Origin: Hormiphora californensis | Lineage: Eukaryota; Animalia; Ctenophora | NCBI GenBank assembly: GCA_020137815.1 | Contig: CM035359.1 | Coordinates: forward strand, 3,906,001-3,970,000 | DNA length: 64,000 bases | Direction of reading: 5' to 3' | Shown: positions 1 to 64,000 of the stretch, piece after piece | Layout of the letters: each line of letters begins with the position of its first letter | Numbering within the stretch: the first letter of the stretch is position 1 | The notes under the pieces: model-generated | What the model was told of the DNA's origin: nothing | Databases searched by the model: none | The model's input: only the letters and a program-made list of their open reading frames with translations | Made by a program: the position numbers and the translations under genes

Positions 1-6
1 TAACGG

Positions 7-8
<2 letters not shown>

Positions 9-96
<88 letters not shown>
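9..96 (+). repeat. (AG)n microsatellite, one of many (also near 2641-2745, 6094-6250, 10179-10232, 18670-18747, 38636-38825, 55184-55320, 56580-56887)
   Basis: Direct dinucleotide repeat visible in the sequence; it produces the spurious ER/LS-rich ORFs in the track. Confidence 0.98.
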
Positions 97-99
<3 letters not shown>

Positions 100-1113
100 A
101 TAGAGAATAGCTTGGCAGGTAGGTGTGAAGCGGATATCAAAGCTTTTAAGCGCTAGGTTAAGAACGGATTAATTGATTGATGAATCATCTTTACATCGAT
201 TCTCTCTCCGATTTTCTTTCTCTCACTCATTTTCCCTCACTCTTTCTCCCATTCAGTTTTCAGACATGTTTCTCTTTCTGCTGACACATGCATTTGTCGG
301 GGGATGGTTGGTTCGATTTTGGATCGCTGTTGTTTCACCCTTTCAATCTCAGACACGTGAGAACAAGAGAGAGAGGGAGATCTCGCCCCACCCCTGCTGG
401 GTCATCTTTTTCCCGCCAGACTGTTCGTTCCATCTTTCTCTCCCTCTCTATCTTTCTCTCGTCTCTCTGATAGACACAGACGGAACATCGATCACTATGC
501 ACCATCTGTTTATTTATCTAGTGGGGAGTCAGAAAAATGGGAGGGAGAGAGAGAGAGGGAGAGAGAGAGAGAAATATGAGAGGGACGCGTCCACCACTTC
601 CGGCCTTTTATTGAAAGGGACGAGAGATGAAGGGGATTATTTATCTTCTACATCTTTGGGGGTCCAGACCTTATCAATCTCCTTACTTGTTGATTTGCTT
701 CAATGATCTCTCTGGCTCTAAACTTAGTTAATTATGGCCATGTTTTGTCATACTAAACACAATTTTTTAACCTCATCCAAGACTTGGTTCCTGTCCCATA
801 TATTTGCTCCTGCTAAACAAATAAAAGTGCATCGGAGTGAGAAGAAATGGGAAATCTTGCATATATTACTCAAGCTTCTCTCTGATTGGCTAATTCATCA
901 ATGTCACGTGACAAATGCTAAGGCCTTCGTTTGTTTGTGTCAGAAATATTTTCTACCTCAAATCTTCACATCTTTGGTTGACTAACAATATTTTGTTAAT
1001 ATCTTAGCAATATAAGCAACTATTTTACTTGCCCAAACTCTCCAACAACATGTATAGTGCAACTGCTTTTTAATGGTAACTCCCTACTTAACTTCAACCA
1101 CCCCATAGCTACC

Positions 1114-2667
1114 ATGGAAGTAATGTCAATGCCAACGGAAAGTGACAAACAGACCTCCCTGGACCAAAGTGACGATGTTAACAACTCTATCGGCTGCCAA
1201 ACAGCTCTATCCTACGCTCGACAGGACACGCTCGTACCACTTACATCACTCCTGCAGCTGGTGAACAATTCTATTCTCACTGTTATGGAGAATATAGGTA
1301 AGCATGAACTGACTTTGATTCTACCTAACTTGCAATCTACACTATTCTTATCAATTTAGTATCATCATGATATCGTTGTTTTATCATTAGTATCATATTA
1401 TATCGTTTTTTATATCTTGTTAATACACTATCTCTCTCCTTCAGAAAAAGTTCTACTGGTAAACCCTGCCGATGAGAATTTGTTTAGTATTGAGAACATG
1501 AACAACTTTTGGACGGCCGCTATTTCTGCTGCATCTTCCCCTAACTCGGTAATTATTTATCAATTACATAATTAATAATTCATTAATCATTGTGCAACAA
1601 ATATTTAGTGAACTAATTTATCCCACTTTGGGTTGTTTATTATGCTACTCAAATGTTCACCCTTTCTTACCCCTCCTCCTCCAGCAGGGAACCCAGATAA
1701 CAGCATCAGTGGCACCAACCCAACCCCAGCAACTCCGGGTACCCTCACCGGACCGGCCCGTGGATGTAACCAACACCGATAAATTGGAGATCCATATCGA
1801 GGAGCCCCCAGAGAAGAAGTGCTGTGTGGGACATGGACCTACCACCACCACAACCAGTATGACGGACCAGGCCCTTCTTGCTCAAGGTGTCAGGACTCAG
1901 GCCATCCTAGCTCAACAGGTAGGAAATATGGGATGTTTCGAGTCTTTCTTAGTTGTGTGGCTCACACCGTCATTTTATTTCGGTAGATCACTTTCTCAGC
2001 TCTTTTTCTATCAATTCAGCCAATTTTTGTCAGCCCTTTTTCTATCAATTCAGCCAGTTTTTGTCAGTGCCATCCACGGTCCAGTAGGGATTACACACCA
2101 CATTGTTTGCACGTGTGTTTCTTGGCGGTGTAACCTTTTGAACTCTGATTAAAACTCCACTTCCGGTGTCAAAACACACCCTCACCGCCCTCTCTCTCAC
2201 CCATCCCATCTCGCTCCCAACTTTCACACCACACTACCTTTCACATACACACAACTATCAATTACTGTGAACTCTCTCTCTCTCCTAGCAACACATTTCT
2301 AATCAGTAATGTTGTGTTGTGTACAATAATCAGTAATCACGATGCCAATGTATCGATACTGTGACCCTGATATATATCATAATCCTCCTCCCCCGTCCAC
2401 GACTATTAACTAACCCATCACCTCCTCTCCAGGCCCACGAAACAGCTCCAGTTGATCTTGATTGTCTACCCCACGACGGTAGCGCCCAACTGTCCCCCAC
2501 TGTCAGCGTGGCGGGCTCTCTCACCAAGTACATATGTCCTTATTGTTACAAGGTCTTTAACTGGAAAACTAACATGAACAGACATATCTCCGTTACTCAT
2601 CTGATGAAACCGAAGCCTACTGTCAAGGTGAGAGCAGGGTGAGAGAGAGAGAGAGAGAGAGAGAAGA

Positions 2668-2749
<82 letters not shown>

Positions 2750-5700
2750 ATTGGGTTCAGTTTCCAAGCCGGATATCATCTTGTTGCGAGAGAGAGGGGC
2801 AATTGTTCACAATCAAAACAGGAAATGAGCTCTTTAGGAGATTCCAATTATATGGTTTCCCATATCAACCAATCAATCAAGCACGAAACCCCGTCATCAT
2901 CATGAAACCATATATTGTATCAACTTCCCAATCAACCTTCTCTCTCTCCCTCTCTTTCAAACTATCCTAGTTGGTATGAGAAAAACGGGAAAATTGAGAC
3001 GAGATAATATCATCCTTGTGTTTCTACATCTTACTAACTAACCCACAGTCCCCCATCCAGCAAACGGTTCAAGTACCCATCATGAGGAAAAGCAAGCCGT
3101 ACACGTGCCCAATTTGTGGAAACACTTTCGCGTGGAGGAGTAACATGAACAGACACATTCTTCACCTCCACAAGATTGACCACAAACAACTCAACAAACT
3201 TCTTCTTTCCGGTGAGTTTCAAACGAATCACTGCGCTGGCAAGCACAAAGGTGACCATCCCCTCCCCCCAGCCGCGCGTGCCAGAATGCAGTAATAACTT
3301 TTTTCAGTTTTTAGCCAAAAATGGCATTTTGCGACGCCCATAGCGAGGCCCCCACTGCACCAATCAGTCTGAAATTTGGTATACAGTGTCACATAGTCTA
3401 GATCTACTTTAGTTTAAAAGGGCAAGTCTCTATCTCTTTTAGTTTTAGAGATATGGCATCGTGAAAAAAGCAATAAGTGTCCCGGGTCTATGTATCTATG
3501 TATCTATCTATCTATGGATAGACGCTATTTTACCAAATTTATAATCGTTTTTGAGAGAAAACGATATAAGATAGACACTTCTCGTTTGTTGCATTCGAAA
3601 GATAATCGTTTATATTGTGTAGACGAATAGTTGTCATGTTCTAGGTCCAATCAGAACGTCTTGACAAACTGTCATAAAGATAAGACATTTTTCAAACCAA
3701 CCAAATTTCTTTGAGCTCAATTTACACCCTGAAGACGGTTTTTGATTGAAAAACGGAGACCACACTTATGAAAGATAATCGTCTAAACTTTCAGAAACTA
3801 TATAGCGAATTTGTGAAACTTTATTTCTAAGGGTCTCAAATCGCGTCTGAAGTGTTAAGACTGTATGAAAATAGATATGACGATGGTGCGTTTTTCGCCA
3901 TAGCAACCTCAAATCTTGTCCAATCGATCTCAAACTTGGTAAGCCTCTTTATATAGATGTGCCTGATAACAATACTTCCTTATCATGACGTTATAACGTC
4001 GTGACGTCACGCTATGACGTCAGAATGACGTCAAAATTGAAAGTTTCTTATTTTAGCGATTCCTGACGGTCTATACACGTTCTGCTACGTCCAGACATGT
4101 CTTACATTGTATTTCACATCAGAAAATACCAAAAATATACCCAATTATGCCAAAAACTAACAGAAATTAGTTGGCTGGAAAGGTGACCACTTTTGTTGTC
4201 AAACTGACACCTTTGCCCGGCCCGGGTTACGGATATCATCGATGGGGTAAATCAGGGGGTAAATCAGGTAGTTTGAGAAGAGAGAAGGAGAGAGATAGGA
4301 AGAAAGAGAGATAGAGAGAGAGAAAAAGAGAGATAGAGAGATAGAAATCAGAGAGGGAAAGATTATGATGAAACCCGGAGAGGGCAAAGGTGTCAGTTTG
4401 ACAACAAAAGTGGTCACCTTTCCAGCCAACTAATTTCTGTTAGTTTTTGGCATAATATATTAATAGATTAATAGATCTTAGAGTTGGGGACTGCAATTAT
4501 TACGAAATGAGACAGCTGAATTGTCCCATTTTGTATTCAAACATTGAACAGCTCTCCCTATTTCGGGCATTATGTTCCCATCTTACTATAGTCTTGGATC
4601 CCTACCTCCAAATGTATTCATTACACCTCATATTCTGATCTATTCTCCTTATTCTCAGCCTACCTCCCAGATCTGAGAGGAAACCAGCCCGGTGCGGGTG
4701 GAGACCAAGGGACCGGGAACCAGGGAGGGATCACCGTGAATCCCAGTTGGAAACCCTGAGACAGTCGCTGCTGCGGTTGAGAACTTTAGCAGTCTTGGAT
4801 CTCTCACCATGCTTCCACAGGTATGTAGACAAGCCGAGATAGAGAGAGATAGAGAGACTAGAAAACGAGACACAGAAATTGTTCACGTCCGCTCGAAAAC
4901 ATCCTCCCGCTCTGTTTAGTTTTTTCAACACCCACCCCCTCTCACTACATTGAGAACAAATCATCCCATAGGCAATTAGAGTGGGCGGACTGGTGCCCGT
5001 AGTATAGTAGCACTCTCTGACAGAAATAGAAAGATGGAGCTAAGAGAAAGATAGATAGAGATAGAAAGGAAGAGAGATTTAAAGATGGATAGATAGAGAG
5101 ATAGAAAACGAGAATGCTAGAGATGACTAGACTGACTTGAGAGCGTTTCTAAACCTGTTGTGTGTTGACATGATCATGTGATCTGTCACGTGACATGAGT
5201 GTCACGTGACATATCTTGCGAGAGGGCTAATTGCGACTCACCACCCAATTACTATAAACATCATCTCTTGTCAGATAGGAGGGCATCTTTCTATCCCTCT
5301 CTCTCTCCCTGTCAGAGGCATCTTTCATCCCTGTATATATTATCCCTGCCAGTTCACCTACTGACAATATATTTTAGCGTCACTCTCTATCTCTCTCTTT
5401 CTATCTCTTTCTATCTCTCCCTCTCTCTCCAAACTATTTCAAGCTCCATTCTGTTTCAAGCTCCATTCAGATCCTATCTCGGTTTATTTTTATCCCACTT
5501 ATCACCACCTGCCATCCACCACGCCCCACAGCACATGTGTAACACACACTGCACTGCACTGTACTACTTGAAATATCCACATAATACACACATCCAATTA
5601 TCCAATTAATAACTAAAAAATCCTCAGAATAACAGTTTCAAGACGGTAGCTGCCAGTCCTCCACCCTCCTCTACCACCGCAGCCTCAGTTCAGGGGCCCA

Positions 5701-6091
5701 CAGTAACAGCAGTACCCAGCAGCACCTTCTCGCCCCACTCCCCTGATCACATTAGTTACCTGTTCCGCAACCACAAGGCTCTACTGGACAGTGTCAAGAA
5801 AGAGCAGGTGAGAGATGAAGCTTTAAATCAATAATTATATTGATTCTTTTGGGGGGCTACGAAATAGAACGACGGGGCGAAATGATTCTAAGTAATATAT
5901 GGGATTTTCACTCGTAAATTTTCATTCTGACCTAACCCCGGACCCAGTATAGATGGGCCGGTACCACCCCTTATAATTGGGTATGAGAAAAGTTTCGTGC
6001 CAATCGCATTTTTATCTCGCAAAAAAGGGTGGAGATTTTGCAGCTAGTGATCATCGAGCCGCATATATTATTAAGATAGCAGATGACGAAT

Positions 6092-6175
<84 letters not shown>

Positions 6176-6203
6176 GAGAGATAGAAGAGAGAGAGAGTGA
6201 GAG

Positions 6204-6239
<36 letters not shown>

Positions 6240-6930
6240 CGAGAGAGAGAGATAGCGAAAAAGCGAAACTGAAGATTGAGAAGGGTGGGGTATAATTCTC
6301 AATTTATTTGTACCATCTTTCATCAACTCGGACCTCCATTCCAAGATATTCAAATATTTCCCGCATTTTACATGATCACGATGTCACGTGACCTCACATG
6401 TGGCCTCACATGGTTTTAAATACTCTCAAATATCTGTTTGAGTATTTTGTGATCTGAATTAGTGAATTATCCCCTCCCCCATTCCCACTCTTCTAACCCA
6501 CCCTCTCTCCCATCCCTCTAACCCTCCATTTCTCCCACCCCTCTAACCCTCCCTTTCTCCCCAGGTACCCATTCACGTGAAAGAAGCTGCACTCTCCTCC
6601 TTCTACCAAAGCAACAAAGCCCTATTTGACACCCCCACCTCCACCACCTCGACACCGTCCCGGGGAGAGCACCGTGAACACGGCATCAGTCCTGGCCTCC
6701 TGACACCACCCAAAGTAGTGGACACCACCACCACCAAATCATCGCCCCCCACCAGCACAAGCGCTAACATCAACAACCTAGCCGCGTTGTACCAAGCCCA
6801 GACTCTATACCAAAACCACAAGGCCATGCTTGATACGGTGTCTCTGCTGAGTAATCTCAATAGTATGGGTGGGATTCAGGGCACTGGGGAGTCTGTGGAG
6901 GGGATAAAGTTGGAACAAACGGACAAATGA
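1114..6930 (+). CDS. Multi-exon C2H2 zinc-finger transcription factor with two fingers and PxDLS-like motifs
   Basis: Exons approx. 1114-1296, 1445-1547, 1687-1918, 2433-2627, 3049-3211, 4658-4820, 5628-5807 and 6565-6930 with GT-AG ends. Fingers are YICPYCYKVFNWKTNMNRHISVTH and YTCPICGNTFAWRSNMNRHILHLH. Exon 4658-4820 needs one C removed from the CCC near 4742 to stay in frame. Confidence 0.75.
3297..4456. mobile_element. Non-autonomous repeat in a zinc-finger gene intron (possibly Helentron-associated), ending in a ~75-bp inverted repeat
   Basis: Internal (TATC/TATG)n microsatellite at about 3487-3520. Segment 4144-4218 (attatgccaaaaact...gacacctttgccc) is the reverse complement of 4382-4456. 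Confidence 0.45.
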
Positions 6931-7814
6931 AAATGTTTTCAGTTGACAGACAAAGATAGAGAGTTGAGAGTATCTGTTGAGGATATTTATATTGAGAGTT
7001 CTTATCTCAAGAGAGATGAAAGAGAGATAATTGCACAATCGAAATGACGAAAATATCATGATAAAACCAAATCATGAAGAGTTTTTGTAGGGTTTAGTAA
7101 GATATATTATATTGTTAACCATAAAGTATTTTATAGGTTTTTTATAATCCTCCTTTTGGATACAATTTGCATCCAGTCACCGATATGATGTAACCGCACA
7201 GGTAACCATACTAACCACAGGTAACTATGGTAACCAAAGGTAACCATGGTAACCGCACATGTTATATACCGTAGAGAACTACTAGAATATATACAACTGG
7301 TCCGGTTCAGGTGCTGTGACTGTTTCATTTATTTTTCTACCGCCTGAATGATTTTAACCTTTCTACTCCTATTATATATTCATGTTGTGAAACACTGATC
7401 AAAGCATTGTTATCCCCCGATTTAGTGTGTGTGTGATACATATTTGTTATTATTTGTTATGAGATCAAAGGGTTTTGGATTAAAGAATAATCGATAGAAA
7501 GTAGTTTAGAGATGACTTTTAGAGTAAGATATAGTGATAGAAAGAAAAACAGAATGGAAGGAGTGCTCTAGTTAATTAGACCAATACGTTAATTAGACCA
7601 ATTATAAACTGATTAGTGTACCTTTGATCCTAGAAGTATGTTTGTTTTTGCCTTTTGCTGTTTTTGATATCGTATTTATTGTGCCTAACGAAATTAACTT
7701 GTCGTAAATGTCTATTTTTTCATCTTTACCATTTTCTGGTTTTTGACAAAATCCTGATATTATCATCCACAGATCTGCATACATAGTCATTCGTCCGTCT
7801 CTTGGAAGTCGGAG

Positions 7815-8068
<254 letters not shown>

Positions 8069-8075
8069 GGCATAC

Positions 8076-10172
8076 CTCGTGAGAGCTAGATTTCACCAGG
8101 AGTTTTCCAGAACTATCCAGGGCGGCATAACGGTTTCGAGCCACCCAGACAGCAACTACTCCCTTCATCCTTTTTCCTGAAATTAACAAACAATATCCAA
8201 TATAACCATTATATATATATCCCCGGTATATCTGATGAAGTGACAAGAAAAGGAAAGTAATAACTCGTTACCCGCCCGTCTCACACTTAATGTACAACCC
8301 AAACACATAACCAATCCAGCCATACTCATTGCTATTCACAACCAAATCACATCCCCAACTTTAGCCCTTTTCTTACCATCCCCATCTCCAACTTTAGCCC
8401 CCTCTTTCTTACCATCTCCAACTGCAACATCACCCCTTTCTCGGGGAAGAGAGTACACTTCATAGTAGGTTGTCCCACCGTTCTTGCCCGTGTGGATTGT
8501 GCTGACAATGATTGAGTTTTCAGCGGGGTTGTAACTCAGTGAGGAGGGCTGACACGCTGCATCACCTGAAAGAGAGGGGCATGTACAGTGGGACCCCGAT
8601 TTACCGCGATGCTCGGGGGAAAGAGTATGTCTCTCTGGAGGTCCCTGGTTCAATTCCCAGTCGAATCCAGTATTTTCTTCCCTATTTAATTCTTGCTCAT
8701 TATTCAGAAAGTGAAATGAGTTAGATCAAGTTGGACAAATGTTTCGATAACGAGAACGCCATCTCTTCAGCAACAGTCTGAGCACTGTTGATGTGAAGTG
8801 AACAAGTCGTATGTACCATGTTTTAGCTGAAGGATAGCCACATCCTTTCCACTCCCAAAGGTGTATTTTCGGAGGAATCGATCCTTGATAAAGTAGACAG
8901 AACTTTCATGGACGATGCTGGCGGGTCTCTCTCGCTCCAGTTTGAACACAACCATACCACTATCGTGACCTGGGGAGAAGGATGTATAAAGGGGGAGATA
9001 ATAAAGTAGAGGGAGATAGAGAGAAAAGAAGATAGACAGAGAGGAAATTCACCTGCAGCAAAAAGATTTAGGGTAGGGTGAGCGGTAATACACCAATATC
9101 TGTCCTCTCCTCGGAATGTGTTCAGGCAGTTTCTCTTGTTCAAATCCCACAGCCTAGAAGAATATGACAATTGTTTAATTGTCCTAGATTTATATAATGT
9201 TAACTATGGTAACCATGGTAACTTCCCAGCATGGTATCCATGGTAACAACTCACCGAATACTCTTATCCTCACTGTTACTGATGATCACATCAGTTCGTG
9301 GGTGGAACATCACATTGGAAACATTGTTAAAGTGACCCCGGCACGTATCAACCTCCCAGGCCCTCGCCTCACTGTACCTCCACAGTTTCACCTGCCTATC
9401 ATCAGCACCTGAATTATTGATCAATTATTAATTAATTATTAAAACATGCTGGGTTGTTGGTAACGGTATAAAACAGGGAGACATTAGCCTCAGGAATGAT
9501 AGTATCACCGTGATTCGTGAAATGGTTTTACAGCCAACCAAATAATCAGTTTATTAGTTAGTGATCTAGTTAATTAATTACCGCTGATAATTAGTGGTTG
9601 AGTTGGATGGAACTGCACCCAGTTGACACCACGGTCATGTCCCTCCAGCACATGTTTCACAATGGCATCGCTCTGACCAAACAGGTCAATCTGTCCGGGT
9701 GTCTGAGTCCTGAAGGCATCAACTGCAGGGAGAGGGGGGATATATTCTATATCGGGTTAAACATTGGTTATACTATATATCAAGGTATACAATGGTTCAA
9801 TTCAAACCGGTAAAATTAATCTAATAATCCCAAAACTCACCAGTACCGGGCTGTGCTCGTTTCCTTCTCAGACCACCTATATCCCAAACCCGGACAGTCT
9901 GGTCCAAACTAGCTGACACAACGAGATCCTGAGTTGGGTGAAACTGTGCACACATAACATAATGATTGTGACCGGTCAACACGCTGATGCATGATCGGCT
10001 CTGCCAGTTCCAAATACGAATAGTTTGGTCGTCCGAACAGGAGATAATCCAAGGGTGCTCCTCGTGGAAGAAAGTAGTTCGGATGTAGTCAAGGTGACCT
10101 AGCAGGGTGAAGAGGCACTTCTTCTGTTTGTAGTTCCACACCTAGTGAAGGAGAGGGAGAGAGAGGGATGGG

Positions 10173-10236
<64 letters not shown>

Positions 10237-10607
10237 AGATATCCACGAATTGAAAGTTACCTTGATCTTGTAATCATCACCACCGGACACAAAGAGTGGT
10301 TGAGTTTTGTGGAAATCCACACCTCGAACAGGTCCATCGTGTTCGTCATACTTGTCCAAGAGGGTCCTCATCCGGTAGTCCCACAGTTGGATCACGCCCG
10401 AGTGAAGCGAGGAAAGGACCCATGGCCGCGATGTGTGAAAGGAGATCCCTAAAAGTGGTTGTTATTATAGACCAGGGCCAGGGGGGGGCAAGGTTGAAGG
10501 GTTTCTTTTGAGTGTTTGTTATATCATTTCAAAAACAAGGATCACATCATATTTTATAACTCCTTACCTTTCACACGGGCAGATTTAGTTTGGAACTTGT
10601 CTAACAT
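8076..10607 (-). CDS. COPA: Coatomer subunit alpha, N-terminal WD40 portion only (about 9 exons; the rest is not in the window)
   Basis: Exon 1 (10607-10568) reads [13 protein letters not shown]. Later exons read [80 protein letters not shown] and [13 protein letters not shown], all characteristic of alpha-COP. Confidence 0.95.
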
Positions 10608-11251
10608 GTAACCGATTTACCCTGCACCTAGCAAGGAGATTTCGTGACGTTATTTAATCAACACTCAAATTACGAAACTAATAACTCTTTTACAGGGTTA
10701 AAAAAGTATTTCTAAAAGAAAATCAATCAATTTCTAAAAGAAAATCAATCAATCAATCAATCAAAATGTACATTTAACATCCCGCTTTTTGACTAATAAT
10801 AGTAAGAGTGATAAACGTCATACAAAGTTACTAGATGAGCGCCAGAGCACTCCTACCAGCCTTCTAAAGCGGTGAACCCAAAGTGGAAAAGAAAGATGAT
10901 ATGAGTGAAAACGTTAAACGACCATCAATTCTGAGTCGGTATTCACTTTCAAAGGCCTTCTGGAGAGTGATCAAAGAAATAATTTCAGTTTAAGCATGTA
11001 GTTAGCTGTTAGCAGGTACGCAGGTCGTGGCAGGGCAGTGGGCACCGCCATCCGCCCCTATTGCACCCCTGCCGTAAACCGTGCACAACCATTTTTTTTC
11101 AATGTGGCACTATTTTAGCGAATCTTGAGCCAAGCATGGGATCACATAATATGGCTATCAGACTTCAGAGACGGTGCAGACTTGAGAACGACGACGGCTT
11201 GCAATTTCAAACAGTAACAACAAAACGAGAAAAGGCGTTTGGCATACGTTG

Positions 11252-12100
11252 CAGGCCCCTTATAATATAATATAAGGGGCCTGGAGGGAATACCGCGCTA
11301 GGGGGGAATACATAATCAATCATATCTCCGGTTCCAGATAAGGTACAGAAATCGTTTTGGTAGCGTTGGAAAGAGGAAGATAACAGCTTTCAAATGCAAC
11401 CGGTTTCAGGTCTCTATCTTATCAGGAACAGGAGATATGAACCAAACTCCGCAAAATCGAGTGCGGTAAAATCAAAATTTGAATGAAATTTTAAAAAAGG
11501 TGTCCCTGCAAGAATCTGTGACGTCACTTTTTGAAAACAACCCATCTTTCAACGGCTATTGCTCAGCCTCCTTAAGTCCAATTAACTTCTTTCAAAAACA
11601 GTAAGGTAGATAATCGTCAGATCTAACAACTGGTGAAAGAATCAAGTCAAACGGACTTCAGGAGCCAAAGTTATAAGCACCGCCGTTTTTTCGACCGCAA
11701 AGTTATCTTCGACCCAGCCGGGATCAGGCCAAACGCGCGCGCGGCATTCCCTCCAGTCCCCTCGTTGCGGGGGTGCGCGCATGAGGGGGCTGCAGCGCAT
11801 TCCAAAAAAGGCGTCAGAAGGTTTTCGAAAACGTGAACGAAGTGAATTTTCAGTGATCAACTCCGAAAACTTCGAGGCCAAATCGCGCGCGGAATGGAAC
11901 GCGCGAGATTTTCTTGACACAAATGGTGAAAGCGCTGCTTTCTGAGCCGCGCTCTTATCTGTGAATTTCAAGTTTTAAGTTCATGCCCAAATTTAAAATT
12001 TTTCTGAAGCAAAAAATTAAAAAAATTAAATTACTTTTCCCTCCCTTTTCCCTAATCCCTCTTCACAACTCTTCAAGCCTCTTCTTTTGGCATGCACTGC
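11252..12100. mobile_element. Probable non-autonomous TE starting with a hairpin (caggccccttata-atataa-tataaggggcctg)
   Basis: A 13-bp perfect stem at 11252-11283 is followed by non-coding, TE-like sequence. The right boundary is approximate. Confidence 0.3.
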
Positions 12101-12478
12101 AGACCGCTAAAGTATAACCCAAACTATTTTTAAAGTATAACCCAAACTATTTTTTAGCAAAAGTCGAAAAATGACTAATAAGAACTTCACTCGGGTTTTG
12201 TGTAATTTCCCACTGTCATAGCTCCATTCCCTCATCCCTGATAAGAGACTTGAAGTTTGATATGTAGGAAGATCATGTCGAGTTCTACCTACAAAACAAA
12301 TTTCAAGTGACGGAGCTATGTCAGTGGGAAATTCCACAAAACCAAAGTGATGGTGATTAACTTTAGAATACACGGTTTTGATAGTTACTCGTGAGGGGAG
12401 CTACAGCGTTGGCCAAGCCTCTTCGAGAGGTTATTCTCTTACAAATTTGTGTAAGTGTAACCAAAGCTTCGCTTTAGG

Positions 12479-15400
12479 TAATGCCAGGGAAACTCTATGA
12501 TGTGATTTACTGTGGTAGTGATGTCATATCACGGTATCTCGTGGATTCTGCAATCCACTGGACAGCACGCCTTCTCCAACTTACAGGAACTCACAAGTTA
12601 GTTTTGATTGTTTTGTTCAAACCCTTTTGGGTCGATCAAGTTAGCTTTTCAGAGCTACTGGTAGGAAGGTCGTGGGCTCCCTACACTTAGGTAACCAATA
12701 ACTAACTCAGCCCTGCCAAGTTATCGGTTGATGTTGGACAGCGAGAGCTGATCCCACACACTTGCTCACAGTACTTTTCATATTTCAGGAATATCAACTT
12801 GGTGGTTCACCAGAGTTCAATAAATCTGCTAAGTGATGTGGGAGTCATAGTTGGTAAGTAATAATCTAACAATAGGGCACACGTTGTGTAACAGGTAGCG
12901 AGCTACCAAGATCATTTATTATTTAGACAAATAAAACTATTAACTGTATAAAACTCATTAACTGTATAAAACTGTATAAAACTATTTGTAAAATTTTGGT
13001 GTCGCACCAAAAATACATTCGGTAAACTATTCAAATCTTTCTCCTGATTTAGCTCTGTTTTCCCACTCGGTCGGCTTTACCAACACGCTCACCACTATGC
13101 TTACTATCGACACACCAGCAAACCCCACAATTGTGTAGTAGAACCTTGTCCATCCGACCCTCTTGTCCTCAGTTCCAGTTAGTGCTGCCATCAGGCCAGG
13201 TCCTATAAACCCCTGCAACCTGACCGAGACCGTTACAGACTGAGTAGATGAAGGCTGAATTTACCGGATCCATCTCCACGTTGGCTGTCATTAAAGATCC
13301 GCTAAAGAGTGTGGCTGATGCGAGGGCACTCAGTATGATCAGAGAACAAGCACTTTGAAAGTTGTCTATCTTGGGAAAAATCAGGAAGATCACAATCTGA
13401 ACAATCATGGGTATTATCATGAAACTGAGTCTGCAGGTCAGCCAAGAGATGTGATTGTCCAGCCTTTGGAATATCCAGGAGTATAGAATGGTAAAAACAG
13501 TTAGAACGAAGGAGACTGAGGTTCCGAGATAGGATATGGGGACAGCGTCCACATTCAGCACCTGCTTCATAAAGAATGGTGTGACGCTAAAGGCACTGTA
13601 GTACACCGTGAAGTATGTCACCATGTAGATGACAAAGGACCAAACATAGACCCTCCTCAGAACACGTCGAATCCGGAATTTTTCTTCTTTCTCGTCTGTA
13701 CCTAAGCGCTCTTCTTTACCCAACTGCTCCTCTTTGATTCCAATTTCTTTGTTTTCAACTTTAACACTTACTTTCGCTTCCTTTGTGGCGCTCACAGATT
13801 CTTCTACTTCACAAGCAATGTTTTGAATGCACAATGAAGGGCCGTTATCAACACTCTTTGTCGTGAACGCTTTTGCAAAGATAGACCCCCCAGGATATTT
13901 GGAGACAAACAGAATGTTCATGACAAAGCCAACGCTCAGGAGAAACCCCCCAAAGTAAAAATACCATTTCCAATTTAGGACATTAGTAAAGAAAGATGCT
14001 ATAAGTCCACCTGTACCGTTTCCAAAGTGAATAGACATGCCTACGCATGACAAAAAGTATTTCCTCTCCTTGACAGTCAACCAGTTGTTGAGGAATTCGA
14101 TGTTGTAGGGAGCCATAAGACCCGCAAACAAGCCACGGATAGCCTGGACTACTATCAATGTGGTAACCGCCTTCTCAGCCAGTATGGGGTACAGGAACTG
14201 AACAACTATCGCCAGGACTATGTATACTCTGTAACTTGGCAGGAAAATGTCGTACTTTTTAACGAATGACACGACAAGTGCCTGGGCACAGAAACCGTAG
14301 AAATAAGAACCAAGAACGAATGCTTTCGTTTCTTCACTCCAACACAGCTCCTCGCCAACAGTGCAGTTCTCTCTCAGCATCCCTCCTATCATTACGATAG
14401 GGATCCCAAACCTGAAACAAGAGCTGCACGTCAGTATATCCAACAGACAGTGGTGCTCCGTCATATTGACCACAGCGTTGTTCACAGCATGGTTCACAGC
14501 GTCCAAAATGTGCAAAAAGTTAGTTTTGGACGCTGCAGGAACGACGCATGGGGGAAGGGGGGGTGTGCGTGTGGACAATATGACGGATTACCACTGAGAT
14601 TGTCATTCTTCAAGTTCTTCATGAACTGGGATCACTCTATTACCTTGCAGATAGCTCAGAGTAACATACAAAGACCACCGTGAAACCTCCAAGAATCTTA
14701 CTAACAACATCCAATTTCATCTCTAACGGGCTGAGGGAATTTATCCGAGAGGCAGGGTTGCAAAAGCAGTGAAGTGGCAAAATTCGAAACAAGGGGGGGG
14801 GGGTCCAGCCCTAAAAAAAGCTAAAGGTACCCTGATTTTGGTCGATAGCGTTTTTTATTTTAGCTTTTTTTAGCTTTTTTTAGCTTTTTTTAGCCCTACT
14901 TTTTATGTTTTTTCAGCATTCATCTTGACACTTTTCCATTAAATTTTCATCCTTCCGGACGTCTATTGACTGCATTTGTTCATTTCCTGCACATTTTTTA
15001 CCATAATCTACCGTTTATGTCCATACATAGCAATTTATGTATGAGACATTTTTTCGATAAAAATATTATTCAAATTTGATAAAAATAGTTTTAAAAAAGT
15101 TCAAAAAACGTTATAAAACGTTATAATAAAAGTTTAAAAATTTGGCGTCAGCGGGATTCGAACCTATATGAATCCACTAAAAACTCAATTTTAGCTTTTT
15201 TTTAGCTTTTTTTAGCCTTAAAAAAGCTAAAAAAAGCTAAATAAAGCTAAAAAAAGCTAAAAAAGGCTAAAAAAAGCTAAAAAAAGCTAAAAAAAGCTAA
15301 AGGTACCCTGATTTTGGCCGTTAGCTTAGCTTTTTTAGGGCTGGACCCCCCCCCCAAACAATTAACAGGGAATGGTTGTGAAAGCACAATAAGTCTACAA

Positions 15401-18400
15401 TCTTCTACAATAAAAACCACGTCTACTCATTTGTCCAGCCGGAAGGTGAAACAAAACTTCCTCACTGATATGCGGCTAATAAACAATCAACCGATCCCTA
15501 TTCTCTGAAAGTCTCCGTCGAGAAGAAAAGTAGAAAACCATATTACAGACATCCTTACTTGATATACTGAGACGCGAAATGAAATTGCTATATAATGCTA
15601 TGATATAGACAATTGAAACTCAGTACGTGTCATACGAATTCACACGACAGCCCGCTAGCGCTTACTAGCTCACTAGAACTATTATATGTACTATGTAGGA
15701 ACAGTAAACATAAAAATTCAGTATTTGTTCCGTGTTCACGGGCTGTCGTGTGAATTCATATCCCACGTACTGAGTTCCAACTGTCTATATCATAGCATTA
15801 TATTATAGCAATTTCATCTCACGTCTCAGTATATCAAGTAAGGCTGTCTGTAATGTGGTTTTCTGAGCCGTTAGAACATTAGAAAACATCAGAAAACATT
15901 GCTGTTGCAACAAACTAGTTATCCTACATAAGTACCATTTGTGGCTTGAGCCAAGCGCCTTCGGGTGTGAGGTCAAACCAAACCAAACCAAACCAAACCA
16001 AACCAAACCAAACCTAACAAAACCAAACCAAATCAAATCAAACCAAACCTAACCAATCCAAAACAAACCAAACCAAACAATCTACCTGAAGTCCCCCCCC
16101 CCCCCCCAACGTACAAATGTAGAATATAATAATTCACTTTCGAGGGTATATTGGTTATTTTCACCTTTATAATTATGATCAAGTACTAATTTGTTTAAAA
16201 GTACTACTTTGTTTCAGCCATACCATTCTCCTTCCAATCCCCCTTCTCCTGTGGTACTATCATGGATGGAGGGGTCTCCTTGGTCTACATAACCGTCCTG
16301 TTACCTGAACCAAACAAGCTAAAATGCCACGTGATACGAGTATCTTCCGTCGCCTTGGTTAGTGATGATGATTTAATATATGATCAGCTCGGTCAGAATG
16401 GTTGCTATTTTGGGAACCAGCACTGACAGGTCATACAGTAAAATCTGGATGAAATTATTTGTGTGTCATACAGATTACTGTCATATGCCATACTGTATGA
16501 TGTAATACGTGATTTAATAGTGGTTTGTGGCTCACTCATTCTTCTTCTTTTTCAGGCTGTTAAACTTCAAGAAGAGGTGACGACCCTGCAGCAGAATGCA
16601 CTCAATGTAACAAAACGAAGTTAGTATAATAAACTAGAAAATCAGCACCAGTGCTGACACTATAGTCATAGTATGTATTTTCAATATGTATTTTAAATAT
16701 TTTACCCAGTCTTGACTTGTCTTGACGTCTTATTGAGTCTCGCACACGGCCCCCCAAAATCCAAACAACTTTAAACAGTCTTGGTGAAGCGCTGGGTTAA
16801 TTTCGTGTGGCCCAAAAAATTGCAGCTCATAGCACTACTTTGCACAGCCCTGTAACACTATCCAGGTCGAGTCTTATCAGTGCAGCGATGGTACTTTACA
16901 TTTTAACCCTGGTGTGTGGAGATATTTTCTCTTTCTTTCTCCACGGACTCGGTTCATACAAACCTTCAGGGGCTCTTTTCAATTTTCCTTCCACAATCCA
17001 CATGTCCAGATTTCTCAAACTCAGCTGCTCATATCAATCCCTTATTCTTGTACAACTTTATGTTCTAAGAATCTCTCTTTTGTCCCCTTCTGCCGAATTT
17101 CAAATCAACCTACATCACTCCATAGAGATAACATTTATATAGGATTTTATAAAGAGGTCATCCAGCCGTGTCTCACCAGATGAGAATGATCGGATGATCT
17201 TCTCCCGATCTTTTATTTTCTAAATGAACTCATCCAGCTACTCAATCCCCAACTTTATTTATCATCATATGCCCTAGATCTGAGACGGCAAATTACGGAA
17301 AGTTTCGAGCGCTCAACAACCTCTGCCAAGATCCGCCGATCGTATTCGGAGGAGCGAACCCGGGCAACCCATAGACCTCTCTCCACGGTGGCAGAGTGTA
17401 ATAAGGCGAGAAGGGCTTCTGATATGACGGGGTCAGGGTCCAATAGGAGAGGGAGGCGGAGTAGCGTGCCCTCCAGAACCTTGGATATATACGAGGTACG
17501 TTATATCTTGCCATGTTATTATAACCCTCCTTTACAATTGTGTGTGGTGAGACAGTTCTAACCCTCCTTTACAATTGTGTGTGGTGAGACAGTTCTAATC
17601 CTCCTTTACATTTGTGTGTGGTGAGACAGTTCTAACCCTCCTTTACATTTGTGTGTGGTGATCAGACAGGGTTGAATGCAAGCAATATCTACTAGCTGTT
17701 CATTTACAGTATGAGATTGTATCATATATTGATAACAGTCGATGTTCAAGTCAAGTATTTTTTGTACTGACGTCATAGTTTGAGACTTGAGAGAAGTGCG
17801 TTTTTAAATAAATATTTCAAGTTTTTATACAATTATACCTACTAGAGAGGGCAATAGAGAGGAAACTCGCATATGCGATACGATCCTACCAACCTTGTCA
17901 AGAACTATTTGTCAAGAACTATTTCTCTCCCTATCATCTTGAGTCGCCTGACGCTCTCATGTATGAACAGTTCAACTATCACCCTCTCTATATAGTACAT
18001 AACTCCCTCCCGCGCGGGCATCTATTCAATAGACGCACTGCAGAGCAGTGCGTCTATTGAGCTGTAATGCACGGGTCCCGAAGGGACCGTGCATTACAGC
18101 CCTGTAAATCCCGAGCGTCAGCGAGGGGTTTACAGGTATATCTGCACGCAAGGGAGGGAGTTATGTTCTATAGACCCCGCTGGCGGGCACCTAGAAGCAA
18201 AACAAGCACAAATTAGGTGGTTTTTAAACAGAGAGCTCACACAAAACGGGTCAAACAGTTGGAAATGAAGCTACAGAGTGCCTCTCTACATTCCTACACA
18301 CTCGTAACAATCGTCGTAACAGTTTCAAAGGGTGGAATGCAGAGAGAGATTACAGTTAATTGTGGGTCATGAGCAACAGTTGCAACAGACTGGCGGGCGC

Positions 18401-18669
18401 CAAATCTAGACAGAGAGCGTTGTAGGTTGTACACAGTACACACACTCCCTCTTGTGTTACCAAGTCATTTTATCGTGTTTCCAGTGATTCTTTGTGATCT
18501 TTACACAAATCTGTCAGAGGGCGTGCGTCTATCGAGACACAAACTCACGGCAGTGCACGGCCCAATAGACCAGTGCAAATTGTTCGCGCGGGGCGGGCGT
18601 CTATTTGAGCGAGCGGGGTCTATATAAAATAAATACATCCTTCCCTCGAGAAATCTCTCTCCCCCTCGG

Positions 18670-18752
<83 letters not shown>

Positions 18753-21700
18753 TCATATACAGGTTGACTATTTAGGATCGGTCGCCTCTAAAACAAGCGA
18801 TCTTCCTGACATTGAGCGGACATTGCAACACCTCAAAGACGATACAAATGGTAATTGTAACCATGGTAACCATGGTAACCATAGTAACAAATGGTAACCA
18901 TAGAAACCATAGTAATAAACCCCAATTCTCCTCAATAAACCCCAATTCTCCCCACCCAATTCTCCCCAATTCTCCTGCACTACAGGACCGACCTCTGGGT
19001 TACTTCATGTTGGGAGGGGAGAGGTTCAAATGATGAGAAGAGACCGGGTGACCGTTATACGCAGTTGGAACATTGCCCATATCCGGGCATGCGCTCAGGT
19101 AAATCATGTATTAATTAATTAGTTATATTAATTAAGGGATACTGCACCGTGCCTTGAGAAAACCCCGCTAGGTGGGACAATGTAATTCCTGTCAACTCAA
19201 GCATGCTAGGTCTCGTGACTCGTGCTAATCCTTTTGAAACGATTGGGTCACAGGTGACCCAGTACTTTGAAAATTAAAATTTCACCAGGCACGCCGTGTG
19301 TAGTATTAAACCATGGCATGGAAGATGGATTATTAACGATTTCATTCTCTCCAGGGCAGAGTTGATTTGGGTATGGTCGGATGGAGCAGTAGGGAGAGAG
19401 ATCTGAGGGAACGAATACACGTGTTTAGGGTATCTCGACCTGAAGAGGTAACATATTCTAAGTGAAATCAGATGTGAGCTCATTGAAGAGGTAACAACAT
19501 GCAGGGTGTCCCATACATTCTGACAAGTGACACGTGTGTGTCACACTATGTCAGACCATACATAAGGGCTCACCCTGATACATTATTTTATTGACATCTG
19601 ACTGGCAACTTGTGAGAGATCCCATCTAGACCACATGTTGTCAGACAAATTTAAATGTTAATTAACTGTTAATATTAAAACTTCTCTCTATCTAGGGTGC
19701 ACTACTACTCCACGCCCTCCATGAAACATGGCAAAATGCCTACACGAAGAGGAAAAAGTGTAGCCCATGTAATCATTGTCCTATTGTGGTGTTCAATAGG
19801 ATGTGTGAGGACCTACAAGGTATAATAAGTCTGATTTTTTGAAGATATTTGTCAACTTTTTGACGTGTGCATCACACGTTAAGCGCACGAGAAGGGGGGT
19901 TGACAACTAAACTTCAAAAAATCAAATTTTAAAGAGCTTGTCTCACAAACTTCTCCATTCCCTTACAAAATTAACTCTACAAGCACTACTGAGTTCTAAT
20001 TTATATATGCGGTAAGATTGTTAAGCGTCAACCAAGAGAGAGGAGGGGGAGGGGCTCCTAGGAGAGAGATAGAGATATAGCAGCTATCTAAGTCCTACTA
20101 AAACTTTTTACTTTCCATAAAGGTTTATCCGAGGACGAGGTTATGTCTAAATTAGGAGACGTTTTGGAATCCCTTTCCACTGAAGATACATCCACTGTTT
20201 TAGAGCTATTCAAGGTAATAGAGCAACTTTTGGTTAACATGCCCGGGCACTTTTTGTAAGTTGGTCCCTAACACCATGCGAATAGCCTCTTCTCCAATTT
20301 CTCTCAGAGTTGTTCAGAGAGCCTCAGATCGTTTGTGACTTGTGAGGGTGAAAGATGGTCATCTATTTGTTTACTATTGCACCGCACACTACCACCTGAT
20401 ATATTCTTTTCAGACGGACCAAACATCTCTGGAAGTACAAAACGCTCTATTGGTACGGTGCCTCCGACGCATGTTTGAGGGTCACCAGGGCAACCACACT
20501 CACGGCAGCAAGAGTCACCGACCCCGTTCAACCACTGCCCCTGCTTTTGATAATGTTGCCGAGGAGCAACCTGTAATGGAAAATAATAACCGGGTAACAG
20601 CGAGAGAGAGAGAGAGAGATGAGGGTCCTCCTCCCCCTCTCCCTCATTGATGGAGAATGGGAGGAGGACACTTTATTGGAAGAGAGAGAATAACTATAAA
20701 ATATTTTCCATGGAATGTAGGTACTATTTAGCAGTTGCTAAACATTCAACCGTTCGTCTCACGTACGTTTCGGTACGTTTTAAATGTGTGCAGTCAGCAG
20801 TGTACATTTTTCCAATTTGCACTTTCACCAGTTCACACTATCGCCGTACTTCCTAGAGCTCAGCAGCCCTGGTCCCAGCGAGCGCAAAACGGCGCTCCCG
20901 AGTCCGGCAGCTATCAAACTTCCGTAAAGCCATCTACGACAGTGTGTCCCTGACGAAAAAGGGGCTCTCCTCACTTTTACCATCACCTACGGAGGAAATG
21001 CCTGGAAATCTCAATATGGTCAGTGTCAATTTTCACGTGAAAATTACGAGCCGTGCAACCCCTGTCTGGCGGCGTCAGACCCCGATTTGATTCTCGACAG
21101 TCCGCTCAGATTTGGTCCGCGGCGCCATACAGTGTTCATTTGCTCTTTCTCAGCTAGTAAAGATCTTACCGTTTGGCACGTACTACTATTTGATCTCGTG
21201 TAGTGACTTAGTTCCGTCCCTACTAGGTGAGTGTACGGGATCGGGAGGTGACTCGGGAGTGGGAAGTTATTCTAAGGAGTGAGGAACGGAAAACGCTGGC
21301 TGATCTTCATTTTGCCGTGTCAATGGGTGAGTTGAGATAGAGAGAGAGGGAGGACAGTGTCCTATTTTTCCCAACTTACAAATCAAATCCAATTTTCACA
21401 TAGTTTACCCCTAGAATGAGTTCCTACGATCATTCTAAAACATTTGGTGAAAAAATTTTAGTCCTACCCTGGCCCAATTACGTGGGCCGATGTATGCCCA
21501 TATATGGGCATATTCATATCAAAAAAAGTTTTTTGGGGCGTTATTTCGAAAAAACCACACATATGAATCGCCTCATGAGAACCAGTACAACCATTATTTC
21601 CAGTCTGCACCTTCAGAACTCCATTTTATAACGAAAAATTTATTTTTTTTCATCTTTTTTTCTTGCACATTTTCCTACTTTGCTGTATTACTTACTTGAC

Positions 21701-24700
21701 TTGACTTAAGGCGGGTGGAATTCCCGAACGCCTTGAACAAGTTTTCACCACGCATCACGTTCCTCCATAACTGAAGCTATCTCCTTCACGTCTCCCAGAC
21801 CCGTATCTTGCCGTAGAACATCCACAAAGGTTTTCGAGGGCCTGCCACGTTTACATTGACCGTGAGTAGGCTCCCAAAGAAGGACTTTGTGGAGTGTCAG
21901 CTCTGAATGTCGTTGTGCATGTCCGGCAAGTCGTAGTCTTCGTTCCACTATTTTAGTGCTGAGAATGGGTAACCCTCCAATACCATACAACGTGCCATTA
22001 GTCATGCGGAGTTGCCACTGGTTCTTGTTAAGTGCCATTCTCAACATACGAGTATAAGCTCCATTCAAACTCTTCTCCATTTGTTTGGTGAGGGTCCAGG
22101 TCTCACATCCGTATAGGAGAACGGTTTCGACAGTAGCAACAAATAACCTACACTTGAGTTCGTCTTTGAGATCTGAGTTCCAGACTTTCTTCAAGCCGTG
22201 GCAGGCAACCCATGCCTTACTCTTCCGGTTCTTGATGTCCTTGTTCGAATCTCTGATCCACGAACCCAGGTATTTGAAGTCATCGGTTGTTTTGATGGTG
22301 TGTCCGTCACAGGTAAGAAGCGGCTCTGGATCTGGGATGTTCTCCACTATGAGCTCCGTTTTGTTCTGGTTAATAGCCAGACCAACCTCCTTACATACCG
22401 TTTCAACCTCACGAAGTAAAACCCCTAACTCCTCAACCGAGTTTGCCAGCAGGGCCACGTCGTCCGCGAAGCCAGTGTCAGTAACTCTGGATGCCCCAAC
22501 TCTCCTACTCCTAGCAGGTCTCAGAGTGAAACCGATCTCCGGGTGTCTACTGAGTGCTATCCGTAAGCAATAGTCCAGCACTATGATAAAGAGATACGGG
22601 GCTAATGTGTCGCCTTGTAAGACACCAGCCACGATCTCAAATATAGCAGTAACGCCGTCGGTTGTAAGGATTTGCGCTTTGGTGTTAGTGTAGAGCCATT
22701 GGATAAGATCGACGATAGCATCTGGTATGCCGTATGCCCTTAAGATTTTGATCAGGCTGGAACGGTTGATACTATCAAAGGCTTTAACAAAGTCGATGAA
22801 ACCCATGGCTACCGGGAGTTGTTTCCTCCTCGCACCCTCCAGTATCCTCCTCAGTGTTAAGATGTGACTGGTGGTTGAGCGTCCCTCTCGGAATCCGTTC
22901 TGGGAGTCAAGGAGTTTAGTCTCAATATAGGGCCGGATGCGATGTAGTAGCATCCTGTTCAACGTTTTAGCAACTATTGAAGTCAGTGCAATACCACGGT
23001 AGTTCCCAGGCTTGGACAGGTCGCCCTTCTTCGGAACAGGAATGATGTTACTCACTGTCCATTGTTCTGGAATACCTTTACCTTCTAAAGCACCGTTACA
23101 AAACCCCAGCACTATCTCATCCAGATCACACCTTTTCAGAACCTCAGGAGGGATGCTGTCATCCCCATAAGCCTTCCCCTCCTTAATCCTCTTCTTGGCC
23201 CTCTGATATTCCTCAAGAGTGAAGCTGCCAGTGAAGATGTCCGCCGGGGGGAAGAGCTGTTCGACTTCCGTGTCTGATGACCCTGATGGTGTAGACCCTA
23301 GTAGGGTTCGGAAGTGATTCAACCATATATCATTCCTCTCTTCCGGTGAGCCCCCCTCCAACTGACTAGCTGTCCTCAGGTTTCTACCAGAGACCTCGTT
23401 AACTATCCTCCAAACTTCTCGTGACTTAGCATTCCTAGCAGCATCCTCTACCCTCCTAATCTTACCCTCAATAATCTCCGACTCAACCTCTCCATAGGCC
23501 CCCGATAACCCCTCCTTCGCCCTATTTACTCTGATCCTCGTCCTCTCGTCTGGTGCTTCGTGATACTCCTTACTGGCACACTCCAACTCTGTCCTCACTC
23601 GCTTGACTCTATAGTCCTCTGCCACAACGTCTTTCAGACGTTTTCGCTTCTTCCCAAGGAGAGCTTTACTCGTTTCCTGTACTGCGCTAATGAAGTGACC
23701 ATAGTTCGTAGTTGGGTCGTCTTCAGCAGTAGATGTTAGACAGGAAAATCGGTTGTGAACCTCAACAGAGAAACGATCCCTCAGGTCCGGGTCGGTTCTG
23801 AGAGGACCATAGTCGAGATTCGGTCTTCCTGGCAGAGTCTTCCTCTTCCGTAGGGTGAGTTTGACCTTGGCGATAAGCAACCGATGATCAGATCCAAGGG
23901 AGCTTAACGCCTCGGACGTCGTGGTGTCCTTAATACTATTCCTCCATTTCTTCCTTATTAGTATATAATCCAGGGTGGCCTTCCGCTGTGTCCCGTCCGA
24001 CAGGAATGTCCACAAACGACTCTTCTTCTTCCGGAATCTAATGTTGGTGGCCTCCAAGTTGGTTTCCTCCATAGTTTCCTTCAGAAGGACACCGTTACGG
24101 CTGGTGGTACGATGATAGTACCATCCAGAACTAGTTCCTTCCCAACCAAGGCGAGCGTTGAAGTCGCCACAAACAATCAGGAGATTGTGAGCAGGTACTT
24201 CGTGTAGATATTCTCTTAGCTCGTTATGGAACTGTTCTACTTCATCAAATTCGGCACCCTCTGTCGGTGAGTATACGGTAACAAGCGTTAGCTTGGGATT
24301 GCCGGCGAAGGTGACGGCCAGGATCCGATTAGAAACCACTCTTGTCTCAACAATGAGCTTCGATGCATTGGTCCCCATTAAGATTCCGACCCCTCCAACA
24401 GACGCTCCCATACTATTCCGCCAGGCTGTCGATGTTAATAGGATTGAGTCTGGCCCAGCCTGGGTTCTCTTAACAGTCTCTGGATGGACAATTCGGTGCT
24501 CCTGAATACCCAAAAGACCAATACCATGTTTAGAGAATTGATAAGCCAGCTCGCTGACTTTGTCAGCTGTTCGGAGTGTTCTGCAGTTGAAAGTGCCTAT
24601 GCGTGTTCTGTGTATAACTTTGTTCATATTGTTTTTCTTTGGTTGCGGTTACCCCGTCCGGATCACCACTCCGGGACGGCTGGATCTCTCTAGAGTTAGC

Positions 24701-27700
24701 CAGGACAACATATAATAGGAGTTGAACTGAAGGACTCTGAGTGCATAATTTACCACTGGTTTGTTCCACTAAGCCTATAGAAGGCAGAGTGGTGCATGCT
24801 CAGTGGTTCACTACACACTTTAGCCCACGTTTGCCACCGTACATAAAATACAGCCAGTCTTTTTAGGACTCGTGGTTAACCACCCCTAGGTGTTCTGTCA
24901 TTACTCAGCATCGGACCTATGTGCCTCTTCCCCTATGACATGCAACAATCAATAAGGGGAAGATAGGAGGGGCATTAGTGGAGACGAATTTTAACTTTTT
25001 GAGATTTTATTTGTCGGAAAGCAAATTCCGGTTGTAACCGACTAATTTTGACCTGCTGAACACGATCCCGTTTATGAAAAAGCTCTCAAAATTGAAGAAA
25101 ATGACCAAAATGAACATTCTTAGTCAAAAATGAACATTTTTTGTCCAAAATGAACATTTTCAGGTCAAAATGAACTTTGGCTAACTTTCATGATACACAT
25201 CCATTCTGATCGGTATCAAACCGCTGAACACGACCCTGACCATAAAAAGTTGATATCAAGAACATGCCAAACACTGGTGTAAAACACACATACTTTCCTT
25301 TTTTCGGTAAAAAAGTAAACTTTTTTAATCGCCTGGCCCACGTAATTGACATACACTACCCCAATTCCGTTTTCAGGATGTAGTAGACAATTGTCCATAG
25401 TTTCATATCTACCCTTAAACTATTGGCCAAGTCGACAAAATTTTCACTTAGCACACCCTAGAGGACACCCAGCACTTTATAGAAACAACTATTATCCACT
25501 ATGTGAAGGTGCATGGTTCTTATTGAGAGGGTCATTTTCTGAAGTTTCTTTTGCTTTTGTTGGTGGGATAATTAGAGCAGTGAGCTAGAATTATCAGAGA
25601 CAAAATATATTGAACAAAAATGTATATCATTTTCGGGTTCCGATCATACGAATGCGATATAGTGAAATGGTCACGATGGATTGATATATTCTATCGGAAC
25701 TCGATTAATACACAATCTGCAATAATATCTTTCAACCGGATCCTCTCTTGCAAGATCTTGCCTTGCTCGACCCTCTAGTCTTTCTGTGCGCTAAAGGAGG
25801 GTTGGAACATAACACGCCCTCTGATCCCATCAGGTGTACCTGACGCCCTCAGGGGTGAGATCTGGGAGGCTCTAATCGGACTTCAGGACATGAACCAGTT
25901 ATCCCAGTTTGAACTCAGTTATGACAGTTTGGGGGAGATGGTGACGACACAAGTGGCAACAACGGTCGAGGCTGATCTTCGTGAGTTGTTTTAGTTGCCT
26001 AGTGCTAGAACCTCTCTTGAACAACTTGTAGTTAGTTGGGTTGGGAAAAAAAGAAGTGTTAACAGTTGCGTTTCATAGGATTCGAAACGACGAAACACGT
26101 TGCATTGTATAAACCGCCCTTGTCTTCCGTTTCAGAGAGAACGTTTCCCCATCACCCTCATTTCCGTGATCCTGAGGGTAGAGAACGACTCCGCCGGCTT
26201 CTCCACTCTTACTCTGTTCATGATCCACAGGTAAGACCACTCGCACAGCTACTATCATGAGTCAAAACATGACTATAATTGGCGTATATAATAAACCATG
26301 GGCTGATACCGAATTCTTGATTTATATTACATACACCGCGCCAATGCCCAATTGTTGATTCATGAGAATATTAGATCTCTTACACATCATCACATTTTGT
26401 TACACACACCTCCTATTATTAGGTAGGTTACTGTCAGGGCATGAACTTTGTTGCGGGGATGGTGCTGACCTACATAACAGATGAAGAGAAAGCTTTCACT
26501 CTTTTTGTTCAGCTCCTCAATATCTTTGAGCTGAGGGAAATGTATCGGCCAGACATGAGTGGTCTGAAACTCAGGTACGGTACCTAAAAGTGAAAGAATC
26601 TTTAACATTATCGTTGTGTAATAGAGCATGTAAAAGCAGTTATCATTATTTTGGCATTATTTTCTCTAAAAGCATTGGAAATTAGATGCGCATCTTCGTG
26701 GTTTTTTGACACTGGGCAGGTACCCCCATTCCCTGTCCCCCTTACTCAACAACACCTTCATCAGGACATAGTCCTTGTTATACTGGGGTTTGGTAATATT
26801 AAAATATTACAATATTACAATGTTACAATATTATAATGTTATAATATTACAATATTACAATATTACAATAATATAACAAGAGGCTGAGAAGCAGCTATTA
26901 TAGTTTGAAGCCCCCTTTAACAATGGTCTCAACATATACTCAACCTTCTCTCACCGCGTGCCCCGTTATATTATATCAACATTCCAGAACAATTGGGAAC
27001 CCTATTTTATATGAGCTATTTATGTATAAAATGATCTATTTATGTAATATAAGAGTTATGCGGGGTGCATTTAGAACCACCGCCCCGCCCATATAAGTCT
27101 AAAGTGGTGGCCACTATAGTTGTTTTATTGACCCTGCCTTTAACAACGCAAGGGAATGACGAATCTCCGAGAGTATTATATAAGTGAGATGAATATATAG
27201 CTATTTATATGTTTCTCAAAAAGATCTTTATCTCTGATCCCCATCTCTCTCCCTCTCTCCCTCTCTCTCTCTCTCACACTCTATCTATAGTCATATTTCC
27301 CTCTCTCTGACCACCGCCCTCTCCAGATTGTACCAGTTATCAAGATTAATCCACGACAGACATTATGATATTCATAACCACCTGAATACCCACGAGGTAC
27401 ATTTGATGATCAACTAACAATTAACATACCCTGTTTTAGTGTTTCAATTTCTCTGCTACTTTTTTGAGATGATATTCATGAATATTCACAAGTTTTATAC
27501 TTATTACTCAATATTTAATTACATCCCCCACTGCAGATAGCACCGTCTCTATTTGCCATCCCCTGGTTCCTAACCGTCTTCTCCTCTCAAGCCCGGTTCA
27601 GCACCGCTATCAGGATTCTAGATCACGTGTTTCTCTTTGGTATTGAGGCTATCTTCAAGGTGAGACATGTAGTCAATGATCAGAACTTTGGCCTGACCCT

Positions 27701-30700
27701 ATTCTTATTTCGGAGCACGCGAGAACAGCGGCCTAATTGCTCGACCCTGTTTTACCTCGCCCCGCACGGGAAAGGGGGGTTAGAAGATATCAAACCAAAC
27801 CAGGTCTCTTCCAGGTTATCTTATAAGACCGTCCTCTTCGCAGGTGACCTACAACTATGGCTCATGCAACTATGGCTCATAGAATCTATGAGCCATAGAT
27901 GCATGCAACTATGGCTCATAGATTTTATGAGCCATAGATGCATACAAGTATGGCTCATAGAAATGTGATCTGATTAGGTTCTATGAGCCAAAGCTAGTGA
28001 GAGTGAGAGGGACGTGAGTGACACGTGAGTGACGCGTGAGTGACACGTGAGTGACACGTGAGTGACACGTGAGAGATCGAATCATATAATATTGAATGAG
28101 CACAATATGAATAATGAGCACAAATGTAAACGATTTACATAATAATAAATCTAATATTACATAATTAAAATTACACTATCAGTTCATCTTGGATATAATG
28201 GTAAAAGGGGTCCTTTAGACAGTTCATAGAGCATTTCACGTGAATCAGCAGCTCCTTAACACGATGTTTATTCAAATCTATGATCGGGTAGGTACTAAAC
28301 AGCCGCCTTGCATTATCACTATCAGGATCCACAGTAAAAAACTCTCCAACAGGTCTGATTTTCAAGAAAGTAGTATAGGTAGGATGTTCCCAGAAATTGC
28401 CTGGCTAAAGTTTCTGATCTTTCACACTCTTCAAAAACCTCCCGGTACTCGTTGAACGTTGTAGTGTTGTTCGTGACGTCGATAACAATTATAGCTAGTA
28501 AATCCACTGACAAATTCTAATGAGCGGTATGGATATGTGACAGTGTCACATATCCACCCCCCTAACTGACACGATTCTGGGATGAGTCATTAGCAGAGTG
28601 AAACGATACGAGATACGAAACTTATGATTCGGGGGAGCTCATTAGCAGTGTGAGACGATACGGTATATGGAACATGATTCGGGGAAGCTTATTAGGAGTG
28701 TTAGACGATATAATATGAGACACGATTCGGAGAATGTTTTATCGCTCTTTCTATCTATCTCTATCTCTTTTTGTCAATTATCTTGAGAACCAGATGAGAT
28801 ACCTACCCATACTAATGCGAGGAAGCTACAAACTTTGGTGCCCTTATTTTTGTCCATGTCGGCTCAGCCCCGTTGTTTTTAGGGGAATATGTTGTTGTTT
28901 TAGATGGAATGGTTTGAATTTGGTCTGTTTGGCAAGACTCGAAAATAAATAAAACCCAACGCATTCCATCTAAAACAACATATCCTCCTAAAAACAATGA
29001 GGCGAGTCGATAGGCTCTTATTACCAAAAATAAGGGCACTAAACTCACCAAGTGTGTAGCGTCAGCTCGCATTATAGTATAATGGTAGGCACCTCATCTG
29101 GTTCTCAAGTCCAAGATAATTGACAAAAAGAGATAGAGATCGATAGAGATAGAGATAGATAGAAAGAGCGATAAAACATTCTCCGAATCGTGTTTCATTT
29201 TATCGTCTAACACTCCCAATAAGCTTCCCCGAATCATGTCCCACATCCTGTATCGTCTCACACTGCTAATGAGCTCCCCCCGAATCATAAGTTTCGTATC
29301 TCGTATCGTTTCACTCTGCTAATAATGACAAAAAGAGATAGAGATAGATAGAAAGAGCGATAAAACATTCTCCAAATCGTGTCTCATATCGTCTAACACT
29401 CCTAATAAGCTTCCCCGAATCATGTTCCATATACCGTATCGTCTCACACTGCTAATGAGCTCCGCCGAATCATAAGTTTCGTATCTCGTATCGTTTCACT
29501 CTGCTAATGACTCATCCCAGAATCGTGTCAGTAAGGGGGGTGGATATGTGACACTGTCACATATCCATCCCGCTCATTAGAATTTGTCAGTGGATTCACT
29601 AGCTATAATTGTTATCGACGTCACGATTCACGAACAACACTACAACGTTCAACGAGTACCGGGAGGTTTTGGAAGAGTGTGAAAGATCAGAAACTTTAGC
29701 CAGGCAATTTCTGGGAACATCCTACCTATACTACTTTCTCGAAAATCAGACCTGTTGGAGAGTTTTTTACTGTGGATCCTGATAGTGATAATGCAAGGCG
29801 GCTGTTTAGTACCTACCCGATCATAGATTTGAATAAACATCGTGTTAAGGAGCTGCTGATTCACGTGAAAAGCTCTATGAACTGTCCAAAGAAGGACCCC
29901 TTTTACCATTATATCCAAGATGAACTGATAGTGTAATTTTAATTATGTAATATTAGATTTATTATTATGTAAATCGTTTACATTTGTGCTCATTATTCAT
30001 ATTGTGCTCATTCAATATTATATGATTCGATCTCTCACGTGTCACTCACGTGTCACTCACGCGTCACTCACGTGTCACTCACGTGTCACTCACGTGTCAC
30101 TCACGTGTCACTCACGTCCCTCTCACTCTCACTAGCTTTGGCTCATAGAACCTAATCAGATCACATTTCTATGAGCCATAGTTGTATGCATCTATGGCTC
30201 ATAAAATCTATGAGCCATAGTTGCATGCATCTATGGCTCATAGATTCTATGAGCCATAGTTGCATGAGCCATAGTTGTAGGTAATCCTCTTCGCACCGGG
30301 CGCGATGTACAGTCAGTGCCTGACAAATCTCTTCCAGGTTATCTTGTACACCCTAGAATCCTCTGAGAAAGAGATCCTAGCTCTTCGATCATTGACGGAT
30401 ATCTCTGATTACATGAAGACTTCCCTACCTGAGAAGATAAACATGACCTTCGAGTACCATGTACGTATTATGTGTTCAGCTGTCAGAGCATTGGCCTGAG
30501 TCATTCTCGTTTCTCTCAAATTTGGAGCGCGTTAGAACTGTGGTCAGAGCATTGGCCTGACAGGTGTTCAGTGGTGTCTTTACTTTATAGGGTTGTAGGG
30601 TTAAATCTGATTTAAGGTTTAGAATAGGATAATTAGAAATAACTCTTCTCTGATGCTGCCTGGCCCTCTTAATCTTATCTATAGATGCATTTTGAAAGAT

Positions 30701-31245
30701 GTTATACCATAATTTGGAGACTTTGTGTTCACTGAACAATACTTCCAGGTACCGGAGATTTTCGCCAATTCTCGCGATCTCAAGGGTGCATTGAGGGAGC
30801 TGGAGATAGAGTACGAGGTTCTTCACGAGGATCTAGAGTCAGCGAATAAAGCTGAGAGATTGGAGATAAAGGTTCAAATGTTGGCGGCTCAAAACAAGTA
30901 TCAGGCGGATCAAATAGCGAAACTTAACCGGGAACTCGCAAGATCCAGGTAATGTATTAAATATTTATTGATCAATTTATTGAATGATCAATAACATTGA
31001 CCAATAAAATGCATTAGTAGATGATATCTAAGATACCATACGATCCATCTCAATATATTTACAGGGCTCTTGCTAAGAAACTAGAAGATGAAAACTGGAC
31101 ACTCCAGGCTGAGATAGCAAATATGAAATTGGAAATGGATGGAGTTCCATCCGATGATTATGAAAATGGATCAGATGGGAATGAGACTGTTAATGATGCG
31201 ATATTGAAATTAGCTCTGGATCCTCTGTCCTTTTTTGTCGAGTGA
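12479..31245 (+). CDS. TBC1D1/TBC1D4 (AS160)-like Rab GTPase-activating protein (PTB domains, TBC domain, coiled coil); multi-exon, 5' end uncertain
   Basis: PTB-like exon YDVIYCGSDVISRYLVDSAIHW at 12479-12596. The segment CPIVVFNRMCEDLQG-LSEDEVMSKL...NALLVRCLRRMFEGHQGNHTH at 19.7-20.5 kb resembles the TBC1D1 inter-PTB region. TBC motifs: GVPDALRGEIW (25834), RTFPHHPHF, VGYCQGMNFVAG (26424), PWFLTVFS and GIEAIFK, then LRELEIEYEVLHE. Stop at 31245. Confidence 0.85.
13027..14578 (-). CDS. Intronless MFS transporter, SLC17/anion:cation symporter-like, nested antisense in the RabGAP intron
   Basis: 469-aa hydrophobic ORF with WSEETKAFVLGSYFYGF, ERK..., LNWKWYFYFGG and DPVNSAFIYSVCNG motifs. The C-terminal helix (FIGPGLMAALT...WTRFYYTIVGF) continues in ORF 13027-13218 after a +1 G in a G-run near 13210. 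Confidence 0.85.
14793..15355. mobile_element. MITE with G-run/C-run TIRs and a 6-bp TSD
   Basis: G(n)TCCAGCCCTAAAAAA..GCTAA pairs with TTAGCTTTTTTAGGGCTGGAC(C)n. AAACAA is repeated at 14787-14792 and 15356-15361. Internal (AAAAAAGCTA)n arrays occur in both orientations. Confidence 0.8.
15532..15864. mobile_element. MITE-like element with ~125-bp imperfect terminal inverted repeats
   Basis: agaaaaccatattacagac...cacacgacagcccg is the reverse complement of cgggctgtcgtgtg...ctgtaatgtggttttct. Confidence 0.7.
17523..17661 (+). repeat. 37-bp minisatellite, about 4 copies
   Basis: Unit aaccctcctttacaattgtgtgtggtgagacagttct at 17523 and 17560, then two more copies. Confidence 0.9.
17990..18624. 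mobile_element. Non-autonomous element with a branched three-hairpin structure
   Basis: Outer stem 17990-18011/18151-18172 encloses hairpins 18026-18060, 18061-18100 and 18101-18136. A further inverted repeat pairs tatagaccccgct (~18169) with agcggggtctata (18612-18624). Confidence 0.55.
21688..24960 (-). mobile_element. RTE-clade non-LTR retrotransposon, apparently full length, in the RabGAP intron
   Basis: Single ORF with short 3' UTR ending in (AAGTC/AAGT)n repeats at 21688-21708. The 5' limit is approximate. Confidence 0.85.
21745..24627 (-). CDS. LINE ORF: apurinic endonuclease plus reverse transcriptase (960 aa, uninterrupted)
   Basis: APE motifs GTFNCRTL, GIQEHR, GDFNA, LDYIL and SDH. 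RT motifs NYRGIAL, QNGFREGRST, IDFVKAFDSI, QGDTLAPYLF, FADDVALL and FKYLGS. Confidence 0.95.
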   Translation of the reverse strand: MNKVIHRTRIGTFNCRTLRTADKVSELAYQFSKHGIGLLGIQEHRIVHPETVKRTQAGPDSILLTSTAWRNSMGASVGGVGILMGTNASKLIVETRVVSNRILAVTFAGNPKLTLVTVYSPTEGAEFDEVEQFHNELREYLHEVPAHNLLIVCGDFNARLGWEGTSSGWYYHRTTSRNGVLLKETMEETNLEATNIRFRKKKSRLWTFLSDGTQRKATLDYILIRKKWRNSIKDTTTSEALSSLGSDHRLLIAKVKLTLRKRKTLPGRPNLDYGPLRTDPDLRDRFSVEVHNRFSCLTSTAEDDPTTNYGHFISAVQETSKALLGKKRKRLKDVVAEDYRVKRVRTELECASKEYHEAPDERTRIRVNRAKEGLSGAYGEVESEIIEGKIRRVEDAARNAKSREVWRIVNEVSGRNLRTASQLEGGSPEERNDIWLNHFRTLLGSTPSGSSDTEVEQLFPPADIFTGSFTLEEYQRAKKRIKEGKAYGDDSIPPEVLKRCDLDEIVLGFCNGALEGKGIPEQWTVSNIIPVPKKGDLSKPGNYRGIALTSIVAKTLNRMLLHRIRPYIETKLLDSQNGFREGRSTTSHILTLRRILEGARRKQLPVAMGFIDFVKAFDSINRSSLIKILRAYGIPDAIVDLIQWLYTNTKAQILTTDGVTAIFEIVAGVLQGDTLAPYLFIIVLDYCLRIALSRHPEIGFTLRPARSRRVGASRVTDTGFADDVALLANSVEELGVLLREVETVCKEVGLAINQNKTELIVENIPDPEPLLTCDGHTIKTTDDFKYLGSWIRDSNKDIKNRKSKAWVACHGLKKVWNSDLKDELKCRLFVATVETVLLYGCETWTLTKQMEKSLNGAYTRMLRMALNKNQWQLRMTNGTLYGIGGLPILSTKIVERRLRLAGHAQRHSELTLHKVLLWEPTHGQCKRGRPSKTFVDVLRQDTGLGDVKEIASVMEERDAW
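27843..30286. mobile_element. 2.4-kb foldback (Mutator-like non-autonomous) element with a 9-bp TSD
   Basis: Palindromic over nearly its whole length around a ~50-bp centre (28911-28961). CTCTTCGCA is duplicated at 27834-27842 and 30287-30295. The termini carry ctatggctcat and gtgagtgacac subrepeats. Confidence 0.9.
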
Positions 31246-31884
31246 AATAATGATTTGATTTTGTTGATTTGTGATTTCTTAAAATGCATTTTCGCCAAAT
31301 TCAGTGCTTGTTACTTCTTTATTTCTGAAATAGCATCATTTGACATTTCTATCACGTTATTCGACAACCAGTAAGTTAAAAACCTAGGTCGAACACATTG
31401 TCAAACTTGGTGTCACGCGCACAGTCTTCGTCTTGATGAAAGCACACAACTTCGCGCGTACTCATTTTAAATTTCACATGCTTTTCCTGACGCGCACTTT
31501 TGGTCATATTGGAGACACCATACTGGGATATTGGACACATTTAACTACCATACCATAATTCTGCTTATTCAGCTGTTTTCTGAAATAACAGATCAGAGCA
31601 GAAAAGGAGTCCAACTGCTGATTAGGGGTGTCTATCTCCAAAGATTTGCGCCAAAACAGTGTGCTTTCATTACAGTGACACACCCGCGCGCGACAAAACA
31701 ACCAGTGTGAAGAAAAAGATCAAGAGGCTTCTTCAAGTGAGGGACTGCCCACTGGCCACTACACTGAGGACACATGATACAGTAACACAGCGAGAACAAT
31801 ATTTTTTATATCGGGAAATAAATAAGAAATATATAACTTTTGTCGCTATAAAAGTTTAAATCACATAAAACACACAATTAACTA

Positions 31885-34800
31885 TCAGTCCCAGAGCAGA
31901 CCCTCAACCTTTGCATCAAGTCCAGATATCACATCCTCGATTTTCCTCCACTCATCAGTACTAACAGTAGGCTGAAGGGAGGTCCTATCTAGGACGGCAG
32001 ATAAGAAGGCGGTGCTCGAGCCGGCAGGTGGACCATTCAGACTAACAAACATCTCAGATACAACCTGTTTCATATCTTCACCCGGGAGGTATCTCTCTGT
32101 TAGGTTACCAAAGTCCTCACCGATCACCTCACTAACACTGAACGTTAGTAGCGTGTAAACCAGCTCGACCATCGGAGTGGGTAGATGGCGGAGTCCATTG
32201 ATCATTGCCATGTTTTTAATAGCCTCCTCAAGGCTGGACCCTCCTCTCATCCCTTCTACAAGGGACTGCTTCAAGGTGCAAAGGTCTCTCTCACGGAGAT
32301 CCCCCGATGTGACAAGAGGTTGCAGAATATCAAGGTTCAGTTCTGGTAGGTCAGGAGTCCATCCCTCTAGCAGGCCAGGTATGGTGGTCAAGGTTCCACA
32401 ACATGTGTTATTTGGTTGTTTCTGGAAGATATCTCCACAATTGTTGCACATCTGGGGAGCGAGGTCTCCCACGGGGTTTCTAGTACCCCCAACAAGCTCA
32501 CTGAGGAATACCGCACCTTGGATGAGCCGCTGTATGTTCGTACCATTCCTGTACCCCCAGCTACCATGGCTTATAAACATGTAGTGATCCGTTAATTCCT
32601 TCAGCTTGTCCAGAAAGTTCTGGTGGTCTACATAGATGTCTTGGATGTCTTGGGCATCGTCATTTGTTTGGGGGTCCAGTAATAACACAAGGGTGTCCTT
32701 GTATTCTTTTCCAAAAAATTGGGTAGAAGCGGAGGCATATGCTGAGACGGACAGCCTGTGTAGTCCCTCCTTTACTGCAAAACAAACAACGACCCACTGG
32801 TCCAACGTAATGTCTGGATTCTCAAATGCCTGGGAAAATCTGGCAAAGAATTCTCGTAATCCACACAGGAATAATATAGAGAGCCGTATAGCTGGATCCG
32901 TCATATTCTTGTCTTGGAGACAGTCTGGATGTGACTTTAAGTACTCCAGTGCCTTAGATACTTTCGAGTTTTTATCTGTTTCTATCGCCTTCTTCATGAT
33001 TTGATCCACAATGCGGGACCCATCCCAAAACCAAATACAACCCGAATCCTGATAGGACAGCCTATCCAAACCCAACATCTCCGTCTCTAGATTTTCCATG
33101 ACTTGGCAGTTGACAAACTGACCATCATAAACTGCCCCTTTAACGTGATATAACATCTCGGCAGCCCCAAGTACCTCCTTCAGACGTTCAAGAATGGAAC
33201 TTGCCAGACCCATCCCACTTTTATCCAGATGAGTAATGTAGAACACTTTTTTAAACGCTGCACCAGAGGTCTTGATGTCGGGTACTACAATGGCGATCGT
33301 ACACCTGGGGAAATAATTAACTAATTTTTTGGTCCCGAAGTCACTGGGGCGCTCGCGTGGACGGGTAATTTCATTACCAAATTTATTTTATTGTTTGGGC
33401 ACGTCACACACGCCAACTTACCAGTTGTCCCTGTGATCACTGATGATAAAAATCGGGAGCATGAAACCCATTTTCTCTGTAGCGTCATTCAGGTACTTTT
33501 GGAGGTTTTCAAACAGCACTTTCTCCATGACGTGGACCTGCTCGTCCAGGATACTCCGGTCAGGGTAGTGGTCCCCTAGGGTAACTCCCATCTTATTGAC
33601 AGTGTATACCAGATCTTCAAAACTCCTGAAACGTGTGGATTTAAAAAATCATCGTTTATTACCTTACTCTAGTTATTTAAGCTCCTATATTTCAAGAAGC
33701 TTTTAAACTTTTTTCTAAGAAACCGCAAGAGTAAGCAATCCAAAAACTAAAAGAAATTCTCGTTTATTAAGAAACTAAACAAGTTAGCGGTATCCAACTT
33801 TGTTGAGGTGTTTCTGAATTGTGTGATTTACACTTGAAAAGTTTCTTATAAACAAGTTTCTTACTGAAGTGTTTCTTAATAAACGAGAGTAAGGTATGTC
33901 ATCATCCACGAAGGAAAATAAAAAATAACAGCATGTATAGTAATAATTCTGAGGGATGGGGGATATACGTACTTGTCACAACAGCTGTATCTGATATCGT
34001 GGTATATGAGTTTCAGCAGCTTAAACTCAGTACTCTCCTCTTTTTGCAGCATCAATTCCTCCTCCCTCAGTCCCCTAGCTGCAGCTACATTTATCATGTG
34101 GCGCGGATGTTTTAGATGAACCCTTAGCTCGAATAACAGTCTAACCCACCGTTTCGTAAAGTGACCCTTTTCGTTTTTTACAGCGGCCAACTTGTATCCC
34201 TTTAAAGAAGGGCAGTCCTTACATCTCATTCTATTCACAGATTTATCCTCAAAATAACATGGTGCAGCCTTCAAAATTTCAGCGATGCTTTCAAGTCTCA
34301 CTAGACTCTCGGTAATATCTTCCGCTCCCTCCGATTCCACGTCCGTACAACCTGGAAAGGAAAATTGAAATTGAAATGTGATAATCTCCGCCAAAGTAAT
34401 CAATCACTAAAAGTTTGGAACACTACTAACCATCGTCAGAGCCGTCTACAACTGGAGTAGTAGTAGAAGATGTTTGAACATCCCTCTGTCTCCTTCCCTG
34501 CGCTGCGTTTTTTGTGTGGCGTGGATTTCTCAGGTGAGCTCTCATTGCACTCCAATTACATTTTGTAATATGCTTAAAGTTTTTGATCTTGAAGCCCTTG
34601 TGTAATTTAGGTGGGCAGTCCTTACATTTGATCATACTTTCAGCTTTATCCACAAAGAAAGGTGCTTCTTCTAAAATTTTAGCAAAGCCTTCCAATATCG
34701 CTAAATCTCCCTCTTCATCCTCATCATCTTCCGAACTCTGATCATCATTTTTTGCAATGCGACCTCTTTTCTTAACATTTTTTATGTGGTTTGGGTTTTT

Positions 34801-37393
34801 TAGGTGCTCCCTTAGATGGCGTAGCAGTCCACTCCATTTTTTTGTAAAGCGTCCCTTTTCATTTTTCATGGTGACCACTGTGTAGCCCTTTTGCGTCGGA
34901 CAGTCCTTGCATCTTATCCTATTTACAGTTTTATCCTCGAAAAAACATGGCGAAATTTCAGCGATGCTTTGCAATCTCACTAGACTCTCGGTAATATTGT
35001 CCATTCCCTCCGATTCCGCGTCCGTAAAACCTGGAAAGGAAAATTGAAATTAAAACATGATAATCTCAACTAAAAATATTTAATGTCTAAAAGTTTGGAA
35101 CACTTCTTACCATCCTCAGAGGCGACATCAACTAAAGGAGCTTTAGAAGAGGCGACATCAACTAAAGGAGCAGTAGAAGAGCAATGAACAATTGGCAAAG
35201 TCGTGGTGGAAGAGTTATGAACTGGTTCCTTGTAACTGATATCGACACTTTCCTTGTCTGCAGGGTCGGTACTCTGCAGCACTACTGCGTCCTCTCTCAT
35301 TCTCCTTGTTGCAGCAGCGTTTATTTTGTGCCGTGGATGTTTCAAATGAACCCTTAAATCGTATAACAGTCTAACCCACCGTTTCGTAAAGTGACCCTTT
35401 TCGTTTTTTACAGCGGCCAACTTGTATCCTTTTAGAGAAGGGCAGTCCGTGCATCTCATTCTATTCACAGATTTATCCTCAAAATAACATGGTGCAGCCT
35501 TCAAAATTTCAGCGATGCTTTCCAGTCGCACCAGACTCTCGGTAATATCTTCCGCTCCCTCAGATTCCGCGTCCGTAAAACCTGGAAACGAAAATTGAAA
35601 TTAAAACATGATAATCTCAACTAAAAATATTCAATCACTAAAAAAGTTTGGAACACTACTAACCATCGTCAGAGCCGTCTACATCCCTCTGTCTCCTTCC
35701 CTGCGCTGCGTTTTTTGTGTGGCGTGGATTTCTCAGGTGAGCTCTCATCGCACTCCAATTACATTTTGTAATATGCTTAAAGTTTTTGATCTTGAAGCCC
35801 TTGTGTAATTTCGGTGGGCAGTCCTTACATTTGATCATACTTTCAGCTTTATCCACAAAGAAAGGTGCTTCTTCTAAAATTTTAGCAAAGCCTTCCAATA
35901 TCGCTAAATCTGCCTCTTCATCCTCCTCATCTTCCGAACTCTGATCATCATTTTTTGCAATGCGACCTCTTTTCTTAACATTTTTTATGTGGTTTGGGTT
36001 TTTTAGGTGCTCCCTTAGATGGCGTAGCAGTCCACTCCATTTTTTTGTAAAGCGTCCCTTTTCATTTTTCATGGTGACCACTGTGTAGCCCTTTTGCGTC
36101 GGACAGTCCTTGCATCTTATCCTATTCACAGTTTTATCCTCGAAAAAACATGGCGAAATTTCAGCGATGCTTTGCAATCTCACTAGACTCTCGTTAATAT
36201 TGTCCATTCCCTCCGATTCCGCGTCCGTAAAACCTGGAAAGGAAAATTGAAATTAAAACATGATAATCTCAACTAAAAATATTTTATGTCTAAAAGTTTG
36301 GAACACTTCTTACCATCCTCAGAGGCGACATCAACTAAAGGAGCTTTAGAAGAGGCGACATCAACTAAAGGAGCAGTAGAAGAGCAATGAACAATTGGCA
36401 AAGTCGTGGTGGAAGAGGTATGAACTGGTTCCTTGTAACTGATATCGACACTTTCCTTGTCTGCAGGGTCGGTACTCTGCAGCACTACTGCGTCCTCTCT
36501 CATTCTCCTTGTTGCAGCATGCAGTTTATCATTGTGGCCGTGGATGTTTTAGATGAACCCTTAGCTCGAATAACAGTCTAACCCATCGTTTCGTAAAGTG
36601 ACCAATTTCGTTTTTTACAGGGGCCAACTTGTATCCTTTTAGAGAGGGGCAGTCCTTACATCTCATTCTATTCACAGATTTGTCCTCAAAATAACATGGT
36701 GCAGCCTTCAAAATTTCAGCGATGCTTTCAAGTCTCACCAGACTCTCGGTAATATCTTCCGCTCCCTCCAATTCCTCGTCCGTACAACCTGGAAAGGAAA
36801 ATTGAAATTGAAACATGATAATCTCACCTAAAAATATTCAATCACTAAAAAAGTTTGGAACACTTACCATCGTCAGAGCTGTCTACAACTGGCGGTTTAG
36901 CAGAAGAAGAGGTGTGAACTGGGTCCTTGTAACTAGTATCAACATATTCCATCTTTACAGGCTTCCCAACCTCAGACCCAATCATTTCAGCAGGGACTGA
37001 GTCATAGTAAAAAGGGTCAATACTTTCTGTTTTTATCAATGATCCAAGCTCTCCTCCAAACACCCCACAAAACTCAGTTTGTGTTCCCACTTCCACCAAC
37101 ATGGCTGTTTTAACAAGTCTGTACCCGGAACCCAGCCGGTGGTTTCCCGATATCCCACATCCCTCACAAGTTAATACAATGCTGCTCTGGTCGACTTGGG
37201 AACTTGAGAACTTGGGTTCAGAACACTGCGTTGCTGGAATCTTGGAGATTGTACAGGGTGGTTCATCAGTTGTAATATTACCACGTTCATCCACGTGGAT
37301 TTGTTCAGTTTTCAGAAGGGCAGGAATGTCGAATCTGGGTTTGAGGTTCTCTGAGCTATCAGAACAGGATCTATCAAGTTTTCGTTTTGCCAT
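31885..37393 (-). CDS. hAT-transposase-derived multi-exon gene with repeated N-terminal CxxC...H..H zinc-finger-like modules
   Basis: Repeated RCKDCP...HLK(N/H)P(N/R)H modules. Exon 33420-33625 reads GVTLGDHYP...PIFIISDH. The last exon has GAVYDGQF, WDGSR, SVSEVIGEDFG and EMFVSLNGPP, which resemble hAT catalytic and dimerisation motifs. One B-type exon copy is frameshifted near 36530. Confidence 0.6.
34080..36880. repeat. ~1.2-kb tandem duplication (about 2.3 units) of an exon pair plus introns
   Basis: Near-identical A exons at 34426-35030 and 35659-36233. B exons occur at about 33971-34351, 35110-35582 and 36313-36789. Confidence 0.9.
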
Positions 37394-38647
37394 GATATAT
37401 ATCCTGTATGGAAAAAGATAACATTAAAAATCTGTTCCCCATGCACATTGCTTTGGTGGGGTAAAGTTGGAGTAAAGTATTTTGAATCCGACTTTACACC
37501 ATACATTATAATTCCGATCTGCCCCTCATAAAATAATTCCATGAGGAACAATATCAAATCTACATATCATAGCGCTGGCAAGCGCCCGGGGCCCAATCCT
37601 CCCTCCCCCCAACCATCCTTCCCTTAAAAATGTCCATTTTCCAAGCATTCTTGCTTCCATTGAATGGAAAATCGAAATTGCGAAAAAAAAATTTTTTGAA
37701 TTTTTTGAAAATTTTTGAAAATTTTGACAGCGCTACTATACTTATTGTCTGAAATCGGCAATTTCAACTTTGTTTTAGACAACCTTCCCGTTGTCCTACG
37801 AACTTGTCGCTTGGTAGTTCGTGTTGCCTTGACACCTAGAGCACACGTTGAAAATTTCATGCAAATCGGAGTTACGGTTTTTACGTTACAGAGGGTCGTA
37901 TTTTCGACAAAATGTCCGTTTTTCGCGTCACGAACGACAGTAAAATAACCACTTTTTTGCGTACACAATAGAGGCCACAGTTTTAAAGCTATCACCATGA
38001 AACTTTGGGAGTCGGTAGGTCTAGTGGTGTACCTTGTATTAAAGCTTGGACAGAGAAAACGGACAGTCATAACAAAAGTTATGACTGTCTTAAGTTTTCT
38101 TTGGCGTTTAAGATGGCCTTCCCGTCGTTCTACAAATACGCCGCTTGGTACGCGGTGTTGCCTTGACATCTTGAACACACGTTCAAAATTTCAAGCAAAT
38201 CTGAGTTGCGGTTCGTCAGTTACGGGCATCTGACTGTATTAAGATTTAAGACGATTTTCAAAAAACCTAGAAAAGAGCAAATTAAACTACAAATCATGAT
38301 TTTATCATATATATTTTGCCAACGTATGTCAACTGCTGTATTTTCAGGTATAATTGGTAGTCATATCTAGATTTATGACTGTCTTAAATTTAAGACGATT
38401 TTAAAAAAACCTAGAAAGAAGCGATTCAGAGTCTAAATTAACATTGAATCAGATTTATGTTATAAAATTAGGTTTATTGCCGCATTTTCAGTTACAATTG
38501 GTAGTCATATCTAGAGTTATGACTGTCTTAAATATACGACGATTTTTAGAACACCTCGAAAGAAGCGATTCAGAGTCTAAATTTCCAGTTAAAATTGGTA
38601 GTAATGACTATAGTTATGACTGTCTTAAATAAAACGAGAGAGAGAGA

Positions 38648-38691
<44 letters not shown>

Positions 38692-38750
38692 GAGAGAGAG
38701 AGAGAGAGAGAGAGAGTAAGAGAGAGAGAGATAGAGATAGAGATAGAGAT

Positions 38751-38827
<77 letters not shown>

Positions 38828-38861
38828 GTCACCAATTACCTCCACTTAGCAGCCAATTATT

Positions 38862-38938
38862 CATCACTAGTATATATTGTACTGATTAGTTAGCCCCCGA
38901 TGGGGGCTAACTAATCAGTACAATATATGCTAGTGATG
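38862..38938. other. 37-bp stem, 3-nt loop hairpin; candidate left terminal structure
   Basis: catcactagtatatattgtactgattagttagccccc-gat-gggggctaactaatcagtacaatatatgctagtgatg, with one G-T mismatch. Confidence 0.85.
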
Positions 38939-39119
38939 GATTAAACAGCTAATCGTCATAATTACAATTGACATGCTGCTAACTAATCACAACATTCTAT
39001 GCTATAGTGATGGTTCAACTAATCGTGATAGCCAATTGACATGCTGTTAGCTAGTTACTGGGCGCTAACTATTATGTTACTAACATCGAATAATGTAATG
39101 AGTAGTCGCATTGTTTTGG

Positions 39120-39158
39120 TATAAAAACCAGATGGAAAAACCAAAGAGTATCACTTCC
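39120..39158 (+). promoter_or_regulatory. TATA box plus initiator for the element's large gene
   Basis: TATAAAA at 39120 and TCACTTCC at 39151 (31-bp spacing), about 80 bp upstream of ATG 39235. Confidence 0.6.
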
Positions 39159-39234
39159 GTTTGAATCGTAAAGTTCCTGATACAGATAAATCACAACAAT
39201 TACTCGATTGTCATTAATCCTTATTATATCTATT

Positions 39235-42200
39235 ATGTCTAAACTAGCTGTTGACTCACCATCGGTAAGTTGATTGTAATTGTATCTTAATTCTATTCTA
39301 CTGTTTGCGTTTACCAGTTTGTTGATGTTTGTTGTGTTTAGCCAAGTTTAATTTGTCCCAATTCTTAGGTGGTCGTGCTATCTGATAGCCTCTTCAAGTA
39401 CTTTGATAAGAAGCCATTACCTGCCCATGTGACCAACTTGTTCGTCAGTGGTGACAGGGTCGAGAGAATGACCCACCGTGTTAGTAATCTGCCTGTCGAC
39501 AAATCCGTTGATGATATCATTGTCATGGTCGGCACAAACGACCTCTGGCAACGATTTTCCTATTACACGTTTGCCAAATTCTACCACAACCTTATTGCGT
39601 GCATTGCTGACACATGGCCCTCTGCTGATATTCATTGCTGCCATATTCCGCCGAGGACGCATCAGCGTCAGAGAGGTACGTTGCGTTGCCTTACAAGTTG
39701 AAATTGTAACTTACTAAAATTATTAATTATCTATCACCCAGAACAATTGACTTATTGTAATGTCTTCTTCAGTTGCACCGTACATACCGTTGTATAATGA
39801 GGTAATCACGACTACTGCTGAACAGTTGGTTTCTGTGGTGCCTGTACCATCTGAATGGAGAGACCACATTCACTTGGCAAGGGACGGCCTTCACCTCGGC
39901 TACCCTGGTATCCAGCTGTATAGAAAGGCCACTATGGCATCTATATTTTACAAGAAGGTAAAGGAGAATTGTAACAGCTTGAATTAGGTGTTAGTAAACA
40001 TCCCTACTAAAATATAGTTCGACGCGACGCGACGCGCGATCGATGAACGATCGATAAACAATCGATATCGATCGTTTATCGATCGTTTATCGATCGTTCA
40101 TCGATCGCGCGTCGCGTCGCGTCGAACTATATTTTAGTAGGGATGTTGCATCGTTCGTAATCATGAATTATATCTGATATGTCTATATTGCTCTTCGCAG
40201 TACGTATAATATGTAAAGTAGTACAGTAGTGGTAATAGCAGTGCTATAGTGTATTATAGTTTCAAATTTCAATATTGTTTACGCTATGCTACATTTCATT
40301 ACAGGTCGCCACAGAGATTGTTCATGTCCCCGTCCAGCCCGTCTCAATAGAATCGCCCATCATTGCCACTACGGTGAAAGATATCACGATTCAATCTGAC
40401 CTAGTTGACCTACCAGTGGACCTACCAATCCAATCGGTAAGTATTCATAACCTATTTTGCTCGTGGAGTTGGAGTGCTAGGCCATGTTATAGAACGTGTA
40501 GCAGTACTAGCAATTAGTGGTTGTACAAACAAGCACTATTAGTCTTAGTACAGTAGCGGTAATCCGTAAAGCAGTGCTATAGTGTATTATAGTTTCAAAT
40601 ATCAATATTGTTTACGCTATGCTATGATATATTTCATTGCAGGTCGCCACAGAGGTTGTTCATGTCCCCGTCCAGCCCGTCTCAATCGAATCGCCCATCA
40701 TTGCCACTACGGTGAAAGATAACACGATTCAACCCGACCTAGTTGACCTACCAGTGGACCTACCAATCCAATCGGTAAGTATTCATAACCTATTTTGCTC
40801 AGTTGGAGCTGCTTAGGCCATGTTATATAGAACGTAGTAGCAGTACTAGCAACTTAGTGGTTGTAACAGTAACACTAGCACTATTAGTCTTAGTACAGTA
40901 GTGGTAATAGCAGTGCAGTGCTATATAGTGTATCATATTGTTTAAGCTATGCTATAATATTCTTCATTACAGGTCACTGCAGAGGTGTTACAAGTCCCCG
41001 ACCGACCCGTATCTATAACATCGCCTGTAATTGCCGTGAAAGATGTCACAGAGGTTGTCCAAGTGCCGTTCCCAATAGAATCTCCCACTGAAATTCAGTT
41101 TGGGGAGTTACACTATGATCACGGTATTCTCCGTCCGGATGTAAAGGTTAGAAGCGTTACCATTTTATGTGATGATCATATACTTAGTTCGTATTAGTCG
41201 CACTATTAGTCTTTATACAGTTATAGTGGTAGTAGCAGTGCAGTGCTATATATTGTATCATATTGTTTAAGCTATGCTATAATATTCTTCATTGCAGGTC
41301 ACCGCAGAGGTGTTACAAGTCCCCGACCGACCCGTATCTATAACATCGCCTGTAATTGCCATGAAAGATGTCACGATTCAATGCGACCTTACAGATGATC
41401 TACAAGTGGAGCTACCAGTCCAATCAGTAAGTATACCATTTCTTATTTTTCTCTGTGTTTATTTTAATTTTATCACTACATATTAGCGGAGTCCATTTTT
41501 ATATTTAACACTTTTCTTAGGTGTCAAAACCGAACAATTTAATAAGTCAGCAACTAATTGGAAAGCGGCATCCCCCAGTACCTCTAACACCGTCTCCGAA
41601 GCCACAATCATCTACCCGCCAGCACCGAAAGGATACCCCCTATATCATGCCGACTAGAAAACAGGTATAGTTACATTCAGTTTTCAAAGCAACATGGAAA
41701 TTATATGTACTGTGCAGGTGGACACCGTAATAATTGAGAAATTATTAGTATTTTTTATCACTTTTAGCGGAGTCCATTTTTATATTCAACACTTTTCCTA
41801 GGTGTCAAAGCCGAACAATGTAATTGGAAAGCGGTATCCCCCAGTACCTCTAACACCTTCTCCGAAGCCACAATCATCTACCCGCCAGCACCGAAAGGAT
41901 ACCCCCTATACCATGCCGACTAGTAAACAGGTATAGTTACATTCAGTTTTCAAAGCAACATGGAAATTATATGTACTGTGCAGGTGGACACCGTAATAAT
42001 TGAGAAATTATTGGTATAGTACAAAATTAATTTATCTTTACCATCAGATGTACAAGAAGCGGTCCGTGATACCTGATTCAATGGTTTTACCACATGCAAA
42101 TGGTGCAGATGTAATCTTTTGTGGCAGATTCATCCACTTTACCACTGAGCTACCAGTACTGGAGACACCCGTTTCAGAAGAGGTAGTTTATGGAGGTGGT

Positions 42201-45200
42201 GGGAAAAGTCTTAAGAGGAAATCTTCATTCACACGAAAAACCAGACGAAATAAGAGTAATATTGGTACGTACAAGCTAATTAGTTCAATTACATGTTCAT
42301 TTTATAATTCATTATTATCTTCTTACACTTCCAAAAAAATTAGTTGATATTGATAAAGATCCGATTATCCGTACTAACTTTGTCCTTTCTCCTCAGTTAC
42401 TACGCAACCTACCACTAACAGCGACGAGAATTTTGCAGACATAATTGATGAGGCTGAGGCTCTTAATGCACTACCTCGAGAAGCAATTACTGTCGATACA
42501 ACGTCAAAGTACATAAGGTATAACAAATCAGAGAAAGGACTGAAACGTAGTGCTAAATATTTACTGAACCGTTCATTGTCACAGCCTCACAGCACCATCC
42601 ATACCAATCATTCTCAGTCTGACAGTAGTGAGCAACGTAACCAATCACAGCCGGTCACTACCTCTGTATCGAGACACGTCACATATAACCATTCAGAGAA
42701 GGGGATTGCACGGAAAGTGGCTCATCTAGTTAGAGTTTTATCTACACCCGGTCACATTGAACACATGCGAGCACTTTCGGCACGTAGATCAAGGACAAGG
42801 AGGGCACGGAAGGCAAGCGGGGACCGGTGGGTAAAGCATTACGCTCTGTATCTGCGACGGCGCTCACGGATGCATCAGCAATCTAAAGACAGATTAAATA
42901 GAAGGAAAGGTATCATGGCTAGAGGGCTTAGATTACGTAACACTATTCGTGGTAACATTTCATTTCCTGTTGATTTTGATATACGTGGTTCCAATAGAAA
43001 AGTGGCACTATCTGTGATTAGAAGTCATGATACATCCAGAACTCCTGAGTCAGTTACTCGTTCTTTTAGACTTAATAAGTCTACAATCATTCATGGGAGG
43101 TCAAAGTGCCGATTGCCCATTTTGCCTTTGAGCCGTCACAAGTTTATAGTCAAGTCCAAGTCTCGGATGGGTACTGCATCTCGTGCAAACTTCTACATAG
43201 CGGCACAGAAAACATTAGGTAATGCTCTTGGACACTTTAGTCGTTCTGCGTTACACAATATCAATAAAGTACTGTTTGATGAAACCCCACCCCCTAAGCC
43301 AATTTGTTCTAAAAACTTTATGGTTGCCCGTATATGTAAGTCATTAATTGGTAGATGTCTTGAACGGCGTGACCAGTGGGTTAAGATTGTATATTCTGCC
43401 ACTAGTGATCTTATTGACAATGCCGCTGCTATCCTAGCAAAACAGGATCTGACAAATATGGAGGACTCTGAACTTCTTGGGGGTGCTACTCATGGGGTCG
43501 GTTTTGAACCATTCTTTCCTCAGCACAGTTTTCTTAATGGTAAACATTATAAGTTTGATAAAAGCAAGGGAAGTTCGCCTTGTACGGTTGATTGCATTCC
43601 CGCAGATCAGGACGATATCCAGTCCTTTAAAGAGCTTCTCTCAATTGTCGAGTGTTCTAATGTTTCTAGGGGCAGGGAGCTGTCTATGTTACTGGTTAAG
43701 TGTTCCAACCAACTTACAAGGTCTAGTGAGCAGGACCGTTATTTGCTAAATGTTGAGCACAGCAATCATCCTGAAACCTGTTACCGTCCTCAGAGTCTTT
43801 GTAACAGCAAGCTTGTCCTATTAAAACGACTTGCTGTTCATTATGCTGTACCCAGGCAGTTTCTTACTTGTGTCAGTCGACTTAACATGGCGCACAATTT
43901 TATATGTGATCTCGATTCCGCTGTATCGGCGGGCGATATTGAATATCTAATGAAACTTTTAGCGTACATTCCTTATATTAGTCCTACTATTATAAAACTA
44001 GATAGGTGTTCTGTTCATGTGAATGAAGACACAATGAACGAAAAATATGGTTCTCATTTTCAGACATTTGTCGAGAGTATTTCCAATCTCTCCGAGACCG
44101 CGTGTGTTTCTTGTACCCGTTTAATACTTGATTCTGAATCAATCCTTCTGACTCCACGTATCATTACCCCCCGTCTTAAGAATCCTATGTCTGGCTATAG
44201 CAAACTATTTCAATATCTTAACTCTTCTGATCGCAAACGAAAAGGTTATAATCCTGTATCGAAGCTCGAAGGGATGCGAGTTTGCAATTATTGTCACACA
44301 CGTCTTATAAAGGGGGAAGTTCCTAGGATTGGAATAGAGAACCATATGGATCCTGGTGTTGTGCCGGAATGTATTCGCAAGCTCACTCAGATTGAGCTTA
44401 TGTTTATCAAACCCATGTCAATGTATCAGAGCATTACGTACTGCGGAGCAGTTGGGGGATACGTTAGGAAATCAGAACAGCAGAGGCGTGCGAAAGGTCA
44501 TGCAATCTATCTTCCGGTACCACTTAACGACACTATTGAAAAGCTAATGCTTTGTTCTGGAAAACCTAGGAAGCTTTTAGATATTCCTAGTCATGTGAAG
44601 TTAATTGGTATTCCAAAGGCCGATAGAAGTACCTGGATGAGGTTAATTAATATCAATCTCATTTATGAGTGCCTGCAGTGGCTAAAAGCCAACAATCCTA
44701 ATTATTGTGATATTGTGATTCCAGAGTCAGCAGACTGCCTTTTAGACTTTTTAGCCGATATCCCTACTAGTGACGAGTCATCTAACGGCAACTGTTCTAA
44801 TGGGAGTCATCATTCAGGCGATGTTCCTTCTGTGATCGTTAGTCAAGGGAATGGTAGCAATAGTACCGATGAGCTTATTTCCATCGACTTGGACGCGACA
44901 AGCTCTAGTTATACTTCTGATGAAGTTGGTGCTCCAGGTGTCAAGGGGTGTGCAGTTGCTACTAGGAAAAGGGCGTTGGTGGATGACAGCAGTTGCGAGG
45001 AGGGCGAGGGCAGGTGTCATCATTCAGGTTCTGGGTCTGCTCCTTCTATGATCGTTAGTCAAGGGAATGGTAGCAATAGTACCGATGAGCTTATTTCCAT
45101 CGACTTGGACGCGACAAGCTCTAGTTATACTTCTGATGAAGTTGGTGCTCCAGGTGTTAAGGGGTGTGCAGTTGCTACTAGGAAAAGGGATTTGGTGGAT

Positions 45201-48200
45201 GACAGCAGTTGCGAGGAGGGCGAGGGCAGGTGTCATCATTCAGGTTCTGGGTCTGCTCCTTCTATGATCGTTAGTCAAGGGAATGGTAGCAATAGTACCG
45301 ATGAGCTGATTTCCATCGACTTGGACGCGACAAGCTCTAGTTATACTTCTGATGAAGTTGGTGCTCCAGGTGTTAAGGGGTGTGCAGTTGCTACTAGGAA
45401 AAGGGCTTTGGTGGATGACAGCAGTTGCGAGGAGGGCGAGGGCAGGTGTCATCATTCAGGTTCTGGGTCTGCTCCTTCTATGATCGTTAGTCAAGGGAAT
45501 GGTAGCAATAGTACCGATGAGCTTATTTCCATCGACTTGGACGCGACAAGCTCTAGTTATACTTCTGATGAAGTTGGTGCTCCAGGTGTCAAGGGGTGTG
45601 CAGTTGCTACTAGGAAAAGGGCTTTGGTGGATGACAGCAGTTGCGAGGAGGCCGAGCCCAGCTCTAAGCGTGGTGGTATGGCAGATATTGCTACCACCAA
45701 TGTAATTTTAGATATCTGCCGCCGACTTATAGCTAGTTGTACTCTTTGTAAAAAATGCAGAGTGGATATTAACAAAACTAGGTTAGACCTTGGGACCTTC
45801 GGTTATGTTACATATAGTTCTAGTGATCTCCGGAAACTGCTTTGTGATTTACGCCTTTCTTATTTAAGTCTCAATTGTAGAAGTGTCGTTTGTAGTATAA
45901 GTAATTGTAATGCTCCTTTGAATGGCCGTAAAAAAGCGTTGAAAAAGGTAGGGAAATCCAAAAATATTGCCTGCAATATTGACAGCTTTTGCTCAACCGT
46001 GGAACTAATTAGACAGAATTATATTATGTCTATGGAAATACTGGATCACCTTCTAATAGCTAACCAAATATGCAAAGGGTGTCTCTCATGGTTGTCTAAA
46101 AAAGCAGCAGTACCTGATGCAGCCTTCATGCTCGTTAGTATCAAGTCAACTAAACCTATGTTAAATATTTACCTTTTATCTGAAAGGCTTTATGCATACC
46201 TTAATAACATGAAATGTTTAAATGGTTTAAAGGCCAGTGGACAGTGTCATCATTGCCTAGGTGTCGTTCCAGATGAGTTGAGTAAGGAATTGTTTAATTC
46301 AACTGACTGTATCTCCGGTGAGGAGGGTATCATTGGTGCAACTTCTATGTTTCAGCAATTGTCTCAATTAATTAACTGTACTCGTTCTTCTTGCGATAGT
46401 TCAACCTTACCGGGACGAAAGAATGCTGGTGGATGTGACACTGGTCCGGTCAAAAGTTCTAATCTTGACTCTGCAAAAACCAATAAGGATATTGATACTG
46501 ATATTGATACTGATATTGATACTGAAAGCAATTCATCTCTTTCGAAATCCTTATCAGGTTCTGCAGCAGAAAGTGCAGTTTCTTTTGATTCGTTTCCAGG
46601 TCTAAGTGACATCAATGATGATGTCATTAAAAATGGTCCAATGATCGAAAAAATGAACCGTGATGACTTTCTTAACTTTGTTGATAGTTACACGGTTACA
46701 GGTATAGATCAGCAAACGGACGACCCGTACACTGATTTATACAAACTTTTAAAAGTCGATAGCAAGCCTGGGGATTTTAACGATCCCCTTATTGAAAATT
46801 TGTGTTTTCCAGAATTGTTCCCATTTGGCGAAGGCACCAAGTCGGATGCCAGGGGGGAAGATAGCGATGCCAAAGTGGGTCATTTACTTTACGAGAAAGC
46901 TAGGTTGCTATCAGAAAATGGGACGTTTAGGAGAAATATTCCTTACCTTTTTTATCTTGCGTCTCAAAATGAGAAGAGAAAAATTGGTCAAGGTATATCT
47001 GCTGCCTTGCGTAATGTGTCTGGATTTGGTAGTCTCACATCTCGCCAAATTCTGGATATGATCCAGAACAACGACGAGAAATTAATACGCCACATGACTA
47101 GGACCATGTCTAATATTCCTGGTACTGAGCAGTACTTTAGTTCTGCAAAAGTTAAACTTAGGGCCCAAACTGAGAAATTTGGACCACCAACATTCTTCGT
47201 TACCTGCAGCCCTGCCGAATTTGACTGGAAGGAGCTAACTGCTCATTTACGGGAGCGCAATAAGGATATTCCTGATGTTGATAGACTTTCGGATAGCGAA
47301 CTTATAGCAAGGGATCCTGTTACCGCGTCGTCATACATACATCGCAAATTCGATGCTCTGTTAAAGTTTATAGTGGAATCTAAATGCCTGGGCGAGGTTA
47401 AAAGCTGGTTTGTGAGGCATGAGTACCAGACTCGTGGTACGGTACATTATCATTTTCTTTTATGGATTAAGGATGCTCCTGTAATTGGTAAGGATAGCGA
47501 TGAGAATGTTGCCAATTTTCTAAGTGAACGTATTACTTGTCGTATCCCTGATGCTGTTAACGAACCAAAACTACATAGGATAGTTACTAAGTTCCAGAAA
47601 CACCGGTGTGGGCCTTACTGTAAGAAAAAGTTTAGGCATAGGAATGGCCACTTTATATCTACACAGTGCAGGTTTTCATTTCCTCGTAGTCCATCAAAGG
47701 TCTTCAAGTTGCACGATGTTAAGGATACTATAGTTGGGCGGCGTTCAGGCAACTTGAAGAAACGTCTCTATAGCTTACCGCGAACGAAGGATGAGGTCAA
47801 CATCAATGATTATAATGCAGTTATTTCATATTTATGGGAAGGTAATATTGATATCCAGTTCCTTTCGGAGAAATCATTCAGTGTCTCGGCATATGTTAGC
47901 AAATACTGCCTGAAGGCCGAGAAGAGTAATCTAAACTTCTCAATTGAAAACACTACTGGTAACAACATGACTGCAAATCAGCAATTTCATAAATTTGTAT
48001 ACAGTTGTCTCCGGCAAAGAGAGATGAGTGCTATGGAAGCTGCAGACCGCATACTCCACAATAATGGCGAAATGTGGAGAAGTTCCGAGACATTCGAATG
48101 GGTTCCAACTGTTTCTCCCGGTCATGGTCGACGTAGGTTAATGAAAAAGTACAAGGATTTAGAAGGTCAGGATCCTAATTCAACTGATGTTTTTATTCCT

Positions 48201-51200
48201 GATATGATTCATGTATTTTATCCTAATCGGCCTCAATGTCTTGATGACATGAGTCTTCATGATTTTGTTTCCACGTATGAGCGGTTATACGGGAAAACGG
48301 GTGGAGATGTCCTTATTCGCGATCCCACTACTAAAAAGGTCTTGGCACGATTCAAGAAACGGGCTAAGCAACCGATCATATACCACCATCGGTATTCCCA
48401 CAGGACTAAGCCAGAAAAGTTTTACTATTCACTGCTTGCTCTTCATAAGCCCTGGAGAACGGAGGGCGATATTTTAGGGCCAAGTGCAACCTATGAAGCT
48501 GAGTTCTTTAGGTGCATTGCGGACAGGTCTGAGCTTAAGTCGCGGGCAGAGGCCATAATTAACATAGAGCAAGCCCGTGAAACCATGGAGCAACGCGTCA
48601 ACGAGGACCTCACTAAGGGGCCAGAATCCCAGCAATGTTCTGATGGGATCGAAAACGATGCTCTGATTGCATTTGAGGCTTCTAGGTCTGGGGCAGCTGT
48701 ATCATCTGATGAACTTGAAACTATCATTCAAACCTTGAATATAGATCAGCGGTCCATTTTCGATTTAGTTGTTGATAAAGTTACCAACGACAAGCAGCTC
48801 CTTCTTTATGTCTCTGGGTTTGGGGGGACAGGGAAGTCTTATGTTTTAAAAGCAATAACTTCCTATATTAGGCTCCATAATAAAGATGTCCTTCTAGCTG
48901 GTCCTACTGGTCTTGCTGCTAAAAACATTTCGGGTATGACTCTGCATTCGATATTTAATCTTCTGGTTGAGCACGGTTGTCAGCCTAAGTACAGTGCCCT
49001 TAAAAAACCGGTCTTGGATCAAATGCGGGCTGTTTTTAAAGATCTTCAGTGCATAATTATTGATGAAATTAGCATGGTTTCTAATGTTCTCCTCTTATAT
49101 GTCCATTTTAGGCTTAACGAGATATTTGCTCCTGGTGGTGGTCAGCTATTTGGTGGTAAACACGTTATAGTGTTTGGGGATTTGCTTCAACTTCCCCCAG
49201 TTATGGCCCAGCCTCCCTATGTTACTTTGCCTGAAATAGAAGTTCATAAATTAACTAACGGCCTACCTCAAGAAATTAACCTATGGCAACATTTTGAATT
49301 TAAAGAGCTTACCATTAATCAGAGGCAAAAGGGCCAAGAAAATAAATTGTATTCCGATCTCTTAGGAAGGTTAAGGCTTGGTGCATGTATTCCAGATGAT
49401 TTTAGTATGCTTAATTCTAGGGTTATAAACTTGGGGGGGACGTCGCCGGAAGAGCTACGCAAGTCACTGGTAGATCGTTATCTGTCAGTTGCCCAGATCG
49501 AACCGTCTGTCGTATGCCTTCTACCTAAACGATCCATGGTTAAAGATTTTAACGGGGCTATAATGGCACGTAATTTCCCGGATGCAGAAAAGGTCGAGGC
49601 GGTAGATGAGGTGGAGCAATCAGGGAGGAAAAACAAGAAGTTGGAGAAGAACATTATGGACGCAGTTAGAAAGTTAGATGACGAAGGGGATGATAGGAAC
49701 ACAGGGGCTCTAGAAAAAGTTCTCTTTCTAGCCCCGGGTGTAAGGTGCATGTTGAGGCAAAATCTCGATGTACCGAATGGCTTGACAAACGGCACAATCG
49801 GTACTATTGTGACACTTCAGAGGGACAACGGAGGAGTAGTGGATAAACTGGTTGTGCAGTTTGATGGATGTAAGGAACCTGTCACTATACACCGCGAGAA
49901 ACGGAAGATCATGGTATTTACAAACGGTTACTTCTACAGGGAACAATTCCCCGTCACCGTGTGTTACTCGATGACCGTTCACAAGAGTCAGGGTTTGTCG
50001 CTTAAGTCTGCATTTGTGGATATCGGTCTCTCCATCTTTGAAGCTGGTCAAGTTTACGTTGCCTTGTCAAGGGTCACCTCTATGGCTGGGTTACATATAA
50101 TCAATCTAGCACCTGCAAAAATATTTGCGAGAAAGGACGCGTTGGTGGTTTACAAGCACATGGGAAGCAAGCCTTTGCATGATTCAGTTAGACCGGGGAA
50201 TCAGGAGCCTGTCGAGCCTGGTCCAGGAGAGCGTATTTGGTATACTACTGCATCGTCTAGGTTGGCTAGAAGTACTATCAAATCGACAATTTCCAATATG
50301 GCATCAAAGGTTAAGGATAAGGTTAAGCGTACCCTCAAAGGTCCTCTTCCTACTACCACTAAAAATCCTTCTAAGCGGTGTCATAGCGATGTCCTCAGTG
50401 TTACTTCTGATAATCTTTCTAGTCATATAGATGCTGTGTTTGCTATTACGTCACGTTCTAGCTATTTTCATAATTTTACTCGTATCGAGATTGCAACTAT
50501 TTATTCAGATTTGATACTTCCAACAGCCCAATTAGTGGCTGCCGGCAGGGTTCCATCTACTTTAAGGTGCGAACTATCTCTTCAGCTAAACCCTGATCCA
50601 TTTTCAGTATTAAGTTACACCCGATATAAATGGTTAAGTGGGTCACTCATGACACGGTATATATGGTATCTGCAGGATACCATTCAAAATTTGTCCATGT
50701 ACAGTATGGGGTACGGGGTTGAAGAATCGTATGGTATTGTAGGGCTAAACAAGAGTGAAGAACACTTTAGCCAAAAACGATTTTGCCTCAAGCAATACTC
50801 CTTAAATGGCACTGCTGCCAGGTACAGTCGCAGAGGTGAAATCGTTAAGGCCGGCCATCCAATGGATAAGGATTTAGTTGTTGTATTAGGAAACCCAGGT
50901 AATCATTGGATCCTGGTAATAGTAGACAATAGACCATCTAAGAGGTGCGTCTTATATTTTGATTCTGCCAGTAAAAGCATCCCTAATTCCCTCAAAAAGA
51001 GGAGGTGTCAGAAGTATGTAGCGTTCATTAAGAAATGGTGTGATTACTTACCAATAAAATATGGTGTCTGCAGTAGTGCTGGCGGTATAATGGATACCGC
51101 TACGTATAGGTTTACTAATTTAGACGGTAAATCCAATCAACAGGACAATACTTATGACTGTGGCGTATTTGCTCTTTCAAATTTAGAACAGTACTTGTTG

Positions 51201-51305
51201 GGTAATGCGGTGACTACGGTTCGGGCTCGTGACATGGTTGGAATTAGGGCACAACTCATGCACCGCATTTACACCCATGGGATCAACACTGGGTACATCG
51301 TTTAG
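39235..51305 (+). CDS. Spliced SGNH hydrolase - repeat linker - Rep/Helicase - C48 protease protein (~3,495 aa, 11 exons)
   Basis: Exons 39235-39264, 39369-39675, 39773-39957, 40305-40436, 40643-40774, 40973-41146, 41298-41426, 41521-41664, 41802-41930, 42048-42264 and 42397-51305. All are GT-AG, phase-compatible and free of stops, totalling 10,488 nt. Confidence 0.75.
39369..39957 (+). CDS. SGNH/GDSL hydrolase domain (exons 2-3 of the element gene)
   Basis: Block I VVLSDSL, block II SG, block III MVGTNDL, IPPR, and block V DGLHL in the next exon. Confidence 0.85.
39997..40147. mobile_element. 151-bp near-perfect palindromic MITE in intron 3 of the element gene
   Basis: aacatccctactaaaatatagttcgacgcgacgcg... 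is mirrored by ...cgcgtcgcgtcgaactatattttagtagggatgtt. Confidence 0.8.
42576..51305 (+). CDS. Helitron RepHel ORF (HUH Rep plus Pif1-family SF1 helicase) with C-terminal Ulp1/C48 cysteine protease
   Basis: Rep motifs FFVTCSPAEFDW, EYQTRGTVHYHFLLW and YVSKYCLKAE. Helicase motifs GFGGTGKS, IIDEISM, GDLLQLPPV, QFPV...TVHKSQGLSL and GQVYVALSRV. Protease motifs HWILVIVD, YFDS and QQDNTYDCGVF. Confidence 0.97.
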   Translation: MSQPHSTIHTNHSQSDSSEQRNQSQPVTTSVSRHVTYNHSEKGIARKVAHLVRVLSTPGHIEHMRALSARRSRTRRARKASGDRWVKHYALYLRRRSRMHQQSKDRLNRRKGIMARGLRLRNTIRGNISFPVDFDIRGSNRKVALSVIRSHDTSRTPESVTRSFRLNKSTIIHGRSKCRLPILPLSRHKFIVKSKSRMGTASRANFYIAAQKTLGNALGHFSRSALHNINKVLFDETPPPKPICSKNFMVARICKSLIGRCLERRDQWVKIVYSATSDLIDNAAAILAKQDLTNMEDSELLGGATHGVGFEPFFPQHSFLNGKHYKFDKSKGSSPCTVDCIPADQDDIQSFKELLSIVECSNVSRGRELSMLLVKCSNQLTRSSEQDRYLLNVEHSNHPETCYRPQSLCNSKLVLLKRLAVHYAVPRQFLTCVSRLNMAHNFICDLDSAVSAGDIEYLMKLLAYIPYISPTIIKLDRCSVHVNEDTMNEKYGSHFQTFVESISNLSETACVSCTRLILDSESILLTPRIITPRLKNPMSGYSKLFQYLNSSDRKRKGYNPVSKLEGMRVCNYCHTRLIKGEVPRIGIENHMDPGVVPECIRKLTQIELMFIKPMSMYQSITYCGAVGGYVRKSEQQRRAKGHAIYLPVPLNDTIEKLMLCSGKPRKLLDIPSHVKLIGIPKADRSTWMRLININLIYECLQWLKANNPNYCDIVIPESADCLLDFLADIPTSDESSNGNCSNGSHHSGDVPSVIVSQGNGSNSTDELISIDLDATSSSYTSDEVGAPGVKGCAVATRKRALVDDSSCEEGEGRCHHSGSGSAPSMIVSQGNGSNSTDELISIDLDATSSSYTSDEVGAPGVKGCAVATRKRDLVDDSSCEEGEGRCHHSGSGSAPSMIVSQGNGSNSTDELISIDLDATSSSYTSDEVGAPGVKGCAVATRKRALVDDSSCEEGEGRCHHSGSGSAPSMIVSQGNGSNSTDELISIDLDATSSSYTSDEVGAPGVKGCAVATRKRALVDDSSCEEAEPSSKRGGMADIATTNVILDICRRLIASCTLCKKCRVDINKTRLDLGTFGYVTYSSSDLRKLLCDLRLSYLSLNCRSVVCSISNCNAPLNGRKKALKKVGKSKNIACNIDSFCSTVELIRQNYIMSMEILDHLLIANQICKGCLSWLSKKAAVPDAAFMLVSIKSTKPMLNIYLLSERLYAYLNNMKCLNGLKASGQCHHCLGVVPDELSKELFNSTDCISGEEGIIGATSMFQQLSQLINCTRSSCDSSTLPGRKNAGGCDTGPVKSSNLDSAKTNKDIDTDIDTDIDTESNSSLSKSLSGSAAESAVSFDSFPGLSDINDDVIKNGPMIEKMNRDDFLNFVDSYTVTGIDQQTDDPYTDLYKLLKVDSKPGDFNDPLIENLCFPELFPFGEGTKSDARGEDSDAKVGHLLYEKARLLSENGTFRRNIPYLFYLASQNEKRKIGQGISAALRNVSGFGSLTSRQILDMIQNNDEKLIRHMTRTMSNIPGTEQYFSSAKVKLRAQTEKFGPPTFFVTCSPAEFDWKELTAHLRERNKDIPDVDRLSDSELIARDPVTASSYIHRKFDALLKFIVESKCLGEVKSWFVRHEYQTRGTVHYHFLLWIKDAPVIGKDSDENVANFLSERITCRIPDAVNEPKLHRIVTKFQKHRCGPYCKKKFRHRNGHFISTQCRFSFPRSPSKVFKLHDVKDTIVGRRSGNLKKRLYSLPRTKDEVNINDYNAVISYLWEGNIDIQFLSEKSFSVSAYVSKYCLKAEKSNLNFSIENTTGNNMTANQQFHKFVYSCLRQREMSAMEAADRILHNNGEMWRSSETFEWVPTVSPGHGRRRLMKKYKDLEGQDPNSTDVFIPDMIHVFYPNRPQCLDDMSLHDFVSTYERLYGKTGGDVLIRDPTTKKVLARFKKRAKQPIIYHHRYSHRTKPEKFYYSLLALHKPWRTEGDILGPSATYEAEFFRCIADRSELKSRAEAIINIEQARETMEQRVNEDLTKGPESQQCSDGIENDALIAFEASRSGAAVSSDELETIIQTLNIDQRSIFDLVVDKVTNDKQLLLYVSGFGGTGKSYVLKAITSYIRLHNKDVLLAGPTGLAAKNISGMTLHSIFNLLVEHGCQPKYSALKKPVLDQMRAVFKDLQCIIIDEISMVSNVLLLYVHFRLNEIFAPGGGQLFGGKHVIVFGDLLQLPPVMAQPPYVTLPEIEVHKLTNGLPQEINLWQHFEFKELTINQRQKGQENKLYSDLLGRLRLGACIPDDFSMLNSRVINLGGTSPEELRKSLVDRYLSVAQIEPSVVCLLPKRSMVKDFNGAIMARNFPDAEKVEAVDEVEQSGRKNKKLEKNIMDAVRKLDDEGDDRNTGALEKVLFLAPGVRCMLRQNLDVPNGLTNGTIGTIVTLQRDNGGVVDKLVVQFDGCKEPVTIHREKRKIMVFTNGYFYREQFPVTVCYSMTVHKSQGLSLKSAFVDIGLSIFEAGQVYVALSRVTSMAGLHIINLAPAKIFARKDALVVYKHMGSKPLHDSVRPGNQEPVEPGPGERIWYTTASSRLARSTIKSTISNMASKVKDKVKRTLKGPLPTTTKNPSKRCHSDVLSVTSDNLSSHIDAVFAITSRSSYFHNFTRIEIATIYSDLILPTAQLVAAGRVPSTLRCELSLQLNPDPFSVLSYTRYKWLSGSLMTRYIWYLQDTIQNLSMYSMGYGVEESYGIVGLNKSEEHFSQKRFCLKQYSLNGTAARYSRRGEIVKAGHPMDKDLVVVLGNPGNHWILVIVDNRPSKRCVLYFDSASKSIPNSLKKRRCQKYVAFIKKWCDYLPIKYGVCSSAGGIMDTATYRFTNLDGKSNQQDNTYDCGVFALSNLEQYLLGNAVTTVRARDMVGIRAQLMHRIYTHGINTGYIV
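44807..45651 (+). repeat. In-frame 216-bp (72-aa) tandem repeat, about 4 copies, inside RepHel
   Basis: tcatcattcagg recurs at 44807, 45017, 45233 and 45449. The peptide unit is ...NSTDELISIDLDATSSSYTSDEVGAPGVKGCAVATRKRALVDDSSCEE. Confidence 0.95.
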
Positions 51306-51650
51306 TAGAATATTTTCTATTATCATTATTGCAATTTCTTTTCTGTGAAAAGTGATTTATGTGAAAACCGATTTTTCTGTGAAAACTGATTTCTGTGCAA
51401 ATGAATTCTGTGAATTCTGTGAATGTTTCAAGAGCGATTAATTGTGGCAGATTCTGAATAACAATTACATATTCAAACCTGAAAACTGTATTTTACTAAT
51501 GTCTTATTCCAAACCTTAGGCAACGTTCAACACGTACTAAAACGAATGACGCACCCCCCTCCCAGCTAAACTGCTCATTGCGCAATTTATTGAACCTGTA
51601 CACTACCTCTTGGATAATCGTATAACTAACATAATCACTTCCCATTTAGA

Positions 51651-52756
51651 ATGGCGTTGCTAATTGTTATGATATTTCTGTCGGCCAGTGCAACTAAGGA
51701 CTTCATAGTGTACGAGAAACAAGCGATGCTCCTAGTGAAGGACGACATTGTTCCACGTATGTAATTGTGACTTTTTGTTGGCTGTACTACTGTGTGTAAC
51801 ATAACGTATGTGGTCTTGGTAAGTAAGTATTTACATTTCCTGCCCCTCTCCGTGTATTTAGAAGGTATTTCATATATTAACACCTACAACCATCGCAGAT
51901 TATGGGGATGAGACTCTACTGAGGCTTCACCTTGTTGTACCTAAGCCTGCCATTATAAGGCCAGCACGAATGCGACTTGCGATCAAAGCTCAAGAGGATG
52001 TGGCCACATTACGACTCTTTCAACCGTAAGTATTATAATATTATAATATTAATAATAGCGGATAGCTTTAGGAAGTCTACAATGTTCTAGTGAAGACTTT
52101 ATTATTATTAGTAATTACAGCTACTATCCAGGGGCCAGGTCTAGATGGGCTGAATGGTTATTAGCACACGTCTAGAATTGAGGGAGGATTTCTTAATATG
52201 ACGTTTACCAAAGAACATCATACTCAGGAATCTCATCATTATGTTCACCCAGGTGTATAAAATATTGGATGGACATGGAAGATACTTTGATGGAACGAAT
52301 ACAATCCTGTTCTTGTCAAAACCCGACAAGTAAGTTGAACACTGCTTCTAGAGCCAAATCTTCTCAGTTTGACTTGGAACTACGTGAATCCAATTGAATA
52401 ATACCATTTGCATTATAATAATATAATGTACAAACTAAATTACGGAATTTTCAAATAGGAAAACGAAGAAAGGCCGGGTCCACCGCTGTCAGCAGAGATG
52501 GATATTTACGAGGCCTCATGATGAACGATGCTGAAGTCCGTAAAGGCCTCAAAAATCAGGTAACATAAGCCTCATGCTAAATTATGTGGTAATAAAGTCG
52601 GACAAACTCCAATTGACTCTAAAATGGCATGTGTCCTTTCAGGTTAAGATCAACAAAAACGACATAGTGATACATATGCTATTCGCACAAGAACTGAAGA
52701 TCAAATGGGAGATCGATAGCTGCATGGATTCTGCAATTGATTACTTCGCACAGATT
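51651..52756 (+). CDS. Spliced secreted or membrane protein gene (5' part) with signal peptide and furin-like RKRR; possibly envelope-like; exon 3 disrupted
   Basis: Exons 51651-51756, 51899-52025, 52121-52329, 52459-52559 and 52643-52756 have compatible phases. The protein starts MALLIVMIFLSASA and contains PTRKRRKAG...GYLRGLMMNDAE. Three in-frame stops lie at 52173-52196. The 3' part is lost in noisy sequence. Confidence 0.45.
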
Positions 52757-52797
52757 GTAAGCATCTTCATACTCCTTCTCTCACTCTCTATAATCTC

Positions 52798-52849
<52 letters not shown>

Positions 52850-53029
52850 CTCTTCCCCCTCCCCCCTTTCCTCTCCTCTCCTCCTCCCCTCTTTTCCTCT
52901 CTCTCTCTCTCCCCTCTTCCTCCCTTCCCCTTTTCCCAATTTTTTTTCAATTGGGGGCAAAGGAGGGGGGTCACGGGGGATGTTTTTTTTGGGGGAAAAA
53001 AAAATGAAAGGTTTTAATTTTTTTTCAGT

Positions 53030-53061
<32 letters not shown>

Positions 53062-54990
53062 CAGGAACGGGAAAAATGGGATTTAAACCCAAATAAAAAG
53101 GGGGTTTGGGGCCCTTTAACTTTTGGGTTTTAAAGATTTTTCTTTTCCATCCTTTTCTTAAAAGGGGAAAACTCTGAAATTCAGAATGGGAAAAAGGGCT
53201 TTTTTTTAAAAAAAATTACCCCCTTAAAATGTTTTTCCTTTTATTTTTTCCCAAAAAACAGCCACGGGTAAATAAAAGGAGTGGCAAAAAATTTGGGGAT
53301 TCAAACCCAATCTTTTTGTTTTTTTCCCAATTTCTTAAGCAGGGCAATCCCCTTGCCTTTTCTCCCGGGAAATTTTTTTAAAAAACAGGTATGAGGTTTA
53401 AAACATGTTGGGTCGTTAAAGGTTCTCCCCCCCTACGGTTGCCAAACCAAAACCCATTTCTAAAATCAAAATCAAAAACACTGCTCGGCCCAAAAAATTA
53501 AAAAAACCCCCCATTTCCATAGGGGGTTTAAAAATGGTGATGCCCTTTTTTTCTCCACCCCGTTTTTCCCCAAAGGGAAAGGGGGGGGTTGTCTTTTTTT
53601 TTAAAAGGAAAATTTTTCATAAATTTTTCTTTGCCCCCGGGTTTCTTCTCCCCGGGGGGGCAGCTGCCCCCAATTGTTTAGTCTTTTCTTGGGGAAATTC
53701 CTGAAATAAAATCGGGAAAAAACTGCAGACCCCCCTCTAGGGAAAAGCGGGCCCCCAACCTAACTTTTAAAACAGCGTTCCGGGGACACTTTTTTCAGTA
53801 AACCCCGGTTTTGGGGCCCAAACCCCCGGTAACTCAATATGAAGCTTTAATCATCACCGCCTTTTTTTTTAAAACTACACTTTTTTATACTTTTGGTTTT
53901 CAGCAAAACCCGGTTTTATTTTCCGGGAAAAAATTGGGGTGCCCCAGTTTTTTAAAAAAATTAAATCCAAACCCCAAGGTTTTTCCTTTAAAAAGGTTAA
54001 TTTTTAGGGTAATTATCCCAAAACCCAGGGCTCCCTTCCCCTTTTTAAAAACCCTAAAAGAAGTTTTTCATCAAATAAAAAAACCTTGAGAAAACAGAAA
54101 AAACCGTTTTTAAACAAACACCAAGTTTTCCCGGAAAAAAAAATGCAGCCCAGTTTTTAAAAAAGGGTACACACTTTTTAAAAAAAAAAGGCCCGGGTTA
54201 TCAAAATTTTATTTAAATTTGCTACCCCTTTTTGCTCAAAAAAGTTTATTTGGTTTTTTGTTTTAAATTAAGTTTTGGTTGTGACTTTGTTTTAAGGTGA
54301 AAAATTTAATATTTCCCCCCCGAAAAAAATTTTTTTTTAACAATTGAAAAAACGAAAAACCCAATTTTTTTAAATTTTTTTAATTGTTTATTTATTTTAA
54401 TCTATGTTATTATTTTTTTATGTTTTATTCCAGTTTTAAACCCTTTAAATAAAGTTTTAAATCAGGGGTATTCTATACCAGTGGCAATCTTTTTGGCACA
54501 GGCTTTTTGACGGGAAAAAGGGGATCCAAAAATAATTTTCTTCTCTCTCTCCTCTCTCTTCCTTTCTCCCTCTCCTTCTTTTCCCCTCTCTCCCTCTCAT
54601 CCTCTCCCCCTCTCCCTCTCTCCGCCTCTCCCTTTTCCCCCCTCCTCCTCCCTCTCCCCTTCTCAAAACCCCTCCTCTCTTTCTCCCCCCTCCTCTCTCT
54701 TTTCCCCTCTCCCCTCTCCCCTCCTCTCTCCTCTCTCTTTTATCTCTCCCTCTTTTTTCCTCTCTTTTCTCTCCCTCCCTTCCCCCCCCATGACCCCCAA
54801 ATTACAAAAAAAAAAAAAAAAACCCAAAAAAAAATACGGGCATTTGTTTTTATAAAAGATCCCCCCGCGCATTTTACCAAAAATTTTGGGTTTTGGCCGG
54901 GCAGGGGCCCCACCTTCCGACATTTTTATTTTTATTTTTCCTTTACAAAATTATATTGGTGTTTTTTAAAGGAAAAAAAAATAAAAAAAT
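52850..54990. other. Low-quality, homopolymer-inflated sequence
   Basis: Abrupt excess of A/T/G/C runs and degraded (CT)n tracts, unlike the flanks. This pattern is typical of unpolished single-read sequence. Confidence 0.8.
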
Positions 54991-55180
54991 GCATGATACT
55001 AGATCCAAAAACCAAACAAGTTTGGTGGATAACCGGGGCCTCTCACTCAACAATTATATCTCCCTCTCCCCTAACTTTTTACTCGTGGGTATAGTAATTC
55101 TCTCTCACTCACACACATTCTGGTATAATATCAATTGCAACTGGTTGCACAGCATTTTTATTGAAGGGGATCTTGGCCGT

Positions 55181-55323
<143 letters not shown>

Positions 55324-55708
55324 ATCCTTTCTCCATTTCTCTCTCTCTCTCTCTCTCTATCTCTCTCCCTCTCTCCTCCTCTCTCTCTCTCTCTCTCTTC
55401 TCTCTCCCTCTCTCTCTCTTCTCTCTATTTCTCATCCTTTCTCCATTTCTCCATTTCTCTCTCTCTATCTCTTCTCTCTCTCCCTCTCTCATAATTAAAA
55501 TACGTGCGAAAGATTTGATATGAAATTCGGGGCCCGGGGTGCTATGAAATTCGCGTTTCCATGATAACCAGCTATTTTTACAAGTCACACAATTCTTAGC
55601 CACGGCTTTGGTTTTCTGAGAGACGCAATAGGATAAGACACGCTGAGTTGGCTGAGTTAAAATAATTACTGAGTTATACAAGTTATACATGAATTAAAGT
55701 TAAACAAG

Positions 55709-56164
55709 CTAGTCAGACAGGGTGGTTTCGTTGGTGGATGTTCTTCCAGCTCGTCTATATCGGATGTCGGACTGTTGGATGACGTATGTGTAAGGAAATA
55801 ATCGGACAACTTTCAGCAATCCCAGGAAGGCTAGAACAAGGCCGGCAGCCACTCCGGCAGTATACCAGTCAATGTAGATCCCAGATATAGGTTGGCTAGT
55901 CGCGGTTGGAGTAGTAGAGGGAGCTGTTGAGGGGGCTGGTAGGGTGCAGGACTCCACGACTGACATGGCAGCAAACTCTTCCTCCGCTGGATCAAAGATG
56001 ACAACTGTCGAGGTACTAGAAATACAGTTCTCTGTCTCGTGACATAGGTTCGTCGTTTCCTCAAGGTCCTTGAACAGCTCCACTGTAGAATTGATGTTGA
56101 TGAGGGTAACGCAGGTCTGGTATCCGCAGGCGGCCGAGATGAAGAATGGAAAAAGGAAAAGCAT
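55709..56164 (-). CDS. Small intronless type I membrane protein (151 aa)
   Basis: Signal peptide MLFLFPFFISAACG, Cys-containing ectodomain with N-x-S/T site, S/T/P-rich stalk, TM helix AGVAAGLVLAFLGLL and basic tail. A TATA-like GTATAAAA lies about 35 bp upstream. Confidence 0.7.
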   Translation of the reverse strand: MLFLFPFFISAACGYQTCVTLININSTVELFKDLEETTNLCHETENCISSTSTVVIFDPAEEEFAAMSVVESCTLPAPSTAPSTTPTATSQPISGIYIDWYTAGVAAGLVLAFLGLLKVVRLFPYTYVIQQSDIRYRRAGRTSTNETTLSD

Positions 56165-56285
56165 TTTGGAATAATCTACTGGTTTTCCGGATATGTTTTA
56201 TACAAATCTACAACAGATCTCGTGTAACAGTTGTAGTGAACTCGGGTAACAGTTATTCGACTACAAGTCTCCGATAACCGCACAA

Positions 56286-56407
56286 GTTATGGCGATAATG
56301 GGTTTGCTACGTGATACCACCCATTATCGACAGTGTGTCTTGACACGTTATGGCGATAATGGGTTTGCCATGTGATCCCACCCATTATCGATAGTTTCAG
56401 ACTCATG
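56286..56407. repeat. Two tandem 61-bp units, each forming an 11-bp hairpin (cgataatgggt/acccattatcg)
   Basis: Units start at 56286 and 56347. The stems are identical while loops and spacers differ. Confidence 0.85.
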
Positions 56408-56665
56408 TTATTGTAAAACTGCTGCGACAGTGGTAAGACATTTCACCCAAACGAGGAAAACCAAAGCCGTGGCTAAGAATTGTGTGACTTGTAAAAATAG
56501 CTGGTTATCATGGAAACGCGAATTTCATAGCACCCCGGGCCCCGAATTTCATATCAAATCTTTCGCACGTATTTTAATTATGAGAGAGGGAGAGAGAGAA
56601 GAGATAGAGAGAGAGAAATGGAGAAATGGAGAAAGGATGAGAAATAGAGAGAAGAGAGAGAGAGG

Positions 56666-56712
<47 letters not shown>

Positions 56713-56746
56713 GAGAGAGAGAGAGAGAGAGAAATGGAGAAAGGAT

Positions 56747-56890
<144 letters not shown>

Positions 56891-57386
56891 ACGGCCAAGA
56901 TCCCCTTCAATAAAAATGCTGTGCAACCAGTTGCAATTGATATTATACCAGAATGTGTGTGAGTGAGAGAGAATTACTATACCCACGAGTAAAAAGTTAG
57001 GGGAGAGGGAGATATAATTGTTGAGTGAGAGGCCCCGGTTATCCACCAAACTTGTTTGGTTTTTGGATCTAGTTGTGGGATATGTATAATGCACATTATC
57101 CGGAGAGTTATATATCGTGACCGAGCTGAGGGCATTATTATGAGACCAACATAGAAGTCAGTCAATGTGTGTAACATAACAACTACACACTGCACACAGG
57201 CAACTCTTCTACATTCCAAGTTTATGTTGCATAGCAGAGTTCCTTTATTTGATTGTACATGTACCGTGATTTATATGCTTTGATTAATTTGATGGTTTTG
57301 ATTCTGTCAGTTTGTGAAAATACCGCACTGCGATCAACTTGATATCGTTTCATATTATATATCCTGTCTCATTGTACTGTGAACAA

Positions 57387-60358
57387 ATGCGGATCCATGA
57401 CAGAAGATTCAAGTTCATTGCCTGTGGATGGGCTCTCCTTTTAATCACCTTTATCCTTCCATACAACCCACCCGTAACTGAGGATACTCTTGCTGGTGTG
57501 AAACAATCCAACAACAAATCCTCTGAACAAATCCAAACATTATCTGACAATGATTCACCCCCACCTGGAAATCAAAATGATCCGCCCCGACCCAAAGAAC
57601 TTCAAGAGGAGAGAGACAAAAAGCAGTTGTTTGTCATCCTGGTGACAGGTTTCAGAACGGGGTCAACCTTTCTGGGTTCTATCTTCAATCAGAATGATGA
57701 TGTCTTGTACATGTTGGAGCCTCTTCACCAGTCACATCTAGGGAGCTTGGCCATGAAAGGATTGATTCAAGGTGATTTTGGTAAATTCTCGTACATTATT
57801 CAACGCTTTTCCCATTTAATATGAAATTGAAGTTTTTGCCGGTGTCTAATTGTCTCAATTTCTACAGGAGTAAGTGAAAGCAGCACTAACTTGGATCAGC
57901 AGATAGCTTATCTCACCCAGATAATAAACAAATGTGACGTTGGATTTCCACATGCACCACACTTGAGTCGATGTAAGTCTGTCTTTCTATCCGTCTATAG
58001 ATAGATACAGATCTGTCTGTCTGTTTGTCTGTCTGTCTATCCGTCTATAGATAGATATAGATCTGTTTGTCTGTCTGTCTGTCCGAAACATCTAACTCCC
58101 ATCCAGCAATGCAATGTGATACCCCAGAGGAGAACGTGAGAAGATGGGGAGCTGAGAAATGTGATGTGGAACGGTGGAACATAGCATGCAAAAAGATGGA
58201 TTTCGTGGCTCTAAAGGTGAATTATGAATAGAATATAATTAGGTAGACACCAGAATTTCTTGCCTTGTTCGACCCTCCTCCCCAAAACAAAGAATTTCAT
58301 ACATTATTTTCAGGTAATCAGACTCCAGAGAATAGCACACCTGGCACTGGTACTAGGTATTGAGAATGCTAACATCAGGGTCATTCATCTGATCAGAGAC
58401 CCTCGGGGAACAATGAACAGTCGGCTGCCTTTTGAAAAGTTTATGCTTGATGTGAGTAAGGAAAAAATAACTCTTTCTTTATTGGCCAAAACTTAGATAT
58501 TTTTACGTATCTATGTAAACAGTAAAGGTATTTTACTTACTTACTTCTGCTTCTGGTTACTTCTGATGATTCGCCGCCGTTTACACTCCGACCGGGGTAT
58601 CGCTTGCTTGCAACTCCCCGTCGTTCAGTCTCATGTCTAGTATAGAGTTCCTGGAGCTTCGTACATATCCCGTAACTGGGGGACAGTCCGAAAACGACGT
58701 CAGGTATCTTGACAGCTGAACTTTGAATACCTGGAACTCGTCAATTTGATTAAGTTTTGCAGGTAAACAGTTCCATAGTCGTGGTCCCATAACAGCAAAG
58801 GATCCGTCATATGCTGTCTGTTTGGCCATAGTGGACAGTTTGGTCAATTTGGGAACCACAGCTCGAACTCCAAGTCGGCCTCCAGTTGTGAACCTTATTT
58901 TGAGGTCATTGGAGACTAGGCCGTGCATGATCTTCCACATGTGGAGAATGGAGTATCTCTCTCTCCTGCGCTGCAGGGAGCTAAGGCCCAGGTATTGCAG
59001 TCTCTGCCAGTAATCCATCCCCTTGCACTCAGAGATCCGTCTGGTGAAGGAGCGTTGCACCCCCTCTAAAACCTGGATATCCTGGATCTTGGTAGGATTC
59101 CAAAGAGGGCAGCAGTATTCCAGCAGGCTTCTTACCATGCTCTTGTAGAGGGTTACCATAACCCCTCTATCCCTGGTCGTGAACACACTAAACACCCAGG
59201 CTGCTTTCCTCTTAGCGTTTTCGGCGATGGTAGCGATGTGACCGGACCAGGTTAGATCAGAATGAACAAGCACGCCCAAATCCTTAACCGAGGACATAGG
59301 TTTCAGCAGCCCTGCTGAAGTGCTGTAGCTCAAGATATCAGCAGTAAAAGGGAGATGGTGCATGAGATGGTCACGTTCCTTGGATTCTATTGCTCTGCTA
59401 CAGATAGCCTTGTGTAGTTTCCTACATTCCGGACCCTTGGCACAACCTTTCTCTCCTTTCTTCCCCCAGGGGACACATAGTTTCGGATGAAAAAAGTCAC
59501 ACCTATCCTTACCGTCAGCAGATTTCTTCCCAGTTATGCCATGAGGACACCTACCCTCCTTGAGCAACATACAAGTAGTTTCGCACTCGTTTGGGAATTT
59601 TTCCGCCTCCTTCTGCTGTTTCGCGAGATTGGCCAGTGCTTCCAGCACAGTCGGATCGTCAGCATTCACCTTCTCGCTTGCCTCATCGTTCATTTTCGTT
59701 TTCCGTTCACTACCGGGCTCAACAATCGACAGACTGTTATTCCTAGACCTTCCAGGCGTATTCAGTCGCGATGAGACCTTGGTAGTAAGCGGTGTACCCT
59801 TTTCCTCATCTTTGGGAACACAGCACGGATCACATATCCAAACTTCTCCTACCAGGCTTGAAGCTTCATTTCTGGAAGTGATTACACTCACCAAAGGTTC
59901 ACAGTCATGGGAAGGTTGGTGACAGAGAAAACACCTCAGAGGAACGAGGCCATTCCTCTTGTGCTGGTAGATGTCGTTACATTCAGCACATTTGACTGGC
60001 ACGGTCAGGGCTTTGAGCTCCTGAGCAACCCTGAGAGCAATCCTGGGCTTTGTTTTCAGCTCTATGTCCTTAACCCCCTTTTCACCATATAGGGGAGGAA
60101 TACCGAGAAACTCCGCGAATTCATCGAGAATGGGTCGGTTAACCTTTGATAAGGACGCCTTATTGGCCCACACAGGTTGTGATGTATCGAAGTGTGTCAA
60201 GCAGGTTTTAACAGCTTCCGGACCAGTCCGAATCATCTCCCCGAGTACTTCCTTGGCTGTGCCATGTTTGTCATGATTGGCCATTACTTTTACCATAGGC
60301 TAGATCCTCAAATTAACTTGTTTAAAGTAGTGTTGAAAAGTTTGTTTATATTGGGATC

Positions 60359-60394
<36 letters not shown>

Positions 60395-61066
60395 TTTCCC
60401 AGGACGGTACTATGATTCCAACGCGGCCGCTGACACTAGAAGGCATGAGTAAAGCAGCCAGTAGCTGGTGTGCTAGAGAGGCAGACAACATCAAATACAC
60501 TGATGACCCACCAGACTGGCTCAAAGGAAGGTACATCTTTAAACATTTGCACATTTAGCAATTAATGTCAAAATAACTCCTTTGTTATTTAGGAAGAAAC
60601 AGGAATGAGCGGCCCTTTTAAGATCTGTCGAAGAAGAATCAATTACCTTACCTTTTCTCTTTTATCACTTAGCTATTATAATGAACATTGAACGTCCTGC
60701 AGGTACTTGAGAGTGACTCACGAGGAGTTAAGTTTGCAACCCATTAAGAGTGCGGAAAGATTGTACACCTTTATCGGGAGACAAATGCCTTCCGATTTGA
60801 ATGAATTTCTGATTGAGCACACCACGTTAGATCAACCGGGTGGTACGTTATGCAGTCCAACCTCGAACTATTATTAATGTTTAAAAATAAGTATTAACAC
60901 CTGTATTTTAGGACCTTTGAACACTAGAAGAGATTCCAAGGCTGTTATAGAGAAATGGAAACACTCAAAGAGGATGGTATTGCCGATAATTCGAGCAGTA
61001 GAAGAATCTTGTAGAGTCGTCATGGACAAAGTGGGGTATAAACAATACGATCCAAACGAAACATAG
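57387..61066 (+). CDS. Golgi carbohydrate sulfotransferase (CHST/GlcNAc-6-O-sulfotransferase-like), multi-exon
   Basis: N-terminal TM helix, 5'-PSB motif VTGFRTGSTFLGSIFNQ...YMLEPL, KVIRL and 3'-PB motif VIHLIRDPRG..SR. The last exon reads NTRRDS...W...VEESC..VMDKVGY with a stop at 61066. Confidence 0.9.
58531..60310 (-). mobile_element. Internally deleted CR1/L2-group LINE in a sulfotransferase intron; ORF 58581-60296 fuses ORF1 to the ORF2 C-terminus
   Basis: PHD-like finger (CAEC...CFLC...HDC...WICDPC) and CCCH-like fingers are joined near 59370 to VKDLGV...LYKSMVRSLLEYCCPLWNP...LEGVQRSFTR...SLQRRRERY. APE and the RT core are absent. A (GTAA)n tail lies at about 58531-58545. Confidence 0.85.
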
Positions 61067-61293
61067 TAGAATGTAGATCTTTTAAGTTATTTTAAACTGT
61101 TTGCCCCCTTTATGTGTTTGCTTTGTATTTGTCTGCAACAGCCCCACTTACACTCAAACTGCGGCAAAAATCACACATCAGGGGTGATGACTGCATGAGG
61201 GGATAGTAGGTGACCAACTTGAGACTCATATGACATATTTGACTCACCACAGCACGAGAGGTCAACAACCGGCCGTAACAGGAGACTCAGGGA

Positions 61294-61524
61294 CCAGTTA
61301 CAAAATTTAAAACTGATGTCGGTTTCCAGGTCCCGGTTTTCTTGAGCACTGTACTGACACTACCACGCCTACTTTCAATGCAATTCACATCGAAATTTGG
61401 TCACGTGATCGTAGATTTTGAGCGCAGGGTGTTTCACCAGGAGTGTTCGGGACACACACTGTGTCCCAGCTGCAGAAACTGGCGTCGGTTTCCAAACTGA
61501 TGTCAGTTTCCAATTTGTAACTGG
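61294..61524. mobile_element. MITE-like element with TIR ccagttacaaa/tttgtaactgg
   Basis: 11-bp terminal inverted repeat with internal aaactg(at/gc)gtc(g/a)gtttcc subrepeats. Confidence 0.45.
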
Positions 61525-61837
61525 AGTGTCACAGATATGGTGTGTCACCTGCTGCTCCCAGAGTTCCCTGCAGGCCTTTGAATTTTAAAGGTCACTGATT
61601 CCTTCTTTAAAAAACTTATTTCATAGTGCTCTCCGGTCTTTCCAGTTTCCACAAAAATAAGAGGTCTGGTAAATTTTTTGGGATTTCGGCCGAAAATTTT
61701 GAAAACTGCCTGCTTGAAATTTTGAGCTTGGATTTTTCTTCGCGTGGCGGGAAAATGATGCGCGCCGGGGAAAGCCGCGCAACTTTGCATGCGCTGCATA
61801 CACTTTTTTGCTCTTCAAATTTTCTCATCAGCTAAAA

Positions 61838-61993
61838 AAATGAGGCCCCTCGGAAATGTTCAAGTCATGCACAATCAAGTCACGCCCACCAATCACAGCT
61901 CAGAACGCGCAGAGTGCTTCGCGCGTTCTGCGCTGTGATTGGTGGGCGTGACTTGATTGTGCATGACTTGAACATTTCCGAGGGGCCTCATTT
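61838..61993. repeat. 156-bp palindrome (~73-bp arms)
   Basis: aaatgaggcccctcggaaatg...agaacgcgc is mirrored by gcgcgttct...catttccgaggggcctcattt. Confidence 0.85.
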
Positions 61994-62951
61994 CTCAGAT
62001 CAAAAAAGACAAAATAAAAAATGTCGTTTGGGTAAAAGCGAAGAAGGCCGGCTAGGATAAATCCAGTGCCGGGGGTGCTGATATCCCTTTGAATAACGTT
62101 CAGCCACGGTCCTTCCGGTACAGATTTCTCTGCAGCGTAAAGTCGGATTTACCCAAATTTTAACGCTGGCCATGTTTAGGCGTCATGTGCTTATCCAATA
62201 TCCACCACCAGGCGTCAGGACATCCGACATACAGCCACGGGGCTCTGTAAACAGACACAGATCGTAACAGCTCCCACCCCAACGCTCCTGCCTCCTAATT
62301 TTTATTTATTAATATTGGTGTGGGGAGTGGGGACTGGTGTAAGGTGTTCTAACCCGACAAGACTCCCGCAGGTCTGCCGTCTGGTAGCCCCTCGATACTA
62401 TGGAACACTGTAGTGGTGATCCAAACAGTTCTCTCTGCACGTGGTTCATCAACGTATTATGAAAATCACATTGACAGTCAATGATTGACTTAACCTCTCC
62501 ATGATTGAGAGATAACGAACGACTGCTACACAACGTATGGGGGTAGTGAGAAAGAGAGGCAATGACCTTAGAGAATCTAGCAATACATCGAACCAACAGT
62601 GCAGTCCGGGAATACCTTATTTTGTGATTTATATCCCAACATGCTGACAGTGACAATTTCATTTAAATATATAAGTGTCACTAATTCAGTTCAATCCAGA
62701 GGACAGCTGACATGGAATCTACCAATCTAGTTTTAGATAACTCGGGTTTTGAGAGTAGGTTAAAAGTTTAGTCACAAAAAACATCAATAAGAATGACAAA
62801 TGTCCTCGTGGTTGTGTTCTCCTTCATTGTCACGTTAATACTGAAAAACTAATCACTAAACTGCACTGTCAAACTCAAGTCAAATGTTCAAACGATTGAG
62901 TCTGAAGAAGTCAACTATGTTGTGGTTTCACTCATGGCAATGTTTCATGAT

Positions 62952-63074
62952 TAAAGTCCGTTTCAAGCGACTTGACCCGTAATTCTTGGAATTTGGCGCA
63001 TTGCGCGTGTATTTACAAAGGGGAAATCCTGAATTTCCAGGAATCTCAGGTCAAGTCGTTTGAAACGCACTTTA
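62952..63074. mobile_element. Small MITE-like element with ~26-bp TIRs
   Basis: taaagtccgtttcaagcgacttgacc pairs with ggtcaagtcgtttgaaacgcacttta. Confidence 0.55.
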
Positions 63075-64000
63075 GGTTGGTTCAGGTGCAGGTCTTCCAG
63101 ACGACCTTCGGGCATCGGACTTTTGGAGAGTAACTTTCATTAGATCATCCTCCTCGATCGGGTTTTGTTTTCCTATGTTATATCCACCGAACGGACCTGC
63201 AAGGGGAGCGAGTGTTTTGAAACTCAAATGACAGTAAACAAACTCTATATCGTATAAAATAATACTAGGTTTCGATTGCATTGATTGGCTATCCTATTGG
63301 CTATCCTATTGGCTATCCTATTCAATGAATCGTTACAGGTATGTGTTTGTAAAGTATGATCTTAAAAACTGTACTTGATTTGTACTCGTTGAAAGTTTTC
63401 ACAATATTAGCAGTCACAACAACACGTTCAACTTTATCAAAAGGATCTTCCTCTTCATCATACATCATATCTTGGGTTCCTTCAACTCTCTCATTACACT
63501 GAGTGTTAATTGATTAATTACCATATATCAATTCAAAGAATTGAATTACAAATCATTTTTTTCCCGCCCGGGTGAATGCCGAAGGCATTCATCCGGATGC
63601 CTTTTGCAAAAAGGCATAGGGGTTTAGAATTCGACAAGTTTACATACTAGTGAAGTGTCACGCTTTTTTGTCCTGTGACGTAACCCGATTAGTTGCGAGG
63701 GACAACGGTGTTGCTCCTTCATCAAATACTTCAATGGCACGTTTTCAGGAGATGTGAGCCGCGCAATGTGGCGCACAATTTAGTGCTACTAAAACACAAT
63801 GATTTGTTCTATACGGTTTGAGTGATTCATAAATGATCGGAAATGTCTGTCTCGCCTTCACATTTAATTTAGATGGTTATGAAAATAAAGGTTGGCGGGG
63901 AAACAGCATTATGAAACATAATGCAGTTATTCTTGTTTAAACTTGTTTGAGACATGTGAGGTCTCAACCATGATGTGAAGAGTTTAGAAAATAAACATTC

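Follow-up and report, generated by a model that had tools for sequence, protein, structure and literature searches.

The window analysed here, a 64,000-nucleotide stretch of the genome of the ctenophore Hormiphora californensis, carries a long forward-strand ORF with the architecture DUF6570-Rep-PIF1-Ulp1, preceded by ten short exons that encode a putative SGNH esterase and a linker (Table 1). Within the ORF, Rep (HUH, Y2) is followed by a PIF1 helicase, and DUF6570 (E 3.9e-18) is a marker of HLE2 (HELIANO, PMC11417382). Judged from these sequence features, the element is an HLE2 of the Helentron group, and its named nearest relatives come from ctenophores. The DUF6570-Rep-PIF1 core is common to both this element and HLE2, for which Peptidase_C48 and 2OG-FeII_Oxy_2 are listed as cargo (PMC11417382). 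Unlike Helentrons in the strict sense, the Hormiphora element has no Pfam match to an AP endonuclease in its long ORF, whose C-terminus is a Peptidase_C48. The Cys-rich module had no convincing match in the atlas (best 0.82). The minus-strand ORFs at 31885-37423 were judged to be a separate element.

Table 1. Features of the Hormiphora locus, in coordinates of the 64,000-nucleotide window.
Feature	Position	Strand	Remarks
Long hairpin, ~37-bp arms	38862-38938	.	candidate structure of the element's 5' end; z -9.9
Candidate promoter (TATA + Inr-like)	39120-39156	+	consensus match only
Exon 1	39235-39264	+	ATG, 10 codons
Exon 2	39369-39675	+	SGNH blocks I-III
Exon 3	39773-39957	+	SGNH block V
Near-perfect palindrome, 151 bp	39997-40147	.	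MITE-like insertion, within intron 3
Exon 4	40305-40436	+	linker, phase-0 duplicated exon
Exon 5	40643-40774	+	linker, phase-0 duplicated exon
Exon 6	40973-41146	+	linker, phase-0 duplicated exon
Exon 7	41298-41426	+	linker, phase-0 duplicated exon
Exon 8	41521-41664	+	linker, phase-0 duplicated exon
Exon 9	41802-41930	+	linker, phase-0 duplicated exon
Exon 10	42048-42264	+	VYGGGG + basic stretch; phase-1 donor 42265
VYGGGG candidate cleavage site, exon 10	42192-42203 (Gly run)	+	no orthologs for comparison
Intron 10	42265-42396	+	predicted SGNH-RepHel joint; best acceptor of 205 AG
Exon 11	42397-51305	+	basic repeats, DUF6570, Cys-rich module, Rep (HUH/Y2), PIF1 helicase, Ulp1/C48 protease
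Gly-Gly site A, upstream of Cys-rich module	45672-45677	+	22/22 module-bearing rows
Gly-Gly site B, between Cys-rich module and Rep	46428-46433	+	21/22 module-bearing rows
Ulp1/SENP-fold protease	50475-51302	+	His 50904, Asp 50961, Gln 51141, Cys 51159

The initial annotation had proposed ten small exons that enter the long ORF in frame at acceptor 42396. All ten were recovered at 39235-42264; every intron is GT-AG and 94-347 nt long, the phases run 0,1,0,0,0,0,0,0,0,1, and the proposed entry point held as well. Joined to 42397-51305, exons 1-10 form 3,495 codons with no internal stops, while the two other frames of these exons contain 26 and 33. Each exon has a higher GC content than the intron that follows it (0.41-0.53 versus 0.24-0.38). 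Scored with a generic matrix set by hand and not trained on the host genome, each of the ten donors was among the 16 best of 245 GT and each of the ten acceptors among the 20 best of 205 AG, with the AG ending at 42396 ranking first; this acceptor is phase-compatible with the donor of exon 10. A frame-blind intron search exactly recovered only 5-7 of the ten introns but used acceptor 42396 in all three settings. The alternative donor from that search, 42199, lies 151 nt into exon 10 and is also phase 1. Exons 4-9 are tandem duplicates that encode a 280-aa Val/Pro/Thr-rich linker, and the indels among them are all multiples of three (3, 6, 15, 18), in contrast to most intron indels; the numbers of synonymous and non-synonymous changes among these exons were too small to be informative. 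Sequence support for the predicted in-frame splice of SGNH to RepHel is good. In one sequencing run from the same species, no contig covered 38830-52780, but a control stretch with host genes drew just scattered short pieces, which makes this absence uninformative for the join. Retention of intron 10 would lead to a stop at 42347.

The frame described as a 2909-aa ORF is open, but it starts with TTG (42576), and its first in-frame ATG, at 42765, leaves 2,846 aa. The proposed TATA and Inr are present: TATAAAA begins at 39120 and is followed 33 nt downstream by an Inr-like TCACTT. Because three of the 87 TATA-like sites in the window have such a partner, this pair is just suggestive.

The SGNH residues reported as intact are in place: Ser 39387 (SDS from 39381), Gly 39450 (block II), Asn 39537 (GTND from 39531), and Asp 39883 and His 39892 (DGLH from 39883). 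Blocks I, II, III and V, with the Asp-x-x-His pair, are all represented in this putative esterase. Exon 2 matches Pfam Lipase_GDSL_2 (E 1.6e-7), and the SGNH profile score rises from 107 to 131 bits on adding exon 3 to exons 1-2. No transmembrane stretch was found within the first 530 aa of the spliced product, for whose SGNH domain the initial annotation had suggested a possible lipid or membrane interaction.

The nearest relatives of this SGNH domain are the SGNH-AlkB fusions P0122 and P0123, while P0125 stops where AlkB would start. P0122, the closest, shares the SDS of block I and likewise has a linker of low complexity, which ends with KGGG plus a basic stretch; a viral-contig locus for it was not found. 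In a 13-row quick tree with a single ORF1-like row and no starred support, that row (P0138, with a LINE-ORF1-like layout) was sister to the SGNH-AlkB group with 87 SH-aLRT. PDB 4c1b ('ORF1-encoded protein'), which we take to be the ZfL2-1 esterase, matches positions 3-173 of the SGNH profile (E 4.9e-7) and scores 33 bits versus 41 bits for a bacterial PAF-AH-like protein. Capture of the domain from a LINE ORF1, suggested in the initial annotation, is not established by these comparisons. A word-indexed search with exon 2 among proteins of 180-2000 aa yielded no match. The SGNH profile found P0122, P0123 and P0138 alone among proteins of 318-2000 aa, a size range that excludes a 3,500-aa fusion. 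Locus scans covered 80 loci from metagenomes and 21 from viruses, each with a distant relative of RepHel or PIF1, and revealed SGNH in none of the 101.

The His, Asp, Gln and Cys of the C-terminal protease are invariant alignment columns. Its structure model (pLDDT 74) best matches the folds of SENP2, SENP1 and Ulp1, and the modelled SENP fold, His-Asp-Cys triad and oxyanion Gln place it in Clan CE, family C48. The protease also matches ASFV pS273R. Adenain has the consensus hydrophobic-x-Gly-Gly, and SUMO maturation involves a cut after Gly-Gly. The polyprotein substrate of pS273R, pp62, is likewise cleaved at Gly-Gly-Xaa. With these enzymes the Hormiphora protease shares the fold and the His-Asp-Cys order; unlike in the viral Clan CE systems, protease and candidate sites lie here in one transposon chain, and no capsid gene was seen.

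Candidate cleavage sites bracket the Cys-rich module. Gly-Gly occurs at most 100 aa before the module in 22/22 rows (shuffle mean 6.4, maximum 13) and at most 60 aa after it in 21/22 (shuffle mean 7.2, maximum 15; 2,000 shuffles each), numbers that are not P-values because the windows were picked after the data had been viewed and the rows are related. In 12 of the 25 ORF calls the Gly-Gly sites are retained, yet the ORF stops before the protease His and Cys; an intron is the likely cause of these early ends. No conserved Gly-Gly was found between helicase and protease. We discarded LLGG (spliced aa 888) as a further cleavage site because its second Gly is not conserved in relatives.

Ten exons lie in frame with RepHel, and the locus therefore likely yields one spliced mRNA and one giant protein. 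We tentatively propose, with somewhat less than even confidence, that this HLE2 element encodes a spliced 3,495-aa esterase-linker-RepHel-protease polyprotein that is cut after Gly-Gly by its own Ulp1-type protease. The TATA at 39120 would drive transcription, and the SGNH exons would be joined to the RepHel ORF when intron 10 is removed by cis-splicing; these two predicted steps we consider probable. Given the join, we lean slightly towards cuts close to aa 504, aa 1620 and aa 1872. Such cuts would release four products, namely the esterase plus linker, a basic-repeat/DUF6570 piece, the Cys-rich module and a Rep-helicase-protease. By analogy with a proposal made for texim, the freed esterase may be an accessory enzyme of the element that acts on lipid or other acyl esters.

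The conserved Gly-Gly sites suggest that the fusion of esterase and RepHel is temporary. The initial annotation had the esterase spliced onto RepHel. In a reading that makes this fusion permanent, the esterase would stay on RepHel, Gly-Gly would form flexible hinges, and the protease would act on host proteins by stripping them of SUMO or ubiquitin-like tags. The splice evidence serves this reading equally, the best protease folds are cellular SENPs, and zebrafish Helentron proteases, which belong to another family, are described as deubiquitinases. Moreover, P4 is hydrophobic in 17/21 rows at site B, but sites A and B of the Hormiphora element both deviate at this position and lack a hydrophobic residue. 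Conversely, site B is enriched for Gly-Gly and not for Gly-Ser, Ser-Gly or Asp-Gly. The Gly-Gly pairs are kept amid flanking sequence of 10-15% identity and are lost along with the module: both short-spacer ORFs that lack the module lack the pairs too. P0026 and P0027, which nest within the clade, have neither module nor sites. We regard a permanent fusion as rather unlikely.

It is quite unlikely, in our view, that the locus makes two products in the manner of texim, with an SGNH cargo that has its own 3' end and a RepHel translated from ATG 42765 of a separate or spliced-leader-resolved mRNA. In the available text of PMC4021074, the annotation treats platyfish texim cDNAs as separate genes, each with a stop of its own, that lie either 5' of the Helitron ORF or around it. 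Spliced-leader trans-splicing is frequent in ctenophores, affecting at least 56% of reads, and a spliced leader could use acceptor 42396 too. The fused protein was also absent from both match sets. None of 14 SGNH matches carried RepHel, and none of the 120 RepHel homologs listed, ctenophore gene models included but mostly unspliced ORF calls, carried SGNH; one of these homologs, P0012, has an N-terminus that differs from the one predicted here. However, the acceptor is separated by 122 open codons without an ATG from the first in-frame ATG (P 0.001, base shuffle), which two short out-of-frame ATGs precede, and the phase agrees at the joint, a one in three chance. Intron 10 contains no canonical poly(A) signal, although there is none close after the RepHel stop either; neither AATAAA nor ATTAAA occurs at 39121-42890. 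The long frame opens 19 nt 5' of the acceptor, and the 122-codon stretch holds a Y-x-x-S/T-x-x-G-K/R-type motif that recurs in the N-termini of 13/14 relatives. Only weak homology (4.4 bits, exceeded by 1/200 shuffles) extends 5' of the first ATG.

That the SGNH exons belong to a host gene beside which a Helitron landed, with an in-frame join by chance, is very improbable: the paired subterminal repeats of an element were not found, but in the closest SGNH relatives the domain is joined to AlkB, which among Helitron-like elements is nearly exclusive to HLE2 (PMC11417382), exon 10 and the long ORF are not separated by any visible terminal structure or element boundary, and a hairpin that none of 200 shuffles folds equally well lies 300 nt upstream of exon 1. 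HLE2 elements are characterised by subterminal inverted repeats, a 3' stem-loop and a TT insertion site. A 3' partner of the 5' hairpin was sought in 51306-64000, where sequence beyond 52950 appears low in quality, and no inverted repeat of 11 nt (exact) or 14 nt (one mismatch) was found.

The combination of SGNH and Helitron is already known from fish, in which texim genes are located on the 5' side of Helitron ORFs (Tomaszkiewicz et al. 2014, PMC4021074). In guppy, long reads show that texim is co-transcribed with the Helitron (10.1101/2023.09.29.560175). As far as the available text of PMC4021074 goes, texim is portrayed as a separate gene captured in bony fish only. Texim has been linked to sex chromosomes and guppy colour. 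Compared by layout only, both systems have a multi-exon SGNH gene that immediately precedes, on the 5' side, the coding region of a Helitron. They differ in that the Hormiphora join is in frame, whereas the available text of the two texim sources (PMC4021074; 10.1101/2023.09.29.560175) does not state an in-frame fusion, and in that the host here is a ctenophore and RepHel ends in Ulp1. LINE ORF1 esterases of the CR1/L2 type similarly place an SGNH domain on a mobile element, but the Hormiphora domain is intron-split, N-terminal, outside a coiled-coil ORF1 context and closer to SGNH-AlkB proteins.

Helentron proteases have been speculated to cleave RepHel subunits (Thomas et al. 2014, PMC4067079), and the available text of Helentron descriptions (PMC11417382, PMC4067079) names no cleavage sites. 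Roles suggested in such texts for Helitron cysteine proteases are deubiquitination or unspecified RepHel cleavage. Neither an in-frame SGNH-RepHel fusion nor Helitron Gly-Gly sites were found in the accessible literature, a scope outside which Repbase, Dfam and subscription journals fall. What is new here is the non-fish lineage, the in-frame join and the Gly-Gly pairs bracketing the Cys-rich module. The three named Gly-Gly sites make self-processing by a Helitron protease testable with one construct.

More generally, HLE2 elements of the ctenophore clade might produce all their proteins as a single virus-style polyprotein, with a spliced-on SGNH or SGNH-AlkB freed by Ulp1 at Gly-Gly and an old SGNH-Helitron pairing that extends from comb jellies to fish; we hold this to be possible, if doubtful. 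The proposal that texim was captured in fish only would be called into question by an SGNH-Helitron outside this group, and if the old pairing is indeed shared, texim would be a subunit of a transposon instead of a fertility gene captured in fish. GDSL, SGNH and lipase do not appear in the HELIANO text or supplement (PMC11417382). Intron-split cargo could be overlooked by ORF-based surveys, since these require ORFs of 100 nt and score them one at a time.

We re-read the exon chain predicted to join an SGNH hydrolase to the RepHel protein and found all ten exons, with GT-AG ends and phases, just as the initial annotation had described them. Reading continued without a stop from the exons (donor of exon 10 at 42265) through the acceptor ending at 42396, giving a protein of 3,495 aa. 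The 2909-aa ORF described with them was also present, but its start codon is TTG and its first in-frame ATG lies at 42765. On a hand-set generic splice matrix that ranked 245 GT and 205 AG sites, all ten donors fell within the top 16 and all ten acceptors within the top 20, with 42396 ranking first. GC content was higher in the exon than in the intron in all ten pairs. A frame-blind search recovered only five, six or seven of the ten introns under three settings, so splice signals alone are insufficient to fix the chain, which is determined by splice signals together with reading frame and homology. Exons 4/5, 6/7 and 8/9 are tandem duplicates, and the indels between duplicated exons are multiples of three, whereas most intron indels are not. 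The exon chain, the domains and the Gly-Gly conservation described below are direct observations, and the feature is real.

The Pfam domains of the long ORF follow the order DUF6570, Rep, PIF1 helicase and Peptidase_C48; DUF6570 is given as a marker of the HLE2 group in the cited section of PMC11417382. Pfam found no AP endonuclease in the long ORF, so the element falls outside the strict definition of a Helentron. Identity was 41-49% for the best 27 of the 120 listed RepHel homologs, Mnemiopsis and Pleurobrachia proteins among them, and in a quick tree the window's RepHel had a Pleurobrachia protein as its partner, each on a long branch; a ctenophore host is therefore likely. No downstream partner repeat was found for the long hairpin, and the element's ends are therefore undefined. 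Microsatellites in inverted orientation, (GA)n on the left (38636-38825) and (TC)n on the right (52777-52911), flank the Helitron region; in a genome so rich in microsatellites, this bracketing may have arisen by chance. The stretch at 52950-54540 is homopolymer-rich and apparently of low assembly quality, and may hide the element's 3' end. Inside the RepHel ORF, a 216-bp unit is repeated 3.9 times in frame (44825-45656), immediately before site A, the Gly-Gly upstream of the Cys-rich module; relatives carry unrelated repeats at this place.

Exon 2 matched Pfam Lipase_GDSL above the curated cut-off and Lipase_GDSL_2 slightly below it (E 1.6e-7). Against a profile built from nine natural SGNH proteins, the score rose from 107 to 131 bits once exon 3 was added. 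The full-library SGNH search gave 14 hits; the closest true relatives were P0122, P0123 and P0125 (31-37% identity in the alignment), the first two being SGNH-AlkB fusions. In a 13-row quick tree, the window's domain clustered with these three (support 83) and one ORF1-like protein was sister to that group (support 87), both nodes unstarred. A LINE origin of the esterase is possible. We looked for a hydrophobic anchor in the SGNH-linker part and none was present. P0122, an SGNH-AlkB-linker protein on a 16.9-kb contig, carries a C-terminal KGGG, basic residues and FIDDEA, and is a candidate for the 5' gene in a related HLE2.

Several observations argue for the join. The region's best acceptor is phase-compatible with the exon 10 donor, and the frame opens just upstream of it and then stays open for 122 codons, none of them an ATG (shuffle P 0.001). 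A repeat motif in this stretch is also present in 13 of 14 relatives; the profile score over the stretch was weak (4.4 bits, higher in 1 of 200 shuffles). Were a capped message to start at 42397, two out-of-frame ATGs would precede the in-frame one, and no canonical poly(A) signal occurs from the promoter to 42890. Conversely, SGNH was found in none of the 120 listed RepHel homologs and none of 101 loci, RepHel in none of the 14 SGNH hits, and spliced-leader trans-splicing affects at least 56% of Hormiphora reads according to the cited part of PMC8527503. Weighing both sides, we consider it fairly probable from the sequence that the SGNH exons join RepHel in frame by splicing.

A Cys-rich module with 4-7 CxxC lies between DUF6570 and Rep in 22 of 25 aligned rows, an alignment that excludes P0004, P0025 and P0028. 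Three rows were set aside from the count: P0026 and P0027 have neither module nor Gly-Gly, and P0002 lacks most of the module yet retains two Gly-Gly. Gly-Gly occurred within 100 aa upstream of the module in 22/22 (shuffle mean 6.4) and within 60 aa downstream in 21/22 (shuffle mean 7.2). We treat this as strong evidence of a pattern, not as a P-value, because these windows were picked with the sequences already in view and the rows are relatives of one another. No further Gly-Gly was found in the spacer of ~600-1000 aa in 14 of the 22 module-bearing rows. Among distant HLE2 proteins with a short spacer, Gly-Gly was there in 7 of 93. Identity in the Gly-Gly flanks was 10-15%. P4 was hydrophobic in 17/21 at site B, the Gly-Gly before Rep, and in 10/22 at site A, and is not hydrophobic at the window's own two sites. 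Exon 10 encodes VYGGGG and then basic residues immediately before the join, which the linker end of P0122 resembles.

The C-terminal protease domain retains His, Asp, Gln and Cys. Its predicted fold (pLDDT 74) matched SENP2, SENP1 and Ulp1 (E 2.5e-7 to 2.5e-6) and ASFV pS273R (E 1.6e-5). In the excerpts cited, SENP/Ulp1 and pS273R-type families group together (PMC10318531) and ASFV pp62 is cut at Gly-Gly-Xaa (PMC9950752). ORF calls ended upstream of the catalytic His in 12 of 25 cases, probably at an intron. The esterase would be co-produced with RepHel as one spliced polyprotein, which the element's own protease would cut, setting the esterase free. Thomas et al. speculated that Helentron OTU proteases cleave RepHel, with sites unnamed in the cited passage (PMC4067079). 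Alternatively, the fusion would stay whole and the Ulp1-type protease would remove SUMO or ubiquitin-like tags from host proteins. Work by Erven et al., which reports deubiquitinase activity in another Helentron protease family (PMC9741609), favors this alternative. A spliced, self-cleaving polyprotein is the simplest model, in which the splice join, the cleavage and the role of the esterase are all inferred.

The texim genes of platyfish are SGNH genes of 15 exons, and a Helitron coding region lies either 3 kb downstream of them or within their last intron, a pairing that the cited part of the report describes from fish only (PMC4021074). Excerpts on guppy place the pairing in assemblies too (PMC7643365) and, in long reads, describe the helitron as co-transcribed with texim (10.1101/2023.09.29.560175). 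Given these fish precedents, SGNH-Helitron pairing was already known and the window's element is a variant of it. A search of the HELIANO supplement found C48 and AlkB among the cargo, and neither GDSL nor SGNH. Rotifer Terminons carry GDSL esterases, according to the passage cited (PMC6431247).

Positions of the Helitron-related and other features in the window
Feature	Position	Strand	Remarks
MFS transporter ORF	13169-14587
LINE	21745-24648		endonuclease and RT
TBC-domain exon	27519-27968
Foldback-like element	28003-30104		nested inverted repeats; arms 213-264 nt, 98% complementarity
500-aa ORF and upstream tandemly repeated C2H2-like zinc-finger exons	31885-37423	-	ORF without Pfam hit
144-bp subterminal-type repeats	38244-38531
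Long hairpin	38862-38938		between GA microsatellite (5') and TATA box (3')
Exons 1-10, SGNH and linker	39235-42264
Exon 11, long RepHel ORF	42397-51305
Site A	45672-45677		Gly-Gly
Cys-rich module	45675-46433		family without known assignment; clade-confined among 118 proteins examined
Site B	46428-46433		Gly-Gly
Exon-like segments	51652-52770	+	directly after RepHel stop
1.1-kb unit	55184-56887		long terminal inverted repeats; (TC)n left, (GA)n right
Sulfotransferase-like exons	57318-58500		by-eye reading
LINE-like fragment	58581-60299		by-eye reading

The first of the exon-like segments following RepHel has a hydrophobic, signal-peptide-like start, and two later ones contain in-frame stops within their longest frame; the segments may represent cargo of the element or a host gene that has decayed. 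The minus-strand 500-aa ORF, which looks hAT-transposase-like, lies in a region that is probably a separate DNA transposon. On its minus strand, the 1.1-kb unit has a short ORF that begins like a signal peptide.

Follow-up and report, generated by a model that had tools for sequence, protein, structure and literature searches.

The locus examined here raises the question of what a ubiquitin-type cysteine protease does when it is fused in frame to the Rep-helicase (RepHel) of a Helitron-like transposase. An earlier note on this DNA had placed a Ulp1/C48 domain at the RepHel C-terminus, where Helentrons usually carry an AP endonuclease, and had offered two roles for it: processing of the polyprotein to which it belongs, with the Gly-Gly motifs VVYGGGG and ELLGG as candidate cleavage sites, or deSUMOylation of host silencing factors. 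We addressed this question in the window, i.e. the whole stretch of 64,000 nucleotides, and by comparison with related transposases and known proteases.

ORF analysis of the window revealed an uninterrupted ORF of 2,975 aa (42378-51305, +) containing the last coding exon of the transposase (42397-51305, +), which encodes, in this order, a basic arm, an unnamed conserved domain, DUF6570, repeats, a Cys-rich cassette, Rep, helicase and C48. The unnamed Cys/His domain (43302-44057, +), delineated by alignment of relatives, contains the ELLGG motif and gave no match in a Pfam search. It is followed by DUF6570 (44310-44729, +; residues 645-784, Pfam E 3.9e-18) and by an in-frame tandem array of 3.9 copies of 216 bp (44825-45656, +), which belongs to the linker upstream of the site termed A below. 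Downstream of the cassette lie the Rep (HUH) nuclease (47013-47906, +; Pfam Helitron_like_N, E 2.3e-25, residues 1546-1695), with the motifs EYQTRGTVHYH at 47421 and YVSKY at 47892, and a Pif1-family helicase (48735-50177, +; Pfam PIF1, E 3.7e-33, residues 2120-2336), whose motifs run from Walker A (48816) to VALSR (50046). The succession of Rep and Pif1 helicase in a single ORF and the presence of DUF6570 both assign the element to HLE2, of which DUF6570 is a marker, UCH being a marker of HLE2 subgroups c and d (PMC11417382). No Pfam match to an AP endonuclease, the C-terminal domain of Helentrons in the strict sense (subgroup b), was obtained in the ORF.

Ten further exons are predicted upstream (39235-42264, +). 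The resulting splice model comprises 11 exons from an ATG at 39235 with compatible phases (in exon 6, an in-frame GT donor follows 41146) and a predicted product of ~3,495 aa. Exons 2-3 (39369-39957, +) encode an SGNH hydrolase (Lipase_GDSL, E 5.6e-06, 27.1 bits versus a cut-off of 23.6) with Ser, GTND and DGLH motifs, the splicing of which to the transposase is predicted; the linker exons are duplicated and Pro/Val/Thr-rich, and exon 10 holds VVYGGGG. The upstream exons are matched in diverged DNA copies, whereas three introns are replaced there, and a search for relatives of these exons, including the SGNH exon, found none. An SGNH gene is carried by fish Helitrons as well, as a separate gene (PMC4021074). 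Intron 3 harbors a perfect palindromic insertion (40001-40146), which is covered very deeply in two runs, is missing from some contigs and is probably a high-copy MITE-like element. Comparison of 28000-39300 with 51300-54600 gave no convincing pair of element ends (subterminal inverted repeats, 3' hairpin, TT insertion site). A long hairpin with a ~36-bp stem (38865-38940), which an AG microsatellite directly precedes and which lies 300 nt upstream of the predicted start codon, could be the left end of the element or a separate insertion.

Several other elements were observed in the window. Oriented divergently to the transposase is a gene (31885-37423, -) whose CxxC...HxxxxxH zinc-finger exons are repeated and which also contains a 500-aa ORF that gave no Pfam match; we take it to resemble a hAT-type transposase. 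It is accompanied by a fold-back element (28003-30104) whose ~700-bp inverted arms match at 98% and whose termini bear tandem repeats of 11 bp, a non-LTR retrotransposon with an uninterrupted 967-aa ORF encoding endonuclease and reverse transcriptase (21745-24648, -), a single-exon MFS transporter ORF (13169-14587, -; Pfam MFS_1, E 1.1e-26) and a 572-aa ORF with a weak Pfam match only (58581-60299, -), presumably a truncated LINE in which ORF1 is fused to a reverse-transcriptase tail.

At the end of the long ORF and in frame with the helicase, Pfam, predicted structure and alignment define a clan CE/C48 protease domain (50460-51305, +); its end is the one given previously, and its start, formerly set at 50560, lies by structure ~100 nt earlier, near 50460. 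The Peptidase_C48 profile (PF02902) matched residues 2827-2968 (E 1.6e-11, 44.9 bits versus a curated cut-off of 20.7). The catalytic residues previously described as intact are indeed in place at His2843 (50904), Asp2862 (50961), Gln2922 (51141) and Cys2928 (51159), with the order His-Asp-Cys kept and the oxyanion Gln six residues upstream of Cys; in element rows covering the respective column they are conserved in 34/35 (His), 34/35 (Asp), 33/33 (Gln) and 35/36 (Cys). Clan CE enzymes thread Gly-Gly between two Trp residues, W448/W515 in the Ulp1 tunnel (PMC9603560), and both tunnel residues are present here as Trp2752 (50631) and Trp2844 (33 of 34 and 34 of 35 rows, respectively, in the alignment of element proteins).

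The fold of the domain was predicted from a 51-row alignment with a pLDDT of 87.2 and a pTM of 0.88; prediction from the single sequence (pLDDT 34) was useless. Foldseek returned SENP1, SENP2 and Ulp1 as best matches of the model (E 9e-08). In structural alignment, SENP2 reached a Z of 19.9 and an rmsd of 2.8 over 213 aligned residues; Z was lower for NEDP1 (15.8), for bacterial CE enzymes (11-13.5) and for ASFV pS273R (11.8). Judged by pS273R versus SENP2 (Z 11.8 versus 19.9), the predicted fold is nearer to SENP than to viral CE enzymes. Profile match and predicted structure together identify the region as a Ulp1-type cysteine protease domain, C-terminal in a giant HLE2 transposase, as originally suggested. 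An acidic pair after Trp-Leu and an Asn-Ser-Phe-Phe patch have a role in SUMO binding. The acidic pair of host-type Ulp1/SENP enzymes is not conserved in the family (Asp in 6/34 element rows, Gly-Ser in this copy) and the Asn-Ser-Phe-Phe patch is absent from it, such that this copy reads WLSGSLM and YSMGYG versus WLNDEVI/WLGDEII and NSFF in the host-type proteins P0140 and P0145. Because both features are missing, a standard SUMO isopeptidase is less likely.

Relatives of the element were collected by a search with the Rep-helicase region, which gave 157 matches, of which 120 were listed. The best 28 of these 157 (38-48% identity) all possess the C-terminal C48 domain, and those among them with species names derive from the ctenophores Mnemiopsis leidyi and Pleurobrachia bachei, making a ctenophore the probable host. 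In 15 of the best 28 the domain is complete with PF02902, and the other 13 end after its first half, where they probably stop at an intron. P0030 and P0031, ranked directly behind these 28, carry OTU in place of C48, and OTU or UCH, mostly located after the helicase, is found in 47 of the 66 that follow (P0032-P0097). An endonuclease annotation was found in none of the best 98 of 157 relatives (P0002-P0099). The core tree was built from 114 of 121 proteins (P0065 and six others, without anchor, were left out), and the alignments exclude P0149 and a few short matches, which are likely chance or fragments. In this tree, the C48 proteins form one clade (SH-aLRT 100), sister to P0030/P0031 (100); both together are nested inside OTU/USP-bearing HLE2 in the core trees, and endonuclease-bearing proteins form a distant branch.

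Since the tree places the C48 clade inside OTU/USP-bearing HLE2, C48 most likely took over from an OTU domain. The position equivalent to that of the Helentron AP endonuclease was correctly recognized in the earlier note; its occupant in the next relatives is mostly OTU/UCH (47/66), and the element lies outside the endonuclease-bearing Helentron group, so that no endonuclease gave way to the protease. A protease-only tree had too poor a resolution to name the C48 donor. Metagenome scans returned nothing or only distant elements and other helicases (80 loci). A separate arrangement was observed in P0041, a distant HLE2 transposase in which C48 lies in the N-terminal part (residues 1057-1168) and the helicase is followed by a USP-like tail.

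Gly-Gly pairs alone are no evidence for cleavage, because the spliced protein contains 15 of them versus 11.3 expected from composition. Both motifs singled out previously do occur (VVYGGGG at 42183-42203; the Gly-Gly of ELLGG at 43479-43484). ELLGG can be dismissed as a cleavage site, as none of 23 covering relatives has Gly-Gly there and the motif sits inside the conserved Cys/His domain (LG-x-x-x-H) with a variable second Gly. VVYGGGG is still a candidate cleavage site, because it fits the hydrophobic-x-GG pattern described below and is situated between the linker exons and the basic arm.

Conservation was instead found at two pairs flanking the Cys-rich cassette, both of them predicted cleavage sites from the alignment of relatives: site A (SSKRGG/MA, the slash marking the predicted cut; 45672-45677, +), where the linker that follows DUF6570 ends, and site B (RKNAGG/CD; 46428-46433, +) directly after the cassette. 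The linkers on either side of the cassette were cut out by profile anchors, and their Gly-Gly counts were compared with 2,000 shuffles. Gly-Gly is present in linker A of 27/27 cassette-bearing proteins (shuffled mean 10.7, maximum 19 in 2,000) and in linker B of 28/29 (shuffled mean 12.6, maximum 21 in 2,000), the exception being P0022; in linker B, 23/29 proteins display hydrophobic-x-GG, with 2.7 expected. With one protein per lineage (n = 14, core identity 39-70%), site A was retained in 14/14 (P 3e-06) and site B in 13/14 (P 2e-05), P values that overstate independence because of shared ancestry, possibly few genomes and borders drawn from profiles of the same proteins. Near-copies, which are not independent, retain the sites in 24/24 and 25/25 cases. 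KK in linker B (12 of 2,000 shuffles) was the only one of 13 control dipeptides to approach Gly-Gly, and in a ranking of all 400 dipeptides Gly-Gly came first in linker B and second, after RK, in linker A. On either side of each site, the ten adjoining residues are ~10% identical; P4 is nevertheless hydrophobic in 21/26 proteins at B and in 14/26 at A.

No Gly-Gly excess was detected in the cassette body (9/29 versus 8.7 expected), in the N-terminal arm (5/21 versus 7.2) or in cassette-free linkers (0/68 versus 2.1), the latter being short (mean 50 aa) and hence a weaker control. The helicase-protease linker likewise shows none (5/30 versus 7.1 expected), and self-release of the protease was rejected for the same reason. 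A nucleotide cause for the pairs in the form of splice signals was rejected as well, the codons at A and B fitting no donor or acceptor in the DNA of this copy. Upstream of site A (about 45600-45671), the linker is enriched in RK in 12/14 and in KR in 10/14 representatives and appears NLS-like. A third Gly-Gly (R-x-K/R-G-G) precedes DUF6570 (about 44244) in 9/31 proteins, including the cassette-free P0027 and P0028, and reads KRKGY in this copy; it may represent a further site or a loop.

Two natural variants bear on the function of the sites. Nested in the C48 clade, P0027 and P0028 are devoid of the cassette as well as of both sites and keep an intact C48, whereas the OTU-bearing sisters P0030 and P0031 possess the same Gly-Gly sites as the C48 clade. 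The in-frame fusion, the catalytic and tunnel residues, the conservation of the sites and the fact that both were lost along with the cassette are direct observations. Processing at A and B cannot be the sole job of the enzyme, because P0027 and P0028 retain it without sites, and since the OTU sisters share the sites, two unrelated folds would have to read them.

According to another reading, the domain is a deconjugase only, acting on SUMO, ubiquitin or NEDD8 in anti-silencing or in stabilization of the transposase, with the Gly-Gly pairs as uncut hinges that tolerate the cassette. Such a role would fit SENP1/2 and Ulp1 as best structural matches of the predicted model, the OTU/USP domains in the slot of 47/66 next relatives, which have no such sites, the C48 retained in site-less P0027 and P0028, and the proven deubiquitinase activity of Helitron VTD domains (PMC9741609). 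A hinge, however, should tolerate GS, SG, GA or GD, none of which is enriched, and has no need for a hydrophobic P4; moreover, the host-type acidic pair is variable (Asp 6/34) and the Asn-Ser-Phe-Phe patch absent. We regard this explanation as rather unlikely. The deSUMOylation alternative raised at the outset draws support from the intact enzyme of P0027 and P0028, and it is weakened by the same unconserved acidic pair and patch.

That the sites outlived the apparent fold swap from OTU to C48 could also mean that a ubiquitin- or SUMO-type protease of the host cuts them and that the domain of the element acts elsewhere. Several sites, e.g. VLRGG and LALSGG, look like ubiquitin-family tails, and we liken them to those of ubiquitin and NEDD8. 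Host enzymes of this kind nevertheless read the whole modifier fold via an extensive interface (PMC9603560), whereas the cassette is without detectable ubiquitin-like similarity and a low-complexity linker precedes site A, which makes cleavage by the host very unlikely.

The cassette itself (45678-46427, +; by alignment 252 aa with 4 CxxC) is inserted between DUF6570 and Rep. In relatives it measures 278-475 aa, with 3-7 CxxC pairs across the whole clade and a median pairwise identity of 18%, the present one being the shortest of the family. A Pfam search with the cassette gave no match, and comparison with the Atlas yielded only matches below 0.9 and with low recognition. Substitutions of other samples, counted from 40 of 84 rows listed, 29 of them in frame, change the residue in 12/15 cases in the cassette (45800-46433) versus 0/11 in the core (Fisher P 5e-05), a hint that the cassette is host-facing or relaxed.

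In this copy, neither site has a hydrophobic P4, with Lys at A and Asn at B. The family might self-process while this particular copy is decaying, its sites having drifted so that they are cut no more. In addition to the atypical P4 residues, the shortest cassette, the 12/15 listed cassette substitutions that change the residue, which fits relaxed selection, and the element ends not found (28000-39300 versus 51300-54600) are in line with decay. Against it stand an uninterrupted 8.9-kb exon, an intact triad, 11/11 listed core substitutions that are silent, and the preservation of both Gly-Gly pairs despite a long branch to the nearest relative, and we consider decay very unlikely.

Taken together, the conserved pairs at 45672-45677 and 46428-46433, and not ELLGG, lend support to polyprotein processing, and by analogy with viral enzymes we consider it probable, on balance, that the C48 protease cuts its own polyprotein after both Gly-Gly pairs flanking the cassette. 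The atypical P4 residues and shortest cassette of this copy, the absence of site B from P0022 and the SENP-like predicted fold speak against self-processing. Cleavage at A and B would yield three products: an N-terminal piece with DUF6570 and the basic, Lys/Arg-rich, NLS-like linker at its end; the free cassette of 252 aa; and a Rep-helicase-protease of 1,623 aa, in which the protease would stay attached to the helicase because the linker between them is without conserved Gly-Gly. The released, fast-evolving cassette may then be a host-facing factor. The slot after the helicase would long have been occupied by ubiquitin-type proteases (OTU, USP), with C48 succeeding OTU when the sites were already in place. 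The enzyme probably also strips a ubiquitin-like modifier from a host or transposase protein, a second substrate being suggested by P0027 and P0028, which keep C48 intact without sites.

More tentatively, these observations suggest a model, possible though far from assured, in which a clade of rolling-circle transposons uses virus-style maturation: a swappable C-terminal ubiquitin-type protease (OTU, later Ulp1-type) would excise a Gly-Gly-fenced zinc-binding cassette, release a counter-defence factor and license the Rep-helicase. Ulp1, OTU, USP and VTD domains recur across many transposon superfamilies, and self-cleavage was proposed earlier without sites. If true, the model would represent polyprotein maturation in a DNA transposon with a released effector, and virus-style maturation would explain why so many transposases possess deubiquitinase-like domains. 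The question is directly testable owing to two exact conserved sites, a natural protease swap (the OTU sisters) and a natural deletion (the cassette-free relatives).

Comparable arrangements are known from transposons and viruses. The HELIANO study, which sampled two ctenophores, describes Peptidase_C48, OTU and UCH as stably carried domains of Helitron-like elements (PMC11417382); there, they reside in ORFs separate from RepHel with a role in protein degradation, whereas C48 is here fused in frame at the C-terminus, and the sections covered mention neither cleavage sites nor a cassette. For Helentrons, OTU was suggested as a possibility to cut the Rep, helicase and endonuclease subunits (PMC4067079). 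The Helentron OTU and VTD domains are likewise ubiquitin-type proteases with RepHel, with activity shown for VTD, but they have other folds and belong to endonuclease-bearing elements, and the parts covered propose no cleavage sites (PMC4067079; PMC9741609). Ginger1 transposases use their C-terminal slot for OTU or Ulp1, never both, as seen here, and Ulp1 also occurs in Mutator-like elements; unlike RepHel, however, Ginger1 are DDE transposases, for which the portions covered report no evidence of self-processing (PMC2836005).

Among solved structures, SENP1/SENP2 and Ulp1 are closest (Z 19-20, rmsd 2.8-3.0) and have the triad, oxyanion Gln and two tunnel Trp in common with the present domain; they are ~16-18% identical to it, and their acidic pair and Asn-Ser-Phe-Phe patch are not conserved here. 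The ASFV protease pS273R shares the clan CE fold (Z 11.8) and cuts the polyproteins of its own virus, pp220 and pp62, at Gly-Gly-Xaa, after Gly-Gly (PMC8728581). It is a viral protein in its own right that processes structural precursors, whereas the protease described here sits within its presumed substrate and has a fold nearer SENP. With conserved Gly-Gly pairs at its module borders, the transposase resembles the polyproteins matured by CE proteases such as pS273R and adenain; the domain would act like these enzymes without belonging to them. A dual role has a precedent in viral OTU enzymes, which perform both polyprotein processing and ubiquitin removal (PMC3968130). Our literature search, the scope of which did not extend to subscription journals, Repbase reports and figures, retrieved no publication describing conserved Gly-Gly sites or a Gly-Gly-fenced cassette. 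Overall, C48 cargo alone is already known in such elements, and the features that set the present family apart are the C-terminal C48 fusion, which most likely replaced OTU, and the Gly-Gly-fenced cassette that is lost jointly with its sites.

Follow-up and report, generated by a model that had tools for sequence, protein, structure and literature searches.

Helitrons cross between animal species, and how they get out of a cell has yet to be explained. If a Helitron did carry an envelope gene, this would offer a direct exit mechanism and would join replication and entry modules in a new combination. Elements of the HLE2 (Helitron2) group, for which DUF6570 is a marker, are known to carry extra genes (PMC11417382), and SGNH hydrolases have been described among such cargo as the texim genes of fish Helitrons (PMC4021074). 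Envelope genes of the F type occur in ctenophore errantiviruses, including those of Beroe (PMC13524379), and a hydrophobic peptide right after the cleavage site is described as nearly universal and required in these proteins (PMC1262188, PMC13524379). Among the titles and abstract openings that we searched, no enveloped Helitron was found. Here we describe a gene that had not been annotated before and that lies directly behind the replicase-helicase (RepHel) gene of an HLE2-type element. Its transcript is predicted to be spliced and its product to be secreted, and the predicted protein shows a faint resemblance to F-type fusion proteins.

The DNA of the window (the whole stretch analysed, 64,000 nucleotides) is of animal origin; its introns are short and (GA)n repeats are frequent in it. 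Its RepHel, intact over 2975 codons, contains DUF6570, Rep, Pif1 helicase and Ulp1 (C48) protease domains by Pfam (E-values of 4e-18, 2e-25 and 4e-33 for DUF6570, Rep and the helicase, respectively). Among 89 matches, the best named relatives, at 43-49% identity, were Mnemiopsis leidyi proteins and EukProt 'sb' models, which we take to be Pleurobrachia, and on this ground we presume that the host is a ctenophore; two fish matches carry a fused GDSL domain. Scans with RepHel returned nothing, or 80 generic Pif1 helicases, from viral contigs and no match from prokaryote genomes. Upstream of RepHel lie a spliced SGNH hydrolase gene and a hairpin that lies just inside the probable 5' end of the element (Table 1). 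No terminal or subterminal inverted repeat pair joining this 5' region to downstream sequence was found, 52780-54997 being unreadable; two stray pairs of 13-mers are present, neither of them where an end of the element could plausibly lie. In the readable element, nothing was recognised as a capsid, gag or matrix gene.

Several further features of the element were observed. The frame of the SGNH gene with its repeats ends a few bases short of a donor at 41931 whose intron would end at the RepHel ATG (42048), and a stop-restart or leader-resolved message for the two genes is possible. An intron of the SGNH gene holds a near-perfect 150-nt palindrome (39997-40147) with very high depth in run X1; one contig skips 40001-40146 within it, and it is likely a high-copy, inserted MITE-like element. 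Within RepHel, 44825-45656 comprises 3.9 copies of an in-frame 216-nt repeat that are 98% alike and rich in Ser, Gly and Asp. Two related RepHel genes of ctenophore type, L081 and L083, have three introns in the Ulp1 domain, where the RepHel of the window has none.

Table 1. Positions in the window of the candidate gene, of the unreadable stretch behind it and of the other parts of the element.
Feature	Positions	Strand	Remarks
Hairpin, 37 bp, perfect, just inside probable 5' end of element	38862-38938	.	
Upstream spliced gene: SGNH hydrolase exons, then Pro/Val/Thr-rich repeat exons; ends in stops	39235-41930	+	
RepHel gene, Helitron2-type	42048-51305	+	First exon 42048-42264, then open frame 42378-51305
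Branch point (ACTAAC) and acceptor	51626-51649	+	From sequence; no variant in 4 short-read runs
Exon 1: ATG, predicted signal peptide, 35 codons	51651-51756	+	
Exon 2, single open frame	51899-52025	+	
5' part of exon 3 as first drawn, with three genomic stops	52121-52252	+	Probably intron, or micro-exon plus intron
Exon 3, best-scoring stop-free model	52253-52329	+	Alternative acceptors 52213, 52227
Exon 4: predicted RKRR completed, nine polar residues, DGYLRGLM, start of predicted helix	52459-52559	+	
Exon 5, predicted helix	52643-52756	+	Donor at 52757
(TC)n repeat and low-quality, homopolymer-inflated assembly	52777-54997	.	Any remaining part of the gene unreadable

With hand-set splice weights, the best five-exon chain between 51560 and 52780 scored 28.4, was free of stops and used the acceptor at 52252. 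This score was reached by none of 200 dinucleotide shuffles (two of which gave any chain, maximum 15.4) and by none of 104 natural 1.2-kb tiles of the window (maximum 18.3). Because the chain tops every shuffle and every tile, we take the gene to be real: a spliced gene is present at 51651-52756. The phases of its exons match along the whole chain, so that the five phase-compatible exons proposed by the first-pass annotation stand, except that exon 3 as it was drawn begins with a segment holding three stops. The N-terminus is hydrophobic, with a top 19-residue hydropathy of 1.92 at residue 2, which agrees, by hydropathy, with the signal peptide proposed earlier. Compared with these exons, run X10 carries two synonymous changes (exons 2 and 5) and two conservative ones (exon 1, residues 2 and 9), as read by hand, and all three of its indels lie upstream of the ATG. 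A small palindrome is located at about 51577-51586, also 5' of the ATG. Three extensions of the model were discarded: a mini-exon at 51520-51533, whose acceptor is missing from the X10 variant; a hydrophobic stretch obtained by reading exon 5 past its donor, which we rejected as T/C-rich intron; and an in-frame read-through from RepHel via a splice from 51293, which is possible on paper and unsupported.

Past the (TC)n repeat at 52777, homopolymer runs number 20-25 per 500 nt, compared with 0-3 elsewhere, and short-read contigs end inside the repeat. The 3' part of the gene, including any membrane anchor, is therefore lost, in keeping with the earlier caveat that the remainder is unreadable. 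No other part of the window is a significant template for the unreadable stretch (best score 108 versus a null of 92-108). A fold-back origin was considered for it; 40-80 nt at about 54470-54550 loosely resemble 55120-55200. Next to it, 54998-57073 is an element with inverted arms of about 620 nt that hold (TC)n/(GA)n; on the minus strand of its spacer, a frame of 162 codons (55709-56197) starts with hydrophobic residues, includes a Thr/Pro-rich stretch and has no clear Pfam match. A second fold-back element at 27847-30282 has arms of about 860 nt with 98% identity and a 674-nt spacer. On the minus strand, 31885-37423 holds a frame of 500 codons in which D and WDxxR motifs like those of transposases were read by eye and which has no Pfam match; it is preceded by tandem duplicated exons of zinc-finger appearance, and the whole is possibly a hAT-like element. 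Finally, 57380-61070 is a spliced host gene, presumably carbohydrate sulfotransferase-like (motif by eye), with a LINE fragment (58581-60299, minus strand) in one of its introns.

As the first-pass annotation pointed out, the branch point and acceptor end 1 nt before the ATG, at 51649 and 51651, respectively. That annotation took the arrangement for the spliced RNA from which retroelement env genes are expressed, and this argument has not survived. Spliced leaders are described as common in ctenophore mRNAs, and in Hormiphora at least 56% of full-length reads carried one (PMC8527503). In the window, the RepHel ATG likewise sits directly behind a branch point and acceptor, and a loose form of the branch-acceptor-ATG pattern occurs 15 times. 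Because ctenophores trans-splice most mRNAs and RepHel starts alike, the acceptor carries no weight as an argument and is no sign of retroviral-style env expression. A spliced-leader acceptor would explain it, as would a 5'-UTR-intron acceptor, for which the nearest cis donor at a typical intron length (51534) would give a 116-nt 5' intron.

The three stops within 24 nt of the originally drawn exon 3, of which the earlier annotation warned, are at 52173, 52179 and 52194. All were unchanged in the four of four short-read runs that cover them (X4, X7, X9 and X10), of which X4 and X7 are possibly the source of this DNA, and X9 and X10 come from other studies and are independent of the assembly. 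The stops are genomic and not polishing errors, and since every run reads them unchanged, the repolishing that had been suggested would not remove them. Acceptors at 52213 or 52252 keep phase and skip all three stops, and because these downstream acceptors avoid them, the segment 52121-52252 is probably intronic. Its GC content is 0.42, compared with 0.23 for 52026-52120, it is less AT-rich than the other introns, and its coding score is positive in one frame; intron coding scores are circular (introns are in the training set) and were not used.

Stop-free combinations of exons 3 and 4 numbered eight, and RKRR is formed in two of them and not in the other six. The best path with RKRR (28.4) and the best path without it (28.1, under slightly stricter rules) are nearly tied in score. 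To avoid RKRR, a path must skip the first AG behind the branch point and use a later acceptor embedded in purine- or GC-rich sequence; on the grounds of first-AG-after-branch scanning and base composition, we favour the RKRR path and regard a junction that yields RKRR as likely. The earlier statement that this junction creates the site accordingly holds for the best chain and fails for most of the stop-free alternatives. The gene stretch occurs in 20 sequencing runs, one of which is RNA (X18) and contributed a single unspliced 151-nt piece at depth 2. No splice joint was seen in RNA runs X18 and X24, the latter of which gave nothing, and such missing cover is not evidence of silence.

As the first-pass annotation stated, the gene is directly downstream of RepHel, its start lying 345 nt behind the end of that gene. 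In three runs, single contigs span the end of RepHel and the gene without a break, with 0 differences in X4 and X1 and 3 in 2486 nt in X7, and in X1 the depth stays flat, at 25.7-26.3, across both the gene and the unique part of RepHel. In the seawater run X11, pieces of the gene differ at 10/181, 11/183 and 14/185 letters and pieces of the helicase at 22/178 and 31/254; diverged (about 88-95%) RepHel and gene contigs are both present there, which is co-occurrence and not linkage. Of the three metagenome loci with RepHel, L083 is the only relative with a useful flank: its RepHel is of ctenophore type (41% identity), no signal-peptide gene is found in the 876 nt after the stop, and it ends in a hairpin. 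Because the 3' end of the element was not found, we infer that the gene is cargo of the HLE2 element, and we consider this probable. As a separate observation, over 50300-52785 runs with a second organism label differ at 3/2486 letters, fewer than another run with the first label (about 15), and this closeness may reflect either recent transfer or a labelling matter.

We compared the predicted protein with 23 F-type loci, which were fetched by a pattern that fixes the motif; 17 are distinct, and the two that were checked were both Baculo_F by Pfam. These references are nearly all of baculovirus type, and the F-type Env of ctenophores (Beroe) would be a fairer comparison; the sheet in the supplement of PMC13524379 that we consulted for F-type ctenophore sequences holds class III sequences only. 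In the RKRR models the site ends at residue 107-151, compared with 106-165 in the 22 references of full length (the remaining one is truncated). Exactly at the F offset, +10 to +17 after RKRR, the candidate reads D-x-Y-L-x-G-x-M and scores 19.8, compared with a family minimum of 22.0. None of 5000 shuffles and none of 173 natural RX[KR]R sites reached this score, for a sub-window that was chosen after seeing the match and against references whose selection pattern fixes the motif, both of which are biases in favour of a match. Compared with D-K-Y/F-L-F-G-x-M-D, the K, the F and the first D are replaced. Over +1 to +17 the score is 7.6, compared with a family minimum of 44.6, and was reached by 12 of 5000 shuffles. 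The first nine residues after RKRR are polar (hydropathy -0.37, compared with 0.74-1.63 in the 17 distinct references), and their profile score of -12.2 (family minimum 18.6) was reached by 3209 of 5000 shuffles. A hydrophobic fusion peptide directly after RKRR is thus absent by the hydropathy test, in line with the earlier remark that these residues are less hydrophobic than a typical fusion peptide. The proposal of a furin site followed by the F motif is partly borne out, by a match to the second half of the motif at the F offset, with a polar tip between the two and a site that depends on splicing.

Unprompted, hhalign aligned 43 columns from the cleavage site through LKNQVK (P 0.0021, 0/150 shuffles), with a 7-residue gap and a probability of 13%; in pairwise comparison with four of the references, 1, 36, 194 and 305 of 500 shuffles scored as high as the candidate. 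As a whole, our own F profile gave -1.7 bits over about 175 testable residues, a score reached by 467 of 2000 shuffles, and the block of site plus helix gave 1.7 bits, reached by 71 of 2000 shuffles and 7 of 726 chunks of the window. The profile comparison with baculovirus F that had been suggested therefore yields an alignment that starts at the cleavage site, but a full-profile score at chance. Pfam returned no family, Baculo_F included, for 11 queries from the gene region, and no further F-like piece was found in the 64-kb window. AlphaFold, run singly on the exon 4 and exon 5 peptides, predicted helix over 20 and 33 residues, so that about 55 residues after the motif may be helical, short single-sequence peptides being inclined to helix and such predictions weak evidence. 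The expected HR1 heptad signal was missing (moment 0.38, compared with 1.22-1.49 in three references), and 1507 and 197 of 2000 shuffles were as high; the possibly helical segment noted earlier is thus predicted as helix here too, but without a heptad pattern. The readable part contains no N-glycosylation sequon, whereas each of the 23 references has 1-3 in the corresponding span. The references place the membrane anchor 413-438 residues after the site, which here falls in the unreadable stretch. Because a hydrophobic fusion peptide is absent and the profile scores are at or near chance, the gene should not be filed as a Baculo_F member; judged from the predicted protein, the envelope resemblance appears faint, and the fusogen claim rests on the eight-residue motif.

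Homologue searches used unspliced frames or single exons, in which the true coding residues numbered about 95 at most and were split into pieces, a design that distant relatives may escape. A word search of 5.8 billion proteins with frame translations of 247-788 aa (stops as X) gave 645 candidates, none at E<=10, and a word search with the exon 2 region (208-664 aa) gave 12, again none. The single phmmer match among 1.84 billion representatives, a tandem-repeat protein aligned to the translation of intron 3, was set aside as an artefact. PDB sequence searches gave 0, 0, 1 and 0 matches, and the sole match, an antibody light chain (E 0.059), was likewise rejected. When viral, metagenome and prokaryote contigs were scanned for the gene, 26, 90 and 57 pattern matches, respectively, came up, none of which was confirmed; a motif scan with the candidate's own spacing gave none, and the ESM Atlas gave no usable match for exon 4 or exon 5.

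On one reading, the protein works as a class I (F-type) fusogen whose fusion peptide is unusual, the missing 400 or so residues of the protein lie in the unreadable 2.2 kb, and the element buds in membrane and enters new cells as errantiviruses do. The signal peptide, the F-like distance of RKRR, the exact offset of the motif, the alignment running into a predicted helix, the expected position of an anchor in the unreadable stretch and the presence of F-type env in ctenophore errantiviruses (PMC13524379) are all consistent with it, as would be the 99.9% identity across two organism labels, closer than another first-label run, if this reflects transfer rather than mislabelling. Against it stand the polar tip, the gap before the helix match, the low heptad moment, the lack of sequons, profile and block scores that shuffles attain, the lack of any recognised capsid, gag or matrix gene in the readable element and of a second F-like piece in the window, the post hoc choice of the motif segment and the selection of references by a motif-fixing pattern; we consider this reading unlikely. 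The F-like fusogen put forward in the first-pass annotation is supported in part. The larger proposal, that a ctenophore Helitron2 captured an F-type env, intronised it and now moves between cells or animals as a DNA counterpart of the errantiviruses with an atypical fusion peptide, is held with similarly low confidence. A different possibility is that the F-like picture is accidental, either because the true exon 3 is the 209-nt form with its three stops and the gene has decayed, or because another exon 3/4 junction without a furin site is used. The composition of 52121-52252 is not intron-like, most stop-free junctions lack RKRR and the RNA runs X18 and X24 show no splice joint, but exons 1, 2, 4 and 5 are each one open in-phase frame, the best chain has no stop, the exon variants of X10 are synonymous or conservative and the neighbouring RepHel is intact; decay or a wrong junction is accordingly quite improbable.

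The gene might also belong not to the element but to the host, as an ordinary, lineage-specific gene encoding a secreted pro-protein, the Helitron2 having happened to insert beside it. Its short introns and leader-type acceptor are host-like, in L083 no more than 900 nt separate the RepHel stop from the end of the element, a small palindrome lies before the ATG, and run X1, in which helicase paralogues do raise the depth, shows no diverged second copy of the gene. Bubble-free contigs over the end of RepHel and the gene would, however, be unexpected if the host were as polymorphic as the ctenophore of PMC8527503 (about 2% single-nucleotide heterozygosity), and neither a homologue among annotated ctenophore proteins nor a spliced RNA was found. 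This too we regard as unlikely. The explanation that we prefer, at roughly even confidence, is that the gene is a passenger of the HLE2 element whose product is a secreted or cell-surface precursor, cut at RKRR to give a helical product, and likely non-fusing because the end exposed by the cut is polar. As to its origin, descent from an F-type envelope gene with a decayed fusion tip is a tentative suggestion, and a captured or lineage-specific secretory gene is somewhat favoured. The element would be transcribed as a row of SGNH gene, RepHel and candidate gene, from which splicing onto the acceptor before its own ATG, by a spliced leader or a short 5' intron, would release each later gene. The product would enter the ER and be cut at RKRR by a furin-type protease, and might then assemble into helical oligomers, either on the cell surface or in the extracellular space, and the gene would be copied along when RepHel rolls the element. 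In favour of this explanation are the exon chain, the unbroken contigs and flat depth over RepHel and the gene, the diverged pieces of both in X11, the acceptor-then-ATG layout shared with RepHel, the extra genes known from HLE2 elements, the polar segment after the site together with the missing heptad moment and sequons, and the exon variants of X10. The absence of an annotated homologue among 1.84 billion representatives and an RNA record of one unspliced piece are in line with such a quiet passenger. Against the passenger reading, the in-register motif match (0/5000) is better than expected of an unrelated protein, the 3' end of the element was not found, L083 has no such gene in the 876 nt after its stop, RKRR is splice-dependent and no spliced transcript was seen. 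Even on this likelier reading, it is unusual for an intact HLE2 element to carry an orphan gene of the secretory pathway.

Compared with described HLE2 elements, the present one shares a RepHel with DUF6570, Rep and Pif1 together with Ulp1 (Peptidase_C48), and extra genes beside it (PMC11417382). Captured domains named in that paper are DNA- or protein-modifying, whereas here the extra gene belongs to the secretory pathway, and the word 'envelope' does not occur in its main text. The element has no endonuclease domain and is therefore not a Helentron in the strict sense. The texim genes of fish Helitrons (PMC4021074) find their likeness in the spliced SGNH gene upstream of RepHel and not in the candidate gene, and the host here is a ctenophore-like animal. 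With baculovirus F and errantivirus Env (PF12259; PMC13524379, PMC1262188), the candidate shares a predicted signal peptide, a probable basic cleavage site at a depth of about 105-150 residues, a match to D-x-Y-L-x-G-x-M at +10 to +17 that is followed by a predicted helix, and a probable place as the last gene of a mobile element. It differs from them in its nine polar residues after the site, the 7-residue gap before the helix match, the absence of a heptad moment and of sequons, and at least four introns; moreover, its partner is a rolling-circle RepHel rather than gag-pol or a large DNA virus, and no capsid was seen. A precedent for an F-derived protein that lost its fusion features and gained an intron is Iris, the domesticated F-type env of Drosophila (PMC1262188). 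Iris, however, has lost the furin site, is a fixed host gene and shows clear homology, whereas the candidate has seemingly kept the site, has a polar tip and shows borderline homology.
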